Shown in pieces: positions 1 through 64,000 of a stretch of DNA of 64,000 nucleotides (position 1 is its first letter; each line of letters starts with the position of its first letter). Made by a program: the position numbers and the translations under genes. Under the pieces are notes generated by a model that had not been told where the DNA came from, made no database searches, and saw nothing but the letters and a program-made list of their open reading frames with translations. Origin of the DNA: Candidatus Omnitrophota bacterium (GTDB lineage: Bacteria; Omnitrophota; Gorgyraeia; Gygaellales; Profunditerraquicolaceae). The stretch lies in assembly GCA_043813255.1 (NCBI GenBank), contig JBDRLG010000126.1, forward strand, positions 2,882-66,881, written 5' to 3'.

Positions 1-882
1 TTTCCAAAGGCGCGAATAAACTGCGCGATAATAGATCGCATATTATCATGAATATCGCGGCAGCTATGCAGGATATAGGAATTAAAATCCTGTGATTTGG
101 CCCTACAATCAGGCGCATAATATGGGGAATAATTAGTCCTACAAAACCAATTACTCCTGATATACATACAATACTCGCGGTAATTAAAGATGTAGCAAAA
201 AATAAGATTTTTTTTACTGTTTCAGTATTTATGCCCAAATGAACAGCTTCTTCTTCTCCTATGCTTATCGCGTTTAAATCTTGAGAGAATATATATATTA
301 TAGTAATTCCAACAAAGACAATTACACTTACAATAAGAATAAGGCGCAGGTCATATACCTGAAGGCTTCCCCATAACCACCATGTTATACTGTGCAGGGT
401 TTCACTATTGGATATAGAAATCAGGAAAATAAGTAATCCTGACAGCGCTATTGAGATTACTACCCCGGAAAGAATAAGCGACTGCGCAGGGACTTTGTTT
501 GCCTGCCGCGATATATTATATACTAAGATAATGGTTAATATCGCGCCTGTAAATGCCGCTAATGGAAGATAAATAGTAAATATCCCTGTTAATATCGCTA
601 TTAGCGCGCCTAAACCCGCGCCGCTTGAAATTCCCAATAAATAAGGTTCAGCAAGGGGGTTTCTTAGAATTGCCTGCAGGGCTATCCCTGATACAGTTAA
701 TCCGCTGCCTACTACTATTGCTAAAAAAACACGCAGGATTCTTAAAGATAGGATATTTCGGTTGTTTTCACGCAGTAATTCTGCTATTGGAATATTACAG
801 GAGCCGTTAATTACTCCTATAAAAATGGCAATAAGTAATAATATTATTAGTATAAAGATTTTAATCGTAAAACTTCTATTCA
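1..882 (-). CDS. ABC transporter permease, FecCD/BtuC family (partial; C-terminus lies beyond window start)
   Basis: Minus-strand ORF absent from the track because it runs off the edge. My own translation from the ATG at 880-882 gives MNRSFTIKIFILIILLLIAIF...LLGISSGAGLGALIAIL... with about 8 predicted TM segments, typical of FecCD permeases. Its start overlaps the stop of the upstream binding-protein gene by 7 nt (operon coupling). Confidence 0.75.
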
Positions 883-1766
883 TTTTTTTCTTTTGGCGGT
901 TTCTTTGGATACAGCCGGGCGTGTATTTGTTTTAAGCCCTCTGTTAATCTCGGGCCCGGCCTTAAAAATAAGTCGGTATTTATATCGTTGTAAATCCGGT
1001 TATTTCTTACCGCTGGTATATTTTCCCATCCAAAACGGCCGGCAATTAATTTTATAGGCGTTTCTTTTTGCATGTAGCCGATAATAATACAGTCGGGTTT
1101 GCGTTCTATTACTGTTTCGGCGTTAAAGGAACTGTAAGTCTTTTTGGTATCATAGGCGATATTAATTCCTCCTGCTAAGGTAATTAATTCATTAATAAAA
1201 GAATTTTTTCCGGCGGCCATTAAAGGTTTGTTCCATATTTCCACAAACACTTTTGGCCTTGATTCCTCAGGAATATTTTTTATTGATGAATTGACTGTTT
1301 CAATATCATTTTGCATTTTTTGTATAAGTATTTCAGCATTTTTTTGTTTATTTGTAAGAGAACCAATTTCTCGTATAGATTCAAATAATTCTTTAATATT
1401 AGCAGGGGCATTGATATAAACCGAGAGTTTCAATTCTTTTAATTTTTGGGCAATAACAGATTGTTTAAGCCCTGTGCAAAAAATCAGGTCTGGTTTTAAG
1501 AAGATGATTTTTTCTATATCAGGACAGCTGAATGTCCCTATTTTTTCTTTATGCTTTGTTTGTTGGGGATAATTACAGAGTGAACTTATCCCTATAATTT
1601 CTTTCTCTAACCCAAGAGCAAATAATATTTCCGTGGTAGAAGGAGCAAGAGAAATTATCCTTAAACTTTCAGTAATCGGCTGGTTTTTATAATCCGCATA
1701 CGCCTGTTTAACCTGAGAACAAAGAAGTGAAAAAATAACAATAAAAATGTATTTTTTTGATAGCAT
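876..1766 (-). CDS. ABC transporter periplasmic substrate-binding protein, BtuF/FhuD class (cobalamin/siderophore type)
   Basis: 296 aa with an N-terminal signal peptide. The motif ISLAPSTTEILFALGL is typical of the BtuF/FhuD cluster-A binding-protein fold. It sits immediately downstream of a cobalamin riboswitch and upstream of the FecCD permease. Confidence 0.8.
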   Translation of the reverse strand: MLSKKYIFIVIFSLLCSQVKQAYADYKNQPITESLRIISLAPSTTEILFALGLEKEIIGISSLCNYPQQTKHKEKIGTFSCPDIEKIIFLKPDLIFCTGLKQSVIAQKLKELKLSVYINAPANIKELFESIREIGSLTNKQKNAEILIQKMQNDIETVNSSIKNIPEESRPKVFVEIWNKPLMAAGKNSFINELITLAGGINIAYDTKKTYSSFNAETVIERKPDCIIIGYMQKETPIKLIAGRFGWENIPAVRNNRIYNDINTDLFLRPGPRLTEGLKQIHARLYPKKPPKEKNE

Positions 1767-1779
1767 AGTAAATTGTATT

Positions 1780-2100
1780 TTACCCCGATGTCGCTTCCCG
1801 ATGCTTCGATCGGGACAGGTCGCTCTTCGGGGTCAAGTAAAATCCTTACGGATTTTCCTTGAAAATAAAAACCCCGATTATAGTACTTTTACAGCACTAT
1901 CTTCGGGGTTGCACCCTGTTTAAACTATGGCCCTTTCCGCGCGGAAATATTTATATAGGTTTGAGGTATTCTGACTTAAGGTTTCTATCTACTTACCGCG
2001 CCTTCCCGCCTTTTGGGCAGTGGCTTTATTTACGGCTTTCGTCTTCCTTTACAGCAGCGGGAACTGTGTCCGATTTCAACGGCCTTCCCTAAACCTATTA
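1780..2100 (-). promoter_or_regulatory. Cobalamin (B12) riboswitch with terminator-like expression platform, leader of the btuF-like/permease operon
   Basis: The reverse complement of 1985-2095 reads GGGAAGGCCGTTGAAATCGGACACAGTTCCCGCTGCTGTAAAGGAAGACGAAAGCCG...AAGCCACTGCCCAAAAGGCGGGAAGGCG. This matches the conserved cobalamin aptamer core block-for-block (compare the E. coli btuB leader: GGGAATCCAGTGCGAATCTGG...GCAGCGGTAAGGAAAGG...ACACTGCCATTCGGTGGGAAG). Downstream on the minus strand (~1905-1850) a GC stem CCCCGAAGATAGTGCTGTAAAAGTACTATAATCGGGG followed by TTTTTATTTT looks like an intrinsic terminator. A second hairpin lies just before the start codon at 1766. Confidence 0.8.
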
Positions 2101-2164
2101 TATAATTGTTTTGTATAAAGCTAATAATAATTCTAAATTTTTAGTTTGTCAAGGAAAATCCGCT

Positions 2165-2668
2165 TTAATACTCAATCCCTTTTCTTGCTTTTAAATTCTT
2201 ATTATAATAATGCTTTTTGTCTTCTATATAGCTTACCAAATCAGCGGATTTAATGATTTTATCATGAGCGTGGCGGCCGGTTAAGACCATTTCTGTTTTT
2301 TTAGGGGTACTTTTGATAATATCTAAAACATCATTTAGTTCTATGAGCTTAAAATGTAACGCCACATTGATTTCATCAAGAATTATTAAGTCATAGCGGT
2401 TATCTAAAATCGCTTTTCTTACTTTCTCCAGCCCTTTATTGGCTGATTCCATGTCTTTTTTGTTGGGTTTACGGTTAATGAAACATCCTCTGCCAAATTG
2501 TTCAATTGTTATATTTTTAATTTTTTTTAATATTTTTATTTCGCTGTAACAGCCTTTTTTTATGAATTGTCCTATATACACTTTCAAACCCGCGCCAGCC
2601 GCCCTTAAAGCCAGCCCTAAGCTTGCTGTTGTTTTGCCTTTCCCATTACCCGTGTATACTTGTATCAT
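2165..2668 (-). CDS. cobO: Cob(I)alamin adenosyltransferase, CobA/CobO/BtuR type
   Basis: 167 aa. The N-terminal P-loop-like motif YTGNGKGKTTASLGLALRAAGAG is followed by DEINVALHFKL...VLTGRHA, which is characteristic of the BtuR/CobO family. Size is typical. Confidence 0.8.
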   Translation of the reverse strand: MIQVYTGNGKGKTTASLGLALRAAGAGLKVYIGQFIKKGCYSEIKILKKIKNITIEQFGRGCFINRKPNKKDMESANKGLEKVRKAILDNRYDLIILDEINVALHFKLIELNDVLDIIKSTPKKTEMVLTGRHAHDKIIKSADLVSYIEDKKHYYNKNLKARKGIEY

Positions 2669-2682
2669 TTTATTAAATTCTT

Positions 2683-3264
2683 TTAAATGGTCAGTAAAAA
2701 AGCAGGAATTCTATGGTAGCCGCAAGCTTTAGCTTGCGTTTTATAACGCAGGCTGAAGCCTGCGGCTACCGGCTTTGATATTGCTTTATAGCCATTTATA
2801 CTCATAACGCATATTGCTGAAACAATAATGCCCGCGATAATAACTCCTGCTCCTATTGCCAACAGCGCGTTACGGAAGCGTATTTTAAATAAAGTAGCCG
2901 CCACTACTCCTGTCCATGCTCCAGTCATAGGCAGGGGGATAGCTACTAATAGTATTAATCCTAAAGTTTCGTATTTTTGTACTGTAGCTGCTTTTTTTTG
3001 GGTACGTTTAAACAGCCAGTCAAAAAATTTTGCCCATATTTTAAATTTCCTAAGGCGGGTAGAAATAGGCTCAAAAAGAAAAAGAGCAGGTATTATTATT
3101 GCCATATTTCCTATAACTGCCAGCAAAAATGCTTTTGTTACGGGCATTCCAAAAGATAATCCTAAAGGTATTGCTCCCCTTAATTCTGAGATTGGCAGGG
3201 CGCCAAGAATCATTATTAAATATTCTTTAGGTATGTCTTTAAGCCAATGAATTAGAATATCCAC
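2683..3264 (-). CDS. Small multidrug export protein family membrane protein (COG2426-like)
   Basis: 193 aa polytopic membrane protein. The motifs ISELRGAIPLGL and PLPMTGAWTGVVAA resemble the Sm_multidrug_ex family consensus (ELRGAIP...GTGAWTG). The C-terminal ~30 aa are encoded by a GC-rich palindrome and may not be real protein sequence. Confidence 0.5.
   Translation of the reverse strand: MDILIHWLKDIPKEYLIMILGALPISELRGAIPLGLSFGMPVTKAFLLAVIGNMAIIIPALFLFEPISTRLRKFKIWAKFFDWLFKRTQKKAATVQKYETLGLILLVAIPLPMTGAWTGVVAATLFKIRFRNALLAIGAGVIIAGIIVSAICVMSINGYKAISKPVAAGFSLRYKTQAKACGYHRIPAFLLTI
2715..2770. repeat. GC-rich imperfect palindrome (nested hairpin) embedded at the 3' end of the preceding CDS
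   Basis: GGTAGCCGCAAGC TTTAGCTTGCGTTTTATAACGCAGGCTGAAGC CTGCGGCTACC. The outer 12/13-bp stem is GGTAGCCGCA(A/G)GC and there is an inner stem. It is locally GC-rich against a ~30% GC background. On the minus strand it is followed by CTGCTTTTTT. Confidence 0.5.
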
Positions 3265-3280
3265 GTTTTCTTAATCCTTT

Positions 3281-3925
3281 CTAATCGCTTTTTATCCCAT
3301 ATTTTCCAAGCAAAGGAACAAACATGCATCCACAAATATCAGTTGTTATAATTTTACCTTGTTTTTTTTCTGCCAGAGTCAGCATTTGCCCTAAATTTAG
3401 CCCTAAAGGGAGGACAATTTTTCCGCCTTCCTTTAATTGGCCTATTAGAGGTAAAGGTATTCTTGGGCAGGCAGCAGTAATAATTATTCTGTCAAAAGGC
3501 GCTGCCTCTTCCCATCCTAAACTGCCATCGCCTAATTTTGTTTTTATATTTTTATAGCAGAGTTCTTTAAACAAATTTTCTGCTTTTTCCAGAAGATCCT
3601 TGAATCTTTCAATAGTATATACTTCTTGGGCCAACTCAGCTAATATTACGGTTTGATATCCGGAGCCGGTTCCGATTTCTAAGACTTTTTCTTTGCCGGT
3701 TAAACCTAAGGAATCGGTCATTAAAGCCACTATATAAGGCTGTGATATGGTTTGGCCTTCTCCTATAGGTAATGGATAGTCCGCGTAAGCGCTGGCTGTT
3801 AATTCTGCAGGTAGAAATTTATGCCGCTCTACTTTTTTAAAAACATCTAAAACTTGTTTATTACTTATGCCGCGGGAGAAAATTTGTTCTTCTACCATTC
3901 TTTCTCTGAGAATTTTTAAATCCAT
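3281..3925 (-). CDS. pcm: Protein-L-isoaspartate O-methyltransferase
   Basis: 214 aa. The SAM-binding motif VLEIGTGSGYQTVILAELA and overall similarity to Pcm (PIMT) are evident. Confidence 0.9.
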   Translation of the reverse strand: MDLKILRERMVEEQIFSRGISNKQVLDVFKKVERHKFLPAELTASAYADYPLPIGEGQTISQPYIVALMTDSLGLTGKEKVLEIGTGSGYQTVILAELAQEVYTIERFKDLLEKAENLFKELCYKNIKTKLGDGSLGWEEAAPFDRIIITAACPRIPLPLIGQLKEGGKIVLPLGLNLGQMLTLAEKKQGKIITTDICGCMFVPLLGKYGIKSD

Positions 3926-3945
3926 GGCAAATAGAACTTAAAAGG

Positions 3946-4617
3946 TTATTTGAATATATTTTTAGAAATAAATTTTATAAATCTAATAGTATCCAGAATA
4001 GGGTTTATTTTACTTTTTTCTCCCCTATATATGGTATTAACAGGTATGGATTCTATTTTGAATCCTAAACGGGAAGCTTTAATTAATAATTCCGATTCAG
4101 TCTCAAATTTAGCGGTATCAAATTTTATTTTTTCCAGAACCTCTTTTTTTATTAAACGGAATCCGCATTGAGAATCAGGAATATTTTGTTTGGCAATAAG
4201 CGATATCAGCCAAGACATAAATTTATTAGTGATGAATCTTATTTTGGGCATATTTTTGGGTTTGCTCATGCGGTTGCCGATAAAAATAGAACTGGTGGAA
4301 TATTTAGCCAAACGGGTAAAATAAGAGATGTCATTAGGATCATGCTGTCCATCCGCATCCATACTAATTACAGCATCAAAACCTTTAGATAATGCGTAAT
4401 TAAAACCTGCGCATAGAGATATCCCTTTGCCTTTATTTTCAGGGTTTACCAGAACAACCGCGTTATTATTTTGAGCTATTTTAGCAGTATTATCAATAGA
4501 GCCATCATCAATGATTAAAATATCCAAATTAAGTTGTTTTATTCCTTGTATTAAAGAAGCTATAGTTTTACTTTCATTATATGCGGGTATAATTACGCAA
4601 ATTTTCATGATATCCAA
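3946..4617 (-). CDS. GT2 glycosyltransferase, polyprenyl-phosphate sugar synthase type (DPM1/GtrB/ArnC-like), short form
   Basis: 223 aa. Contains ICVIIPAYNESKTI...IIDDGSIDNT...VISMDADGQHDP, the GT-A DXD and Q-HDP signature of dolichol-P / undecaprenyl-P hexose synthases. It lacks the C-terminal TM helices. Confidence 0.75.
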   Translation of the reverse strand: MDIMKICVIIPAYNESKTIASLIQGIKQLNLDILIIDDGSIDNTAKIAQNNNAVVLVNPENKGKGISLCAGFNYALSKGFDAVISMDADGQHDPNDISYFTRLAKYSTSSIFIGNRMSKPKNMPKIRFITNKFMSWLISLIAKQNIPDSQCGFRLIKKEVLEKIKFDTAKFETESELLIKASRLGFKIESIPVNTIYRGEKSKINPILDTIRFIKFISKNIFK

Positions 4618-5471
4618 AATCGTTTAAACATATACCATTGGTCAGGGTATTTTCGGATATAGTTTTCAAATATAACGTTATAACTATTGATGATTTTTAA
4701 TAAGTCAGCTTCATTTTTATCCGAATTGCCTGATTTTTCTGGATAGATAGGTTTTTCTATTCTTAAGGTAAATGTATCATCGGGATTCCTAACCATAAAT
4801 CCGGGAATAATACAAGTATTTGTTTTTAAAGAGAATGCCGCAGGGCCTAAAGGGAAAAGAGTTTTTTTACCAAAAAAATCAATTATAACTCCTTTTTCAC
4901 TGAAGTCTCTGTCTCCTACCAATGCCAGAAGCTTATTTTCTTTTAAGAGATTCAGGCATTGCCGGGCGGCCTTCCCAAAAGGAATAACCTGTATTCCTTT
5001 GCTTCCCCTCTGGTGGTTAAAAAAATCATCTACTTTCTTATTTTTATGCGGCAATGCCACTACCCATAAGGGGTATCCTAAAAGAGCAAGTATTATTCCT
5101 CCCAGTTCCCAGTTCCCTAGATGCGCCGTAAGGATAATTATGCCGTTGCCTTTTTTAATTTCCTGATCAAAATAGTGAAGGTTTTCTATATGGATATTTT
5201 TTTTGATACTTTCTAAGTCAAGTTTTGAAAACCTGAAAAAATCAACCAGGTATTTAGCGAAATTTCTAAACATTTTTCTGCGTATTGTATGAATTTCGCG
5301 GTTAGATTTATCAGGAAAAATAGTTTTCAGGTTGCCTTTTACTGCTTTTCTGTCCGAAAAAGAAATTATGTAGTTTAAATCGGAGATCAAGATTGCCAGT
5401 GTATAACCTAATTTTAGCGGCAGATTAAGGGAAATAAATTCTCCAATTCTGTATAATATATAATTAATCAT
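4605..5471 (-). CDS. Lysophospholipid/lipid A acyltransferase family protein (LpxL/HtrB-like)
   Basis: 288 aa with an N-terminal TM segment. ILTAHLGNWELGG matches the H-x4-NWE acyltransferase motif of the late lipid A acyltransferase family. The fold assignment is by eye. Confidence 0.6.
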   Translation of the reverse strand: MINYILYRIGEFISLNLPLKLGYTLAILISDLNYIISFSDRKAVKGNLKTIFPDKSNREIHTIRRKMFRNFAKYLVDFFRFSKLDLESIKKNIHIENLHYFDQEIKKGNGIIILTAHLGNWELGGIILALLGYPLWVVALPHKNKKVDDFFNHQRGSKGIQVIPFGKAARQCLNLLKENKLLALVGDRDFSEKGVIIDFFGKKTLFPLGPAAFSLKTNTCIIPGFMVRNPDDTFTLRIEKPIYPEKSGNSDKNEADLLKIINSYNVIFENYIRKYPDQWYMFKRFWIS

Positions 5472-6621
5472 TAGATAAATTTATAAGATATTTCGCGATA
5501 TCAAAACTTGCATTGGGTTTACTGATTTTTTCAGCGGAATCCGCGAGATGGCTTAATTTTTCTCTGTGTAATAATAAATCTTCAATTACAAGATTTACTT
5601 TTTTCGGGTCGTCAATCTTTATAGCCGCTTGTTTTTCTATCAAATACGCGGTATTGCTTGTTTCTTGTCCGGGAATAGGCTTAACGATTATCATGGGTAA
5701 TTTTTTACTAAGGGCTTCAGCAGAAGTGATCCCGCCGGGTTTAGTAATTATAATATCAGAAATAGCCATAAATTCTTCGATTTTATTGGAGTATCCAAAA
5801 GGGATAATCTTTTTTTTGCTTTTTTTTGCTTTCTTTTTTAAAGCTTTAAAAAGTTTTTTATTAGTGCCTGTTACAATGATTTCTTGAATATTTAAGGACA
5901 TTTTTTCCAGGGAGTTGACAATTGTTTTAATCGGCCCCAGGCCCTGTCCGCCTCCCATTATTAAAATAGTAAGTATTTGAGGGTTTAGTCCTAATTGTTT
6001 AAGGATTGTTCCTTTTGGAATAACGTTATTGAATTTAGGATCAAAAGGTATCCCTAAAGAAAGCACTTTTTGAGGCTCTACGCCTTTGTTTATCAGGCGC
6101 TGGGATATTTCTTCTGAAGGTGTTATATAGTAATCAACTGTATTATAAACCCAGTAAGAATGGGGAATATAATCAGTAAGTATTCCCACAAGTGGAATCT
6201 TGCAATTAGAGGATCTTTTGAAATCAGCTACCATGCCGCAGGGGAAAGCCTGGGTACAGGCTATTACATCGGGTTTATAACTGTCAAACAGTTTTTTAAG
6301 CTTAGGTGAATTAAATTTATGAACAGTATTTTTGATTCTTGTAAGTTTTTTTGCGACTTTAGGGTTATCATATAAATAATCCCATATGCCGGGGGTAGCT
6401 TTTATTATTCCAATATACAGGCGGTTTATTATTTTTTCTGAAATAGGGTTAGTGTAATTAAAAGTATTAATATTTAATACTTTAGTATCAGGAGACAATG
6501 TTTTTATCGCGTTTTCTACGGCTATAGTCGCGCTATGATGTCCGGAAACCTCAGAAATATACATTAAAATAATCCGTTTTGCTGGCATAAGTTTAAGTTT
6601 TATTTTCTTGATAGAGTTCAA
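5464..6621 (-). CDS. GT28 glycosyltransferase, MGDG synthase / UgtP-like diacylglycerol glycosyltransferase
   Basis: 385 aa. Shows the ordered blocks of the UgtP/MGD family: ILMYISEVSGHHSAT, KPDVIACTQAFP, GILTDYIPHSYW, IMGGGQGLG, ITKPGGITSAEAL and PIPGQETSNTAYL. Confidence 0.75.
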   Translation of the reverse strand: MNSIKKIKLKLMPAKRIILMYISEVSGHHSATIAVENAIKTLSPDTKVLNINTFNYTNPISEKIINRLYIGIIKATPGIWDYLYDNPKVAKKLTRIKNTVHKFNSPKLKKLFDSYKPDVIACTQAFPCGMVADFKRSSNCKIPLVGILTDYIPHSYWVYNTVDYYITPSEEISQRLINKGVEPQKVLSLGIPFDPKFNNVIPKGTILKQLGLNPQILTILIMGGGQGLGPIKTIVNSLEKMSLNIQEIIVTGTNKKLFKALKKKAKKSKKKIIPFGYSNKIEEFMAISDIIITKPGGITSAEALSKKLPMIIVKPIPGQETSNTAYLIEKQAAIKIDDPKKVNLVIEDLLLHREKLSHLADSAEKISKPNASFDIAKYLINLSND

Positions 6622-7756
6622 GGAAGGCTGAAACTACTTCTGGATTAAGTTGTTTGCCGTTGATCTCTTTAATTTGTTCAATAGCTTGTTCTTTAGAGAA
6701 GCCGTTACGGTATGGCCTGTCTGTAGTCATTGCGTCATAAGTATCTGCTACTGATATTATTGAAGCTATGAGAGGTATTTCATTGCCTTTTAGCCCTTCG
6801 GGATAACCAGAACCATCATAGTGCTCATGGTGGTATTTAACTCCCAAGATAGCATTTTTTAATTCTTTTATTGGTTGTAAAATCATTGCCCCTAATAAAG
6901 GGTGTTCTTGCATTTTAGCGCGTTCTGTATCAGTTAAAGGGCCTTGTTTATTTAATATAGATTCAGGAATTCCAATTTTTCCTATATCATGCAGTAATCC
7001 CGCTATATGAAGCTGTTCAAAAAAACTTTCGTTGAATATTTTTTCATTAGTTTGATAAAGTCTTTTGGCAATTTCTAAACTTAAAGATGTTACCCTTTCT
7101 GTATGCCCATGCGTGTAATGGTCTTTTGCGTCAATTGCCGCTGCCAGAGCTATAGTAGTATTAATAAAAAGATGTTGTTTTTTTTTCAGTTCCAGTTCTA
7201 ATTCATTAAAAAGCTGCGCGTTCTTTATCGCCATAGCTACGTCAGAAGCAAGGGCAGCAAAAAAATTCAGTTCATCTTCTTTGAAGTCTTTTGAATTTTT
7301 TTTCTTGCCAATCAGCAGAAGAGCTAAAAGATTATTCCTGTAATAACTGGGAATACATGCCACTGTATCAAAAATTTTCATCTGATGCAAAGCTTCGCTT
7401 AATACTTCCTTAGTTTCGTTATCAAAATTTTTGCGTAAAATCCTTTTTGCGTTGCTATAGAGTAAATAACTATTATTTAAAATCAGGTTATTATTTTTAT
7501 CCTGAAAGAGTTTAATAAGGGCATTATCTGTATCCATGCGGGCAAATCCCTGAGGTATTTTTAACCCGGCAGGGCCGCGGGAAACAGTTAATACATAGGA
7601 ATCTTTAATTGTATCATAGAGCAGTATACCAGCATGGCTTATTTTTACTTTTTGAATGAGCATGCGGATAATCAGTTTAATCAAAGTATCTGAATTATGT
7701 ACTAAGATCATTCTTTTAGCTGCTATTTCAAGCTCTTTTTTATAATTTAATGCCAT
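6593..7756 (-). CDS. GAF domain-containing HD-GYP phosphodiesterase (c-di-GMP signalling)
   Basis: 387 aa. The N-terminal half is GAF-like. The C-terminal half carries the HD-GYP motifs HTERVTSLSLEIA, GLLHDIGKIGIP, HHEHYDGSGYPEGLKG and VADTYDAMTTDRPYR. Confidence 0.85.
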   Translation of the reverse strand: MALNYKKELEIAAKRMILVHNSDTLIKLIIRMLIQKVKISHAGILLYDTIKDSYVLTVSRGPAGLKIPQGFARMDTDNALIKLFQDKNNNLILNNSYLLYSNAKRILRKNFDNETKEVLSEALHQMKIFDTVACIPSYYRNNLLALLLIGKKKNSKDFKEDELNFFAALASDVAMAIKNAQLFNELELELKKKQHLFINTTIALAAAIDAKDHYTHGHTERVTSLSLEIAKRLYQTNEKIFNESFFEQLHIAGLLHDIGKIGIPESILNKQGPLTDTERAKMQEHPLLGAMILQPIKELKNAILGVKYHHEHYDGSGYPEGLKGNEIPLIASIISVADTYDAMTTDRPYRNGFSKEQAIEQIKEINGKQLNPEVVSAFLELYQENKT

Positions 7757-7771
7757 GTTAAAGATAAAAGA

Positions 7772-8137
7772 TTAATTGGTTATTTGGGATAGTACTATTT
7801 TTTCTAATTCGTCCAGTTCTAGAGGTTTATGAATATAGTCGAGAGCCCCCAATTCTTTGCATTTGATAAAGGCATTTTCTTCTTCAGGTTTTCTGCCAGT
7901 TACCATAATGACTTTTATTTCATTGCTTTTTTGTTTTATCTGGCGTAAGGTTTCAATCCCATCAATTCCTTCCATTTTTATATCTAGTAAGACTAGTTGA
8001 GGTATTTCTTTTTCAATCAGGTTTAACGCTTCTTCTCCGCTAGACGCGGTTGTCACGCTGATTTTTCTTTTTTTAAAATAATTCGCGGCGAATTCCCTGA
8101 TATCTACTTCATCATCAACTATTAATAGTTTAGTCAT
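7772..8137 (-). CDS. Response regulator receiver domain protein (CheY-like, stand-alone)
   Basis: 121 aa. Contains LLIVDDEVDIREF with phospho-acceptor Asp context LLDIKMEGIDGIETL. No output domain. Confidence 0.85.
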   Translation of the reverse strand: MTKLLIVDDEVDIREFAANYFKKRKISVTTASSGEEALNLIEKEIPQLVLLDIKMEGIDGIETLRQIKQKSNEIKVIMVTGRKPEEENAFIKCKELGALDYIHKPLELDELEKIVLSQITN

Positions 8138-8192
8138 GGGGTCTCCTTAATGTAATAATTGGTAATAGACTGTTTCATATTCTTAATGGATA

Positions 8193-10088
8193 TTATTCAT
8201 AAGAGAGGCTGATCCTGAAAGTTTCTTCATCTTTTTCAAAATTTGGCAGCAACGGGAAAGGGGAAGCTTTTTTGATGCTTGTTACCGCGATTTCATCTAA
8301 ATTTTTATTATTTGAAGATAAAATATAGGGTTCATTTTTTAAATTCCCATTTTGGTTTAACGTGAAAGCTATGGTAGATTCTCCTTTTACAGACTCACCA
8401 GCTTTAATCAAATTAATGAATTGGGTTTTAATTTTATTAAAAATTATTGTTTTATAATCCTGAACAATAGTATTATTGAAAGTATCATTTTTTAATCGAT
8501 TAAATGATTCTTTTTGAATATTGTTTATGTCTTTGTCTTCTGTATTGCTATTATATTCTAAAGGTTCTTCACCTGTAATAATATGCGGGGTTATAAAAAT
8601 AACTAATTCTGTTTTTGAGGATTCACTTTTTACATTCCCAAATAGAGCCCCTAAATATGGGATATCTCCTAGAATAGGTATTCTTTGTGTTTCTTTGATA
8701 GTTTTATCTTTTTTAAGCCCGGCCATCATTATTGTTGTTCCGTCTTTAATCATAATAGTGCTCTCACTTTCTGATGTCGTAACAATAGGAATTTGAGTAT
8801 GCTGATCCTGCGAAGTAATCTCTTTTTGTTCAGATGAACTTATTTCAGGCCGAATTTTTATAGTGATAAAATTATCACGGTTAATAGTTGGTGTTACATA
8901 AAGTTTTATGCCCACATCAACAAAATTAACTGCTTGTGAAGTAACTGTTGTCCCTGTCCCCCCCTGAGAAGTTGTAGAAGTTATGTATGCTTCTTTTGTC
9001 CCGACTAATATTTTTGCTTCCTGATTGTTTAGAACCATAATCCGCGGGCTGGAGAGTATTTTTGTCTGTCCTATTACTCTAAGGGCTTCTACTACTGATT
9101 TGTATTGCCCTTGTTTATCTACTGCCGCATCTGGATCTGTTGCCGCAAGCCCAAAGGCTAATGAGTTGGCTATAGGAGCAGTAGCGCTGGTAAGCGCTGG
9201 AGCGGGCAAACTGCTGATTATACGGGTATTTTTTCTTATCCACCAATTCCAGTCTATCCCCATAGAAAATTCATCTTTTTTAGGAGAGACTTCTACTATT
9301 TGAGCGTCTATTAATACTTGCGGGGTTTTTTCATCGAAAGCAGCGATAATTTTTTCTATTTTAGCAATATTTTCAGGATAATCAGTTATTGCTACTTTAT
9401 TAGTCCTTTCATCAATTCTTATAGAACCAATGCCTTTTGTTATGGATTGCTGGAGTTTCTCATTGATTTTTTCCGCCTGAGCGTAATTCAGGCTAAATAC
9501 TTTACTTTCTAAAGGCCGGTCTAATTCTGAAATTAGTTCCGCTATACTTTTTAATTTTTCCGGTATATCTAAGATGATTACTGTATTTGTAGGTTCGTCA
9601 ACTACTACCCTGCCAATACTGGATTTCATTTGATTTAAAGCCTGAGATAATACTGTTGCTTTGGCATATTTTAGCGTAATATTCAAGATTTCTTTTTTAT
9701 CACCAAATTTATCGCCATAAGTCAACTCATAATCACGGGAAGTCATAATATTTACAATATCGCCTTTTATATCATAAGCAAGGTCATTTGCCGCTATAAT
9801 AATTTGAAAAGCATCGCTAATATTTACATCTTTTAAGAAAAGCGTAACTCTGCCAGTAACATTTTTTCCTATGACAACATTCATTCCTGAGCGGGTTGCC
9901 AGGATTTTTAACACATCGATTATATCCATCCCTTTTACATCGAGGGATATTTTTTCCTGGTTATTTAATATAGGGATAATAGTTGTTTCTGAAGGGCCAG
10001 CAAGAATTTCTTTTTCCGGGATAAATAACGGGATAGATAGTAATAAAAACAAAAAAACTGACAGAAAAAAAGATGATTTTTTTTTCAT
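8193..10088 (-). CDS. Secretin (GspD/PilQ family) with C-terminal TonB-C-like domain
   Basis: The secretin signature is RIPILGDIPYLGALFGNVKSESSKTELVIFITPHII. I place the start at MKKKSSFFLSVFLFLLL (ATG 10088), which has an RBS AAGGGGA and a signal peptide, rather than the track start 10154. The C-terminal ~120 aa (GESTIAFTLNQNGNLKNEPYILSSNNKNLDEIAVTSIKKASPFPLLP) resemble TonB C-terminal domain consensus. Confidence 0.8.
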   Translation of the reverse strand: MKKKSSFFLSVFLFLLLSIPLFIPEKEILAGPSETTIIPILNNQEKISLDVKGMDIIDVLKILATRSGMNVVIGKNVTGRVTLFLKDVNISDAFQIIIAANDLAYDIKGDIVNIMTSRDYELTYGDKFGDKKEILNITLKYAKATVLSQALNQMKSSIGRVVVDEPTNTVIILDIPEKLKSIAELISELDRPLESKVFSLNYAQAEKINEKLQQSITKGIGSIRIDERTNKVAITDYPENIAKIEKIIAAFDEKTPQVLIDAQIVEVSPKKDEFSMGIDWNWWIRKNTRIISSLPAPALTSATAPIANSLAFGLAATDPDAAVDKQGQYKSVVEALRVIGQTKILSSPRIMVLNNQEAKILVGTKEAYITSTTSQGGTGTTVTSQAVNFVDVGIKLYVTPTINRDNFITIKIRPEISSSEQKEITSQDQHTQIPIVTTSESESTIMIKDGTTIMMAGLKKDKTIKETQRIPILGDIPYLGALFGNVKSESSKTELVIFITPHIITGEEPLEYNSNTEDKDINNIQKESFNRLKNDTFNNTIVQDYKTIIFNKIKTQFINLIKAGESVKGESTIAFTLNQNGNLKNEPYILSSNNKNLDEIAVTSIKKASPFPLLPNFEKDEETFRISLSYE

Positions 10089-10125
10089 GCTAATCCCCTT
10101 TTTTGTCCTAAATGTATATTTGGTT

Positions 10126-10782
10126 TTATAAATAAAGTTCATATTTTTGTCCATTATTAGTTAGAACAATTTTACCTTCTTGTATATCAGTTATTTCATA
10201 TTCTTCTATAAACTGGCCTTTTTGCAGATAATATGTCTTTTGGGCTTTTTTGTCTTCAATAATAGCTTGTGGGTTTTCCCCTGCAATTATTCCTACTAAA
10301 TTAAGATTCTTTAATAAATCACTGGTTACTGCCGCGCTAGCCTTGTTTTCTTTAGCAGCAACCGGGCTATTGAAAATCTGGCGGTTCCCGGTTTCTTCCA
10401 AATAAAATTCCAAAGAAGGTGCTTCTTTTCTTTCTTGGGCCTTTTCTTCTTGTTGTGTCTTCTCTGATGAAACTATAACAGGCGTTTTGAATGTTTTAAC
10501 TAAAAACAGTGAATATACTAAAGAGTATATTAAATATATTAAAGATAATACTACTATAAATATGATTATATTACGAAGTGAGAATATAGTCAAATATTTA
10601 GCTTTAAAATCCAGTACAGTTATTTTTTTTACGGATTTTTTATCTATAATAGGAATTTCTGAAGATAAAACAGTATTTTTTTCTGAAGAAGAAACTTGTT
10701 TTGAAGAAGTTGCAATATTACGGTTTTTAGGAGTTTTTATTAAATGCAACAGCCTTTCTTCAGGAGAAATATCGTCTTTCAT
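10126..10782 (-). CDS. Secretin-associated bitopic membrane protein (GspB/GspC/PilP-like)
   Basis: 218 aa with a single TM helix. The C-terminal beta-rich segment NLVGIIAGENPQAIIEDKKAQKTYYLQKGQFIEEYEITDIQEGKIVLTNNGQKYEL resembles PilP/GspC HR domains. It lies between the ExeA-like ATPase and the secretin. Confidence 0.35.
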   Translation of the reverse strand: MKDDISPEERLLHLIKTPKNRNIATSSKQVSSSEKNTVLSSEIPIIDKKSVKKITVLDFKAKYLTIFSLRNIIIFIVVLSLIYLIYSLVYSLFLVKTFKTPVIVSSEKTQQEEKAQERKEAPSLEFYLEETGNRQIFNSPVAAKENKASAAVTSDLLKNLNLVGIIAGENPQAIIEDKKAQKTYYLQKGQFIEEYEITDIQEGKIVLTNNGQKYELYL

Positions 10783-11597
10783 AGAATTAAATCCCGTTGT
10801 ATTACATCTGTAATTATTTTTTCATCTATTGTTTGAGTGTCATTCATTATAAGTGTTTCTAACGCGTTATGACAAAGCATAGTTATCCGCCTAGGGCATC
10901 CGCTGCTATATTTATAAATCATTTTTATAGCATCTTCCATAAAAATTGAAGTTTGGTTTTTAAACCCTGCCTGTTTTAATCTGAATTCAATTAGTTGTTT
11001 TGTTTCATTTTCATCAAGAGGCGTAATAACATACTTTGCAGCAATACGGTCTAAAAAATTTCTTATTTTTTTTATACGAGGCACCAGTTCCAATTGCGCC
11101 ATAATCACTAATTGCAATAATTTATGTTCATTTGTTTCATAATTAAGCAGCATTCTGAGTATTTCCAGGTTTTCAGAAGATATTTTTTGGCCTTCATCAA
11201 CTATTAAAACAACAGTTTTATTCTCTTCTATAGCTTTTTGAAATAAATATTTTTCAATAGCCTCTTTGAAATCTAAACTTGATCTGGATTTAGGGGGAAT
11301 ATTAAATATTTTTACTAAATGGAGTAGAAATTGGAGTTCAGTTTTATGTCCGGCATCAAGTAAAAGATGCAGCACGAAATCATCTTCACCTTCAAATGTT
11401 TTTAATAATGCCCGTGAAAGAGTGGTTTTCCCTGTTCCAACATCACCTAAAACAAGGCATAATCCTCTGCGTAGACGGATAGCTATTTCAAGACGCTTAA
11501 GAATAGTGCCATGAGTATTAGAGCGGTATAGGAAATTAGGGTCAGGGCTGGTAGAGAACGGTTCTTTTTCTAAGCCTATAGTTTTATAATAACTCAT
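10779..11597 (-). CDS. ExeA/GspA-like AAA+ ATPase (secretin assembly factor)
   Basis: 272 aa. Walker A GDVGTGKTT and Walker B LIVDEGQ are present. The architecture is ExeA-like and the gene is next to a secretin. Confidence 0.75.
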   Translation of the reverse strand: MSYYKTIGLEKEPFSTSPDPNFLYRSNTHGTILKRLEIAIRLRRGLCLVLGDVGTGKTTLSRALLKTFEGEDDFVLHLLLDAGHKTELQFLLHLVKIFNIPPKSRSSLDFKEAIEKYLFQKAIEENKTVVLIVDEGQKISSENLEILRMLLNYETNEHKLLQLVIMAQLELVPRIKKIRNFLDRIAAKYVITPLDENETKQLIEFRLKQAGFKNQTSIFMEDAIKMIYKYSSGCPRRITMLCHNALETLIMNDTQTIDEKIITDVIQRDLIL

Positions 11598-11694
11598 TAT
11601 ATTTAATTCTTTAGAAATGCGTTAACTTATTTAAAGTATATAAGTTAAAAATAATCTCCTCTAACTAGAAAGTATATTAGTTTTGAATGGTTTG

Positions 11695-12678
11695 TCAAGC
11701 TAATTTACTTTTATTGATTAATTTTTTCTTTAAAATAATCCTTTTTTTAAGAATTGTTTTAAAAGGAACCGGCTGGAGATAAATTTTTTTGAATGATTTA
11801 AATTTGAAGAGTAATATATGAATTAAAGCTAATAAGTCATAAAAAGTAATAAATGGAGATAATAAGAATATCCTGAATAAGTTGTCATTTTTTAATATGC
11901 TAAGCTGCCTATTTTTAATTAGATGAAAAAGCAGCGTATCATTTATAGAGAAACGTGCGAATTTTATGATTTCAGTTTTATTTTTGCGAGCTGTCCCCCC
12001 TCTTTTGTGATAAACTACTGCTTCTGGAATAAAATAAGCCTTCCAGCCAAAATTATAAGCCCTCCACGCGATATCCAGGTCTTCATAATAAAAATGAAAA
12101 TCTGAATCGAAATACTCGGAATTTATTTTAATCTGTTCAAGCATCTGCCTGCGGTAGAATGCGGCCGCTCCGCTTACTCCGAATATATACCCTTGAGAGT
12201 CATATTGTTTTTTATCTAGTTTTCCATACCCTCTTTCTTTAGCAGTGCGCCAGATAGTAAGAAAAAGCCCGGTACTGTCTATGGTTTTTTTGTCAAAACG
12301 CAGAATCTTTCCGCTGATCATTCCTATCTTGGGGGATATATTGAATCCATTAACTGCTAAGGTGATAAAATTTTTATCCAGTATGATATCGTCATTAAGG
12401 CAGAGAATGAATTCCCCATTACTTAAAGATATTCCTTTATTCAGCGCATTGGAATAATATAGATTCTCAGTGCTGCTATACAACTTGATTTGTGGATAAA
12501 GTTTATTAAGATTCCTGCCGAAATTGGAATCGCATGAGTTAGCTATAACAATAGTTTCAAGATGAGGATAAGACTGATCTTTAACCGAATCCAGGCAATT
12601 GAGGAAATTGAGGATATAGTTATTGATTTCCGCAGTTACAATAATAATACTTACCAATTGATTTGACATTTTATCCAT
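11695..12678 (-). CDS. GT2 glycosyltransferase (rhamnosyl/hexosyl transferase type)
   Basis: 327 aa. Contains LVSIIIVTAEINNYILNFLNCLDSVKDQSY and a DXD region. The likely true start is MSNQLVSIII. It is divergent from the ligase-like gene, leaving only a 21-bp gap. Confidence 0.8.
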   Translation of the reverse strand: MDKMSNQLVSIIIVTAEINNYILNFLNCLDSVKDQSYPHLETIVIANSCDSNFGRNLNKLYPQIKLYSSTENLYYSNALNKGISLSNGEFILCLNDDIILDKNFITLAVNGFNISPKIGMISGKILRFDKKTIDSTGLFLTIWRTAKERGYGKLDKKQYDSQGYIFGVSGAAAFYRRQMLEQIKINSEYFDSDFHFYYEDLDIAWRAYNFGWKAYFIPEAVVYHKRGGTARKNKTEIIKFARFSINDTLLFHLIKNRQLSILKNDNLFRIFLLSPFITFYDLLALIHILLFKFKSFKKIYLQPVPFKTILKKRIILKKKLINKSKLA

Positions 12679-12699
12679 TTGAATTAAAATTATAACATA

Positions 12700-13818
12700 A
12701 TGTTTAATATACTTCTAATATTTATCTTTTTACGCCCCTTTATTTCTTCCGTGGCTTATCCTTTAGAAAACAGTATTTATTCAGTATTGTTATTTCTTTT
12801 TTTAGTTAGTTATCTTTTTCTAAAAAAGTTTGAATTAAATAAACTGCAAAGAATTAAATATCCTCTTATTTTCTTTTTGTTAAGTTTGATTATTTCTTTT
12901 ATTTTCTCTTCTTCAAAATTGAACAGCTCTTTGCGGATATTCGATTATATTTTAGGGTTATTATTGTTTTTTAGTATGTTTTCGATTTCTGCTGAAAATA
13001 AAATTCGGGTAATCCAGACAATTATTTTAAGCGGGTTGGTGGTAAGTTTTTTGGCAATTTATCAGTATTTTTTCGGCTTTCAACATTTGTCAGCTTATAT
13101 TGCTAAGAAAGGGATAGATAATTCTTTTATTATAGATTGTGTTAACCAAAAAAGAGTTTTTTTCCCTTTTATGACTCCGAATATCCTATCTGGATTTTTA
13201 GCTTTGAGCATAGTATTTATTCCTGTAATAAAACATAAAATAAAATGGTTATTTTTTCTTACAATGTTTATTGCGCTTATTCTTACTAGATCTTTAGGGG
13301 GAATCTTAAGTATCATTTTGGCAATTATAATATTAAACTTTATTCAGAGAAAATTATTCCGGAGATACTATTATTTAATAGTTATCTTTATTCTTTCTTT
13401 AGTTTCTATTTTTATATTAAGACAATTTTCTCTAAAAGAGCAATTTTTGCCTTTATTCTCTTTTTTAAGTAGGATAGAATATTGGAAAGAGACGATAGAT
13501 ATAATAAAACTTCATCCTTTTACAGGTATAGGTTTAGGTAATTTAAATTTATCTATGAGCCGTTATGCGCATAATCTATATTTACAGTTATGGGCAGAAA
13601 CAGGGATTTTGGGACTCTTTTCATTTCTATGGTTAGTTGGGGCTGTTTTGAAATACAATATAAAATATATCAAAGATTTTGGATGTAATTATATAAATCT
13701 AAATATATTACTTTTAGTAGCTGTTATACTTTTCTTAATAGACAATTTTATAAGTTTCAGCTTTTTTCTTCCGGAGGTTTCTTTTATTTGGTGGATAATA
13801 TTAGGTTTGAGTATATGA
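12700..13818 (+). CDS. O-antigen ligase/polymerase family membrane protein (WaaL/Wzy-like)
   Basis: 372 aa with about 10 TM helices, including a periplasmic loop with ...TGIGLGNL.... The topology is consistent with the O-antigen ligase domain family. It is one of only two plus-strand genes. Confidence 0.55.
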   Translation: MFNILLIFIFLRPFISSVAYPLENSIYSVLLFLFLVSYLFLKKFELNKLQRIKYPLIFFLLSLIISFIFSSSKLNSSLRIFDYILGLLLFFSMFSISAENKIRVIQTIILSGLVVSFLAIYQYFFGFQHLSAYIAKKGIDNSFIIDCVNQKRVFFPFMTPNILSGFLALSIVFIPVIKHKIKWLFFLTMFIALILTRSLGGILSIILAIIILNFIQRKLFRRYYYLIVIFILSLVSIFILRQFSLKEQFLPLFSFLSRIEYWKETIDIIKLHPFTGIGLGNLNLSMSRYAHNLYLQLWAETGILGLFSFLWLVGAVLKYNIKYIKDFGCNYINLNILLLVAVILFLIDNFISFSFFLPEVSFIWWIILGLSI

Positions 13819-14831
13819 AACTGAAAATTCTCGCGCATAAATATTTTAGTCTGTGCAGAGCTTTATTATATAAATTTAGGGTAGTTAATTTTTTGAAAAT
13901 GATATCCGCTTATTTAGTAAAGATAACTTATTTTCAAAGTTTGCCTTTTGTTATTCAAATAGAGCCTACAAATAGATGTAATTTGAAATGTTCTTTATGT
14001 ATTACCGGAACTGGAAAATTACGAAGATCCGCAGGAAATATGACTTTTGAGGAATTTGAAAAAATAATAAAAAAAATAGATAAAAATACTTTTTATTTAG
14101 GATTATATAATTTAGGAGAATCTCTCTTAAATCCTGATATATATAAAATGATCATTTACGCTAAGGAAAAGAGAATGTTTACAAGATTAAGTACGAATGC
14201 TTTTTTTGATAATGAAGAGAATATAGTTAAATTAATGAATTCCGGCATAGATGAATTAATTATCTCTTTGGATTGTGCCACCCCGCAAACATATACTAAA
14301 TATAAGGGAATAGATGGTTTCCAGAGAGTTATAAGAAATATAAAATTAATAATAAAAGAACGTGCTAATAAATTAAACCCCATTATTGTATTGCAATTAT
14401 TAATTATGAAAGAAACAGAGAATGAAATTAAAAAATTTAAAGAATTAGCGCATGAGTTAAAAGTAGATAAAACTGTGCTAAAAACATTGCGTATCAATTT
14501 TCCTGGAGTCCCTGGTGATAAAAGTTTTCTCCCAAATAACCTCAGATATATTCGAAAGGCATATATCAATAGAAATGATTCAAGTAACAAATGTTTTCGT
14601 CCATGGGTATCAGCAGTTATTTTATGGGATGGTAGTATTGTGCCGTGTTGTTTTGATATGGAAGGAGAATATAATTTTGGCAATATACATAATCAAACCT
14701 TTGAAGAAATTTGGAGAAATGAAAAATACGTTTCTTTTAGAAAAGAAATATTAAAGATAAATAACCGAATTGGTTTATGTAAAGAATGTAGTTTAAATCA
14801 TCTCTTGCACAATATTAAGCTATATTCATAA
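13815..14831 (+). CDS. Radical SAM protein with SPASM domain
   Basis: Cluster motif IEPTNRCNLKCSLCITG (Cx3Cx2C). The Cys-rich C-terminus is CFRPW...PCCFDMEG...GLCKECS. The start ATG at 13815 overlaps the ligase stop (ATGA coupling). Confidence 0.85.
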   Translation: MKLKILAHKYFSLCRALLYKFRVVNFLKMISAYLVKITYFQSLPFVIQIEPTNRCNLKCSLCITGTGKLRRSAGNMTFEEFEKIIKKIDKNTFYLGLYNLGESLLNPDIYKMIIYAKEKRMFTRLSTNAFFDNEENIVKLMNSGIDELIISLDCATPQTYTKYKGIDGFQRVIRNIKLIIKERANKLNPIIVLQLLIMKETENEIKKFKELAHELKVDKTVLKTLRINFPGVPGDKSFLPNNLRYIRKAYINRNDSSNKCFRPWVSAVILWDGSIVPCCFDMEGEYNFGNIHNQTFEEIWRNEKYVSFRKEILKINNRIGLCKECSLNHLLHNIKLYS

Positions 14832-14840
14832 AAAATTATT

Positions 14841-15542
14841 TTAATAATTTTTTATTTCTTTCCCGTTAATAATTGCTGACTTTAATTCAAGAAGTTTAAA
14901 GTGGAATGTATTATTATCTTTTTTAGTTTCTATGCAAAATTCTTTAATTTTTCCTATATTAGGAGCAAGCCAGATACTGCAATCATAGGTTTTGCATTTA
15001 TTGCCATCTTCTTCTTTATTGGAATAATTTTTAGTAAATTTTAGACAATCTTTAAATTTTCCAGCACTAACTTCTATATCTTCTATGGAATCTAATGTTA
15101 TTATGCCCGCGTCTATTTCTTTTATGCTATTATCATTAGCCCGCATTAAATTAGTGGAATATTCTATGCTTTTTCCTATTTCTATGTTGGGAAATAATAA
15201 CCGCGGGGGAGTATAAATGTAGGAAGTATTGTCATCAAGAACCTTGTATTCTTTTATTCCTTGTGAATCGATAGCTGTATATGTATATTCATCTTCTTCT
15301 GTTGAAGCCGTTATTTTTGTAACTTTAATCCTATTAAATAATTCAGTATTATCTACCGCGATTGTATTTTCTTCCACAATATTTTTTTCATCACTTATTA
15401 CATATGTCCAGCTATTCCCTTGTTCCAATGGATAATATTCTTTTAGGTTAAATGCTAGAGCAAAATTATTACATAAGAATATCATATTTGTTGTCAAAAT
15501 TATAATAGGAATAGTTTTTAAAGAAAGTTTCCTTGTATTCAT
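14841..15542 (-). CDS. Secreted hypothetical protein
   Basis: 233 aa with an N-terminal signal peptide and no recognisable motif. Confidence 0.4.
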   Translation of the reverse strand: MNTRKLSLKTIPIIILTTNMIFLCNNFALAFNLKEYYPLEQGNSWTYVISDEKNIVEENTIAVDNTELFNRIKVTKITASTEEDEYTYTAIDSQGIKEYKVLDDNTSYIYTPPRLLFPNIEIGKSIEYSTNLMRANDNSIKEIDAGIITLDSIEDIEVSAGKFKDCLKFTKNYSNKEEDGNKCKTYDCSIWLAPNIGKIKEFCIETKKDNNTFHFKLLELKSAIINGKEIKNY

Positions 15543-15627
15543 TTATTCTCCCCAGTTCTCAAAAGAAATATAAAATACTTTATTTTCTCAAGTTGTATTA
15601 TTATAACATATTTTTTTTGGAAAAGAA

Positions 15628-17232
15628 TTATAAATAGTGTTTTTGCCAAAAAATATTATCTGTTATTTTAACAATAAAAATATCTTTTTTTTCAAAGACC
15701 TTTTCAGATTTAGGTATTCTTATTAAAGCAAACTTAGGATTACTTGGTATTAAACTGTTTATATACTCATTAAAAGGATTGATATAGAAATTACCTGTTT
15801 TTAAATAATCCCCATTAAAATGAGGGGTATAAACAATAATATGCGTTATATTGTATCTTTTGCAAAAATTATATATTTCTTTAGGAGAGCATGAATAATA
15901 AGCTTTAAAGAAATCATAAGTGCGTTTTTTTATAATAGGGTAATAATTATTATAATATGGTTCAGATGTTTCTTCATTAATCAATACCTTGCGTTTAGCA
16001 AATGTAGGGATATTATCCATTAGGCTGGGATGGCCGGCGATAAGGATGTTTTTGGGCAAAGTTTGGAGGTAATTATAAAGTTCAGGTTGATTCGCTATGA
16101 TATAATATTTTTGTAAGCAAGGAATAAAGTATAGCCCAATTAGAGAAATAGAAATACACAAGATTATTAATTGTGCTTTTAAGGAGGCAGTGTTTTTTCT
16201 TATTATTGCGGCAATATGGGTGCTAATAAATAATATTAAAAAAAGAGGCAGGGAATACCTCATGAATCTTGAGGGGCCATAAAATTTGTACATAAAAATA
16301 TTTGAAATTATAAAAAAGAATAAAGATATAGTTATAAAATACCAGTATTCTTTAGGTAGTTTAATCAGTTTTTTTCTTAAAATAATAATAATAAAAATAG
16401 AAAGGCCTAAAAGAAAAGATAAAGATGAATCCATGGCTAAGCCGCTCTGGTAATTCGTTATTTGTTTTAAAAAAGAAGGGAAAAGAACAGGAGTCCGGCC
16501 TCCTTCGTAGAATTCTTGCATATTTTTCATGCTTTCCAGGCTTATTAGAGAAATATCTTTCAGGGAATAATTTTTTAATAAAATTATAGAAATTATTGAT
16601 GTTATAAATAATAATAACAATATATGTTTAATCTCCCCCTTTTTATTTTTGACTGTTTCTATTAAAAAATAAAATAAATATACAAAAAAACAAATTAGAA
16701 ATAAAGGAGGATAAAATAGAGAAAGTAAAATTAGAGTAAAACTTGACTTAAAAAATTTTCTGTTGGTAAAAAAATATAAGAACATAATAAAAAATAATAT
16801 ACCAAAGTCTGCCCCATCTCCTGTTCCAAAAACAGAAAAAATTTTTCTGCTCCAGCTAGTAAATATAAAAAGTATACTGGCTATTATAGCTGAATATAAG
16901 CCTGTTGAAAAAAAACACAATCTAAATATATAAAACACAGAAAGAGCACATAGAATAAATGGTAAAACTTTAGTTATGGGAATAGGCGAACAAAAAAAAC
17001 TGGTTATAAAGTAAAAAATATTTAATCCCCAGGGATTTTTAGCATAATAAAAATCAGTTATAATATCATTTTTAAAAAGTTCCTTATCCATATATTTTAG
17101 ATAGGGATAAATTGTTTGTCGTATATCATCATTTATTGCATAATTGTTTGAGAGCAAAGGATATTGGCAATATAAAGTAATTAAAAGAGAAAATAATAAA
17201 ATTATACTTAAAGCTATATTTATTTTTTTCAT
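15628..17232 (-). CDS. Polytopic membrane protein, putative GT-C-fold glycosyltransferase (paralog of 40915-42534)
   Basis: 534 aa. The N-terminal ~11 TM region has an acidic NDD motif in the first loop, and there is a C-terminal soluble domain. It shares long identical stretches with the 40915 gene: FAKRKVLINEETSEPYYNNYYPIIKKRTYDFFKAYY versus YSKRKVLINEETSQPMYANFYPVIKERTYNFFKAYY. Confidence 0.45.
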   Translation of the reverse strand: MKKINIALSIILLFSLLITLYCQYPLLSNNYAINDDIRQTIYPYLKYMDKELFKNDIITDFYYAKNPWGLNIFYFITSFFCSPIPITKVLPFILCALSVFYIFRLCFFSTGLYSAIIASILFIFTSWSRKIFSVFGTGDGADFGILFFIMFLYFFTNRKFFKSSFTLILLSLFYPPLFLICFFVYLFYFLIETVKNKKGEIKHILLLLFITSIISIILLKNYSLKDISLISLESMKNMQEFYEGGRTPVLFPSFLKQITNYQSGLAMDSSLSFLLGLSIFIIIILRKKLIKLPKEYWYFITISLFFFIISNIFMYKFYGPSRFMRYSLPLFLILFISTHIAAIIRKNTASLKAQLIILCISISLIGLYFIPCLQKYYIIANQPELYNYLQTLPKNILIAGHPSLMDNIPTFAKRKVLINEETSEPYYNNYYPIIKKRTYDFFKAYYSCSPKEIYNFCKRYNITHIIVYTPHFNGDYLKTGNFYINPFNEYINSLIPSNPKFALIRIPKSEKVFEKKDIFIVKITDNIFWQKHYL

Positions 17233-17234
17233 GT

Positions 17235-18002
17235 CTATGGATGAAATTTTAATTCTTTAATTAGATCCTTAGGGTTAAAGAAATCTTTTATTTTTTCATA
17301 ATTATTTCTGTACAAATAAGAAATATCTAAAATAACTCTTTTCATCCTTCCTAGTAGTCCGTAATGACTTTTTCCATGCCTTCTTTTATTACAAGATATT
17401 TTTACTTCAGTAATAGAGATTTTTTTACCTCTCATTAATAAAGGAATAAACCGGTGTGATTCCCCATATAATTTAATATCTTTAATTAATTCCTGGCGGT
17501 AAGCCCTAAAGCTACAACAAATTTCATGGAGTTCAGTATTAAATAGTATATTAATTATTTTATTAGCAATTAATGAAGGTAATATTTTATTCAGGAAATT
17601 ATCTTCTCTATGATTTTTCCATCCATTTACCAGATCATAGCCATATTCAATTTTCTCTAGGAATTTAGGAATATCATAAGGATTGTGTTGGAGGTCTCCA
17701 TCCATAGTTATAACTATTTCGCCTTTTGAAAAATAAAAACCGGCAGATAAACTGGCAGTCTGCCCATATTTTTTTATTAATTTAATAATATTTAGATTTT
17801 TATCTTTTTTATGAATTTCACATAGATATTGGTAAGTCTTATCATTGCTCCCATCATCTATAAAAATTATTTCATAAGTTTTATTTATAGTATTCAAAAC
17901 CTCCTTTAATTGAGTATAGAGCAAGATTATATTGTCCTCTTCATTATTAACGGGAATTATTATGGATAGGTATTTTTCAGGAGGATAAACAAATTTATTC
18001 AT
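17235..18002 (-). CDS. GT2 polyprenyl-phosphate glycosyltransferase (GtrB/CsbB/ArnC-like)
   Basis: 255 aa. Contains YLSIIIPVNNEEDNI...IIFIDDGSNDKT...ITMDGDLQHNP. Confidence 0.8.
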   Translation of the reverse strand: MNKFVYPPEKYLSIIIPVNNEEDNIILLYTQLKEVLNTINKTYEIIFIDDGSNDKTYQYLCEIHKKDKNLNIIKLIKKYGQTASLSAGFYFSKGEIVITMDGDLQHNPYDIPKFLEKIEYGYDLVNGWKNHREDNFLNKILPSLIANKIINILFNTELHEICCSFRAYRQELIKDIKLYGESHRFIPLLMRGKKISITEVKISCNKRRHGKSHYGLLGRMKRVILDISYLYRNNYEKIKDFFNPKDLIKELKFHP

Positions 18003-18868
18003 AGATCTTTAAAGGCAATTAATTTTATATTTGATTTTTTAATTAATTCTTTTAACTCGGGGCTAATTAAGGCATTTAACTCTGCTTCTCTGGAATTATT
18101 TAAATAGTATTTTTCTGTATTCAACGGGTAATTATCCCATTCCTCATCAATATATCCGGGATGGCACATTATTTCAATAGTCCCATTTTTTAAATCTAGC
18201 AAGACTTTTTTAAATTCAGAAATTATCGCATTGCTATCAATCCGGGAAATTCCGTAGAAAAAATCCGTAGTTTTTAAATCGCATTTCTGAATAGATAATC
18301 TATTTTGTTTAGAAAATATATTAAGAAATAAATTATTGTAAAATTTGTTTGTGAAAATTCCTGAAGCCCCCAAGATATTACGATAAGGAATTTTATTAAT
18401 ATATCTTACCTTAGAAATGCCATATTCTTTGGCTATTTTAATCGTGGTGTCAAATATGGGTTTTATCAGGTGTAAGTGCTTTTCGCTATCGAGATGAGTG
18501 ATTGAGATATTTTTTTTTAGTAGTTTCTCTATCTGGGCCCTGCATTCCGATTCTAATTCTTTGAAGTCTAAATTTCCAGCATAAATGGAATAGAGAAAGA
18601 TAAAAATATTATTGAAAAAAGAACCTTTTTTCGTAAGGCTTTTTAATTTCAAAGCAGGTAAAATAGGGTTGCCTCTAAATATATTCAAATGAATTCCTAC
18701 TGGTAATTGGGGATTCTCAGTTATTAAATCCACGGCATTATCAAACCCTGGCATATTTGGTAATAATGAGGTATTAGTTAATATACCTTCTTTAAAGGCT
18801 TTTATTATGCCTTTATTTATACTTTTGCTTAAGCCAAAATCATCAGCATTAATTATAATTTTCCGCAT
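17999..18868 (-). CDS. YdjC/ChbG/HpnK-family carbohydrate deacetylase
   Basis: 289 aa. The N-terminal motif is IINADDFGLSKSINKGIIKAFKEGILT, with a His-rich centre THLDSEKHLHL. This family deacetylates (Glc)NAc-containing substrates. Confidence 0.85.
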   Translation of the reverse strand: MRKIIINADDFGLSKSINKGIIKAFKEGILTNTSLLPNMPGFDNAVDLITENPQLPVGIHLNIFRGNPILPALKLKSLTKKGSFFNNIFIFLYSIYAGNLDFKELESECRAQIEKLLKKNISITHLDSEKHLHLIKPIFDTTIKIAKEYGISKVRYINKIPYRNILGASGIFTNKFYNNLFLNIFSKQNRLSIQKCDLKTTDFFYGISRIDSNAIISEFKKVLLDLKNGTIEIMCHPGYIDEEWDNYPLNTEKYYLNNSREAELNALISPELKELIKKSNIKLIAFKDL

Positions 18869-18897
18869 TATATAAGATCGATTTTAATTTGATGCCC

Positions 18898-20316
18898 TTA
18901 AGTATCATTTTTATTTGAGAATAACCATCTTAAAGCCACTTTAATATACCTAAAAAATTCATTTTTCGATTTTGAATTTATGACTCTTTTTAATATGTAT
19001 GATGGCCTAAAGTAAAATTCTCTATAAAATCTTCCAGCTAATTTTTCTATTTCATTTTGCGTTAATGTTGTCCATGGGGTTGGAAGGCGTTTTTTATCCA
19101 GGTCTATTTTATTTAAAATATATTCTTTCCAATAATCAATACCTGTTGTTTTAATTAATAATTCATTTAAATCGGTATTGGGCTTAGCGATAGTACGACA
19201 TACCTGAATGAAATCCAGTTTCATTTTTTTAGCAAAGTTTATTGAATTTAAAATATCTTTTTTTGTCTCTTCCGGGCTGCCAATAATAAAAAATCCCAAT
19301 GTCTTTATTTTATATTTGTAAGTCAGGTTTATAATCAGGGGTATTTTTTTTGTATCAATGCCTTTATTAATTGTATCCAGTATCTTTGTAGAAGCAGATT
19401 CTATCCCATAGTAAATTTTTTTGCATCCTGCTTCAGAAGCTTTCTTTAAAATATCCTCATCTACAACGTCTATCCTTGACCTGCATGACCATTCAATTTT
19501 TATATTTCGTTTTAATATCCCTTCGCATATTTTTATACCCCGTAATTTGTTTATAAAAAATGTGGCATCAAAAAAATCGATTTCTCTTGCGTTGTATTTA
19601 GTATAGCATTCTTCTATTTCATCTAAGATATTTTCTACACTTCTTTCCCTGTAAGGAATTTTAGAAATAGCGCAAAATTTGCATTTATGAGGGCATCCGG
19701 TGCTGGTAAGCATAATAGTATAATTTTTACGTTGAGACGTAAAAGAATAATAAAGATGATTTGGTAAAAGATGCCTGGCTGGAAAAGGGTATTCATCAAA
19801 GTTGATCGTTTCTTCAGAAGGAGGATTTATTATAAGCGTATTTTTGTCTTTATAAATAACCCCTTTTATATCTTTAAGGCTGAGCTTATTTTCTATTGCG
19901 GATATTAATTTTGGTAATGATTGATTTGCTTCCCCTATAATGCCATAATCAAAACAAGAGTAGGATAAAGATTCCTTTGGATATAAATTGATATTAATCC
20001 CTCCTGTTATTATCTTGACGTCCATATTTGTTTTGAAAAAACCAGCCCATTCAACTACTCTATGAAACCAATAAGTATCAGCCCGAAAGCCAATAATATG
20101 CGGATTGAAATCTTTCAAGATGTTTAAAGTTTCTTCTTTGGTTAGTTTTAAAGCATTGGCATCTATTATAATTACCTTATGCCCCGCTTTTTCTAATATA
20201 GCCGCGACATATGCTAAAATTATAGGCGGGGCTAAACAGAATTCTTCATCTACTATTTTTAAATTTTCGGAGAACTTCCGGTGTTCAAATGGGCAGTGAA
20301 TTAAGGCTATTCGCAT
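18898..20316 (-). CDS. B12-binding domain radical SAM enzyme (class B rSAM, methyltransferase/rearrangement type)
   Basis: 472 aa. The N-terminal Rossmann-like B12-binding region (RIALIHCPF...VIIIDANALK) is followed by a radical-SAM core LTSTGCPHKCKFCA (Cx3Cx2C). Confidence 0.85.
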   Translation of the reverse strand: MRIALIHCPFEHRKFSENLKIVDEEFCLAPPIILAYVAAILEKAGHKVIIIDANALKLTKEETLNILKDFNPHIIGFRADTYWFHRVVEWAGFFKTNMDVKIITGGININLYPKESLSYSCFDYGIIGEANQSLPKLISAIENKLSLKDIKGVIYKDKNTLIINPPSEETINFDEYPFPARHLLPNHLYYSFTSQRKNYTIMLTSTGCPHKCKFCAISKIPYRERSVENILDEIEECYTKYNAREIDFFDATFFINKLRGIKICEGILKRNIKIEWSCRSRIDVVDEDILKKASEAGCKKIYYGIESASTKILDTINKGIDTKKIPLIINLTYKYKIKTLGFFIIGSPEETKKDILNSINFAKKMKLDFIQVCRTIAKPNTDLNELLIKTTGIDYWKEYILNKIDLDKKRLPTPWTTLTQNEIEKLAGRFYREFYFRPSYILKRVINSKSKNEFFRYIKVALRWLFSNKNDT

Positions 20317-20337
20317 TATTTTTACCGTATTATTTAA

Positions 20338-21324
20338 TTAAAGAAGGTTGATTTTTATTATATTAAGGATAGTATCCAGGTTAAATTGAAATAAATAATT
20401 AAGTTCGATAAAAGATGCGCACCAGCATTCTTTGCAAGTAATATAATTTAATTTGTCAAAAGAATTTTTAAAACCAAGTTCTATAACATTAGGAACGTTC
20501 TTAGAAATTATAAAATTTCGGCCACAACCATACATATCTCCATTTGGTTGCAGCCGGCATATAATTAAGCTATTCACGCATTTGATTTTTGTAGGATTCG
20601 GCCAATTATAAAGATATTTTAATCCTGTAATAGAATTAACTATATAGTTATTCTTTTTTTTCTCTAAAATAAGATTATTAATTGTTCTTTTGTAGTCAGT
20701 TTCTTCAGAAATAACCGGATTCATTTCTAATCCTGCAAGTGTACGTAATCTCGCGGGTTGGAAACTAACAGGAATTTTAAACTCTTTTGCTTTATTTAAA
20801 ATAAATTCAATTTTATCAAGATTAAATTTAGATAAAACAGTATTAAACCTGAGTTTTAGTTTTTTCTTCTTAGCTATTTCTACGGCTTCCATTATATTAT
20901 TGTACGAGCCGTTTCCTCGTATAAAATCATGAATTTTCTCCGGCCCATCAAAACTTAAAGTTAATAGATCAAGTCCGGTTAGTTGGTTAATTTTTTCTTT
21001 TACGAGTGAACCGTTAGAATTTATGTCGATTACCACATTATTTTTTTTTGCATGTTCAATGATTGTTCCTATATCATCTCTTAAAAGGGGATTTCCTCCT
21101 GTGAGATGCAGTACCTGTGTACCCGACTGTTTCATCTCAGTTATTAAAGATAAAATTTTCTCTGTTTCCATTTCAGTCGTTTTCATTTTCCAGCTATCGC
21201 AATATAAACACCTTTGATTGCATCTATATGTCAGCAACCAGCTAACAATTACGGGAGATCTCTTCTTTAATAAATTTGCTTCTAATAGTTTAAATGCTAT
21301 TGATATTTTTTTAGTTGTTTTCAT
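20338..21324 (-). CDS. Radical SAM protein with SPASM/twitch domain (member of 4-paralog family)
   Basis: 328 aa. LLTYRCNQRCLYCDSW is followed by a C-terminal Cys cluster CVNSLIICRLQPNGDMYGC...CKECWC. It is paralogous to 24603, 42527 and 46017 (shared LTGGNPLLRDDIG / SFDGPE..HDFIRG blocks). Confidence 0.85.
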   Translation of the reverse strand: MKTTKKISIAFKLLEANLLKKRSPVIVSWLLTYRCNQRCLYCDSWKMKTTEMETEKILSLITEMKQSGTQVLHLTGGNPLLRDDIGTIIEHAKKNNVVIDINSNGSLVKEKINQLTGLDLLTLSFDGPEKIHDFIRGNGSYNNIMEAVEIAKKKKLKLRFNTVLSKFNLDKIEFILNKAKEFKIPVSFQPARLRTLAGLEMNPVISEETDYKRTINNLILEKKKNNYIVNSITGLKYLYNWPNPTKIKCVNSLIICRLQPNGDMYGCGRNFIISKNVPNVIELGFKNSFDKLNYITCKECWCASFIELNYLFQFNLDTILNIIKINLL

Positions 21325-23353
21325 TATTTTTTTTTATATATATAGCTAAATTAAGTATGTTTCTTTGATTTTCGCTAAGAGAATGCATCCTAAGGTAGTT
21401 ATTTTTTTTAATTCTATCAAGCTTTTTGAATTCTTTTAATTCAGTATTTTTAAAATGGAAATGTTCAGATGCGTATTTATAGTTAATTTTAGCGATATTA
21501 TTGAATTGTGATAAGGCTTGCTCAGGCATCCCTTTAATTAAATAAAGAGTTGCTAAATTTAGATGTGCGATAATGCAATTATGGTTAAGTTTTGTAGCGT
21601 CATTATAACTGCCAATAGCGGCAGATACATTGAAACCTTCGCCAAATCTTAAATAATCTTTATTATGTTCATAAAGATAGCCAAGAAAAAGATTTGAAAT
21701 ATATAAAAATATTTTGTCTTTAGTTAATCCAAGGGTTTTTTTAAGTTCTGCGATTGCTTTATTTTTAAAATCCATATTTGGATATTCAACTGCCAATTTG
21801 TTATAAAAAAAGGCGAGCAAAAAATGTTTCCAGTCATAATTATTGTTTAGATTATTAAGTCTTTGGATAATCCGAGGCACATAATTCTTGTCTATATTAT
21901 CTATTTCTAAAACATCTAAAATTTCTTTTATTTCTTTGTTTTGATTAAATGTTTTATATCTATTTAGGACTTCATCAGGGGCATCAAAACTAAAACAAGT
22001 AGTTAAAATATATAAAATATGAATTATTGTTTCATTTCTTTTTTCTTTTGTCAGATAATCTTCTATAGTATCAATATAGAACCCTTTTATGTCATAATCA
22101 GTGATACGCAGGATTGATTCTATCATCTGGATATCTAAAGTTTTTGGTGAATATACATATAAAGGCTCCATTTCAAAAAAATTTTCAGGTGTTATACCGT
22201 TTTCTATGGGTTTTATTTGATATAAGAATAAATATAACGCTAATTTCTCATTAAGGTTGATAAATTTTCTTTTAAAACTATTAATTATTTGTTTGAACTT
22301 AGCTATATTATTTAAATAATAACAGTCTGGAAATCCAAATTCTTTTATAGTGTTTCTAACAGTTGGCGATATTATAACTTGTATATCTTTTTGAGAATTT
22401 AATGTTTTCCAGTTTAATAATTTTCTTTTTTCTTTTTTTATGTCATTCTTTAACTTTTTACATATTTTAAGTAAATAATTGTCTTTGGCCTTTCGCGGTT
22501 TAGACGGCCATTTTAATCTACAGTTTCTTAAGCTGGATAAATATCGATAATATTGCTCAAAATTATACATTAAATTGTCTTTTCTTTCAATTAATAAATC
22601 TTTGTATTCAGCGCAGATAGATAGTGTTTTGAAACATCCATTATCTATATTTCGGATGTAGTTTATTAATTCAAAACTTTCGGCAAAATCAACAGGTATG
22701 TTTTTATTAATGTAGGCTTCCCAGAAACTACTATAATAATTCTCTTTATTTTTCGTGTTAAAGTCATTAATTAAGGTTTCATTTATATATTTAGATGAAA
22801 AAATATTATATTTATTAATACTAATAATCTTATCTTTGGTCAGCAAAAATTGGCTTGGGTCACATTCAAATATTTCTTCATCTGCAATCAGCCAATCAAT
22901 TATCTGCTGTTTTTGGATATAATTAATCTGTTTTTTGGAAAGGTTATTTATGCTAATAGTTGCTAAACTGTTCAGGGAAGGAATAAATTCTTGTATGATC
23001 CCTCTCTCTTTTTTTCCATTGACCGGTAACGTTATTTCATAGCATAAAGGCACTTTTTGTCCGCACAAGGATAACAGTTTGTATGTTTGGTCTAAGTTTG
23101 TATTTGATTTGCCGATTTTAAAGAACCACAATCTTTCATCTTCGCTCTTAAGTATGAATTTTGCGTTTTGTCCGCTCAGCATAGGTTGTTTATCAATTAA
23201 TGTGAAAGTCAATTTTTTAAATATTTTATCAGACAGGGATTTTTTTTCTAAAATTAAATTAATTGCTTCTTTTTCAAGCTGGGAATTGTCAATCCTATTA
23301 CAGCCAAAATTAGAAAACATAAGAATTAATATAAGTATTTGGATAATTTTCAT
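21311..23353 (-). CDS. Secreted/lipoprotein-like large hypothetical protein (possible atypical kinase-like N-domain, TPR-like C-terminus)
   Basis: 680 aa with a signal peptide ending ...FSNFGC. The segment GQNAKFILKSEDERLWFFKIGKS...IIQEFIP...IIDWLIADEEIF is reminiscent of protein-kinase-like folds (PI4K-II/CotH-type). This is a weak call by eye. Confidence 0.35.
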   Translation of the reverse strand: MKIIQILILILMFSNFGCNRIDNSQLEKEAINLILEKKSLSDKIFKKLTFTLIDKQPMLSGQNAKFILKSEDERLWFFKIGKSNTNLDQTYKLLSLCGQKVPLCYEITLPVNGKKERGIIQEFIPSLNSLATISINNLSKKQINYIQKQQIIDWLIADEEIFECDPSQFLLTKDKIISINKYNIFSSKYINETLINDFNTKNKENYYSSFWEAYINKNIPVDFAESFELINYIRNIDNGCFKTLSICAEYKDLLIERKDNLMYNFEQYYRYLSSLRNCRLKWPSKPRKAKDNYLLKICKKLKNDIKKEKRKLLNWKTLNSQKDIQVIISPTVRNTIKEFGFPDCYYLNNIAKFKQIINSFKRKFINLNEKLALYLFLYQIKPIENGITPENFFEMEPLYVYSPKTLDIQMIESILRITDYDIKGFYIDTIEDYLTKEKRNETIIHILYILTTCFSFDAPDEVLNRYKTFNQNKEIKEILDVLEIDNIDKNYVPRIIQRLNNLNNNYDWKHFLLAFFYNKLAVEYPNMDFKNKAIAELKKTLGLTKDKIFLYISNLFLGYLYEHNKDYLRFGEGFNVSAAIGSYNDATKLNHNCIIAHLNLATLYLIKGMPEQALSQFNNIAKINYKYASEHFHFKNTELKEFKKLDRIKKNNYLRMHSLSENQRNILNLAIYIKKNNENN

Positions 23354-23370
23354 GAAATAACTTTCTAAAA

Positions 23371-24597
23371 TTACCTAAAATTATTCAGTATATCAGCTAT
23401 ATACTTAATTTCTTTAGGATTTAAATAAGAATGAATAGGAATTTGTATGCTGTTTTCATATATTTGTTCACAAATAGGATATCTAGAAATATCACCATAA
23501 AGAGCAGCTACATTTCTCATGACATATTTGCCAGTATCAATTCCATTCTGCAATAGATATTTAGATAATTTATTCCTATTTTCAGATAAAAGGATATAAA
23601 AATAATAAATTGATCCCGGAATGCTTTTTATTTCTGTGTCTAATATGTCTTTTTTTAGGTATTTTTGTAATATTTTGATATTTTTAATTCTGTTTATATT
23701 TGAATAATCCAGTGATTTTAGTCTTAATAAAGCTATTGCCGCTTGCAGATTAGTTAAAAGCCTGATTTCAGTTTTTTTGTTCGTTATTTTTTTAAATGTT
23801 TTATTAAATGATATTAATAACAAATCTCTGTCACTGAAAAAAGAATTAATTAATAAAATAGGATAAATGAATAAACTGAAAATAAATTTATTGGCAGTTA
23901 TTGCTATTAGCCAAGTAATAAGTATTTCTTTTAACAAAATATTTAAACTGATTGGCTTACAGGAAGATAGATCTTTTTTTATTTTTTTAGCCGAGATTTC
24001 ATTATTACAAGCTACGCATCCTCCTCCGTAACTATGAAAATGTTTGGTAGAATTAAAGCTGAAATAAGAAAAATGCCCTAAGGAACCTGCTTTCCGTTTA
24101 TTATTTAATACTGCTCCCGGCGCGTGAGCACAATCTTCAATCACATAAATACCATGTTTATTACAGAATTCTAATAATTCTTCAATATCACAGATACTGC
24201 CGAAAATATGAGTGATTATAATTGCCTTTGTATTTGTAGTTATTTTTTTCCTTATCTGGTTTATATCAATGTTAAAGTCTTCTTTTCTGATATCACAAAA
24301 AACAGGTTTGAGCCCTTCATTGATAATTGCCCAAGGCACGCTTTCGTCAGTATAAGCAGGCAGTATTATTTCACTGTCTTGAGGAAAATTTAAAGTTTTT
24401 AGAATGAGGCGTAATGCAGACCTTCCGGAAGAAACTGCAAATACGTATTTTGTGCCTAAATAATCTGCAAATTGCTGTTCAAATAAAGCTGCATTTTGTC
24501 CTTTTATCGCTTTACCTGATAAAATAGTCCAGATAACTTTTTGTATTTCTCCTGTTATAATACTAATTTTTCTACGGGGAATTGGGTATATAAGCAT
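23371..24597 (-). CDS. DegT/DnrJ/EryC1/StrS-family PLP-dependent sugar aminotransferase
   Basis: 408 aa. The N-terminal region reads GKAIKGQNAALFEQQFADYLGTKYVFAVSSGRSAL. The PLP-lysine context is GSLGHFSYFSFNSTKHF (SFxxxK). Confidence 0.75.
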   Translation of the reverse strand: MLIYPIPRRKISIITGEIQKVIWTILSGKAIKGQNAALFEQQFADYLGTKYVFAVSSGRSALRLILKTLNFPQDSEIILPAYTDESVPWAIINEGLKPVFCDIRKEDFNIDINQIRKKITTNTKAIIITHIFGSICDIEELLEFCNKHGIYVIEDCAHAPGAVLNNKRKAGSLGHFSYFSFNSTKHFHSYGGGCVACNNEISAKKIKKDLSSCKPISLNILLKEILITWLIAITANKFIFSLFIYPILLINSFFSDRDLLLISFNKTFKKITNKKTEIRLLTNLQAAIALLRLKSLDYSNINRIKNIKILQKYLKKDILDTEIKSIPGSIYYFYILLSENRNKLSKYLLQNGIDTGKYVMRNVAALYGDISRYPICEQIYENSIQIPIHSYLNPKEIKYIADILNNFR

Positions 24598-24602
24598 ATA
24601 TT

Positions 24603-25598
24603 TTATGTTCTTCTATAAATTTGTTTTAATGAATTAAATATAGAATCAAATTTAAAGCTGTAAAGAAAATTGAGCTCTATCTGAGCCGCGATCCAGCAAT
24701 TTAAACAGCTATAAGGTTCTAAACTTAAAAAAGCATTTTTGATTCCTTGATGAGAAATATTAATATCTTTTTTATTGGTCTCATCACCGCAACTTTTTAT
24801 AAATCCGTTATTTTCTATTCTGCAATAAATTTTTCCTGCGGCGCATGGTATTTTTGTCGGTTCTGGCCAGTTTAAAAAATGTTTTAAACAAAGTAAGGAA
24901 TTTCCTATGTATGGATGTTTATTTAATTTATAATTAATTAAAGATTGAATAATTTTTTGGTAATTATTTCTTTTATTTAATAATATTTGATTGGTTCTCC
25001 CGCTGCCACGGTTTAATATCCTCGCGGGTTGAAATACAGTAGCAATTTCAAGTTTTTTTGCCAGTTTTAAAATAAATTCTATAAAATCAAGATTAATTTC
25101 TGATAATACTGATGTGAATTTTATTTCCCATCCTTTGTTTTTTGCTATTTTTATTGCTTCCATAGTGTTTTTGTAAGCTCCTTTCCCTCTTATGCTGTCA
25201 TGAACATCGGGTGGGCCGTCTAATGAAAGGACAATCCTGTCTAAACCGGTTATTTGTTTTGCCCTGTCTGATAACAGATATCCACTGGTATTAATACTGA
25301 CATAAATATTCTTTTCTTTGCAATAATTTAGGATTATCCCTATATCATTTCTTAACATGGGTTCTCCGCCTGTAAAATTTATAATCTTTGTTCCCGCCTT
25401 TGTAAGCTGGTCTATAAAGGAGAGAACAGCTTTGGTGTCTAAATCCTTAGTAGGAACTTCATTTACTCCGCAGTAAAGGCAATTATAATTGCAATGATAT
25501 GTTATAGCCCAGCTGACAAAAAAGGGGATTCTTTTTTGTAATAATTTAGTTTTGATAAACAAGTCATATCCGGCTTTTAAAATATCAAATTTTTTCAT
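24603..25598 (-). CDS. Radical SAM protein with SPASM/twitch domain (paralog family)
   Basis: 331 aa. ITYHCNYNCLYCG is followed by the C-terminal Cys set CAAGKIYCRIENNGFIKSC...CLNC. It is directly adjacent to the DegT aminotransferase. Confidence 0.85.
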   Translation of the reverse strand: MKKFDILKAGYDLFIKTKLLQKRIPFFVSWAITYHCNYNCLYCGVNEVPTKDLDTKAVLSFIDQLTKAGTKIINFTGGEPMLRNDIGIILNYCKEKNIYVSINTSGYLLSDRAKQITGLDRIVLSLDGPPDVHDSIRGKGAYKNTMEAIKIAKNKGWEIKFTSVLSEINLDFIEFILKLAKKLEIATVFQPARILNRGSGRTNQILLNKRNNYQKIIQSLINYKLNKHPYIGNSLLCLKHFLNWPEPTKIPCAAGKIYCRIENNGFIKSCGDETNKKDINISHQGIKNAFLSLEPYSCLNCWIAAQIELNFLYSFKFDSIFNSLKQIYRRT

Positions 25599-25607
25599 TA
25601 ATGATAA

Positions 25608-27092
25608 CTATTGTTTTGTTTGTTCTGGAAGCATAGCTTCGCAAATGGTATTAGCAGCATTTAATGCTATTAAGTAATAGCCTTTGGCATTACAATGTCC
25701 ATCAGGAATAAAATATTCACTGTAATGGCCGTATTTTAAAGCATCCTTAAATATTATCAAATTATCTATGAATAGAATGTCGCTATATTCCGCGCACATT
25801 TTTTTAATCCCCTCTATATCTGAAAGAGGGTAAGACATTAATAGCAGGGGTATATGTTTATTGTTTGTAATTTTATAAATAATATCGATATTACTGCGAA
25901 GAACTTTATTATTTGTATTTTGGATTTTCTGGATTTCTTCAAAATATTGTTTAGCCTGAGGGTACCTGTTTTGTTTTTTATAACAATTAACTAACTGCAG
26001 GTACGCAAAATCATTTTCCGGATTTAATTTTATCACATCTTTATATAAATTTTCTGCTTTTACATATTGTTTTGTTTCCATATATATATCTGCCAATTCA
26101 ACCCATGCTTTTTCTGCTGAAGGAGTAGATTCTAAATATTTCTTATAGCATATTTCTGCTTCATTATATTTTTTTTGGCATTTGTAACATCTTCCCAGAT
26201 TTTTATAAATTGTAATAGATTTTGGATAAAACGCCAGTACTTTTTTATAATATTCTTCAGCCCGGGAATAATTTTTTAAAAATACATAACAATCTCCTGT
26301 CATGCTATAAGCTTTCTTGGCATAAATTAAATTCAGGTTTGTTGCAGCAGTATACATTTTTATAGCTTTTAAATATTCACTATGGTGCCTGTATAAATCT
26401 CCTAAATTCATATAATCATTGGCATCTTTTGGACCTTTTTTAGATATTATTTTCATGCCTGGTTCTTCTTTAGAAGTATTCTCTTTTATTGTATCAGTTT
26501 TATGGGGAATTAAAGTAATACTTGTTTTTTTTGTTTTTAATTCATCTGTTTCGGTTTTTTTGTTCACAAAATTTGTCCATAACCATTTCGCTAGTTTATA
26601 TATTCTCATTTTAAATAAATAAAACCGTATTTTATTTATCGAAAAATATTTAGAAGATAATGAAGTATATTCACTTGTATTTGCCCATTCGTATTCATGT
26701 TGTCTTAGTAATAGAATTATCATGTCCGGAGAATATTCTTTAATAGCATTAATTATTGAATTTGGCAGTTCTGGAGAAGAATAGCCTCCGGGAATCCCTT
26801 TATTAATAATTTTAAAACTTTTTCCCGGGTATTTTTTATTTAATATCTTTTCAAGCTGGCTGGGATAATCTTTGCCTATAGGAGCTCCTACTCCATATGT
26901 AAAAGAATCTCCCAGACATAATATGCGGTATGCAGAAGTATCGGAGACTTTATTTTTGTATGATTGTACTTGTAAAAGAATATAACCTATTGTTCGTAAT
27001 CCAAATTCCAAAATAAATAAACTTAGTATTAATCCGAATAGGAATAAAACTATTTTTTCTTTATTTGATGTAAAAACCTTCTTTTTAGCCAA
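25608..27092 (-). CDS. SGNH/GDSL hydrolase-fold protein with embedded TPR repeats, membrane-anchored
   Basis: 494 aa. The N-terminal TM anchor is followed by GDSL block I (ILCLGDSFTYGVG). Several TPR-like repeats are inserted in the middle (YMNLGDLYRHH..., YKNLGRCYKCQKKYNEAE...). The C-terminal DGHCNAKGY matches the catalytic DxxH block. Confidence 0.55.
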   Translation of the reverse strand: MAKKKVFTSNKEKIVLFLFGLILSLFILEFGLRTIGYILLQVQSYKNKVSDTSAYRILCLGDSFTYGVGAPIGKDYPSQLEKILNKKYPGKSFKIINKGIPGGYSSPELPNSIINAIKEYSPDMIILLLRQHEYEWANTSEYTSLSSKYFSINKIRFYLFKMRIYKLAKWLWTNFVNKKTETDELKTKKTSITLIPHKTDTIKENTSKEEPGMKIISKKGPKDANDYMNLGDLYRHHSEYLKAIKMYTAATNLNLIYAKKAYSMTGDCYVFLKNYSRAEEYYKKVLAFYPKSITIYKNLGRCYKCQKKYNEAEICYKKYLESTPSAEKAWVELADIYMETKQYVKAENLYKDVIKLNPENDFAYLQLVNCYKKQNRYPQAKQYFEEIQKIQNTNNKVLRSNIDIIYKITNNKHIPLLLMSYPLSDIEGIKKMCAEYSDILFIDNLIIFKDALKYGHYSEYFIPDGHCNAKGYYLIALNAANTICEAMLPEQTKQ

Positions 27093-29152
27093 AATATGCC
27101 TCCTAAGGAACAGATTAGAATTATAAGAGAGATCCCCGCGCCTAACTTAAAAGAAAAAGGCGAATAGATAAAATTAACAGTATATTGTCCGGGTTTATCT
27201 ATATAAACAGCCCTGAAAAAATAATTAGCACGGTAAATCTCGGTGCGTTTATCGTTTATATAAGCTTTCCAGCCGGGATAATGTGTGTCTGAAAGTACTA
27301 AGAATCCTTTAGAATTAGTTTTTAAACTGATTGATACTTTGCCGGGCTGGTATTTAGTGATATACGTATCAGATTTTAATTCAAGGGAAATATCTACCGG
27401 ATTTAATCCGGTGATTTTTTTCTCTAATATAACCGTCTTTTTAAGGTCAAAAGCTTTATCTTTTAAAGTATCCAATATTTGCTGTTTATCTTTTATAAAC
27501 ATGGCTTGATTAACAAAGAATACTCTCTGTAAGCTGTTTTTAAATTGGTAGCATGCAATTATATTGTCTTCGTATATTTTTTCAAATAAAGGACTGTTTT
27601 CATAATAATTTTCTATTTCTGGAAGTATTTTTTTATTTTCTTCATCTTCCTCTTCTGGCTTATTTAATATCACATATTTAGTGCCGCTGGCTTTTAAGTA
27701 ATTAGGGTATAAAAGGAAATTATAATACGCCTCTTCTTTAATTAAGGATATATTCAGGTTTGTTTTAGTAAATTCAAGATAACGTAAAAGTATTAAATTG
27801 CTTTGTCCGCTTGAGAAATAAGATTTCCCTTTGATAAAATATGTGTACTCAGAGTTTAGAAAAATTCGGCTCCTATCTTTAATTTCTAGTTTATCTAGTA
27901 ATTTATTGACACTTAAGTAAATTTGAAGGTCATTATTATTGTTATATGAATCCTTATATTTCTCTGAATAATTTTTTTGCCATGACAAAGAGATTGAAAA
28001 CAAAACCAATGTCAATAAAATTAATTTTATTATTTTAAACTTTATTTTTTCAATTCCGAATCCGGATAGTAGCGCTATAGAAAAAATAAAAATGTAGCTG
28101 GCGCGGATAGGCTTTTTAAAAAAAGAGAAAAAAGGCAGGTTTAAATACAGATAATTTGTTATAAAGTTCCGGCTGCTTAAAACAAGAAAAAGAATTGTGA
28201 TACATAAGTAGAAGTAATAATATTTAGGCTTATGCTTATTGAATAACGGAAAAAATGCCAGTAAAACCGCTGTTAAGCCGATAAATATATCCGGTTTATC
28301 GGTATTTAAAAAAATTATGGCCTTTAGGTATTCTATATTTAAATAATTAGAGTTATACATTAAATTATAATCTTTAATATAATATCTGGCTGAATTTTGG
28401 GCTAATTCCATTGTAGGTAAAAACTGGATTGAAAATATCCCTATGGAAATCAATATGATGAGAATAAAGGCAAAAAGTAGATTCCTTATAGTATAAAAAT
28501 TCTTAGTATCTTTCATGATAAAAAAAGATTTTAAAATAAAATAAGCTGTAAATAACAGAAAAAAATAATAAGAATATTGAATCCCGCCGCCTAATAATTG
28601 CATGCCATAAAAAATTCCTGTTAAGATTGCATATTTCCAGTTGATTAGTTTATTTAATGCTTTATTAAGAAAGAATAAAATCAAAGGAAACCAAATATAA
28701 GTATTAAGTATATTTGGTTCATATAGTCTGATCATCGCGAATATTATGCCTGCCGTCAAAGCGCCGGTTATTTTTATATTAATACTGCGGGCATATATAT
28801 ACATAAAGAATCCCGCAGTTAAGAAATAAAAGATATACATAAAATTGCTTACGGCAATATTTGACAGCGGAGTGTAGAACGGTATATAGATTCTTAAAAG
28901 AGTAAACGGAGATAATAAATTATAATAGTCCATATCGGCGAATAAAGGGCACCCGCAGGAAAAATAAGGGTTCCATAAAAAATATGCGGATTTTATAAAG
29001 GAAGAAACTATGTGGGAATGTACAAAAAAAACATCTGCCGGAAGATTATCAGCAAAATATTTAGCTTTGAATATAATATCTTTGAATAAAAAAATAGATA
29101 CCGCTATAAAAAGCAAAAAAATCAGAAGTTTTTTGAAGTATTTATAAAGCAT
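27050..29152 (-). CDS. YfhO-family GT-C membrane glycosyltransferase (paralog 1 of 3 in tandem array)
   Basis: 700 aa with about 13 TM helices. The C-terminal periplasmic domain carries LVLSDTHYPGWKAYINDKRTEIYRANYFFRAVYI, the YfhO C-terminal signature. That terminus is nearly identical at DNA level to 33107-33700. Confidence 0.7.
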   Translation of the reverse strand: MLYKYFKKLLIFLLFIAVSIFLFKDIIFKAKYFADNLPADVFFVHSHIVSSFIKSAYFLWNPYFSCGCPLFADMDYYNLLSPFTLLRIYIPFYTPLSNIAVSNFMYIFYFLTAGFFMYIYARSINIKITGALTAGIIFAMIRLYEPNILNTYIWFPLILFFLNKALNKLINWKYAILTGIFYGMQLLGGGIQYSYYFFLLFTAYFILKSFFIMKDTKNFYTIRNLLFAFILIILISIGIFSIQFLPTMELAQNSARYYIKDYNLMYNSNYLNIEYLKAIIFLNTDKPDIFIGLTAVLLAFFPLFNKHKPKYYYFYLCITILFLVLSSRNFITNYLYLNLPFFSFFKKPIRASYIFIFSIALLSGFGIEKIKFKIIKLILLTLVLFSISLSWQKNYSEKYKDSYNNNNDLQIYLSVNKLLDKLEIKDRSRIFLNSEYTYFIKGKSYFSSGQSNLILLRYLEFTKTNLNISLIKEEAYYNFLLYPNYLKASGTKYVILNKPEEEDEENKKILPEIENYYENSPLFEKIYEDNIIACYQFKNSLQRVFFVNQAMFIKDKQQILDTLKDKAFDLKKTVILEKKITGLNPVDISLELKSDTYITKYQPGKVSISLKTNSKGFLVLSDTHYPGWKAYINDKRTEIYRANYFFRAVYIDKPGQYTVNFIYSPFSFKLGAGISLIILICSLGGIFWLKRRFLHQIKKK

Positions 29153-31023
29153 TATTTCATAAAAACTTTATGCCATGTTAAAAATGTATATATTGTCCAT
29201 AGCTTACGGCTGTTGTCGAATTTATTGTTAAGGTGGTCTTTTATTAATTGCTTGATATAATAAGGGTTAAAATATTTTGTTTTAATAGTATTTTGTTCCG
29301 ATAACACATCTAATATTATATTTTTCTTTTTCTGCCTTATCCAGATTTTATCCGGGCTGCTTAAGCCATGTTTGGATTTTTTAAGTATTTTTTGAGGTAA
29401 TTTTCCCCGCATCGCTTTTCTTAATATATATTTTGTTTTAAAGTTCTTAATTTTCATTTCCGCGGGAATCGCTGCCGCAAACTCCACTAAATCTGAATCT
29501 AAATACGGAGTTCTTACTCTAAAAGAATTCATTTTGTTTAATGAGTTTTCAAAAAATAATATATTATCAGCCAGGTTAATTTTTAAGTCATTATGCAAAG
29601 CAGCATCCAGCCCGTAATTGTTTTTAAATTTATTTTCAGCTATTTTATTTTTATAATTTAAAAAAGAATCTTTAAATATCCTGTCTTCCAATAAGGTATT
29701 TTTTAAAAGTTCTTTCTTGTCTTCTTCCGTGAATATTTCTCTCCAATGGTAATGCACCCTTTCCGCAGGAAGAGTTGAGCCGTAAATAAAGTCACGGATT
29801 TTATAATTAAGGCTGATCGGTTTATAAGAATCAGGTATTAATTGTGTTAAAGGAGAAACAATGTATTTTTTTAAAAAATCAGGTATATTTTTATAAAGCG
29901 GAATCAGGATATCTGCCAGATGAGTAAGATATCCTGCGAAAAGTTCATCTCCTCCTTCCCCTGAAAAAGATATGTCCACCTCTCTGCTTGTATAATTGAC
30001 TAGAAAATAATAAGGAATAATCGTAGATTCAGAAATGATATCTCCTAAATTCCAAATAATATCCTCATAGGAACTAAGCGGATTATCCGGCAATATGTAA
30101 TGACGATGTTTGGTATTATAATGTTTGGAGACAATTCCTGCATATTTTGTTTCATCGTAATATTTTTCTTTAAATCCGATACTAAAAGTATTTATTTGAG
30201 ATTTATACATTTCAGCTATGGTATGAGCGATACTGCTTGAATCTAATCCTCCGCTTAAAAAAAGGCCCCAAGGGCGGCTGTTGGGCAGCCTTCTCTTTAC
30301 AGCTTTGCATATTAAATCCAGCGAATTTTCTATGTAATATTCTTCTGAAAATGTTTTATTCTGATAATTAAAGTTATTCTGCCAGTATTCTTTTGTCTGT
30401 ACGCCGGCATTCGATATGGTTGCTAAATATCCTGGAGGAAGTTTATTGATATTATTAAATATTGTTTTAGGAGAAGGTACATAACCGAAAGATAAATAAT
30501 CATAAAAACTATTGACGTCCATTGTTTTTGAGTATTCTTTGTCTTGTAAGATGGCTTTTATATCAGAAGAAAAAATAATGCTGTTTTTACAGACAGCATA
30601 ATAAATTTGTTTTACTCCCAGTTTATCCCGGACCAAAGTTAAAATTCTCTTGTTATTATCCCAGATAGCCAGGGAAAATATGCCGTCTAATTTATTGAAA
30701 TTTTCAGTCCCTTCTTCATATAAATGTATAATAATTTCCATATCTGAGAAACTTTTAAAAGTATGGCCTTTTTTAACAAGGTTTTCTTTCAGCTCAGCAT
30801 GGTTGTAAATTTCACCTTCAGCGGCTAAATAAACAGAATTATTTTCATTATGTAAAAGTTCAGCGTTAATAGAATTGTATAAGCATAAGCCGATATTATT
30901 TTTAACAAGGACGTTTCTATCATGGTAACTATTTTTCAATTTTAATTTTTCAGACATATCTAAAAAAGATTCTTTGACAAGTTTTTGTTTAGGATCAAGG
31001 TTATATTTTCCATAAATCAGCAT
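29152..31023 (-). CDS. Asparagine synthetase B-family amidotransferase lacking the N-terminal catalytic cysteine
   Basis: 623 aa. The synthetase-domain PP-loop is FLSGGLDSSSIA. The glutaminase-domain blocks AAEGEIYNHAELKENL and LDGIFSLAIWD..LVRDKLGVKQIYYA are present. However the N-terminus is MLIYGKY rather than MCG(I), with a GGAGA RBS 8 nt upstream of this ATG, so the class-II GATase nucleophile Cys is absent. Confidence 0.8.
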   Translation of the reverse strand: MLIYGKYNLDPKQKLVKESFLDMSEKLKLKNSYHDRNVLVKNNIGLCLYNSINAELLHNENNSVYLAAEGEIYNHAELKENLVKKGHTFKSFSDMEIIIHLYEEGTENFNKLDGIFSLAIWDNNKRILTLVRDKLGVKQIYYAVCKNSIIFSSDIKAILQDKEYSKTMDVNSFYDYLSFGYVPSPKTIFNNINKLPPGYLATISNAGVQTKEYWQNNFNYQNKTFSEEYYIENSLDLICKAVKRRLPNSRPWGLFLSGGLDSSSIAHTIAEMYKSQINTFSIGFKEKYYDETKYAGIVSKHYNTKHRHYILPDNPLSSYEDIIWNLGDIISESTIIPYYFLVNYTSREVDISFSGEGGDELFAGYLTHLADILIPLYKNIPDFLKKYIVSPLTQLIPDSYKPISLNYKIRDFIYGSTLPAERVHYHWREIFTEEDKKELLKNTLLEDRIFKDSFLNYKNKIAENKFKNNYGLDAALHNDLKINLADNILFFENSLNKMNSFRVRTPYLDSDLVEFAAAIPAEMKIKNFKTKYILRKAMRGKLPQKILKKSKHGLSSPDKIWIRQKKKNIILDVLSEQNTIKTKYFNPYYIKQLIKDHLNNKFDNSRKLWTIYTFLTWHKVFMK

Positions 31024-33131
31024 AATTTATTCTCCAATTTGGTTTTATTTTTAAGATAAAGGATACTTATTATACAACAAATTAGGGTTATAATAGAAAT
31101 AATAGCACCTAGTTTAAAAGCAAAAGGCGAATAGATAAAGCTAATAGTATATTCACCGGGTTTGTCTATATAAATAGCCCTGAAAAGATAGTTAGCCCGG
31201 TAAATCTCGGCTTGTTTATTGTTTACATAGGTTTTCCATCCGGGATAATAAGTATCTGAGAGCACCAAAAATCCCCTGGAGTTGGTTTTAAGGCTGATTG
31301 ATATTTTGCCGGGCTGGTAATCAGTAATCTGTGTATTGGATTCTAATTTAAGAGAGGTATCTTTTTGACTTAATCCAGAAATTTCTTTTTCCAATATAAC
31401 TGTTTCTTTGGGGTTAAAAGCTTTATCTTTAAAAGTATCCAGTATTTCCTGCTTATTTTTTATAAATAAGACTTGATTAACAAAGAATGCTCTTTGCATG
31501 CTGTCTCTGAATTGATAGCCAATGATTGCAGCATCTTCATATATTTTCTTAAATAACCGGTTGTTATCATAATAATTTATTATTTTCAGCAGTATCTGCT
31601 TGTTTTCATTATCCTCTTCTTCTGTTTTATTTAATACTATATATTTGGTATTACTAGCTTTTAAATAATTAGGATACAAAAGAAAATCATAATATAAGTT
31701 ATCTTGTATTTTATCAATATTGATGATAGAAGTCTTACTGAATTCAATATTCCTGGCGGGAATAAGATCACTTTGTCCTCCTAAAAAATAAGGGATATGA
31801 TTTAATAAATAAATACTTTTTTCATCAAAATCCAGATATACCCTGTATTTGTCTATGTCTGGAATGTCTTTTAATAAATTGTTAATATCATCGTAAAAAA
31901 TAAAAGAATCTTCAGATTGAGATTTAGAATATAAGGATGAAAATTCTGTTGAATGGAATATATTCCAAGCATAATAAATAGATATAATAACCGAAAGAAA
32001 TAATATCAATTTTATTATTTTATTCCTGATATTTTGTAGTCCTATCCCTGCCATAATTGAGACAGAAAAAATAAAAAATAAAGTAGACCTTATTGGAGAA
32101 ATAAAAAATGAGAAAGAAGGCAGATGGTTATATAAGAACCTGGTTAATATACTGGGAATGCTGATAAAAATAAAAAATATCGCAATTGAAAGATAAAAAT
32201 AATAGAATTTATTTTTATTTTTGTGTAATAATGGAGTTAAAGCAAGAATAATAGTAGGAATACCGGTAAAACTGAACATTTCACCTTTTCTTCCAGAGAA
32301 AAATATTTTTGATAAATTATTTAGTGTTTCTTGACTGTAACTTATATTAAAATCTTTTAAATAAAATCTAACTGAATGTATTGTTAATTCTATTGTGGGT
32401 AAAAGCTGAATAGCGGCTATACTTATGCCAGTTAAGAAAATAGTCAAAAATAAGAAACAAGATTGTTTTAAGTATGTCATATTTAAAGGAATATTCTTGA
32501 ATTTTGAAAAATATCTGAAAATAAAATATAGTATAAAAAATACAGAAAAATAATATGAATATTGCGGCAGACTAGTTGCAATTAAAATGCCGTATAATAA
32601 ACCCGTAATTATGCCATATTTCCAGTTTATTTTTTTCTCTGCTATGGATTTTTCAAACATAAAAAGAATGATAGGTATATAAATATATCCATTAACTGAA
32701 GGAATTTTATATCTGCGTATAATACCGAAAATAACAGCACTAAGGAAAGCGGATAATTTATTCAAACCTATATTTTTAGCATATAAATACATAAAAAGGC
32801 AGCATAGCGGATAAGAAATAATATAAGCTAAATTAAATGCTATGAAAGTAAATGAAGGGAAAAAATGTTGTATAAATACTCTTAAGATCGTAAAAGGACT
32901 TAATAAACAATAACATATATCAGCAAATAAAGGAAAACCGCAAAAATAATAAGGATTCCATAAAAAAAATGAATGTTTTATTAGAATTAAAGGGATATAA
33001 CAATGTGCATAAGGATCTGCGCTTGGCATAAGATTCCTATATAGCATGCTTTTTGACAGAATATCTTTAAATATAAAAATGCCAATAATGAAAAAAAACA
33101 GAAATATCAGCCAGTTTTCTTTTTTAGCCAA
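31017..33131 (-). CDS. YfhO-family GT-C membrane glycosyltransferase (paralog 2)
   Basis: 704 aa. The C-terminus reads LVLSDTYYPGWKTYVNNKQAEIYRANYLFRAIYI. The N-terminal WNPYYFCGFPLFAD block is shared with the other YfhO paralogs. Confidence 0.7.
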   Translation of the reverse strand: MAKKENWLIFLFFFIIGIFIFKDILSKSMLYRNLMPSADPYAHCYIPLILIKHSFFLWNPYYFCGFPLFADICYCLLSPFTILRVFIQHFFPSFTFIAFNLAYIISYPLCCLFMYLYAKNIGLNKLSAFLSAVIFGIIRRYKIPSVNGYIYIPIILFMFEKSIAEKKINWKYGIITGLLYGILIATSLPQYSYYFSVFFILYFIFRYFSKFKNIPLNMTYLKQSCFLFLTIFLTGISIAAIQLLPTIELTIHSVRFYLKDFNISYSQETLNNLSKIFFSGRKGEMFSFTGIPTIILALTPLLHKNKNKFYYFYLSIAIFFIFISIPSILTRFLYNHLPSFSFFISPIRSTLFFIFSVSIMAGIGLQNIRNKIIKLILFLSVIISIYYAWNIFHSTEFSSLYSKSQSEDSFIFYDDINNLLKDIPDIDKYRVYLDFDEKSIYLLNHIPYFLGGQSDLIPARNIEFSKTSIINIDKIQDNLYYDFLLYPNYLKASNTKYIVLNKTEEEDNENKQILLKIINYYDNNRLFKKIYEDAAIIGYQFRDSMQRAFFVNQVLFIKNKQEILDTFKDKAFNPKETVILEKEISGLSQKDTSLKLESNTQITDYQPGKISISLKTNSRGFLVLSDTYYPGWKTYVNNKQAEIYRANYLFRAIYIDKPGEYTISFIYSPFAFKLGAIISIITLICCIISILYLKNKTKLENKLC

Positions 33132-35188
33132 AATATGCCTCCTAAGGAACAGATTAGAGTTATAAGAGATATCCCTGCGCCTAATTTAAAAGAAAAAGGC
33201 GAATAAATGAAATTAACAGTATATTCGCCGGGTTTATCAATGTAAACAGCCCTAAAGAGATAATTAGCGCGGTAAATTTCAGCGGCGTTACCGTTTATAT
33301 AAGCCTTCCAGCCGGGATAATAGGTATCGGAAAGCACAAGAAAGCCTTTAGAGTTGGTTTTAAGGTTAATTGATACTTTTCCGGGTTGATAATCAGTAAT
33401 ATATGTTTTAGATTCTAATTTAAAAGGATTGTTTATTGAATTCAATCCGGCGGGTATTTGCTTTTCCAGTATAACTGCTTCTTTGGGTTCAAACATATTG
33501 TCTTTTAGAGTATCTAGTATTTGCTGTTTGTCTTTTATAAGTACAGCTTTATTGACAAGCACTACCCTTGCCATGCTGTCTTTAAAAGAATATCCTTTGA
33601 TTAAATTATCTTCATATATTTTTTCAAATAAAGGACTGTTTTCATAATAATTTTCTATCTTTGGTGTCATTCCTTCATTTTTCGCGTTCCCTTCTTCTAT
33701 TTTATCAAATATTATATATTTAGTGCCGCTAACTTTTAAGTAATTAGGGTATAACAGAAAATTATAATAAGCATATGCTCTCAATTTATCAATATTGCAA
33801 GTATTGGTTTTACTGAATTCCAGATAATGAGAAAGAACTAAATCACTAGAACCGCAAGAAAGATAAAATTTATATTTGGCCCAATTAACATCGTCTTGAT
33901 TTATAAATATCCTATAGTTCGTCAGAATCGGCTCTACAGTGTATAATTTTTTACTAAGTGCCTGATATCGTTTTTGGTTTGCGGAAAATTCAGTTATTTT
34001 ATTATAATGCCTGTCATATATACCGATTTTCCAAAAAGGATATATTTGCAATAAAAAAATGAATAATAGTAATATTTTTAAAGAAGTTGATTTTAATTTT
34101 TCTATCCCTGCCCCTGCTAAGATAGCAACTGAAAAAATACAAATATAGAATGCCCGTAAGTGTTTTTGTAAAAAGTTAAATGCCGGCAGATGATAGTATA
34201 AAAATTGAGAGACCGGGTGTTTACTGCTGATAATAAAAAAAATAAAGATAATAGACAGATAAAAGTAATAATAAGGAGTCTTTTTTCTGTAAAACACAGG
34301 TATTAAAGATAACATAATAGTCATTATTCCTAAGAAAACACGTGATCGGGAATAGTCAAATAATATTATGCTTTTTAAATAATCAAGGTTTAAATACTGG
34401 TAAGCATAGGATAAGTTGAATTTATTTAAATAAAACCGGGAAGATTCTTTTGCCAGTTCAATTGTCGGCAGTATTTGTACTGCGCTTATGCCAAACCCAA
34501 TAATAAAAATAAGAAAAAGCTTCAATATCTTTAGGTCAATTTTTTTAAATTGTAAGTAGAACCTGAAGATAAAATAAATACAGAGAAAAATTGAAAAATA
34601 ATATAATTCTTGTGTGGCTCCGCTTAAAAATTGCAAGGCATAAAAAATACCGGCTAAAATAATGTAATAAGTATTAAGGCATGTTTTTTGGAAAGACTTT
34701 TCGATGAAAAACAATATTATGCCGACCCAAACCCGTGCGGCAAATTCATGTGTCCCGCCTGCATCGGTACAGAAAAAAATATTATAAGTATAGATTAAAC
34801 CGCTTAATACAGCCCCTATCTTTCCTATGTTTATAGCTCTGGCATATAAATAAAGAAAGAATCCCGCTAGAGAAAAATGTAAAATATATATAAAATTAAA
34901 AGCAATAAAATTAGGTATATGAAATAGATATTGCAGAAGGAATATTAAAATCGTAAAGATATTTAAGAAATGTTTTCTATTAATTTCAGCTAAGTGAGGA
35001 AATCCGCAATATATATAAGGGTTCCAGAGTAAAGAACCTTGTTCTTCTAATTCGACTATAGTTCTTGGATAAATATAGTTTTTTTGTGAATTATTATTAA
35101 GGGTAATAAAAAAATCCTTATTAAAGAATATTACTGATATTAATACGAAAAATATAAAAATTAATATATTTTGATGAAGATTTTTCAT
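33107..35188 (-). CDS. YfhO-family GT-C membrane glycosyltransferase (paralog 3)
   Basis: The C-terminus LVLSDTYYPGWKAYINGNAAEIYRANYLFRAVYI is about 85-90% identical to the 27050 paralog. I chose the start at MKNLHQNILIF (35188) because the track start 35269 would overlap the carbamoyltransferase by 85 nt. Confidence 0.7.
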   Translation of the reverse strand: MKNLHQNILIFIFFVLISVIFFNKDFFITLNNNSQKNYIYPRTIVELEEQGSLLWNPYIYCGFPHLAEINRKHFLNIFTILIFLLQYLFHIPNFIAFNFIYILHFSLAGFFLYLYARAINIGKIGAVLSGLIYTYNIFFCTDAGGTHEFAARVWVGIILFFIEKSFQKTCLNTYYIILAGIFYALQFLSGATQELYYFSIFLCIYFIFRFYLQFKKIDLKILKLFLIFIIGFGISAVQILPTIELAKESSRFYLNKFNLSYAYQYLNLDYLKSIILFDYSRSRVFLGIMTIMLSLIPVFYRKKTPYYYFYLSIIFIFFIISSKHPVSQFLYYHLPAFNFLQKHLRAFYICIFSVAILAGAGIEKLKSTSLKILLLFIFLLQIYPFWKIGIYDRHYNKITEFSANQKRYQALSKKLYTVEPILTNYRIFINQDDVNWAKYKFYLSCGSSDLVLSHYLEFSKTNTCNIDKLRAYAYYNFLLYPNYLKVSGTKYIIFDKIEEGNAKNEGMTPKIENYYENSPLFEKIYEDNLIKGYSFKDSMARVVLVNKAVLIKDKQQILDTLKDNMFEPKEAVILEKQIPAGLNSINNPFKLESKTYITDYQPGKVSINLKTNSKGFLVLSDTYYPGWKAYINGNAAEIYRANYLFRAVYIDKPGEYTVNFIYSPFSFKLGAGISLITLICSLGGIFWLKKKTG

Positions 35189-36885
35189 TTTTTTAGCATG
35201 TAATTTCCTAATACTAATATATCTATCCGGCTGTTTAAATAACAGTTTATCGCATCTGCCGGCGAACAAACAATGGGCTCATCGCCTCTGTTAAAAGAAG
35301 TATTTAATACCATAGGAATTCCTGTTAAACGGTAAAATTCATTAATCAATTTCCGGAATTTAGGGTTGTTTTGTTCATCGATGCATTGAACTCTAATAGA
35401 GTTATCTATGTGGATAACTGCCGGAATCTTTCTTTTCTTTGTTTTACATACTTTGTAAACAAATTGCATATATGGAGAACCGGAAGGACTGTTAAAATAT
35501 TCCTGAAGGTATTCTGATAATATAGTTACCGCGAAGGGATTAAATTCTCTGCGGTTTTTTATCTCTAACAGAACATTTTTTAAATGCAGGTTTCCGGGAT
35601 GGGCTAATATGCTTCTATTGCCCAGTGCCCGCGGGCCAAACTCCATCCTTTCCTGAAACCAGCCTATGATTTTATTCAAAGATAATAATTCAGCCGTTGT
35701 TTTTTCAATGTTTTTACAATATGTATAATTTAATCCGGATGAATTTATGGCTTTTTGTATCTCTATATCAGCGTAATCCGGTCCGAGAAAGTCTGTTTGA
35801 GGCAGAAGTATTCTTTTTGCAGAAGTTTTTTTATAATAGTAATACAGAGCTCCTCCTATAGAACAGCCTGCATCTGAAGGGTTCGGCTGAATATATATAT
35901 TCTTAAAAGGGGTATTTTCTTTCAATTTGCCATTCATAACAGCATTCAGCATTATCCCACCGGAAAGACATAAATTATCAATTTTAGTTTCTTGGTAAAA
36001 ATAATTAGTCATATATAGAACAATGTCCTCTAGCCTCTTTTGTAAACTCGCGGCGATATTATATTCTTTTGTTGTTATTGGTGTATTATTGATTCTGGGA
36101 TAACCAAAAATTCCGGTGAGTTTTTTAGAAGAAAAGGTTGTTTTATTGGGATAATTTAACCGGCCGTTTTTATAATCGAAGTAATCCAAATCTAAATAAA
36201 ACCCTCCCTTGGAAGATAATCTAATGATTTTTTTAAATTCATTATAATATTCAGGCTGCCCAAAGGCAGCTAATGCCATAATTTTAGATTCATCTTTTCC
36301 CGGCCGAAAACCTAAAAATGAGGTAAAAAGGGAATATACAAAACCTAAAGAATGCGGCACCCGTATTCTTTTCCAAGGGAATATTTTATTATCTTTGCCT
36401 ATCCATAATCCGCAGGAGTCTAATTCCCCGCGTCCATCAAGAGTAACTATGTTGGCTTTTTTATAGGGAGATTGAAAAAACGCGCCAGCGGCATGCGCTA
36501 TATGATGTTCTACGCAGGCAAATTCGCTTTTTGTCGCCAAAGATAAAAGATTATTGAAACGGCGTTTTATTTTTAAACTATTATGCTTAAATTCATCCCG
36601 GTTATTAAGATAAAAAAATATTGAATCAGGAAATAATCGTAATCCAAGGTAAATTTTTGCTAAAGTATTAAGCCATATACTATAGGGATAGATAATAAAG
36701 TCTATTTCGGATGGGGCTATCCCGCTTTTTTTAAAACAAAATTCAACGGACTTTTCCGGAAAAATATCAGTATATTTTATTCTGTTTAATCGTTCTTCCT
36801 GTACCGCGGCTAATATTCGGCCGTCTGAAATAATTGCGGCGGCAGAAGGCAATTCACTTTCAAAGATGATACCTAATATATTCAT
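35185..36885 (-). CDS. NodU/CmcH/TobZ-family O-carbamoyltransferase
   Basis: 566 aa. The N-terminal ASKHA-like motif is MNILGI...AAIISDGRILAAVQEERLNRIKYT. Also present: HHIAHAAGAFFQSPYKKANIVTLDGRGE. The C-terminus has a YrdC-like domain. Confidence 0.85.
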   Translation of the reverse strand: MNILGIIFESELPSAAAIISDGRILAAVQEERLNRIKYTDIFPEKSVEFCFKKSGIAPSEIDFIIYPYSIWLNTLAKIYLGLRLFPDSIFFYLNNRDEFKHNSLKIKRRFNNLLSLATKSEFACVEHHIAHAAGAFFQSPYKKANIVTLDGRGELDSCGLWIGKDNKIFPWKRIRVPHSLGFVYSLFTSFLGFRPGKDESKIMALAAFGQPEYYNEFKKIIRLSSKGGFYLDLDYFDYKNGRLNYPNKTTFSSKKLTGIFGYPRINNTPITTKEYNIAASLQKRLEDIVLYMTNYFYQETKIDNLCLSGGIMLNAVMNGKLKENTPFKNIYIQPNPSDAGCSIGGALYYYYKKTSAKRILLPQTDFLGPDYADIEIQKAINSSGLNYTYCKNIEKTTAELLSLNKIIGWFQERMEFGPRALGNRSILAHPGNLHLKNVLLEIKNRREFNPFAVTILSEYLQEYFNSPSGSPYMQFVYKVCKTKKRKIPAVIHIDNSIRVQCIDEQNNPKFRKLINEFYRLTGIPMVLNTSFNRGDEPIVCSPADAINCYLNSRIDILVLGNYMLKK

Positions 36886-37083
36886 TTTAATTTTTTTTAA
36901 AATTCAGCAGAATTAAGCCATTTTTATTTGCTATATTATCAATTTCATCCTTATGCTTTTTTTATTGGACCCTATATCTAAATCTGAATGCCCAGCATAT
37001 TTTTAAAAAATAAAAATAATAACTGTTTTTATTATAAAGGCATTTTTTCATAGTGGATAAGTACTTTATCTCTTATAAATATA

Positions 37084-38970
37084 TTATTTGTTATTTAGTA
37101 CTAAGTATACATATATAGCAATAATTCCTAATAGACTGCCTATTAATCCAATTAATAAATTATGCGGGAAATAAGTTAATTTTATTAATCCAGCTGTTTT
37201 TTTATCCATATCAATAGATAGTAATCCGGTATAATTACCTATTTTTCCTTTATTGCTTTTCCATCCGGTATGATAATTTTGGTTAATAATCAATTTATCA
37301 GGGGTGGTTATTTTAGTATCTATAATTATTTTATTGGGGCTAAAATATAATAGATTAGCTTGGTTTTGTTCTTGTAGAAAGTATATTTCACCTTTATATT
37401 GAGAGTTAATTTTTAATTCAGGCATTATTTTATTGAAATCCATGATATGGTTAAAGACGGTATCGGCCTGTTGCTTGTTAATAAAATACTTTGGGAGAGT
37501 ATAGTGGTCTATGTCTATTGTTGGATAGAAATTAACTATCCCTATATTTTGTTGAAATAACGGATAAAACCAAAAGTCATCATTTTGCTTTTTATTTAAA
37601 TGATTGATCTCGTCCGGCCTTTTATAAAATTCTATTTGGAAAAAATCAGCATTATTTGTTTTATATATCTTTTCTTTTGGTAAATAACTGATTCTATTAA
37701 GGATTGAATAACTTAGTCTGCTTACTTCATAAATGGAGATTATTGCAAGTAGGATAAATATATATTTTAAAATATTTGTTTTTTTGATTTTATCGGTTAA
37801 TGAAAAACTTTGCCCGGCAATAAGAGCTATAAGGAAAAAAATATAAGGTAAAAAATATTTATCCGGTTTTACTATGCCGCGTGTAAAATTATTAATATTC
37901 CATAAAGGTTTATATATATCTATTAAACTATTGGGCCCGAACATTAAAATAGTAAAAAACAATAAAAGGATAAAATAGATGATACTTCTTTTAAAGTAAG
38001 TCAATAATGACACGAACAATAAAAAAATAGTTATATAGCCAAAATATATAGACAGGTATTCCGGTTGGATGTTTTTCTTAAATAAGCTATCGTATAATTT
38101 TTTTACAGTAAAACATCTTTCTGGAAGTGTCTCTTCTATCCTTCCTTCTTTATCTATTGCGGTTATCCCGTAAGATTTCTCTACTTCAGGAGAATTATGG
38201 AAATATTGATAATTTCTGGAATGTAATAAATCAATCATGGGGATAATTTTAATACTGCTTATTAATAGAGAAAATATTATTAATAAGATAAACTTTTTGA
38301 AATATCTATAGTTTAAAAATGAGCTATCCGTATGAGTAAAATTAAATGTTTTTAAAACTACAAATAGCAGGATAAATAAACATACGATAATAAAATTTAG
38401 GCCGGCGGACAATATATAAAAACTTAAAAAAATTGAAGCAAGCGGCAGATATTTAGGCCTTGAAAATGATTTAATAAAAAAAGAGATAAGAAATGGTAAA
38501 AAACAAATAGATAAATAATATATGTCACTGTCAATTATTCTATAAGCGAACCAGGGGCAAATTATAAATAAAACGGAAGAATAAATAGCTCCCAAATAAT
38601 TATATTTAAGTAAGTTTTTTGTTAAATAAAACATTCCAAGGGCTCCGATTAGAAGATAAGCTATTACAATCAATTTCACCCCGATAATTTCTTTAAATAA
38701 TCCTATGAATATGCCAAATGGATTTAAATTCCAGCCTTCAATGTCTCCTATGACTGGATATCCTCCTGAAAAAAGATAGGTTCTAAAAGGGAGTTGATGA
38801 AAATTTGATAGTGATTGGCTTAGTGGGATTGCTAAAGTATAATAGCGTCCCCATCCTTGTAGAGGTTGTTCGATATTTCTAATAAGCGGGAAATAAGTGA
38901 ATATTAATATAGTTATTAAGAGTAAATAACTTATCGTGTTAATTTTAGTTATATGTAGTTTTTTTAACAT
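37084..38970 (-). CDS. YfhO-like GT-C polytopic membrane protein (paralog pair A)
   Basis: 628 aa, polytopic. The C-terminus LIINQNYHTGWKSNKGKIGNY resembles the YfhO C-terminal motif. It is paralogous to 38945-40906, sharing YHQLPLRT...SGGYP near the N-terminus. Confidence 0.55.
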   Translation of the reverse strand: MLKKLHITKINTISYLLLITILIFTYFPLIRNIEQPLQGWGRYYTLAIPLSQSLSNFHQLPFRTYLFSGGYPVIGDIEGWNLNPFGIFIGLFKEIIGVKLIVIAYLLIGALGMFYLTKNLLKYNYLGAIYSSVLFIICPWFAYRIIDSDIYYLSICFLPFLISFFIKSFSRPKYLPLASIFLSFYILSAGLNFIIVCLFILLFVVLKTFNFTHTDSSFLNYRYFKKFILLIIFSLLISSIKIIPMIDLLHSRNYQYFHNSPEVEKSYGITAIDKEGRIEETLPERCFTVKKLYDSLFKKNIQPEYLSIYFGYITIFLLFVSLLTYFKRSIIYFILLLFFTILMFGPNSLIDIYKPLWNINNFTRGIVKPDKYFLPYIFFLIALIAGQSFSLTDKIKKTNILKYIFILLAIISIYEVSRLSYSILNRISYLPKEKIYKTNNADFFQIEFYKRPDEINHLNKKQNDDFWFYPLFQQNIGIVNFYPTIDIDHYTLPKYFINKQQADTVFNHIMDFNKIMPELKINSQYKGEIYFLQEQNQANLLYFSPNKIIIDTKITTPDKLIINQNYHTGWKSNKGKIGNYTGLLSIDMDKKTAGLIKLTYFPHNLLIGLIGSLLGIIAIYVYLVLNNK

Positions 38971-40906
38971 TGATTAAATAGATTATTAAAGCTGTTATGC
39001 TGAATATACTTATCCATAGTCCCACAAAAAAATCTAAAGGCTTATATTTTAGGTTTATTATATAACTACCGGTAATATTTAATTTGATTCCTAATAGTCC
39101 TTGATAATTGAATATTTCCCCATTATCTGTTTTCCAGCTTTTATGGTAATTTTGGTTTATAATTAAAGTATCAGGCTGTTTAAGAGTTATTTTTATTTTT
39201 ATATCGTTAGGACTAAAATATAAAAGTTCTGTTTTATTTTTCTGGTTAAGAGTATATATCTCTCCTTTATATGCAGGATTAATTGTCCCGGATAGAGTTA
39301 AATCAACAGATTCATTTTTTGGTAAATCATAAAAATTTTCAACGTAAACACATTCTTTTTTTAATCCGCCCGTTTTAATAAAGTATTTAGGTACAGCGTA
39401 TTCCCCGATATTTATTATTCCATGTTGTATAAAATTTACCAATCCTATATTTTGATTTAATAATATCCAAAAAGGCTGATATGAACGAATGTCTTTAAAT
39501 CCATTATAACCGGGCAGATCTCTTGGTTCTTCTTTTTTAAAGATTTCAGCCTGGAAAAAAGAAGGATATTTCTTGCATATAGGGATTTTTTCATAGACTA
39601 AGTCACGGAATAATAACCTGCTATGGTAAAATATATTAGTTATGCCGGCTATAAGCGTTAATAGTATTAAAAATTTAATAAATTTTTGTTTTATATGCAG
39701 TTCATTTAAAAAATTTCCCGAAATAATGGATATTAAAAATGGGGGAAAAAAACCAAAATATTTATTAAGTCTCCACATGCTGTAATCAAATGGTATCAAT
39801 CGCGATAAGTATTTAAATAAGTCAATAGGGCTGTTTGGTCCAAATTGTATAAGCAGGAATATAAAAAAAATAACAACATAATTCAACACGCGTTTTGAAT
39901 AAAAAATAGAAATAATAAAAATCAATAAAGGTATATAACCTAAATACATTGTTGAATACCCTCTAAAATTAGGATCAAGCAAAGAATCTTTTAATTGAGA
40001 AAGATTTAAGCAGGCCCCAAAGCCTTTAATAGAAGCAGAAATAAAGGTGTATGAATCTTTATATGGAGTGATATCAGAGGGAATTTTTTGAGAAAACAGC
40101 TGTAAAAAAGGCAATGTTTTAACAGAGCTGACTAATAGTGAACAAATAACAGTTATAAAAAAAATAGAAATATAAAAAAAACTTATATTGATTTTTCGCT
40201 TATTAGTTATTGTTATGATATTTAAACAAGAAAAAAGAAATAAAAATAGTAAAATGGGAAATAATATTAAAGGGTTAGAAAGAAAAATTAAGCTTAACGT
40301 TAGAACTAAATATATTATGGATTTTTTATCAGTCTTACATTTTATAAAAAAAGCCATCAGCCAAGGTAGTAAATAAAAAAACAATTTTTCTAAATTACCA
40401 TCAATAGCTTCGTATGCTCCCCAATTGCATAGAATGAATAATAAACTTGAAAACATCGTGCTTATAAGAGAATATTTTAAGACGTGTCTAGTTAGATAAA
40501 ACATGCCTGACGCGCCGATAATAAATATCAGGAAGGCCATAAGCCTTATCCCTGTTATTTCTCCAAATAACAGAATTAAAATAAAAAAAGGGGTCAGGCA
40601 AAAATTAGATGGATGTGCGATAAAAGGATATCCACCGCTTAAATATGGTGTTCGTAGCGGTAATTGATGGTATTCTAATATAGTTGTTTTAGAAAGTGCC
40701 GCGTAATAATAATTTCTCCACCAGTCGTTTTCATTTATGGTTGTGTTAGGAATATTCTTCAGAAGAGGCAGATAAAACATGGCTGTAATAATAATAATAA
40801 GTAAAATGCAGAGCAGTTCTTTTTTTGAAGACAAAAAATTTTTAGGTCCTTTGTCCTGATAATAATTTTGGCAGCTATTTATTAAGCTTGTTTTGTTTAT
40901 TGCCAT
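38945..40906 (-). CDS. YfhO-like GT-C polytopic membrane protein (paralog pair B)
   Basis: 653 aa. The C-terminus LIINQNYHKSWKTDNGEIFNY is paralogous to the 37084 gene. Confidence 0.55.
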   Translation of the reverse strand: MAINKTSLINSCQNYYQDKGPKNFLSSKKELLCILLIIIITAMFYLPLLKNIPNTTINENDWWRNYYYAALSKTTILEYHQLPLRTPYLSGGYPFIAHPSNFCLTPFFILILLFGEITGIRLMAFLIFIIGASGMFYLTRHVLKYSLISTMFSSLLFILCNWGAYEAIDGNLEKLFFYLLPWLMAFFIKCKTDKKSIIYLVLTLSLIFLSNPLILFPILLFLFLFSCLNIITITNKRKINISFFYISIFFITVICSLLVSSVKTLPFLQLFSQKIPSDITPYKDSYTFISASIKGFGACLNLSQLKDSLLDPNFRGYSTMYLGYIPLLIFIISIFYSKRVLNYVVIFFIFLLIQFGPNSPIDLFKYLSRLIPFDYSMWRLNKYFGFFPPFLISIISGNFLNELHIKQKFIKFLILLTLIAGITNIFYHSRLLFRDLVYEKIPICKKYPSFFQAEIFKKEEPRDLPGYNGFKDIRSYQPFWILLNQNIGLVNFIQHGIINIGEYAVPKYFIKTGGLKKECVYVENFYDLPKNESVDLTLSGTINPAYKGEIYTLNQKNKTELLYFSPNDIKIKITLKQPDTLIINQNYHKSWKTDNGEIFNYQGLLGIKLNITGSYIINLKYKPLDFFVGLWISIFSITALIIYLINVKKTTYN

Positions 40907-40914
40907 ATAATTCC

Positions 40915-42534
40915 TTATATATTTGTATGCTGAAAAGAGGAATCTTTTATTTTAATAACAAAAATATCTCCATCGTCAAATAGAATTTCATTTTTTGGAG
41001 TATCCATTAAAATAAATTTTTTTCTACCGGCTATTAAACTTTTAATATAAGTATTAAAAGGATTAAGATAGAACTCGGCATTGGCTAAATAATCTTTGGA
41101 AAAATGCCTTCTTTCGACTATCAAATGAGTAATATGGTATTTTTTGCAGAAGTTATAAACTTCTGCAGCTGAATTTGAATAATAGGCTTTAAAGAAATTA
41201 TAGGTTCTTTCTTTTATTACAGGGTAAAAATTAGCATACATCGGCTGAGATGTTTCTTCATTAATTAAAACCTTCCTTTTTGAATATACTGGAATATAAT
41301 CCATTGATGTGGGATGGCCGGCAATAAGTATATCTTTCGGCAGTGTTTGTAAGAAGTTATATAGTTTGGGCTTAGGCGCAATACTATAGTCACTATATAA
41401 AGTAGGAATAAATAAAACAGCAGAAAAAAATAAAAAGCTTATTAATATGAAAAATCTTACGTTTATATTCTTTATTTTTCCTAAAACGTTAGCAATATTA
41501 ATAGACACAAGAATCGTTAATATAGTAGGCAGAGAATATCTTATATATCTGGCAGGCCCATAGAGTTTATAAAGCATAATTGTTGCAAATATATATAAGA
41601 TAAATGACGCAATAATAAAATAACAAAGCTTTTTTGGTGCTTCGAAAGAGTGCCTTTTTAAAAATAATAGTAAGAATAACAATGCCAGTATAAGAAATTT
41701 TACAGGAAATGTAATGGCAAAGCCTGTTTCTGCATTAACCAATTGTTCTAATAATGAGGGATAAAATAATACCTTTCTGCCTCCGGGATAAAACTCAGGC
41801 ATGCCGGATATATTATTGAATCCGAATAATTGAAGCTGACTGTTTGATGCTTTTAGAATAACTAAAAAAGAGATAATTAGTACCAAGAATAATAAATAAT
41901 ATATTTCAGCTTTTTTAATCTTTTTATACTTATAGAAAATATCCCAGATATAGGCCAGAAGACATATAAGAAATGTGGGTGGATAGAAAAATATCAATTG
42001 AAAAATCAAAGAAAGGCCCATCCGCAAGATATTTTTTTTTAAAAAATAGTATAAGAAAATAATAAAAAATATCATCGCGAAATTCATGACTCCCCCAGCC
42101 CCCATAAATTCATATTTATTATCGGACCATATTATAAAAATATATAGTACTCCGGACAAAATACCAGCGATATTCCCTTTTAAAAGCTTTCCGATTTTAA
42201 ACATATATAAGGATGATATAAAACAGAGAAAAAAAGGCAGGATTTTAGTGAATTGTATCGGGTCGTAAAACAGGCTTATTATAGAATAAAAAATATTAAC
42301 TCCCCAAGGGCTCCATTTTGAGTAAAAATCAGTTATAAAATCATTATTAAAGAGGCTCTTATCCTGGTTCTTTAAAAAAATATATATATTCTGTCTTACA
42401 TCGTCATTTAAGGCGTATTTATTGATTAATAACGGATATTGGCAGTATAAAGTAATTAAAAAAGAGGCCAGAATTAGAAAAATAATTATTTTATTTTCTG
42501 AAATTTTCTCGATATCAAACATGGTTTTAATCAA
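40915..42534 (-). CDS. Polytopic membrane protein, putative GT-C-fold glycosyltransferase (paralog of 15628-17232)
   Basis: 539 aa. The NDDVRQNIYIFL / SPWGVNIFYSII blocks and a long C-terminal block are shared with the 15628 gene. Confidence 0.45.
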   Translation of the reverse strand: MIKTMFDIEKISENKIIIFLILASFLITLYCQYPLLINKYALNDDVRQNIYIFLKNQDKSLFNNDFITDFYSKWSPWGVNIFYSIISLFYDPIQFTKILPFFLCFISSLYMFKIGKLLKGNIAGILSGVLYIFIIWSDNKYEFMGAGGVMNFAMIFFIIFLYYFLKKNILRMGLSLIFQLIFFYPPTFLICLLAYIWDIFYKYKKIKKAEIYYLLFLVLIISFLVILKASNSQLQLFGFNNISGMPEFYPGGRKVLFYPSLLEQLVNAETGFAITFPVKFLILALLFLLLFLKRHSFEAPKKLCYFIIASFILYIFATIMLYKLYGPARYIRYSLPTILTILVSINIANVLGKIKNINVRFFILISFLFFSAVLFIPTLYSDYSIAPKPKLYNFLQTLPKDILIAGHPTSMDYIPVYSKRKVLINEETSQPMYANFYPVIKERTYNFFKAYYSNSAAEVYNFCKKYHITHLIVERRHFSKDYLANAEFYLNPFNTYIKSLIAGRKKFILMDTPKNEILFDDGDIFVIKIKDSSFQHTNI

Positions 42535-43507
42535 ATAATTTCTTTATATTTAAAAACTCATCCAGATTAAATTTTAGGAAACAATTCATTTCCAATGTGC
42601 TGGTGCACCAGCAGCCTTCACATTTTGAAACAGGTAAATTAAGATGCGTTTCTTCGAGAAAAGGAGTTAAACAATTAGGGGCTTTCGTTTTCTCCATCAG
42701 CATCGTGCACGGGTATAAATCTCCTTCGGAAGAAATACAATAAGTTAATCTTCCTCCATAACAGGTCATTTTATTATAAGAAGGCCAGTCATATAAATAC
42801 TTTAACGCTGTTAAAGAATTTATGATGTATTTATTGTTTTTTTTTAATAAAATTAGTTTTTTAATTGTTTTTCTATAATTCTCTTTATCAGGAAAAAGGT
42901 GATTAATATTTGCCTCTCCGGAATGAACGTAACTCAAGGGTTGAAATTTTACTTTTACATTTAGTTCTCCGGCCTTTTCTAAGATAAAATCAACAGAATC
43001 CAAATTATATTTTGATAAAGTAGTATTAAATTTCGTGACTAAGCAATGCCTTTGTGCCAATTTTACAGCAGCTATTGTATCTTTATACGAGCCTTTCCCT
43101 CTGATAAAATCATGTATATCTTCCGGCCCGTCAAAACTCAGCTTAAGAATATCTAAATGTTGTAATTCTTCTATCTTAAGAGGCAATAATGAACCATTAG
43201 ATGTTATTCCGGTAAAAATATTCTTACTGTGACAGTAATTTATAATCTCTCCTATATCTTCTCGTAATAAAGGTTCCCCTCCGCTGAATATGATTATTTT
43301 TGTTCCTTTTTTAGAAAATGTATTAATAATTGATAATATTTCTTTAGTGTTTAGTTCTTTGCAGGGCGTATTCCATCTAGAGCAGTATTTACATTGCCGA
43401 TTGCATCTGTTAAGCAGATGCCAGCTGATAATTAAAGGTATCTTTTTGTTAAACAGCTTTACTTTGATGACTGCTTTTAATGAATCCCATTTAATTCTTA
43501 AGTTCAT
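42527..43507 (-). CDS. Radical SAM protein with SPASM/twitch domain (paralog family)
   Basis: 326 aa. LLNRCNRQCKYCSRW is followed by the C-terminal Cys set CYGGRLTYCISSEGDLYPC...CEGCWC. Confidence 0.85.
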   Translation of the reverse strand: MNLRIKWDSLKAVIKVKLFNKKIPLIISWHLLNRCNRQCKYCSRWNTPCKELNTKEILSIINTFSKKGTKIIIFSGGEPLLREDIGEIINYCHSKNIFTGITSNGSLLPLKIEELQHLDILKLSFDGPEDIHDFIRGKGSYKDTIAAVKLAQRHCLVTKFNTTLSKYNLDSVDFILEKAGELNVKVKFQPLSYVHSGEANINHLFPDKENYRKTIKKLILLKKNNKYIINSLTALKYLYDWPSYNKMTCYGGRLTYCISSEGDLYPCTMLMEKTKAPNCLTPFLEETHLNLPVSKCEGCWCTSTLEMNCFLKFNLDEFLNIKKLFD

Positions 43508-44579
43508 TTTTTATTACCTCAAAAATTCCATCCGCAATTATTTGATTTTGTTTTTCTCCTACATGGCAATAATCTATAAAATAAGTTCCTGATTTATTAT
43601 CAAAAAGATGAGAAAGATTATGGAATTTTGGCCTGTTTAATCTGTCTGCCAAGGTGTATGTATAAAAATAAATTCTTTCTAATTCTTTATTTTTAAAAGC
43701 AAGTGCTGTTATTTCTTCATTTGTTTTTGGATTGACCATGAAAAGCACGGGCTGCCAAAAGAAACTGTATTTAAAACCATATGCTTGAGACAGCCTTTCA
43801 ATTAAATCCATATTTTTTTTATAATCTTTTATGATTTGATACGCTAGATTTTCCAAAGCAGTTTCATCATACATATTGTTCTTTTTAAAAACGTTATTCA
43901 AATAGGAAAATAAATAAATAAATTTGGAATTAGTTAAAAGTGCCTCTTCGCTCAGTTTATTAAATATTCTGGGTTCTAATCCCAGTTTCATTTTCCATCT
44001 GTTATAATTATAGATAAGCCCTGCTTCCCTGTTTTGTAATGCTGCCAGTACATCATTAACCCCGTCGTAAAAAATTACATAATCGGGGATGTTGCCTTTT
44101 TTTAACTGAGTAATTAAAAGAATGATTTCTTGAGTTAGGACATAGCCGGCTTCTCCAAAGTTAGTCACAGAATACGACTCTGTGTTTTTATTTATATTTT
44201 TTGAAAGCAAAGAAGCTATGGTAAAGTTATCTCTTACGCCTGTACCCCAAACAGTAGATCCGCCAAAAATAAAAACTTTATTTAATTTTTTTGTATCTTT
44301 AGGGTTCCAGGTCTTTCTTATGCCCTCATCTGATATATTAATAAATTTACCCGCATAACCCTGTCTTCTCCATTCATAGAAAGGATAATAATTTTTTTTA
44401 AGTTGATCGAATTCCATAAAATACTGTTTTGCCCAAGGGGAATCTTTGTAGATAGATGATTCGTAGCGTTTATTTTTATTCCAAGAATAAACATCTTTTA
44501 TAAAAAAATAAAATCTGGCGCTTAATTCAAGCCCCGCTAATAAAATAATAAAAAATATTATTTTTAGTATTAATTTCAT
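43491..44579 (-). CDS. SGNH-hydrolase-fold protein, membrane-anchored
   Basis: 362 aa with an N-terminal TM helix. Block I is VFIFGGSTVWGTG (a putative Ser nucleophile in GGST), block III is VIFYDGVNDV, and block V is IDYCHVGE (DxxH). Confidence 0.5.
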   Translation of the reverse strand: MKLILKIIFFIILLAGLELSARFYFFIKDVYSWNKNKRYESSIYKDSPWAKQYFMEFDQLKKNYYPFYEWRRQGYAGKFINISDEGIRKTWNPKDTKKLNKVFIFGGSTVWGTGVRDNFTIASLLSKNINKNTESYSVTNFGEAGYVLTQEIILLITQLKKGNIPDYVIFYDGVNDVLAALQNREAGLIYNYNRWKMKLGLEPRIFNKLSEEALLTNSKFIYLFSYLNNVFKKNNMYDETALENLAYQIIKDYKKNMDLIERLSQAYGFKYSFFWQPVLFMVNPKTNEEITALAFKNKELERIYFYTYTLADRLNRPKFHNLSHLFDNKSGTYFIDYCHVGEKQNQIIADGIFEVIKNELKN

Positions 44580-46015
44580 TTTAAATTTTGTTTTCTAAAC
44601 ATGGAAATTAATAATTTTGTTCCATTCCAATAAAAATTCATCAGTTTTAAAAAATAATTATTCTTGATAGATTTAATAATAAATGACGGGTTTAAATAAA
44701 ATTTAATATAAGCTTTTTTAATTAAAAATTTTAAATCTTGAGAACTTAAATCCGGTGTATTTAGTACCGGATTTTCGGGAAGAAATGTCCAGTTTGACCA
44801 GTTTTGATGATGCGGGATATATCCTTTTTCTAATGATAATCTATAAAACTCTGTTCCTACTAATGGAAGAGCTATGTAAAAATCAGCGGCAGTGGGTTTA
44901 ATTACATTTAGAAATCTTAAAGTCTCTTTGAAAGTTTGTTTAGTTTCTCCCGGGTAGCCTATAATAACACATGCCGTTGCGGCTATCCCTATTTTGTGCG
45001 TTAATCTGAAGGCCTCTTTAATTTGAGCCAGAGTAAATTGTTTATTCATGGCATTTAAAATTTGTTGAGACCCTGATTCTACTCCAAAGCGTAATAAGCG
45101 GAATTTCGCTTTTTTTAGTTTTTTTAATATGGGTTCATCAACAGAATCGACCCGCAGCATGCAGGTAAGATTAAGATTGTAATCTCTTTCTATTAAGCCA
45201 TCCAGTATTTTAAATAGCCGGGGTTTATTGGCTAATAAGCAGCTGTCGCTTATCTCAATGCATTTTATATTGTGTTTTTTGACTAATAAATCAATTTCAC
45301 TTAATATATACTCCGCGCTTTTAAAATAAATACAATTACCCCAAACACTTCTTATTCCGCAAAAAGTACAATTATAACGGCATCCTCTGGATGTAAATAA
45401 ATTTGTATACGGGCTCAACTCAATTTCTTCGTAAGACCAAAAATGATGTAATTTGATTCCGTATTTGTTCATTGGTAAAAGGTGATAAGCTGGAAAAGGC
45501 AATTTATCCAGATTTGTTATTCTTTCTCTTACTGGATTAAATTTCATATGTCCGTTATCTCTATAAACAAGCCCTTTTACTTTAGAAATATCTTTATTAT
45601 TTTGCAATGTTTCTAAGAGTTCAAATAATGTTATTTCTCCTTCTCCGATTATCCCAAAATCAATGACTTTGTATCCAGCCATAGTTTCTAATGGCAGAGC
45701 GGAAAAATGAGGCCCTCCCATAATACTTATGCATTTAGGGTTTATTGCTTTTGCTATTTTTAGGATATCTATTGTTTGAAGGAAGGTAGGAGTCAATGAA
45801 CTAACTGCAATTGCGTCAAAATCTTTAGGAAGATATTTATGTAAATCTTCCAAGAGAATATTATCAACTGCTGGATCAAATATTTGGACTTCAAACCCTT
45901 TATCTAATAAAAAAGCAGCTAATCCCGCCAGATTTACTGGAGGCGTTTTTCCAAATGATTTACTAATCTTCGAGTATAGATAATGATGAGGTATACCGAC
46001 AAAAAGAATTTTCAT
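44576..46015 (-). CDS. B12-binding domain radical SAM enzyme (second copy)
   Basis: 479 aa. The N-terminal B12-binding Rossmann-like domain is followed by the rSAM core FTSRGCRYNCTFCG. It is paralogous to 18898-20316. Confidence 0.85.
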   Translation of the reverse strand: MKILFVGIPHHYLYSKISKSFGKTPPVNLAGLAAFLLDKGFEVQIFDPAVDNILLEDLHKYLPKDFDAIAVSSLTPTFLQTIDILKIAKAINPKCISIMGGPHFSALPLETMAGYKVIDFGIIGEGEITLFELLETLQNNKDISKVKGLVYRDNGHMKFNPVRERITNLDKLPFPAYHLLPMNKYGIKLHHFWSYEEIELSPYTNLFTSRGCRYNCTFCGIRSVWGNCIYFKSAEYILSEIDLLVKKHNIKCIEISDSCLLANKPRLFKILDGLIERDYNLNLTCMLRVDSVDEPILKKLKKAKFRLLRFGVESGSQQILNAMNKQFTLAQIKEAFRLTHKIGIAATACVIIGYPGETKQTFKETLRFLNVIKPTAADFYIALPLVGTEFYRLSLEKGYIPHHQNWSNWTFLPENPVLNTPDLSSQDLKFLIKKAYIKFYLNPSFIIKSIKNNYFLKLMNFYWNGTKLLISMFRKQNLK

Positions 46016-46016
46016 T

Positions 46017-47033
46017 TTAAAGTAATATTTTTCTTATTAAATGTAAAATATCCAGCTTAAAAGCCATTAAATAATTTAATTCTATTGTGCCGCAAAATCC
46101 ACAACCGCTACATGGCGGCAAATCAGGTAGATTATTAAATGCCTCTTTGAAGCCAACCTCTGCGCAATTGGGAATTTTAGTATCATATTTAAGGCGGTCA
46201 CAAGGAGAAATTTCTCCATTTGCTGCAATCATGCAAAATATCTTGCCTCCCCAGCATTTTAATTTTTCATATTGAGGCCAGTTATATATATGATGAAGGC
46301 CGCGTAAAGAATTCCTTAATAGAAAATTATTTTGTTTTTTATAGGAGATAAGCTTATTTATTGTTTGTTTAAAAAGAGATTCCAAAGGTTCTATCGAATC
46401 TAATTTTCCTGTCGTATTCTTGTACTCTATTTCTTTTAAAGGTTGAAAAGCTACAATGGTATTAAACTTTTTTGCAATAGCGAGAATATCATCAATATAT
46501 TTAATATTAAATTTAGTTAAAGTAGTAGTAAAAATAAAAAATATTTTATTAGTTTGTGCGCATGAAGCAGCATTTATTGCCCAATTATAGCTTTCTTTTT
46601 TTCCTCTTACTAATTCATTAATATCTGCAGGGCCATCTAAACTTATTTTGAGTAAATCCAAAGCTTTTAGTTCTTTTGCTTTTTTTTCAAAAAGATAACC
46701 GGTGGAATTCATCTCGGGAGAAATCCCTAATCTTTTGCAATAGGTTATAATATCTCCTATATCTTCTCTTAGTAAAGGTTCTCCTCCGCTAAAGGAAATT
46801 TTTTTAGTTCCACACCTTTTGATTTCTTCTAAAAGTTTAAAAATTATTTTTGTTGGAAGCTCTTTTTCACTGGGTGATTTCCAGATTTTACAATACTCGC
46901 ATTTAGAAGGGCATTTTTCCGTAAGCTGCCAGCGTATTGCCAAAGGGGTCCTTTTATTAAAAAGTTTAACTTTAAAAATTATATTTAAAGCTTCTAATTG
47001 TTTTTTGTAATTTAATCTTGTTTTTTTTCTCAT
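46017..47033 (-). CDS. Radical SAM protein with SPASM/twitch domain (paralog family, divergent cluster motif)
   Basis: 338 aa. The cluster motif here is LTEKCPSKCEYCKIW (Cx3Cx2C). The C-terminal Cys set is CWGGKIFCMIAANGEISPC...CSGCGFC. Confidence 0.8.
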   Translation of the reverse strand: MRKKTRLNYKKQLEALNIIFKVKLFNKRTPLAIRWQLTEKCPSKCEYCKIWKSPSEKELPTKIIFKLLEEIKRCGTKKISFSGGEPLLREDIGDIITYCKRLGISPEMNSTGYLFEKKAKELKALDLLKISLDGPADINELVRGKKESYNWAINAASCAQTNKIFFIFTTTLTKFNIKYIDDILAIAKKFNTIVAFQPLKEIEYKNTTGKLDSIEPLESLFKQTINKLISYKKQNNFLLRNSLRGLHHIYNWPQYEKLKCWGGKIFCMIAANGEISPCDRLKYDTKIPNCAEVGFKEAFNNLPDLPPCSGCGFCGTIELNYLMAFKLDILHLIRKILL

Positions 47034-47120
47034 TAATTTTCCCCCGTAATTAATTATTTATTATAATCCAAAAATATTCAATTTATCTTATAAAATTATA
47101 CTATTAAAATCTACGTGGAA

Positions 47121-48672
47121 TTAATTTTCCCTACTAATTATTACTGGAGGAATAATACATTTATATATATTAACGCCATTAAATTGTTTCTGCTCTATAA
47201 GCTGGTAGAATGTAGTTATATACTCTTTTATGCCATTTGCAGTACCTTCATAAACTGCCCATCGGCTAAGAAAAATCCAAGCGCAGGTATTCTTTTTAAT
47301 GTTTTGAAGTTTTATTAATTGTTTTAATTGTTCAGTATTATTTATCCCCAATATCTTATTAGGCGCCTCATTATATTCAAAACCTCCCAGGATTAATTGT
47401 ACGCCTATTTTTTTATCAATATCCAACTTGCTTGTTTTTAAATATTTTAACCCATTTTTACCATAATATCCTAATAATCTGGCTTGTTTAGCTAAAGCGA
47501 TAATTATTATATCATCTTTTTTTTATATTTTCATTAATATAACCTATAGCTTCCTCCCAGTTTATTTTTAATTCTTTAGTGAAATAATAAATTAAAGAAT
47601 TAATAGTTAATAATAATATAGTGAAAATTACAATTTTTTTAAATTTTAATTTATTTATACCTGCCGCAATAATAATAAGGAATGGGGGTAACGCATAAAT
47701 AATATATCTAATAACATATATAGGAAAAAAAATAATTGAAATAAAGAAAGGGATGAAAATTGAGCTTAACCATAAAATAATCAATTTTAGATTATTTTTA
47801 TACTGGGGTTGTTTTAATAAGGATAAACCAAATAGAAACAATATTCCAAACACATAGACTAGATAATGGGGTATTAATAGAAACTTAGAATTTATTTGTA
47901 AATCATTACCCCCGTAATTTTCTGCACCATAACAAAAAGTCTTAAAAGTTTCTATTAGAGTGTTTAATCCAGGCCTTTTAATCCAATTGGTACTGGTTCT
48001 AATCCAAGGGTCATTAATTAATGCAAAAAATATTGGTATAGCCCAAAGCAGGAAGAATGATAACAGAATTAATTGTGATATTATCCAACGCCTATTTTTT
48101 TCTTGTTTATGTATGATAAAAAAGAAAATATTTTGTATAAATATGACTAATATCCCAAAAGAAAATGTATATAGTAATAAAATATTAATTAAAATAATAA
48201 GGAGATACTGTTTTATTCTATTTTCTTTAATTAGTTTTATAAATATAAGCATAGAACATAAAGATAAAAACAAGAAAAGACTGTAGTTTCTTATTTCTTG
48301 GGAATAGAATATATGAATAGGTGAGATGGATAGCAAAAAAGCGCTGATTAAGCCTATTTTTTGATTAAATAAGATTCTAGCGATTTTATATATTAAGAAG
48401 ATGGAACATATCCCAAAAATAGCTGATAAATATCTTAGTGCGGCTTCAGATAGCCCGAAGCACTTAATCCAGTATTTGAGCGCCCAAAAATAAAAAAAAG
48501 AATTATGAAATTTAGTAAATACTTCTATCGGGTTCCTCATCGCTAGATTAATAGAACCAGCTTCATCAAACCACAAACTTTCTTTATCTAAATTGTAAAT
48601 ACGCAGAATAGTGCCTAATAATAAAATAAAAAACAAACTAAAGAATATAGCTTTTGTATTTTTCATGCCCAT
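47121..48672 (-). pseudogene. GT39/ArnT-like GT-C glycosyltransferase interrupted by a frameshift in an A8 homopolymer
   Basis: The 386-aa ORF 47512-48672 carries LWFDEAGSINLAMRNPIEVF...SQEIRNYSL (first-loop DE motif, PMT_2-like) and ends NENIKKR-stop at 47512. If the A8 run at 47517-47524 were A7, the frame reads NENIKKDDIIIIALAKQARLLGYYGKNG... and continues directly into the downstream 101-aa ORF (47121-47426). That ORF therefore looks like the displaced C-terminal domain. Confidence 0.6.
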
Positions 48673-48674
48673 TA

Positions 48675-50339
48675 TTATATATGCCGCAAGATCATATAAG
48701 AACCAAATTTTTTCTCAATTTTATAGTTTGTTTTAATGAAATTATCAAAATCTAAAGCGCCGCTACTTTTACTGCTTGCATTTGGTTCATTTATTTCTTC
48801 TGCTCCTTCCCAGAGTATTACATAAGGTACGTAAATTTGTCTAAATTTATTAATTATTTCTCTTTGGACCTCGTTAGTATTTATTAGACCAGGATGTAAT
48901 TCGTGATATCTAATTGCGCAGTTTCTATCAGAAAAGAAATAAAAAATTATATCATTATAAACTATTTTGTCATGCCTTAAATTACCAACAAATATTTTAT
49001 CATTTGGTTTTGTGTTTTTTTGAATATATTGAATAACTTGATTTTGTGAATGAGAAAATTCAGAATTATCACAGTACATCCCTATAGCCCTGCTGTGCAT
49101 ACATATCGAATGATTTTTTATGGAGTATTTTGGAGGCAGATTATTAAATTTTATCATGCCAGGGAATATTAATAAAATAACTGTTAAAAAACAGGCTAAA
49201 TGAGCAGTAATCTTTTTTATGTTGTTTTTATCCGCGTCAAAGCTTCTTTTAAATAAGTTGTTTAATACTACAAAAAATAAAATTATAACTAAAGTTAGAG
49301 TAGATAAAAGATGTTCTATGTCTGCTCGCAGGCTAGAGTAAAAGAATAAATATAACAAAAATAGAGATAGAAACGATATTAGCCATAGATAAATATCTTT
49401 ATTTTTTCTTTTTAAATATATATATAAGTTAAAACCGGTTAAGAGAAAAATAAAAATAGGAAAATAAAAAATTAGATTATCTAATTGAAACTTTGGAAAA
49501 GGCAAATCTCTGACTTTAGGGTATATAAATATTGGAAAGAGCAGAGTATCTTTAATGAAATCATTAAAAGCTGAATTAAACATAAAATAAACTAAGAGAG
49601 GTAAAATAATAGATAAAAAGCCTAAAAACAGTAATATTTTTGTTTTAAAAATCTTAATAATTAATTTATTATTTGGTGTTATATTTTGACAATGATTTAA
49701 TTGTTGAAAAAAAATAGTAATAAATAATGAAATAAAACAAAAAAAACCAAAATCTTGCCTAAATAGGGTAATGATGCCGGATAATGTCCCGCAGATAAAC
49801 AGCCATAGTTTTCTATTAGAGGTTAAAAAGTTACAAAAGCTGATAGCGCATAAAATAAAAAATAATAAAGCTAACTGCGTAGGGCGGTTAAAAACTATAT
49901 AAAACCTTAAACAAATTAGAAGAAGTATAGATGTAAAAAAAGCGGGTATTCTTGAGTATAATTTTTTAATAAAAAAATATGCAGCGCATATTATTGAACT
50001 TAAGATTGTAATTGAAAATAATCTTTCTGTCTTTATGCTTATCCCGAATATTTTAAAAATCGCGGCAATTGTGTAAAATTCTGCCGGCCCATAAAGTGTC
50101 CAGAAGTCTTTATAAGGGATATCGCCATTTAATATTCGAAGAGCGCCATATGTAATTATTCCTTCATCATAAGGGTACGTTCTAAAATCAAGATATTGAT
50201 ATCCATATAAAAAACATATAAAAGATACAAAAAATAACAAAAAAATTATACTTTTATCAAAAAAGCAGTTTTTTTGCAGGAAAGTTGTTTTTGGTAAAAG
50301 ATCCCCCTTCTTTTTTATAATGAAATATTTAAAAATCAT
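48675..50339 (-). CDS. GT39/ArnT-like GT-C polytopic membrane glycosyltransferase
   Basis: 554 aa. The early periplasmic loop reads YPYDEGIITYGALRILNG...DFWTLYGPAEFY, with an acidic DE motif. About 12 TM helices are followed by a C-terminal soluble domain. Confidence 0.55.
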   Translation of the reverse strand: MIFKYFIIKKKGDLLPKTTFLQKNCFFDKSIIFLLFFVSFICFLYGYQYLDFRTYPYDEGIITYGALRILNGDIPYKDFWTLYGPAEFYTIAAIFKIFGISIKTERLFSITILSSIICAAYFFIKKLYSRIPAFFTSILLLICLRFYIVFNRPTQLALLFFILCAISFCNFLTSNRKLWLFICGTLSGIITLFRQDFGFFCFISLFITIFFQQLNHCQNITPNNKLIIKIFKTKILLFLGFLSIILPLLVYFMFNSAFNDFIKDTLLFPIFIYPKVRDLPFPKFQLDNLIFYFPIFIFLLTGFNLYIYLKRKNKDIYLWLISFLSLFLLYLFFYSSLRADIEHLLSTLTLVIILFFVVLNNLFKRSFDADKNNIKKITAHLACFLTVILLIFPGMIKFNNLPPKYSIKNHSICMHSRAIGMYCDNSEFSHSQNQVIQYIQKNTKPNDKIFVGNLRHDKIVYNDIIFYFFSDRNCAIRYHELHPGLINTNEVQREIINKFRQIYVPYVILWEGAEEINEPNASSKSSGALDFDNFIKTNYKIEKKFGSYMILRHI

Positions 50340-50364
50340 CTGGTTCTTTTAAGTTTTTCTTCTA

Positions 50365-51411
50365 CTACTTGGATATTTTTATTAAAAAAGAGTTTATAAA
50401 AAAAAGCCCTATGAATACAGGTATCATATACTCTATAAAAAAAATTAAAATGCCTAGACTTAAAAGTTCTTCTCGTGTTCCATAAGTATAAAAAAATAAA
50501 AGTATTGCTGATTCTCTGATGCCTATACCGGAAATACTTATTGGCAGATTCGATATTAAAATCACTAGTGGAATGAATAAAATAATTATATAAAAGTGAA
50601 TATTAAGCCCCAAACTTTTGCATAAAATATAACATATAAAAATTTCAGAAAATTGAAGAATAATAGAATATATCCATAAGAAAATAATTTTCTTATTTTC
50701 AAGGTTATTATATATCGATACGAATTTTAAAAAAGTGCCGCATAGTTTTTTGTTTATATTATTTAAAAAATATAAAATCTTATTTTGTGTTCCCCCCGAT
50801 TTTATAACTAAAAAAAATAGTAAAATAAATATACTACTAATAAAAAGGGCATAGAAGATATAGCTAAACTCTCGCAATAAACCAGAGTTCTTAAATAAAA
50901 AATAAAAGATTGATCCTATAGAAATAAAAGTTAATAATGCTAATATATTTAATATAAGGCCAAATATTACCGCATTAATGCCAAATAAAAAGGAAAAATT
51001 TTTATATTTTTTCAAATAGATAATTTGGCTGAATAAATTTATTTTAGATGAAGGCAGAATTTTTAACGGGGTGCTCCCCATTTTCATTAAAAATACTTCT
51101 TTAAAGGATATATCGCAATTTAACGCGTTTAATATGCGTTTAATTCTTTCTGTGGCTATTATCATATTAGTAACCATGGATAGAATTATTGCTGCAACTA
51201 CTAGTCTTAAATCTATTTGCTGTATATTTTTCCCAAGTTTAAAGATATTTACGTTTGAAAATAATAAAATGATTATAAAACATGTAATCATTAAAGAAAA
51301 AATATTCTTTAAAAAAACGATATTTTTTTTAAAGAATAAATACGGATTTGCCTTTCGAGGATTATCTGAATTGTTGTTGACAGGGATAATTATCTTATTT
51401 GTGGTTTCCAT
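50365..51411 (-). CDS. Flippase-like / lysylphosphatidylglycerol-synthase-TM-domain family membrane protein (UPF0104)
   Basis: 348 aa, polytopic. The C-terminal ISGIGIRESAIL matches the conserved GxGxRE motif of this family. Such proteins often partner polyprenyl-P-sugar GT2 enzymes. Confidence 0.55.
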   Translation of the reverse strand: METTNKIIIPVNNNSDNPRKANPYLFFKKNIVFLKNIFSLMITCFIIILLFSNVNIFKLGKNIQQIDLRLVVAAIILSMVTNMIIATERIKRILNALNCDISFKEVFLMKMGSTPLKILPSSKINLFSQIIYLKKYKNFSFLFGINAVIFGLILNILALLTFISIGSIFYFLFKNSGLLREFSYIFYALFISSIFILLFFLVIKSGGTQNKILYFLNNINKKLCGTFLKFVSIYNNLENKKIIFLWIYSIILQFSEIFICYILCKSLGLNIHFYIIILFIPLVILISNLPISISGIGIRESAILLFFYTYGTREELLSLGILIFFIEYMIPVFIGLFFINSFLIKISK

Positions 51412-51529
51412 TGTAGTTTTTAATAGATCTTGTATCAGGGTTTAAAATAAAATAAAAACAGATGTTATAAATAAAATATTAATTGTCATGATTTGTTTGA
51501 ATTGATAATTTTTTAAATTGGTTATCATT

Positions 51530-52414
51530 CTAGTTAGATATTATTTTATTTTTTATTATCTTAGAGGATAATTTTGCTATTTCATAATAGGCTTTTACGC
51601 AATACTTAGTGTTTGTTAAAAGCATAAATAAATTTCTCCATAAATCATAAACGAAAAAAGCAATAAATAAATTAAACAATCCTGAAAAAGATTCATTTTT
51701 TAACAGCATTAGATATCTGTTTTTCATATTCAGGTATTGCGAGAACCTATCTTTTTTTTGAGATATACCTCTATTGTGCAAACATGCAGCTGCCGGAAAA
51801 TATAAGGTCCGCCATTTCTTTTTCTTCAGCCTCCAGCTTAAATCCACGTCTTCAACTAAACAAAAAAAGTCCTGATCAAAATATTGTTCATTTTGTTTTA
51901 TAGAATCTAGCGCTTGTTTTCTATATAGGGCCGCGGCCGCGCAGGCGCCAAATATATACCGGCACCTGTTAAATTTATCCTGGTTTTGTTTACCCGCGCC
52001 TATGTCATAAAATCTCCTTAAGAAAGAAAGATGTATGCCTGCTGTATCAATCTTATCACCGGATATATTCAATACTTTAGGCTGTATAGCCCCTATTTTA
52101 TCATTTAAAGTAATGGCTTGCCTTATTTGGGCTAAAAAACCCTTAGTTAACGTTATATCGTGATTTAAACATAAAATATAGCTGCCTTTTGCTTTGTTAA
52201 TGCCTTGGTTATATGCTTTGCTAAAACCAGAATTTGTTTCATTCTCTATTAGAGCAATCCCGTGGTAATCTCGTAGAATTTCCTTGGTATTATCTTTGGA
52301 GTTATTATCTACAATTATAATCTCATAGTTTTTGAAATCTTGAGAAAAGATTGATTCTAAACATTCTTTAATAAAATTTCCGGAATTGTATGTTGTTATA
52401 ACTATAGAAATCAT
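51530..52414 (-). CDS. GT2 glycosyltransferase
   Basis: 294 aa. Contains ISIVITTYNSGNFIKECLESIFSQDF...IIIVDNNSKDNT and a DXD region. Confidence 0.8.
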   Translation of the reverse strand: MISIVITTYNSGNFIKECLESIFSQDFKNYEIIIVDNNSKDNTKEILRDYHGIALIENETNSGFSKAYNQGINKAKGSYILCLNHDITLTKGFLAQIRQAITLNDKIGAIQPKVLNISGDKIDTAGIHLSFLRRFYDIGAGKQNQDKFNRCRYIFGACAAAALYRKQALDSIKQNEQYFDQDFFCLVEDVDLSWRLKKKKWRTLYFPAAACLHNRGISQKKDRFSQYLNMKNRYLMLLKNESFSGLFNLFIAFFVYDLWRNLFMLLTNTKYCVKAYYEIAKLSSKIIKNKIISN

Positions 52415-52606
52415 AATATATTAAGAAAAATTGCTACAAAGATTGTATATCTTTATTTTTGTAATAAATTGTGTCTGATTTTATCCGCGTATTAATTTAT
52501 ATACCGTTGTAATATTTTGTAAAGATAATTGACCACTACAAGATACCTTTTTGTACTAAGATGCTAACAATCAAATCAAGAAGGGTCATTTAAACGATAT
52601 ATGAAA

Positions 52607-52711
52607 AAATTTAAAATTTAACAAAGTACCTAACTAAAGCATTAATAAAATAATAGACGGATATATTTCATGTTTGAATTACGACAGTACTTTGTTAAAT
52701 TTTAAATTTGA
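52607..52711. repeat. Perfect 20-bp inverted repeat pair flanking a 58-bp spacer in an intergenic region
   Basis: TTTAAAATTTAACAAAGTAC at ~52609-52628 and its exact reverse complement GTACTTTGTTAAATTTTAAA at ~52689-52708. It lies in the 340-bp gap between the GT2 gene and the 3' end of the 1296-aa GT gene. Confidence 0.6.
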
Positions 52712-52753
52712 TTTATTCCGTAAGATTTTTCCAAATACTGTTATTGGCGAAAT

Positions 52754-55700
52754 TTATCTATTGTATATTTGTTCAATTCTATTCTTCATTTCATTGCCAA
52801 TTTTACTAAAATTAAGATTTTTTTTAATATCCGAAGCAGCAATATTTCCCATTGCTTCAGCTTTGGCTTTATTTTCATAAACATACCGCATCAATTCCGT
52901 AGCATGTTCAATACTTGGCTCTGCCCAAATATTTCCTTTGGTGTAAGGGCCTGAGTTTTTTTGAATTTCTTTAATTTTATAATTTACTAAGTAGCTGTTA
53001 TTAGAATTCATAAAATCAAGATTTCCTGAATAGTTAGTTGCTATAACCGGCTTGCCTAAATACATCGCTTCCGCCATTGTCAGGCCAAATCCTTCAGAGC
53101 GATGCAAAGACACATACGCATTGCAATGTAAAAGCAAAGCATTGATTTCATCTCTATAAAGATATTTATCAAGTATGCTTATCTTCATCATCTCAGATTC
53201 TTTTTTCATTTTTCTGAATGAATGTGGGGCAAAAGCAGAATTGGAACATTTAATCACTAGGCGAATATTGTCATTAGCGGAAAAGGCCTGTTTAAATGCC
53301 TTGATAATCGCCAAGGGGTTTTTTCTTTCAAAATAACTAAAGAAATCAAACATAAATAAGAAAATAAACTCATTTTCCTGCAAAGAAAAATACTCTCTTT
53401 TTACTTGTTTTATTGTTTTGATTTCCACGGCATGAGGAATTACTTTTACAGGAATAGGCGATTTCATGGATATTGCCTTATAAGCAAATTTACTGGGAGT
53501 CCATATTTCATCGCAATAAGAAAAACTTTTTTCCCATTTATCCGGAAAATTATTCAGTTCCCACACCCAATATCCAATATTGTATTTATTGTTAAAATAA
53601 CTGGTCCCTTTTTCCGTTACAAGTTTACTAAACATATCCGCGTTTATGTGAATAAGGTTAATGGGATAAGGATTGATTTTAGATAATTTTGAGACAAAGA
53701 AAAAATCACTCTGGCGGCTGGGGGAATGATTATCGATATTAATAATGGCTAAATTTGTGCCTACTGCCTCAAAACATTTTGCACTTGCTCGAGCACCTTC
53801 ACCTATTCCTAACTCAGTTGTTAGGTAACCGATAAGATTTATTCCATTTGGTTTATTAAACTTTTTATTTCGGGATTCGGATTTTTTTGATGAAACGCGG
53901 CTAAAAATTTCCAGCTTTTTATATAAATTCAACTCTATAATTTTTAGATTATTGATTCTCCATGAATTATTACGAAGAATAGCTTTAAGTATTTTTTTTA
54001 AAACTTCTCTAGTTTTATGGAAAAAGCTTATTTTTAAGATCGACAGATAACCATTATTATACATATTTGTGAAAGGATAAAATTTATTGATAAACGATTC
54101 ATCCAGTTTATATTCATTAATAGCATTTGATAAAAACCATCCCACAAATTTTTTTCGATCAACCCCAAATAAATTTGGATAAACAATCTGTAGATCGCTT
54201 CTTTTTTTGTATATCGCATACATAAACCTATTAAGGGTTGGTTTTTGATTATCCAGCCGCTCATTAAGCCAGTTAAAAAAACTTCTCCCTTCCGTTTTAA
54301 ACGGATTTGTAAATTTTTCGTTTTCATCATATAAATTCCAATACAGCCTTCTAATGAAATCTGGTATTTGTACACCGTTGTCAAAATAATTAAGAACACA
54401 AGGCCAATTCTTAGTTTCATCATAATTATGTGTTTTAAGCTTATTCCGATATAATTCAAAAACGCCAATCATATATTCTAAATCAACCAAAGTGAATCTA
54501 TCTTGATGTTTAGATATAACTTTCAAATCATCAGGGTTAAATCCACTAAAGTGCATAAATTTAACCTGAATACCGTCGACAGATAGATTTTCTTCGTTTA
54601 TTAAGACCTTGCGATAATGAAAATTCCAATATGCGATATTATAAGTTTTATCCCTAAGAATATGTACGCCTTCGAAAAATCCGGGAACCAGATCAATCCA
54701 TTTCTGGTCTACAAATAGCCCTTTTTCAACATCTGAAATACAATAACGTTTGAGGCGTTCTTTCCACCAAGAAAGAAGAGTTCTTGTAGTTTGATTATTT
54801 GCAAGAGCAATAAACCCTAAATTATATACACCGCTTTTTAATATTTCGATTTCTGATGGTCTTCGGGTATCTTGATAAGGCTGAGTTATATGCGGGATAA
54901 GAATAATAGAATATTTTCCTAATAAGTTTGATAATTCATTAAGATTACTAGTTATAAGTATATCCGGATCAAGAAAAATAATATCTTTTGGTTTATAGAT
55001 ATCAAAAATAAATTCTAAGAAGAAAGGTTTAACTGCTGTATTTAACTCAGTAGGATTATATTGGAAACAAAATTTATCAAACGCTGGTATTCTTTTTTTA
55101 ATTGTTTCTAATTCTATCAGAATAAATTTTTCCTTTGTAGGATCAAAATAATCGTCAATCCTGTCGGTTAAGAGAACGAAAACCCGTCCTTGATTATGTT
55201 TTAGGAATGATTCTGTAAGTACCCGTGCGTAACTTAAATAGTTTTTAGAGATAATAGTACAAATAGTTAAATAACTGTTTGAGGTATCCTCTTTCTTTAT
55301 TTCTGGTAAAGTTAATGATGCCTTATTGATTGGTTGGTGGATAAACCCCTGAATCTGTTTTATTTTCCAGAGAATTGACCATAGCGGACGCACTAAAAAT
55401 CTAAAAGCTGTAGAATTATAATAATCATTTATTTCGTGATTTTTTTTAGTTAACTCAATATTTAAATTAGCAATTTGCTCAGATAAAGTTTTAAAAAGAT
55501 TGTCTGCATAATCGTTTTTTTCTTTTAAAGCTAAGTCCCTTCTAGTAATTTCTTGATTAAGATTGTCTGCATAATCGTCTTTTTCTTTTAAAGCTAAGTC
55601 CCTTCTGGTAATTTCTTGATTAAGATTGATAAGATGTGTATCTTTAGATTTTATTATGAAATTTAGGGATCCAATTGTTTTTAATAATTCCGGTATCTTT

Positions 55701-56644
55701 TCTATTGAAATACTGTTTTCATGATTTTCAATTTTTTTTACCTCTTTAAATAGATCCCCCAAAACATCTTTAACAATATTAATTTTATGATGTTTTATTA
55801 ATTTGAGTACCAAATCAACTAATAGGGGGTATATATTTCTTTGCGCCTTAAAATTCCCTTGAGTAGTAAAATAACCATTCTCCAATAAAGCTTCGCATAT
55901 TTTTTTAGGATAATATTTAACGATTAGCAATAAACGATTTTTTTCCGTATAGAATAGGGGTAAATCTTCTTTAGTCGTACCATGATGAATATGATAGACG
56001 AAACTTTTAGGAGCACAAAAGAGTTTCCATCCTTTTCTTACCATTCTCAGAGAAATATCCACATCTTCCATATACATATTAAAATCTTCATCAAAATATC
56101 CAACGTTTTCCATAGCACTTTTTCGATAAAGAACTGCACAGCCACAAAGGCTTGTAACTTCTTTAGGATTATTAAGTGGGTTAGTATTGTCAAATGTTTG
56201 ATCAACCCAGTAAAAATTAGATAATTCTTGATGCCCCAAGCTCTCTATGGAGCCATCCATAAATAAAATTCTGCTTCCTACAGCTCCAATGGTAGAATCT
56301 ATCTGTAAACATTTCAGAAGATAAATAAGCCATTTTTTATCAACCTTGACATCATTATTAAGTAAAGCGACATACTTACCCTTTGTGGCCTTTATTCCCA
56401 GATTATTAGCTCTACAATAATTGTTAACATCATTTTTTAAAATTTTAACTTTGGAGAATTTATCTCTTACATACTCTATCGAACCATCGTCTGAACCGTT
56501 ATCGACCATAATTATTTCTATCTTGTCTTGTGGATAATCAAGTATTAATAAAGAATCAAAGCAACCTTTTAATAAATGTTTGCCATTATAGTTAACAATA
56601 ATTATGCTTACTAGAGGCAATTCTTTTGTCATTTTATCTCCCAT
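52754..56644 (-). CDS. Multidomain glycosyltransferase (GT2 - coiled coil - GT-A-like - GT4), WbbB/WbdA-like polymerase candidate
   Basis: 1296 aa. The N-terminal GT2 domain reads LVSIIIVNYNGKHLL...IIMVDNGSDDGS...LNNDV. A coiled-coil linker contains repeated NLNQEITRRDLALKEK(D/N)DYAD units. A central nucleotide-sugar-transferase-like domain reads TICTIISKNYLSYARVL...FLDPDI. The C-terminal GT4 domain has EGFGLTMAEAMYLGKPVIATNYSGNLDF. The alternative start MTKELPL at 56632 avoids overlap with the Wzt gene. Confidence 0.75.
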   Translation of the reverse strand: MGDKMTKELPLVSIIIVNYNGKHLLKGCFDSLLILDYPQDKIEIIMVDNGSDDGSIEYVRDKFSKVKILKNDVNNYCRANNLGIKATKGKYVALLNNDVKVDKKWLIYLLKCLQIDSTIGAVGSRILFMDGSIESLGHQELSNFYWVDQTFDNTNPLNNPKEVTSLCGCAVLYRKSAMENVGYFDEDFNMYMEDVDISLRMVRKGWKLFCAPKSFVYHIHHGTTKEDLPLFYTEKNRLLLIVKYYPKKICEALLENGYFTTQGNFKAQRNIYPLLVDLVLKLIKHHKINIVKDVLGDLFKEVKKIENHENSISIEKIPELLKTIGSLNFIIKSKDTHLINLNQEITRRDLALKEKDDYADNLNQEITRRDLALKEKNDYADNLFKTLSEQIANLNIELTKKNHEINDYYNSTAFRFLVRPLWSILWKIKQIQGFIHQPINKASLTLPEIKKEDTSNSYLTICTIISKNYLSYARVLTESFLKHNQGRVFVLLTDRIDDYFDPTKEKFILIELETIKKRIPAFDKFCFQYNPTELNTAVKPFFLEFIFDIYKPKDIIFLDPDILITSNLNELSNLLGKYSIILIPHITQPYQDTRRPSEIEILKSGVYNLGFIALANNQTTRTLLSWWKERLKRYCISDVEKGLFVDQKWIDLVPGFFEGVHILRDKTYNIAYWNFHYRKVLINEENLSVDGIQVKFMHFSGFNPDDLKVISKHQDRFTLVDLEYMIGVFELYRNKLKTHNYDETKNWPCVLNYFDNGVQIPDFIRRLYWNLYDENEKFTNPFKTEGRSFFNWLNERLDNQKPTLNRFMYAIYKKRSDLQIVYPNLFGVDRKKFVGWFLSNAINEYKLDESFINKFYPFTNMYNNGYLSILKISFFHKTREVLKKILKAILRNNSWRINNLKIIELNLYKKLEIFSRVSSKKSESRNKKFNKPNGINLIGYLTTELGIGEGARASAKCFEAVGTNLAIINIDNHSPSRQSDFFFVSKLSKINPYPINLIHINADMFSKLVTEKGTSYFNNKYNIGYWVWELNNFPDKWEKSFSYCDEIWTPSKFAYKAISMKSPIPVKVIPHAVEIKTIKQVKREYFSLQENEFIFLFMFDFFSYFERKNPLAIIKAFKQAFSANDNIRLVIKCSNSAFAPHSFRKMKKESEMMKISILDKYLYRDEINALLLHCNAYVSLHRSEGFGLTMAEAMYLGKPVIATNYSGNLDFMNSNNSYLVNYKIKEIQKNSGPYTKGNIWAEPSIEHATELMRYVYENKAKAEAMGNIAASDIKKNLNFSKIGNEMKNRIEQIYNR
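55496..55621. repeat. Direct tandem duplication, 2 x 63 bp (2 mismatches), inside the coiled-coil coding region of the 1296-aa glycosyltransferase
   Basis: The unit AAGATTGTCTGCATAATCGT(T/C)TTTTTCTTTTAAAGCTAAGTCCCTTCT(A/G)GTAATTTCTTGATT is repeated head-to-tail. A third partial copy starts at 55622. It encodes two 21-aa units NLNQEITRRDLALKEK(D/N)DYAD. Confidence 0.9.
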
Positions 56645-58278
56645 TTATGTGCTAAATAAACTGTCCCATGGTCTTGCTTGTTAAAAACCATTTGAAATGA
56701 ATAAATTCCATGCTGGCAGATTATGAATTTTTTATTTAGTTTGTCCCAAATTCCTGCTGAAATATTATATTTACCCGGCAACAAAGCTAATTTAGGGAAA
56801 AATATTTGGGAATTTTTATTATTGTTAATTCTATGGGTTATGCTTTGGCAATAAATTCCGTCATCTCTATAAATCCCTATCCAGAAATAAAGCTTTTTTT
56901 GATAAAGCAGGGTTATTTTACTAAAGTTAACAAGCATTCTGACAGGTTCGTTAGTTAAAAAAGTGTTTTTTTCTTTGTTAGCGCTGTTAAAGCATTTTAA
57001 AGAAATAGTTCCTGTTTTTTTAGGCTCAGGCGGATTGTCATTTCTGCGGTATGAGTTTTTGGCATAAGATATTTTGGCTGGAATGTTTAATAGCTCTTTT
57101 GGGTTATTTTCGCGGCCTTTTATAGTTAATTTGTAGCATCCATTATGATAATCATAGGCTATAGTTTCGTTTTTATCCCATACCGCTATGGATAGTTTAT
57201 ATTCTCCCGGAGCTAAAAGAATTTTTTTGTATTTTAAAATAAAATGTCTTTCTCCCGCGGTTATTTTGTTGATTTTATATCCATCAAATTCCGTATTAGG
57301 GCCGTAACAATATACCCCGTCATCCCTGAATATCGCGATTCCAAAATGGGGCTCTTTAATTTCATCTCTTACAGTAAAACGTACTTTAATACTTAAAGGT
57401 TCATGGCTTTTGATACTATATGTTTTGATCCCGAATTTATTAATGAATTCTACCGAGTTTATAATGGTTTCTTTAGTGCCGAATTTTTTGTTAAAATCAG
57501 AGATATCATCGGCCCATTTTTTTGTATTATCAAACAAAACAATATTATTAGATGCGGGACCTACAAAAAATTTTTCCGTATTAAGTAATCCGCGATACTT
57601 ATTTATCCCTTCAGCGGGACCTCCGTGGAATAATAATTTCCCATGGTCAAAAAGAGCGACATTGTCACATAGCCGTTCAATTAAATCCATGCTTTGCGTG
57701 GTTATTACGAGTGTTTTACCTGAATGTTTAAAGTCCATTAAGCGTTCATAACATTTACTTTGAAAGAGAGCGTCTCCTACGGCTAATATTTCATCAAGGA
57801 CTAAAATATCAAAGTCCAAATTAGCAATGATGCTAAATCCTAATCTAAGCCTCATTCCTTGTGAATAGCTGCCTAAGGGCATATTAATAAAATTTCCCAA
57901 TTCTGAAAATTCAATTATTGAATTTAGCTTATTTTCTAATTCTTCCCTTAAAGCCCCAAGTATAGCGCCGTTAAGGAATATATTTTCTTTACCTGTAAGT
58001 TCATCATGGAACCCAACACCTAAGTTGAATAATCCAATAATCTTGCCGTTAAGTTGAATTTCTCCTTGAGTAGGCGTCAGCACACCCGCAATAATATTCA
58101 AAAGAGTGGTTTTACCCGCGCCATTTCGGCCTATTATTCCTAGAATTTTTCCTTTATTCACTTCTAATGTTATATCTTTTAAAGCCCAGAAGTCTTTAAA
58201 TTGTTCTTTTATCTTTTTTTCTTCTGGTTTAACAATAGGATATTTTTTACTGATAGACTGGATTTTGATCATTTTCAA
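56629..58278 (-). CDS. wzt: Glycan-export ABC transporter ATP-binding protein Wzt with extended C-terminal carbohydrate-binding region
   Basis: 549 aa. The NBD has Walker A GRNGAGKTT, the signature region and Walker B ILVLDE. The ~300-aa C-terminal extension contains two similar modules: IAIFRDDGVYCYGPNTEFDGYKI...LAPGEYKLSIAVWDK and IGIYRDDGIYCQSITHRI...LLPGKYNISAGIWDK. Confidence 0.85.
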   Translation of the reverse strand: MKMIKIQSISKKYPIVKPEEKKIKEQFKDFWALKDITLEVNKGKILGIIGRNGAGKTTLLNIIAGVLTPTQGEIQLNGKIIGLFNLGVGFHDELTGKENIFLNGAILGALREELENKLNSIIEFSELGNFINMPLGSYSQGMRLRLGFSIIANLDFDILVLDEILAVGDALFQSKCYERLMDFKHSGKTLVITTQSMDLIERLCDNVALFDHGKLLFHGGPAEGINKYRGLLNTEKFFVGPASNNIVLFDNTKKWADDISDFNKKFGTKETIINSVEFINKFGIKTYSIKSHEPLSIKVRFTVRDEIKEPHFGIAIFRDDGVYCYGPNTEFDGYKINKITAGERHFILKYKKILLAPGEYKLSIAVWDKNETIAYDYHNGCYKLTIKGRENNPKELLNIPAKISYAKNSYRRNDNPPEPKKTGTISLKCFNSANKEKNTFLTNEPVRMLVNFSKITLLYQKKLYFWIGIYRDDGIYCQSITHRINNNKNSQIFFPKLALLPGKYNISAGIWDKLNKKFIICQHGIYSFQMVFNKQDHGTVYLAHKWEIK

Positions 58279-59096
58279 TTAAAAAGGTATTCGTTTATCT
58301 TGTTTTTATATTTATTGTACAGGTAAAATCCTGTTAAAAATAAAAAAAGAGAAAAAACAATCGGCACAATAATTAGGCTAAAAATATTTATTTCTTTGCT
58401 TATTAAAGGAAAAAATCCTTTTAAAAGAGTACATCTATATAAATTCAGAATTCCCACAAAAGGATTATTTATGTATATGGAATATAAAAAAGGCGAAAAA
58501 GTAGTTTTAACTAGAGAAAGCGAATAAAAAACGGGTGTTAAATAGAATAAAAATAATAATAAAAATTCTATTATATATTTTGTATCACGCCATTTTAGAT
58601 ATAAAAGGGAAAAAATTAATGCCAAGCCTGTTATAATGGTTAAATGAATAAGTATCACCAATGGCAGGAATATTAAAAAAAGAGGCAGCCCTTTTAACAT
58701 TATCAGAGAAATAATTATTAAAATAGGCAAAGATGGGAGAAAAATAATCAAATTTGCCAGTATAATAGAAATAGGTATAAAATAATATGGAAATCTTGCT
58801 TCTTTTATTAAATTTTTATTATCTATCAGGCATGAAGTCGAACTTGTTATAGAGTCTTGAAAAAAACGCCAGGGAAATGTCGCGCTCATTAAATATAGAA
58901 TAAATGGCATCTCTTTGATTTGTATATTCAAAAACAAAGAAAAGACTAAATAAAAAATTATCGCGGTAAAAAATGGCGACAAAAATGCCCAAAGAAATCC
59001 TAAAAAAGGCCTTGAGTAACGCAGTTTTATATCTTTTAGGACTAACTCATAGATTAAATTTTTTCTTTCAAATATTTCTTGTATAATAGAAAACAT
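58275..59096 (-). CDS. wzm: ABC-2 type transporter permease Wzm
   Basis: 273 aa with 6 TM helices. The layout is ABC-2 permease-like. It is translationally coupled to wzt (4-nt overlap). Confidence 0.8.
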   Translation of the reverse strand: MFSIIQEIFERKNLIYELVLKDIKLRYSRPFLGFLWAFLSPFFTAIIFYLVFSLFLNIQIKEMPFILYLMSATFPWRFFQDSITSSTSCLIDNKNLIKEARFPYYFIPISIILANLIIFLPSLPILIIISLIMLKGLPLFLIFLPLVILIHLTIITGLALIFSLLYLKWRDTKYIIEFLLLFLFYLTPVFYSLSLVKTTFSPFLYSIYINNPFVGILNLYRCTLLKGFFPLISKEINIFSLIIVPIVFSLFLFLTGFYLYNKYKNKINEYLFN

Positions 59097-59104
59097 AATA
59101 GACC

Positions 59105-60409
59105 TTATTTAGTGAATAGTTTAGAAACGTTTAAGCCTTCATAGATAGCGTCTTCCATTGACATGTATTTCCACGCCCCATAACGTCCGCAGGAGATAAT
59201 ATTATTTTTTTTAAGAAAATTAAGTATTATTTTCCTTGAAGCCGAATAATTACTGTCATAAACAGGGTAACCATATTTTATTTCATTCGCGTCTTGCGCG
59301 CAAATCCTATCATTTTTATATAGTATCCCAATTTTTTGTAAGTCTTTTTTAATAGAATTAGCCAATTCAGGTTTATTTATTAAAGAATGCCCGGGGCAAG
59401 CTGCCTCCGCGTATAGAGACATTTTTCCATTAGGTACAACACTAGAGGAAAAGTTATGATGGAAACCAACTCTAAAGAAAGAAATATCTTTTTGGGGAAA
59501 ATATACCCAATGTTTGTTTTCTAAACCGGCTTTCCTATCTATCCCTATGTTTAAATTAAAAATTGAGTTCCATTTTAATTTATTAAAAGCCATTCGTATC
59601 ATTGGAGGAATATCTTTAATTAAATGGGATAATTCCGGTAAAGGCATAGTACTAATTAAATAATCAAATTTTTCAGTATTGCCGGAGGCAGTTTTTATTT
59701 GTTTTTTTATTAGGTTAATTTCTGTTACCGGAGAGTTTGTTTTAATATGTTTTATTCTACGGCTTAAGGCCTGTGGGACACAGTTTATACCGCCGGTTTT
59801 AGGGTACCAAAAAACAGCATTGTAACCGTATTCTGTGCTATTTTTTTTTATAGCTCCTGCGATAATCTGTGTTAATGAAGGAACGGGTATATAATTCTCT
59901 AGCCATTCACAGGTCATATCTTTTAGAGGAACAGTCCAAAATTTATGATTATAGGGAATCATAAAATGTTTGGCTATTCCATTGCCTAAGGTATTATTTA
60001 TCCAATTTAAAAAATTATCACTATTTTTACCAGCCCGTTCCTCCCTTTTTGCATTAATAAATCCTGACAGGCATTCATTTTTAGCAGAAAGAGGTAATCC
60101 ATAAAGATTGGCTTGAAATGGATAAGGAATATATTCGCCTTCAAAATAAACAAAAGCATTCCTTTTGTGCTTAATCAGATTACTTTTAAGCAGGCTTTTG
60201 ATTAAGTTAAATGCGCGGCGATTCTTAAAATGCAATAGATGCCCGTCAAAGTCAAATATAAAGTTATTTATTTTTTTGGATCTGCATAGGCCCCCAACTT
60301 CTTCTTCTTTCTCAAAAATAAGGTAATTAAGTTTTTTATTTTGCAGCTCTCTTGCCAGAGTTAATCCGGTAAGCCCTGCGCCTATGATCAGTATTTTCTT
60401 TTTATGCAT
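59105..60409 (-). CDS. FAD-dependent oxidoreductase, UDP-galactopyranose mutase (Glf)-like
   Basis: 434 aa. The N-terminal dinucleotide-binding motif is KILIIGAGLTGLTLARELQ...FEKEEEVGGLCRS. The later FDFDGHLLHF resembles the Glf GPHIFH block. It sits in an ABC-transporter-dependent glycan context. Confidence 0.5.
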   Translation of the reverse strand: MHKKKILIIGAGLTGLTLARELQNKKLNYLIFEKEEEVGGLCRSKKINNFIFDFDGHLLHFKNRRAFNLIKSLLKSNLIKHKRNAFVYFEGEYIPYPFQANLYGLPLSAKNECLSGFINAKREERAGKNSDNFLNWINNTLGNGIAKHFMIPYNHKFWTVPLKDMTCEWLENYIPVPSLTQIIAGAIKKNSTEYGYNAVFWYPKTGGINCVPQALSRRIKHIKTNSPVTEINLIKKQIKTASGNTEKFDYLISTMPLPELSHLIKDIPPMIRMAFNKLKWNSIFNLNIGIDRKAGLENKHWVYFPQKDISFFRVGFHHNFSSSVVPNGKMSLYAEAACPGHSLINKPELANSIKKDLQKIGILYKNDRICAQDANEIKYGYPVYDSNYSASRKIILNFLKKNNIISCGRYGAWKYMSMEDAIYEGLNVSKLFTK

Positions 60410-61388
60410 TTAGATTTGTTTTTAGCATTTTATTGGCTAAAAATATGCTTAATAAAATTACTATTATGATTAATATAGCTGCCTGTAAATTAGAAATTTT
60501 AGTTATAATTACTCCGGAAATTGAAAAAAAAAGGCACCAGCCAAGCATAATTAAAAGCGTCTTTCTTTTTGAATAGTTAAAAGTGAGAAATCTTAATGCT
60601 AAATGGTCATTACTTTTTTTAAACGGTAATATATTTTTACTGGAGCGTATTAGTATTAAAAAAGCAGTATCAATGATAGGAAAACCCAGAATTACTAAAG
60701 GGCTAAAAATAGCTATGGAGTTATTTAAAGAAGCATAACTTATTTTTAAAGCTATAGCTGATAATACGAACCCTAAAAAATGGCTGCCGGAATTCCCCAT
60801 ATATATTTTGGCTGGAGGAAAATTAAAAATAAAAAATGCCAAAGTAGCTGCTGTTAAACATAGAGATAAGATCAGGGTGGTTATATTGATATTTAATATG
60901 GAAAGAATATAGAATGCTACGCATATAATAATTGCATTACCTGCTGTTAATCCGTCTAGTATGTCTAAATGGTTAAAAGCATTTGTAATCCCGATTATCC
61001 AGATATAAGTAATTATGATATTGATAGGCGCGCTGAAATAAATTATTTGTGTTTTAACCCCGAAAAATATCAAGAACGATGCCGCGATAAATTGTGAAAT
61101 AAACTTTACGGATATGGATAATTCATGAAAATCATCAATTATGCCAAAAACAAGCATTAGAAAAGAAGCAAATAATATCCCTAATATATCTTTATTTAAA
61201 GGCACATAAAAATTATTCGCATACAGGCAGCCTATAAGAAAAGACAAACAGATACTTATGCCTCCTATTAATGGAATGCCTTTGGAAATTAAGAGGTTAT
61301 ATTTTAAGGATATTTTTCTAAGTAAAATAACTAAAAAAATCCCTGAAAAGAAACTAATTATAATACTGCAAAGAAGATTAATTGGCAT
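60402..61388 (-). CDS. Polyprenyl-phosphate N-acetylhexosamine-1-phosphate transferase (WecA/WbpL/TagO family, GT4 MraY-like)
   Basis: 328 aa with about 10 TM helices. NAFNHLDILDGLTAGNAII matches the NAxNxxDGxDGL motif. An FIFNFPPAKIYMGNSGS region is also present. Confidence 0.8.
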   Translation of the reverse strand: MPINLLCSIIISFFSGIFLVILLRKISLKYNLLISKGIPLIGGISICLSFLIGCLYANNFYVPLNKDILGILFASFLMLVFGIIDDFHELSISVKFISQFIAASFLIFFGVKTQIIYFSAPINIIITYIWIIGITNAFNHLDILDGLTAGNAIIICVAFYILSILNINITTLILSLCLTAATLAFFIFNFPPAKIYMGNSGSHFLGFVLSAIALKISYASLNNSIAIFSPLVILGFPIIDTAFLILIRSSKNILPFKKSNDHLALRFLTFNYSKRKTLLIMLGWCLFFSISGVIITKISNLQAAILIIIVILLSIFLANKMLKTNLNA

Positions 61389-62523
61389 ATTGGGTTATTA
61401 ATTTATCATATAGTTCTTGGTTAGCTTTAATCATATTTTGGAGTTGAAAATCAGTATTTAAATAATTTTTTGCATTTTCCCCCATAGCCTCTCTTAGTTC
61501 TTTATTTTTCAATAAAGCAATTAATATTTCCACCATATTTTTTATGTCATGGGGTTTAACTAAAAAACCGGTTTTAGTTTGTTTTATTACTTCTTTTATC
61601 CCTCCTGTGTCAGTTGCTATAACAGGTTTAGACATCAACATTGCTTCTAATACTGATATGGGAAGGCCTTCCCATAATGATGTTAAAACAAAGATATCCA
61701 TGCTAGAAAGTATCTCCGGGATATCATGCCGCCATCCGGTTAATATTATGTTTTTCTCTAATTTGAATCTAGTGATTTCTTTATGTACTTTTTTTAATAA
61801 AATCCCATCCCCTACTAAAATAAATTTTATATTAGGTACTAATTTGAGCGTCAGATAAGCGAGTTTAATAAAATCTTGAGGGCATTTTTGTGGTTTCAGG
61901 CAGCTAATTGTACCTACAACAAGTTCATTGTCTTTTATCGCATTATTTGTTCTAAAAGATGATTCTTTGTTATTGAATTCGTTGAAATTAATGCCATAAC
62001 GGATAACTTGATATTTGTTGTCTTCTCCTATCTTATTATTCAGCCCCGTTTGTTTGTCGTGGTGAGAAACAACTATTATTTTATGGCTGAATTTAGCCAT
62101 AGCTTTTTCCAGATAAATATATATTTTTTTAGTTATAGAATGCTGAAAATCATTAAAACTCCATCCATGAACAGTATGGATAATAATTTTAACTTTAGCT
62201 AATTTTGCCGCTAAGCGGCCTAATATCCCTGCTTTTGAACTATGGGTATGAATTAATGTTATTTTATTTGTTTTGATAAAAAAATATAATTCAATTAAAG
62301 CCAATAGATCTTTAATAGGATGTATTGGCCGATCCAGGAAAATAGATCTTCTTATAATTATTTCTTTTCTTGTGATATGTTTTGAAAGTAATAATCCTTT
62401 TTGAGCGGTAAATATAAATATTTTATATTTATTCTTATCTAAATTATCTATTAAATTTAATACATGTTTTTGAGCCCCGCCCAATTCTAATTTAGTAATT
62501 ACAAAGAGTATATTAATCAACAT
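61378..62523 (-). CDS. GT4 glycosyltransferase (GT-B, group 1)
   Basis: 381 aa. The N-terminal GGAQKHVLNL and the C-terminal EGLPISVLEAMLMSKPVIATDTGGIKEVI (the E-x7-E region) are present. Confidence 0.85.
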   Translation of the reverse strand: MLINILFVITKLELGGAQKHVLNLIDNLDKNKYKIFIFTAQKGLLLSKHITRKEIIIRRSIFLDRPIHPIKDLLALIELYFFIKTNKITLIHTHSSKAGILGRLAAKLAKVKIIIHTVHGWSFNDFQHSITKKIYIYLEKAMAKFSHKIIVVSHHDKQTGLNNKIGEDNKYQVIRYGINFNEFNNKESSFRTNNAIKDNELVVGTISCLKPQKCPQDFIKLAYLTLKLVPNIKFILVGDGILLKKVHKEITRFKLEKNIILTGWRHDIPEILSSMDIFVLTSLWEGLPISVLEAMLMSKPVIATDTGGIKEVIKQTKTGFLVKPHDIKNMVEILIALLKNKELREAMGENAKNYLNTDFQLQNMIKANQELYDKLITQYAN

Positions 62524-62557
62524 ATGTATTATTATTATAATATTTAAATTTAAAAAT

Positions 62558-63685
62558 TCAAGTTATTATGGCCGGTTCAAGTAACATTTTTTCTCTGGCA
62601 TGAGCTACTTCGCAAAAATAATCAACCGGCATATCTAATGCTCCTGTTTCTAAATAAGAATGTGCGGGGCACCAGATACAGAGATTGAATAAAGGGCATA
62701 CATGGCATTTTTTTAGGAAATCTTTTTTTGTGGAACGGTTGTTTCTAACCTGCGGAACAAAATATTGCCAGGCTTGAAGAAGCGTCTCTTTTTTAAGATC
62801 AAGAATACAATCCGGGTGGCAAAGCGAAGAGCAGAGTTTAAAATAACCGTCATAACTTATTGTAAAACTTTTGGTTCCCGCGTCGCAATGAAAAATATGA
62901 TTACAGTTAAGATTAGCTAATTCAGGAATAATAAGATTATTACAATCTTTTTTTAAGGCTTGTTTACGTTCCGGATCATTTTGTTCTATAGTGATGATTT
63001 TTTTAGAATCCAGCCTTTCAGATTGTATCTCAGCGTTTCTTTTTTTATCTCCGTCAAAACGCATATGTAAAAAAGGATCAAAACGGAAATAGTCTTTAGT
63101 TCTTTTACGGCAAAATGCGCTAATTCTTGGTAATTCGTTAACATTTGAGCGTAAAGCCATCGCTTTAAAACGCGTTTTTATGCCGTTGCTAAGCAAAAGA
63201 TTTACTCCGGATAAAAAAGCATTGAAAGAACCTTTATTCCTGGTGACCTTTTCGTATGTTTCTTTAGTGGTGCCATATACAGTTATTTCAATATCTCTGG
63301 GAGGATACTTTTTAAAAAATTCTATATGTTTTGCAGTGAGCAAGGTGGCATTGGTAAAAACCGAGATCAGTAATCCTTTTTTCTTTAAATAAAGATAAAT
63401 ATCAAAAAAATCCTCTCTTAACAATGGCTCTCCCCCGGTAAGAAGGCACCATAATGCCCCTAAATCTACAGTTTGATCAACTATATTTTTTATCTCGAGC
63501 AATGTAAGTTCTTTCTTTTTTACTTGTTTATCATTTGACGGCAGGTTAATATAGCAATGCCGGCAATTATTATTACACCGCGCGGTTAATTCCAGATCAA
63601 AAGAAATAAGCTGTCTTTTATTATGGATTGGTTTTAAAAAATCTGATTTTGGTAATTTAATTTGTTTTACGAAAGAAACCGGCAT
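62558..63685 (-). CDS. Radical SAM protein with full SPASM domain (distinct from the 4-paralog family)
   Basis: 375 aa. ELTARCNNNCRHCYINL is followed by the C-terminal SPASM Cys pattern CNHIFHCDAG...CSSLCHPDC...CHVCPLFNLCIWCP. Confidence 0.85.
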   Translation of the reverse strand: MPVSFVKQIKLPKSDFLKPIHNKRQLISFDLELTARCNNNCRHCYINLPSNDKQVKKKELTLLEIKNIVDQTVDLGALWCLLTGGEPLLREDFFDIYLYLKKKGLLISVFTNATLLTAKHIEFFKKYPPRDIEITVYGTTKETYEKVTRNKGSFNAFLSGVNLLLSNGIKTRFKAMALRSNVNELPRISAFCRKRTKDYFRFDPFLHMRFDGDKKRNAEIQSERLDSKKIITIEQNDPERKQALKKDCNNLIIPELANLNCNHIFHCDAGTKSFTISYDGYFKLCSSLCHPDCILDLKKETLLQAWQYFVPQVRNNRSTKKDFLKKCHVCPLFNLCIWCPAHSYLETGALDMPVDYFCEVAHAREKMLLEPAIIT

Positions 63686-64000
63686 TTGATAAATCTCCTT
63701 AGAGAATACGGGATTAATTGACTCAAAGAATGCAGTAAAGATAAAACTCCTATTTTGCTTAAAAAAGCAATAAATACTCGTTCCGGGCCTAATCCTAAAA
63801 GTATAGTTTTATTGTTTCTCTTTATTAATGTTACGCAGCCTAAAATATGCCTTTTGTCGATAAGAAAATCAGGTTTAGTGATATTATCGCCTTTTATCAA
63901 GTAATAGCTTTTTTTTCTTGCTACTATACGATGTAATAATAGTTTTTTATGCGTAGGACAGACGCAAGCCACAACTTTGCCTAACCCGAGCGATGAATGC
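63667..64000 (-). CDS. S26 signal-peptidase-I-like protein (partial; N-terminus beyond window end)
   Basis: The ORF continues past 64000; the track's M at 63972 is a GTG. YYLIKGDNITKPDFLIDKRHILGCV resembles SPase I box D (GDNRxxSxDSRxxGxV). KVVACVCPTHKKLLL aligns to box B (SGSMxPTL) but with Cys in place of Ser. Confidence 0.35.
   Translation of the reverse strand, partial: HSSLGLGKVVACVCPTHKKLLLHRIVARKKSYYLIKGDNITKPDFLIDKRHILGCVTLIKRNNKTILLGLGPERVFIAFLSKIGVLSLLHSLSQLIPYSLRRFIKCRFLS

Follow-up and report, generated by a model that had tools for sequence, protein, structure and literature searches.

A three-heptad tandem duplication in the predicted coiled-coil stalk of an Omnitrophota glycosyltransferase and its possible bearing on glycan chain length

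The window analysed here, that is, the whole 64-kb stretch of DNA under study, contains a genuine 63-bp in-frame tandem duplication of one 21-residue unit in a gene for a multi-module glycosyltransferase of an uncultivated Omnitrophota bacterium. We consider it fairly probable that this duplication extends by three heptads the coiled-coil stalk of a single-polypeptide, ABC-transporter-dependent glycan assembly enzyme, and that the stalk takes part in a capping-ruler mechanism. The evidence comes from the repeat itself, from the predicted layout of the protein, from the behavior of stalk length among its relatives and from comparison with polysaccharide rulers already characterised.

The 63-bp duplication

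TRF placed the array at 55496-55628 (period 63, 2.1 copies; score 252, with 97% matches and no indels), and a repeat search of the window aligned 55496-55558 with 55559-55621 at 61/63 identity. The repeat is far beyond chance, since no other TRF array in the full 64 kb scores at least 80. It encodes aa 342-383 of the 1296-aa protein (aa 338-379 in NCBI's 1292-aa numbering); in the coordinate frame used below its unit reads NQEITRRDLALKEK(D/N)DYADNL, offset by 2 aa from the unit given in the initial annotation. The array and its borders comprise the following elements:

55559..55621, minus strand: repeat copy 1, the more N-terminal one, aa 342-362, NQEITRRDLALKEKDDYADNL
55496..55558, minus strand: repeat copy 2, aa 363-383, NQEITRRDLALKEKNDYADNL
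55622..55628, minus strand: start of a third copy, 7 nt (AAGATTG), residues N340-L341, from TRF
55463..55495, minus strand: insertion of 11 residues, FKTLSEQIANL (aa 384-394), compared with the canonical last unit in orthologs

The two head-to-tail units with two differences that the initial annotation had described are thus borne out. The mismatches between copy 1 and copy 2 fall in codon 5 (ACC/ACT, synonymous) and in codon 15 (GAC/AAC, which replaces D by N). The partial third copy that it had also reported, however, shrinks to just 7 nt of near-identical sequence. This AAGATTG stretch acts as junction microhomology, and it runs on into an older unit of about 81% similarity (TRF second row, 55523-55653; aa 334-354, KDTHLINLNQEITRRDLALKE). 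The duplication would most likely have arisen by slippage or unequal exchange among adjacent older 63-bp units. The near-identity of the copies, taken by the initial annotation as a sign of a very recent event, could equally reflect homogenisation between repeats rather than recency. Immediately C-terminal to the duplication, the FKTLSEQIANL insertion shifts the heptad phase and so introduces a stutter.

Given that the source is a MAG contig and that the exact protein corresponds to a single database entry, one may ask whether assembly has created the array, the true gene carrying one copy or some other number. Related assemblies do often break at this place: their contigs stop at a repeat unit, and a 100-N gap interrupts one scaffold. 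Nevertheless, we judge such an artefact to be extremely unlikely, because two positions distinguish the copies and no exact direct repeat in the duplicated region is longer than 27 nt, such that any assembler with k>27 resolves the array. Moreover, the 126 bp of the array are shorter than single short reads and are resolved by the usual k-mer sizes, both the reading frame and the heptad register are kept, and orthologs have arrays of their own, arisen independently, with this 63-bp period (L001, 63 bp x 3.6 copies, 98%; L002, 63 bp x 5.7 copies, 89%).

The host enzyme and its stalk

From N- to C-terminus, the protein is predicted to comprise a GT2 domain, a helix of 122 residues and a second, amphipathic helix, after which a disordered linker leads to a GT8-like GT-A domain followed by a GT4 domain:

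52754..56644, minus strand: whole gene, 1296-aa ORF (ORF call)
55913..56611, minus strand: N-terminal GT2 domain (GT-A fold) with a DxD motif, aa 12-244 (Pfam PF00535, 81 bits; AF2; Foldseek)
55418..55783, minus strand: uninterrupted predicted alpha-helix of 122 aa, aa 288-409 (AF2, pLDDT 92-94 over aa 320-370)
55346..55411, minus strand: conserved amphipathic helix that follows the coiled coil, aa 412-433, STAFRFLVRPLWSILWKIKQ (AF2, hydrophobic moment)
54425..55270, minus strand: GT8-like GT-A domain bearing a DPD motif, about aa 459-740 (AF2; homolog P0030 matches PF01501 above cut-off)
52757..53842, minus strand: C-terminal GT4 domain (GT-B fold), about aa 935-1296 (Pfam PF00534; Foldseek top matches 3oy2, TreT and BshA)

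The true start is probably Met5 at 56632, which gives a protein of 1292 aa, and 1292 aa is also the length annotated by NCBI (P0001 = MFH1441766.1). The terminal domains are recognised by Pfam (PF00535, 81 bits against a cut-off of 23.3, at the N-terminus; PF00534, 59 bits against 26.4, at the C-terminus), and the GT-A and GT-B folds modelled for them have matches in the PDB. For the middle domain, Pfam gave no match when run on the window protein itself, and the assignment to GT8 rests on homolog P0030; the D559-P560-D561 motif is invariant. Taken together, the Pfam, AF2 and Foldseek results, with PF01501 matched via the homolog, agree with the initial annotation in placing the helix between an N-terminal GT2 domain and downstream GT-A-like and GT4 domains. 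The latter two would represent polymerase modules 1 (GT8-like) and 2 (GT4), and the same two-module unit occurs free-standing in other ABC-transporter clusters (L097). Fold searches with both models returned only generic matches, of the GT-A (ppGalNAc-T) and GT-B (GT4) types, and gave no hint as to the donor, the acceptor or a role in capping.

The 122-residue helix would measure about 18 nm if fully extended, and the repeat sits in its middle, with pLDDT values of 86-94 in a monomer AF2 model. Our heptad tests delimit a clear heptad coiled coil between about aa 331 and aa 409. Over aa 331-383, 11 of 16 core positions are hydrophobic as compared with 7 of 37 elsewhere, a bias that was reached by 8 of 5000 shuffles; over aa 384-409 the corresponding figures are 7 of 8 and 3 of 18 (26 of 5000 shuffles). 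These register tests against shuffles, together with registers pooled over the family, constitute the heptad evidence; hydrophobicity spectra of single sequences are too noisy for this purpose. We infer from them that the stalk helix forms a heptad coiled coil and, by extension, an oligomer. The initial annotation had located the repeat inside a coiled coil and had proposed a prediction over residues ~340-420, where the AF2 helix and the heptad periodicity, significant in the protein and very strong across its relatives, now place it. Searched alone against the PDB with phmmer, the stalk gave insignificant matches to other coiled-coil proteins (augmin, SMC). Just beyond the coiled coil, the hydrophobic moment of the helix at aa 412-433 reaches 0.61 (99.7th percentile within the protein), and this helix is, according to the model, a candidate membrane-interface anchor.

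Two of every three 'd' core positions are K or R and the hydrophobic seam is therefore narrow. The helix could instead be a charged single alpha-helix or a flexible spacer, in which case arguments built on heptads would be void. The 35% of charged residues in this region, the many K/R 'd' positions with D or E directly after them and the use of a monomer as AF2 input, in which pairing is not visible, would all accommodate such a structure. It is the family of related proteins that speaks against it.

Stalk length among relatives

In the collections searched no relative exceeded 57% identity, the best reaching 57% in the metagenome scan and 51% in the genome scan. When heptads were counted back from the conserved Y-x-S-x-x-F-R...P-L-W anchor in 27 proteins (519 heptads), L, I, V, M or F occupied 92% of 'a' positions, and the position three residues past 'a' in the same proteins was 37% L/I/V/M/F and 48% K/R. 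Among the 14 closest orthologs the anchor-to-anchor spans ranged from 136 to 423 aa and fell into 11 distinct lengths, all 14 leaving a remainder of 3 when divided by 7, an agreement for which we calculate a chance of about (1/7)^10; the remainder of the protein outside the stalk measured 1111-1137 aa in these orthologs. Adjacent units at least 70% identical were found in 29 of 59 family members, separated by a multiple of 7 aa in 26 of the 29. TRF arrays, all of them in the coiled-coil part and all in frame, were present in 22 of 56 related genes, with periods that were multiples of 21 nt in 17 of the 22.

A heptad position that stays 92% L/I/V/M/F in phase across hundreds of residues, together with lengths that agree modulo 7 and heptad or hendecad repeat periods, is not expected of a single alpha-helix, and on account of the in-phase position and the mod-7 length steps we judge that structure very unlikely. 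Returning to the coiled coil, the aligned proteins show a family whose predicted stalk changes length repeatedly and in heptad multiples. This is consistent with the earlier proposal that the 21-aa unit amounts to exactly three heptads, almost all length steps in the family being heptad multiples as well.

The stalk could also serve oligomerisation or scaffolding only, uncoupled from glycan length, with the duplication a product of neutral slippage in periodic, repeat-prone sequence; heptad multiples alone would then survive, any other length disrupting the seam of the helix. Several observations sit comfortably with this explanation. Very wide stalk spans are tolerated (97-845 aa family-wide), such that length could equally be weakly constrained. 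Repeats often break short-read assemblies of such stalk genes, which are for this reason frequently truncated or split in MAGs; the repeats abound to the point where, of 59 related contigs, 24 terminate within the gene, nearly all in the coiled-coil part. The GT2-stalk module is elsewhere joined to unrelated partners (radical SAM/SPASM domains or other GTs) or to none. Finally, no terminator chemistry could be assigned to the GT2 domain, for which Pfam/NCBIfam and Foldseek gave no sequence or fold sign of single-residue capping as opposed to polymerisation. We nonetheless regard a purely structural role as rather unlikely, for reasons that lie in the genomic setting and in the systems that resemble it.

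Comparison with known rulers and a possible mechanism

Directly upstream of the glycosyltransferase gene lie wzm and wzt, in a cluster that includes the following genes:

56629..58278, minus strand: Wzt ABC-transporter ATPase carrying carbohydrate-binding Wzt_C in two stretches (Pfam)
58275..59096, minus strand: Wzm ABC-2 permease, PF01061 (Pfam)
60402..61388, minus strand: WecA/MraY-type polyprenyl-phosphate sugar-phosphate transferase, PF00953 (Pfam), likely the initiating enzyme

Wzt matches PF00005 and, in two stretches, PF14524 (Wzt_C; 106 bits, cut-off 30.4), which predicts carbohydrate binding; its TGA stop overlaps the ATG of Met5 in the glycosyltransferase gene (ATGA). The position of the gene immediately behind wzm and a Wzt_C-bearing wzt upholds the ABC-transporter-dependent setting suggested in the initial annotation. 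A CBM-bearing Wzt marks terminator- and ruler-controlled glycan assembly of the ABC-transporter-dependent type, in which an extended coiled coil is characteristic of the terminator proteins, the terminator is always distal and the terminal cap serves as the ligand of the Wzt CBMs (PMC11231755).

WbbB of Klebsiella pneumoniae O12 / Raoultella terrigena unites in one polypeptide an N-terminal chain-terminating glycosyltransferase and an extended coiled coil demonstrated to be a molecular ruler and, like the window protein, has two C-terminal GT modules, polymerising in WbbB, and a Wzm/Wzt exporter, there with a cap-binding CBM (PMC11231755). Its terminator, however, is a GT99 beta-Kdo transferase whereas the distal domain of the window protein is a GT2, and its polymerase modules belong to families other than GT8-like and GT4. 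In the accessible literature we found no report of natural repeat-driven variation in the stalk length of WbbB. In WbdD (E. coli O9a / K. pneumoniae O3, O5) a coiled coil holds the terminating domains about 20 nm off the membrane (PMC5082667, PMC11231755) and is followed by a membrane-associated amphipathic helix, an order that predictions suggest for the window protein as well. WbdD differs in being a kinase and methyltransferase rather than a GT, in recruiting its polymerase WbdA, a separate protein, to its C-terminus where the corresponding modules of the window protein would be fused, and in being a demonstrated trimer, the window stalk having been modelled as a monomer alone. Two further K. 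pneumoniae proteins share parts of this design: O7 ORF6 combines terminator, coiled coil and a pair of GT modules in a single polypeptide, and O4 ORF7 (GT137) is a free-standing terminating GT that has a coiled coil (PMC11231755), in which it resembles the free-standing GT2-coiled-coil members of the present family. Neither the methyltransferase-kinase of ORF6 nor the GT137 Kdo transferase of ORF7 is homologous to the GT2 domain described here.

Homology of the catalytic domains to WbdD or WbbB was looked for and not found: Pfam and NCBIfam returned GT2 and GT4 matches alone, with no kinase/methyltransferase or GT99, and phmmer against all PDB chains gave only generic GT2/GT4 matches, from which WbdD and WbbB were absent at E<=0.01. 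Judged from these profiles, the likeness is one of design, not ancestry, and the architecture matches the terminator / coiled-coil ruler / polymerase format known from WbbB, O7 ORF6 and WbdD. This is where a stalk uncoupled from glycan length becomes harder to sustain. Architecture and gene order agree with every characterised terminator/ruler system (PMC11231755), with a distal catalytic domain, proximal polymerase modules and a CBM-bearing Wzt as in those systems. The order Wzm, Wzt with Wzt_C, GT2-coiled-coil recurs in 44 of 59 related loci regardless of what is fused beyond the stalk, and the GT2 domain is consistently accompanied by the stalk and by a Wzt_C-bearing Wzt. Insertions into the WbdD coiled coil raise, and truncations lower, modal chain length (PMC5082667), and stalk length controlled chain length in both systems tested experimentally (PMC5082667, PMC11231755).

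By analogy with WbbB, WbdD and O7 ORF6, the capping ruler that we favour could operate as follows. The GT2 domain would sit at the far end of the stalk and act as the chain terminator, and the stalk would end in the amphipathic helix, probably lying on the membrane. Beyond it, a flexible linker would lead to the GT8-like and GT4 modules, which may polymerise the repeat unit on its lipid carrier. The distal enzyme would cap the growing chain once it is long enough to reach, whereupon the Wzt carbohydrate-binding modules would accept only capped chains for export. The extra 21 residues would add about 3.1 nm to the stalk (21 x 0.148 nm), the whole helix growing from about 15 to 18 nm. If stalk length affects glycan chain length in this manner, a modal chain longer by a few sugars is to be expected.

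A broader proposal, which we put forward tentatively and with less confidence than the ruler itself, is that the GT2/coiled-coil/amphipathic-helix stalk of Omnitrophota and their neighbours is a naturally evolvable, heptad-quantised ruler, of which the duplication in the window would be one recent step. If so, recurrent tandem gain and loss of units of 14-49 residues would tune surface-glycan length between lineages and possibly between strains, stalks of about 100 to more than 800 residues would correspond to roughly 6 to more than 100 nm of helix, and the locus would behave, with respect to the cell surface, as a length-contingency locus. A coiled-coil ruler for polysaccharides has been shown by engineering in only two enterobacterial systems, and the family offers a natural series in which one enzyme scaffold bears stalks differing by whole heptads across a very broad span of lengths, with many lineages newly gaining units; its cultivable carriers include cyanobacterial and deltaproteobacterial relatives. 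Should stalk length track glycan length in this series, the ruler principle would hold far beyond the Proteobacteria, and slippage of three-heptad repeats would provide a simple mutational route to retune the length of a surface polymer.

Repeat or heptad inserts alter length also in the YscP needle-length ruler, in the Lpp+21 variants of periplasm width and in phage tape-measure proteins, where in-register helical or repeat units lengthen a protein that sizes another structure; the proteins and processes are unrelated, and none of them is known to measure a polysaccharide. The engineered Lpp+21 insert likewise comprises exactly three heptads.

A point against the capping ruler is that the gene cluster in the window also encodes a B12-radical-SAM enzyme, which could supply an alternative (methyl) cap.

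The tandem duplication and the protein that carries it

The initial annotation described two head-to-tail 63-bp units differing at two positions, and this is what both repeat searches return. TRF reports an array at 55496-55628 (period 63, 2.1 copies, 97% matches, no indels, score 252), no other tandem array in the 64-kb window reaching a score of 80, and with an ungapped repeat finder the 63-nt units 55496-55558 and 55559-55621 match at 61/63 positions. The units encode aa 342-362 and 363-383 (unit NQEITRRDLALKEK(D/N)DYADNL); of the two differences between them, one is synonymous (ACC/ACT) and the other exchanges D and N (GAC/AAC). The partial third copy also claimed is present, but its near-identity spans just 7 nt, past which TRF finds an older unit of ~81% similarity. 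Two differences per 63 nt could mean recency or homogenisation between the repeats. Since the longest exact repeat around the duplication is 27 nt, the 126-bp array is unambiguous for short-read assembly, which makes it highly improbable that the duplication is an assembly artefact. No relatives above 57% identity to the protein were found in the metagenome and genome collections searched.

The protein's NCBI record is MFH1441766.1 (a MAG of Candidatus Omnitrophota), which places the start at Met5. The TGA stop of Wzt shares bases with the Met5 ATG (ATGA), an arrangement that points to translational coupling and to a product of 1292 aa. Two AlphaFold2 models, one of aa 1-470 (51 aligned relatives, mean pLDDT 85) and one of aa 401-1296 (mean pLDDT 84), give together with Pfam the following layout.

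Layout of the glycosyltransferase
52754-56644, minus strand: open reading frame, 1296 aa
aa 13-181: GT2 (Pfam match)
aa 12-244: GT-A fold (AlphaFold2), a short helical part lying between it and the stalk helix
aa 288-409: single unbroken helix, the stalk (AlphaFold2, pLDDT 92-94 across aa 320-370)
aa 412-433: second helix, C-terminal to the stalk (AlphaFold2, both models)
aa 436-455: disordered linker (model of aa 401-1296)
about aa 459-740: GT-A-like domain, then a helical region (model of aa 401-1296)
aa 935-1296: GT-B domain (model of aa 401-1296; top PDB matches are GT4 enzymes)
aa 1089-1269: GT4, Glycos_transf_1 (Pfam match)

This layout agrees with the proposal that a predicted coiled coil separates GT2 from downstream GT-A-like and GT4 domains. 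The middle domain carries an invariant DPD motif, and in homolog P0030 the same domain matches Pfam GT8 above the cut-off. The post-stalk helix, STAFRFLVRPLWSILWKIKQ, is kept across the whole family, and its hydrophobic moment of 0.61 lies at the 99.7th percentile of the protein.

Heptad periodicity of the stalk

Heptad periodicity was found in the stalk of the protein itself and, more strongly, in its family. Positions a/d are hydrophobic in 11/16 cases across aa 331-383 (7/37 elsewhere; reached by 8/5000 shuffles) and in 7/8 across aa 384-409 (3/18 elsewhere; 26/5000 shuffles), the two segments differing in phase. In 27 relatives (519 heptads) the register was set at the conserved C-terminal anchor and followed backwards; one position was then L/I/V/M/F in 92%, while the position three residues further on was 37% hydrophobic and 48% K/R; with so many K/R at 'd', the seam is therefore narrow. 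Among the 14 closest full-length orthologs, the anchor-to-anchor span takes eleven distinct lengths between 136 and 423 aa and equals 3 mod 7 in all 14, and the protein outside the stalk measures just 1111-1137 aa. Because of this mod-7 quantisation of length and the in-phase hydrophobic stripe, we argue for a canonical coiled coil, whose oligomeric pairing we infer; the same two features make it very unlikely that the stalk is a single alpha-helix serving as a spacer.

The 21-residue duplication leaves the heptad phase unchanged. Immediately after it, the protein has an 11-residue insertion relative to its orthologs (FKTLSEQIANL, aa 384-394, 55463-55495), which shifts the phase and is a classical stutter; owing to this insertion the protein is the only one among 15 close orthologs whose span is 0, not 3, mod 7.

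The 21-residue unit has the consensus KDxxIxxLNxEIxxRDxALxx. Two of the three 'd' positions in its core are K/R (P0002-P0015, P0021, P0023 and P0045), each followed by D/E at 'e', and its hydrophobic core consists of one 'd' (L8) and three 'a' positions only. Such a periodic polar core is unusual.

Recurrent stalk expansion and its effect on assemblies

Adjacent stalk units at least 70% identical occur in 29 of the 59 family members with both anchors, and the repeat period is divisible by 7 aa in 26 of these 29 (21 aa in ten, 35 in five, 14 in four, 42 in three, 28 in three and 49 in one). At the DNA level, TRF arrays were found in 22 of 56 related genes, all 22 within the stalk-coding part and in frame; 17 have periods divisible by 21 nt, and among the others some are 33 or 66 nt (hendecads). 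Ortholog P0007 has 3.6 copies of a 63-bp unit (98%) and relative P0021 has 5.7 (89%). Judged by these repeats, the duplication belongs to a recurrent, family-wide expansion of the stalk. In the accessible literature we found no description of natural, recurrent, heptad-quantised stalk expansion across a phylum.

In some relatives (P0108, P0109, P0105, P0106, P0056) the span reaches ~500-845 residues. If extended, such a helix would measure roughly 70-120 nm, a considerable length given the very small cell size reported for Omnitrophota.

Stalk repeats commonly break short-read assemblies, and these genes are therefore often truncated in MAGs. The contig ends inside the homologous gene in 24 of 59 related contigs, nearly always in the stalk-coding part (L005, L029, L039, L041, L045 and L061 are among those ending inside the gene), and several stop exactly where the repeat unit recurs a second time. 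An ortholog from metagenome Ga0315279 (56-57% identity) is split at its stalk repeats over L003 (1-2974) and L005 (6001-7149). Contigs L058 and L059, from one MAG, are 99.99-100% identical across ~17 kb and differ solely at the stalk repeat (9381-9846 and 9381-9686, respectively), where in L058 a duplicated 60-nt segment flanks a scaffold gap of 100 Ns; the difference may reflect copy-number variation between strains or an unresolved assembly.

Transporter context and a proposed chain-length ruler

The gene lies in an ABC-transporter locus, with genes for a flavoenzyme, a WecA/MraY-type initiating transferase and a GT4 further upstream.

Neighbouring genes
upstream: wzm (PF01061)
56629-58278: wzt, 549 aa, an ABC ATPase domain followed by two Wzt_C (carbohydrate-binding) stretches
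51530-52414: GT2, just downstream
50365-51411: LPG_synthase_TM flippase-like protein, downstream
47512-48672 and 48675-50339: two PMT_2 GT-C membrane proteins, downstream

The downstream set (47512-52414) resembles three-component systems for extracytoplasmic glycan modification (PMC11127046). The order Wzm, Wzt(+Wzt_C), GT2-stalk recurs in 44 of 59 related loci (39 of the 51 with enough upstream sequence), independently of the fusion partner behind the stalk.

In the systems that have been characterised, the terminator protein is marked by an extended coiled coil, with the terminator at its distal end and the polymerase modules at, or recruited to, its proximal end, and the Wzt CBM lets through capped chains only (PMC11231755). 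Lengthening the WbdD coiled coil raises the modal chain length and shortening it lowers it (PMC5082667). Our protein shares its format with WbbB and O7-ORF6 and has, at the base of its stalk, a predicted amphipathic helix like that of WbdD, whereas its catalytic domains have no homology to those of the three; it belongs to this known functional kind, not to those protein families. It is on this format and this helix that we base what we consider the best reading, namely that the duplication probably lengthens a ruler, by ~3.1 nm. The whole helix would grow from ~15 to 18 nm and the part of it that is clearly heptad from 58 to 79 residues, and the modal chain length would rise by a few sugars, provided that the stalk oligomerises, that the amphipathic helix anchors it at the membrane, that the GT2 domain is the capping enzyme and that stalk length affects chain length. 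The ruler proposed in the initial annotation is thus partly supported: helix, heptads, layout and Wzm/Wzt context, its testable parts, all speak for it, and the four provisos are our inference. Alternatively, the stalk may be a scaffold indifferent to length and altered by neutral slippage, a possibility we rate as rather unlikely, and with which the very wide range of stalk lengths and the varied fusion partners agree.

Concerning these partners, the GT2-stalk-helix module is found by itself as well as joined to other GTs or to radical SAM/SPASM domains. The GT8-like+GT4 unit likewise stands alone, or in P0037 follows a sulfotransferase and a short coiled coil within one fusion protein; in Nitrosopumilus (L097, 1899-12385) the stand-alone unit lies in an archaeal ABC-transporter cluster, which also contains Wzm, a Wzt without CBM, three methyltransferases and two sulfotransferases. 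Many relatives (P0061-P0096) carry radical SAM/SPASM directly behind the GT2/coiled-coil/amphipathic-helix module, which suggests a functional link, for example in sugar modification or a methyl cap. The cluster itself contains four radical SAM genes (42527-47033 and 62558-63685): one is B12-binding, and one of the other three matches Pfam SPASM just under the cut-off.
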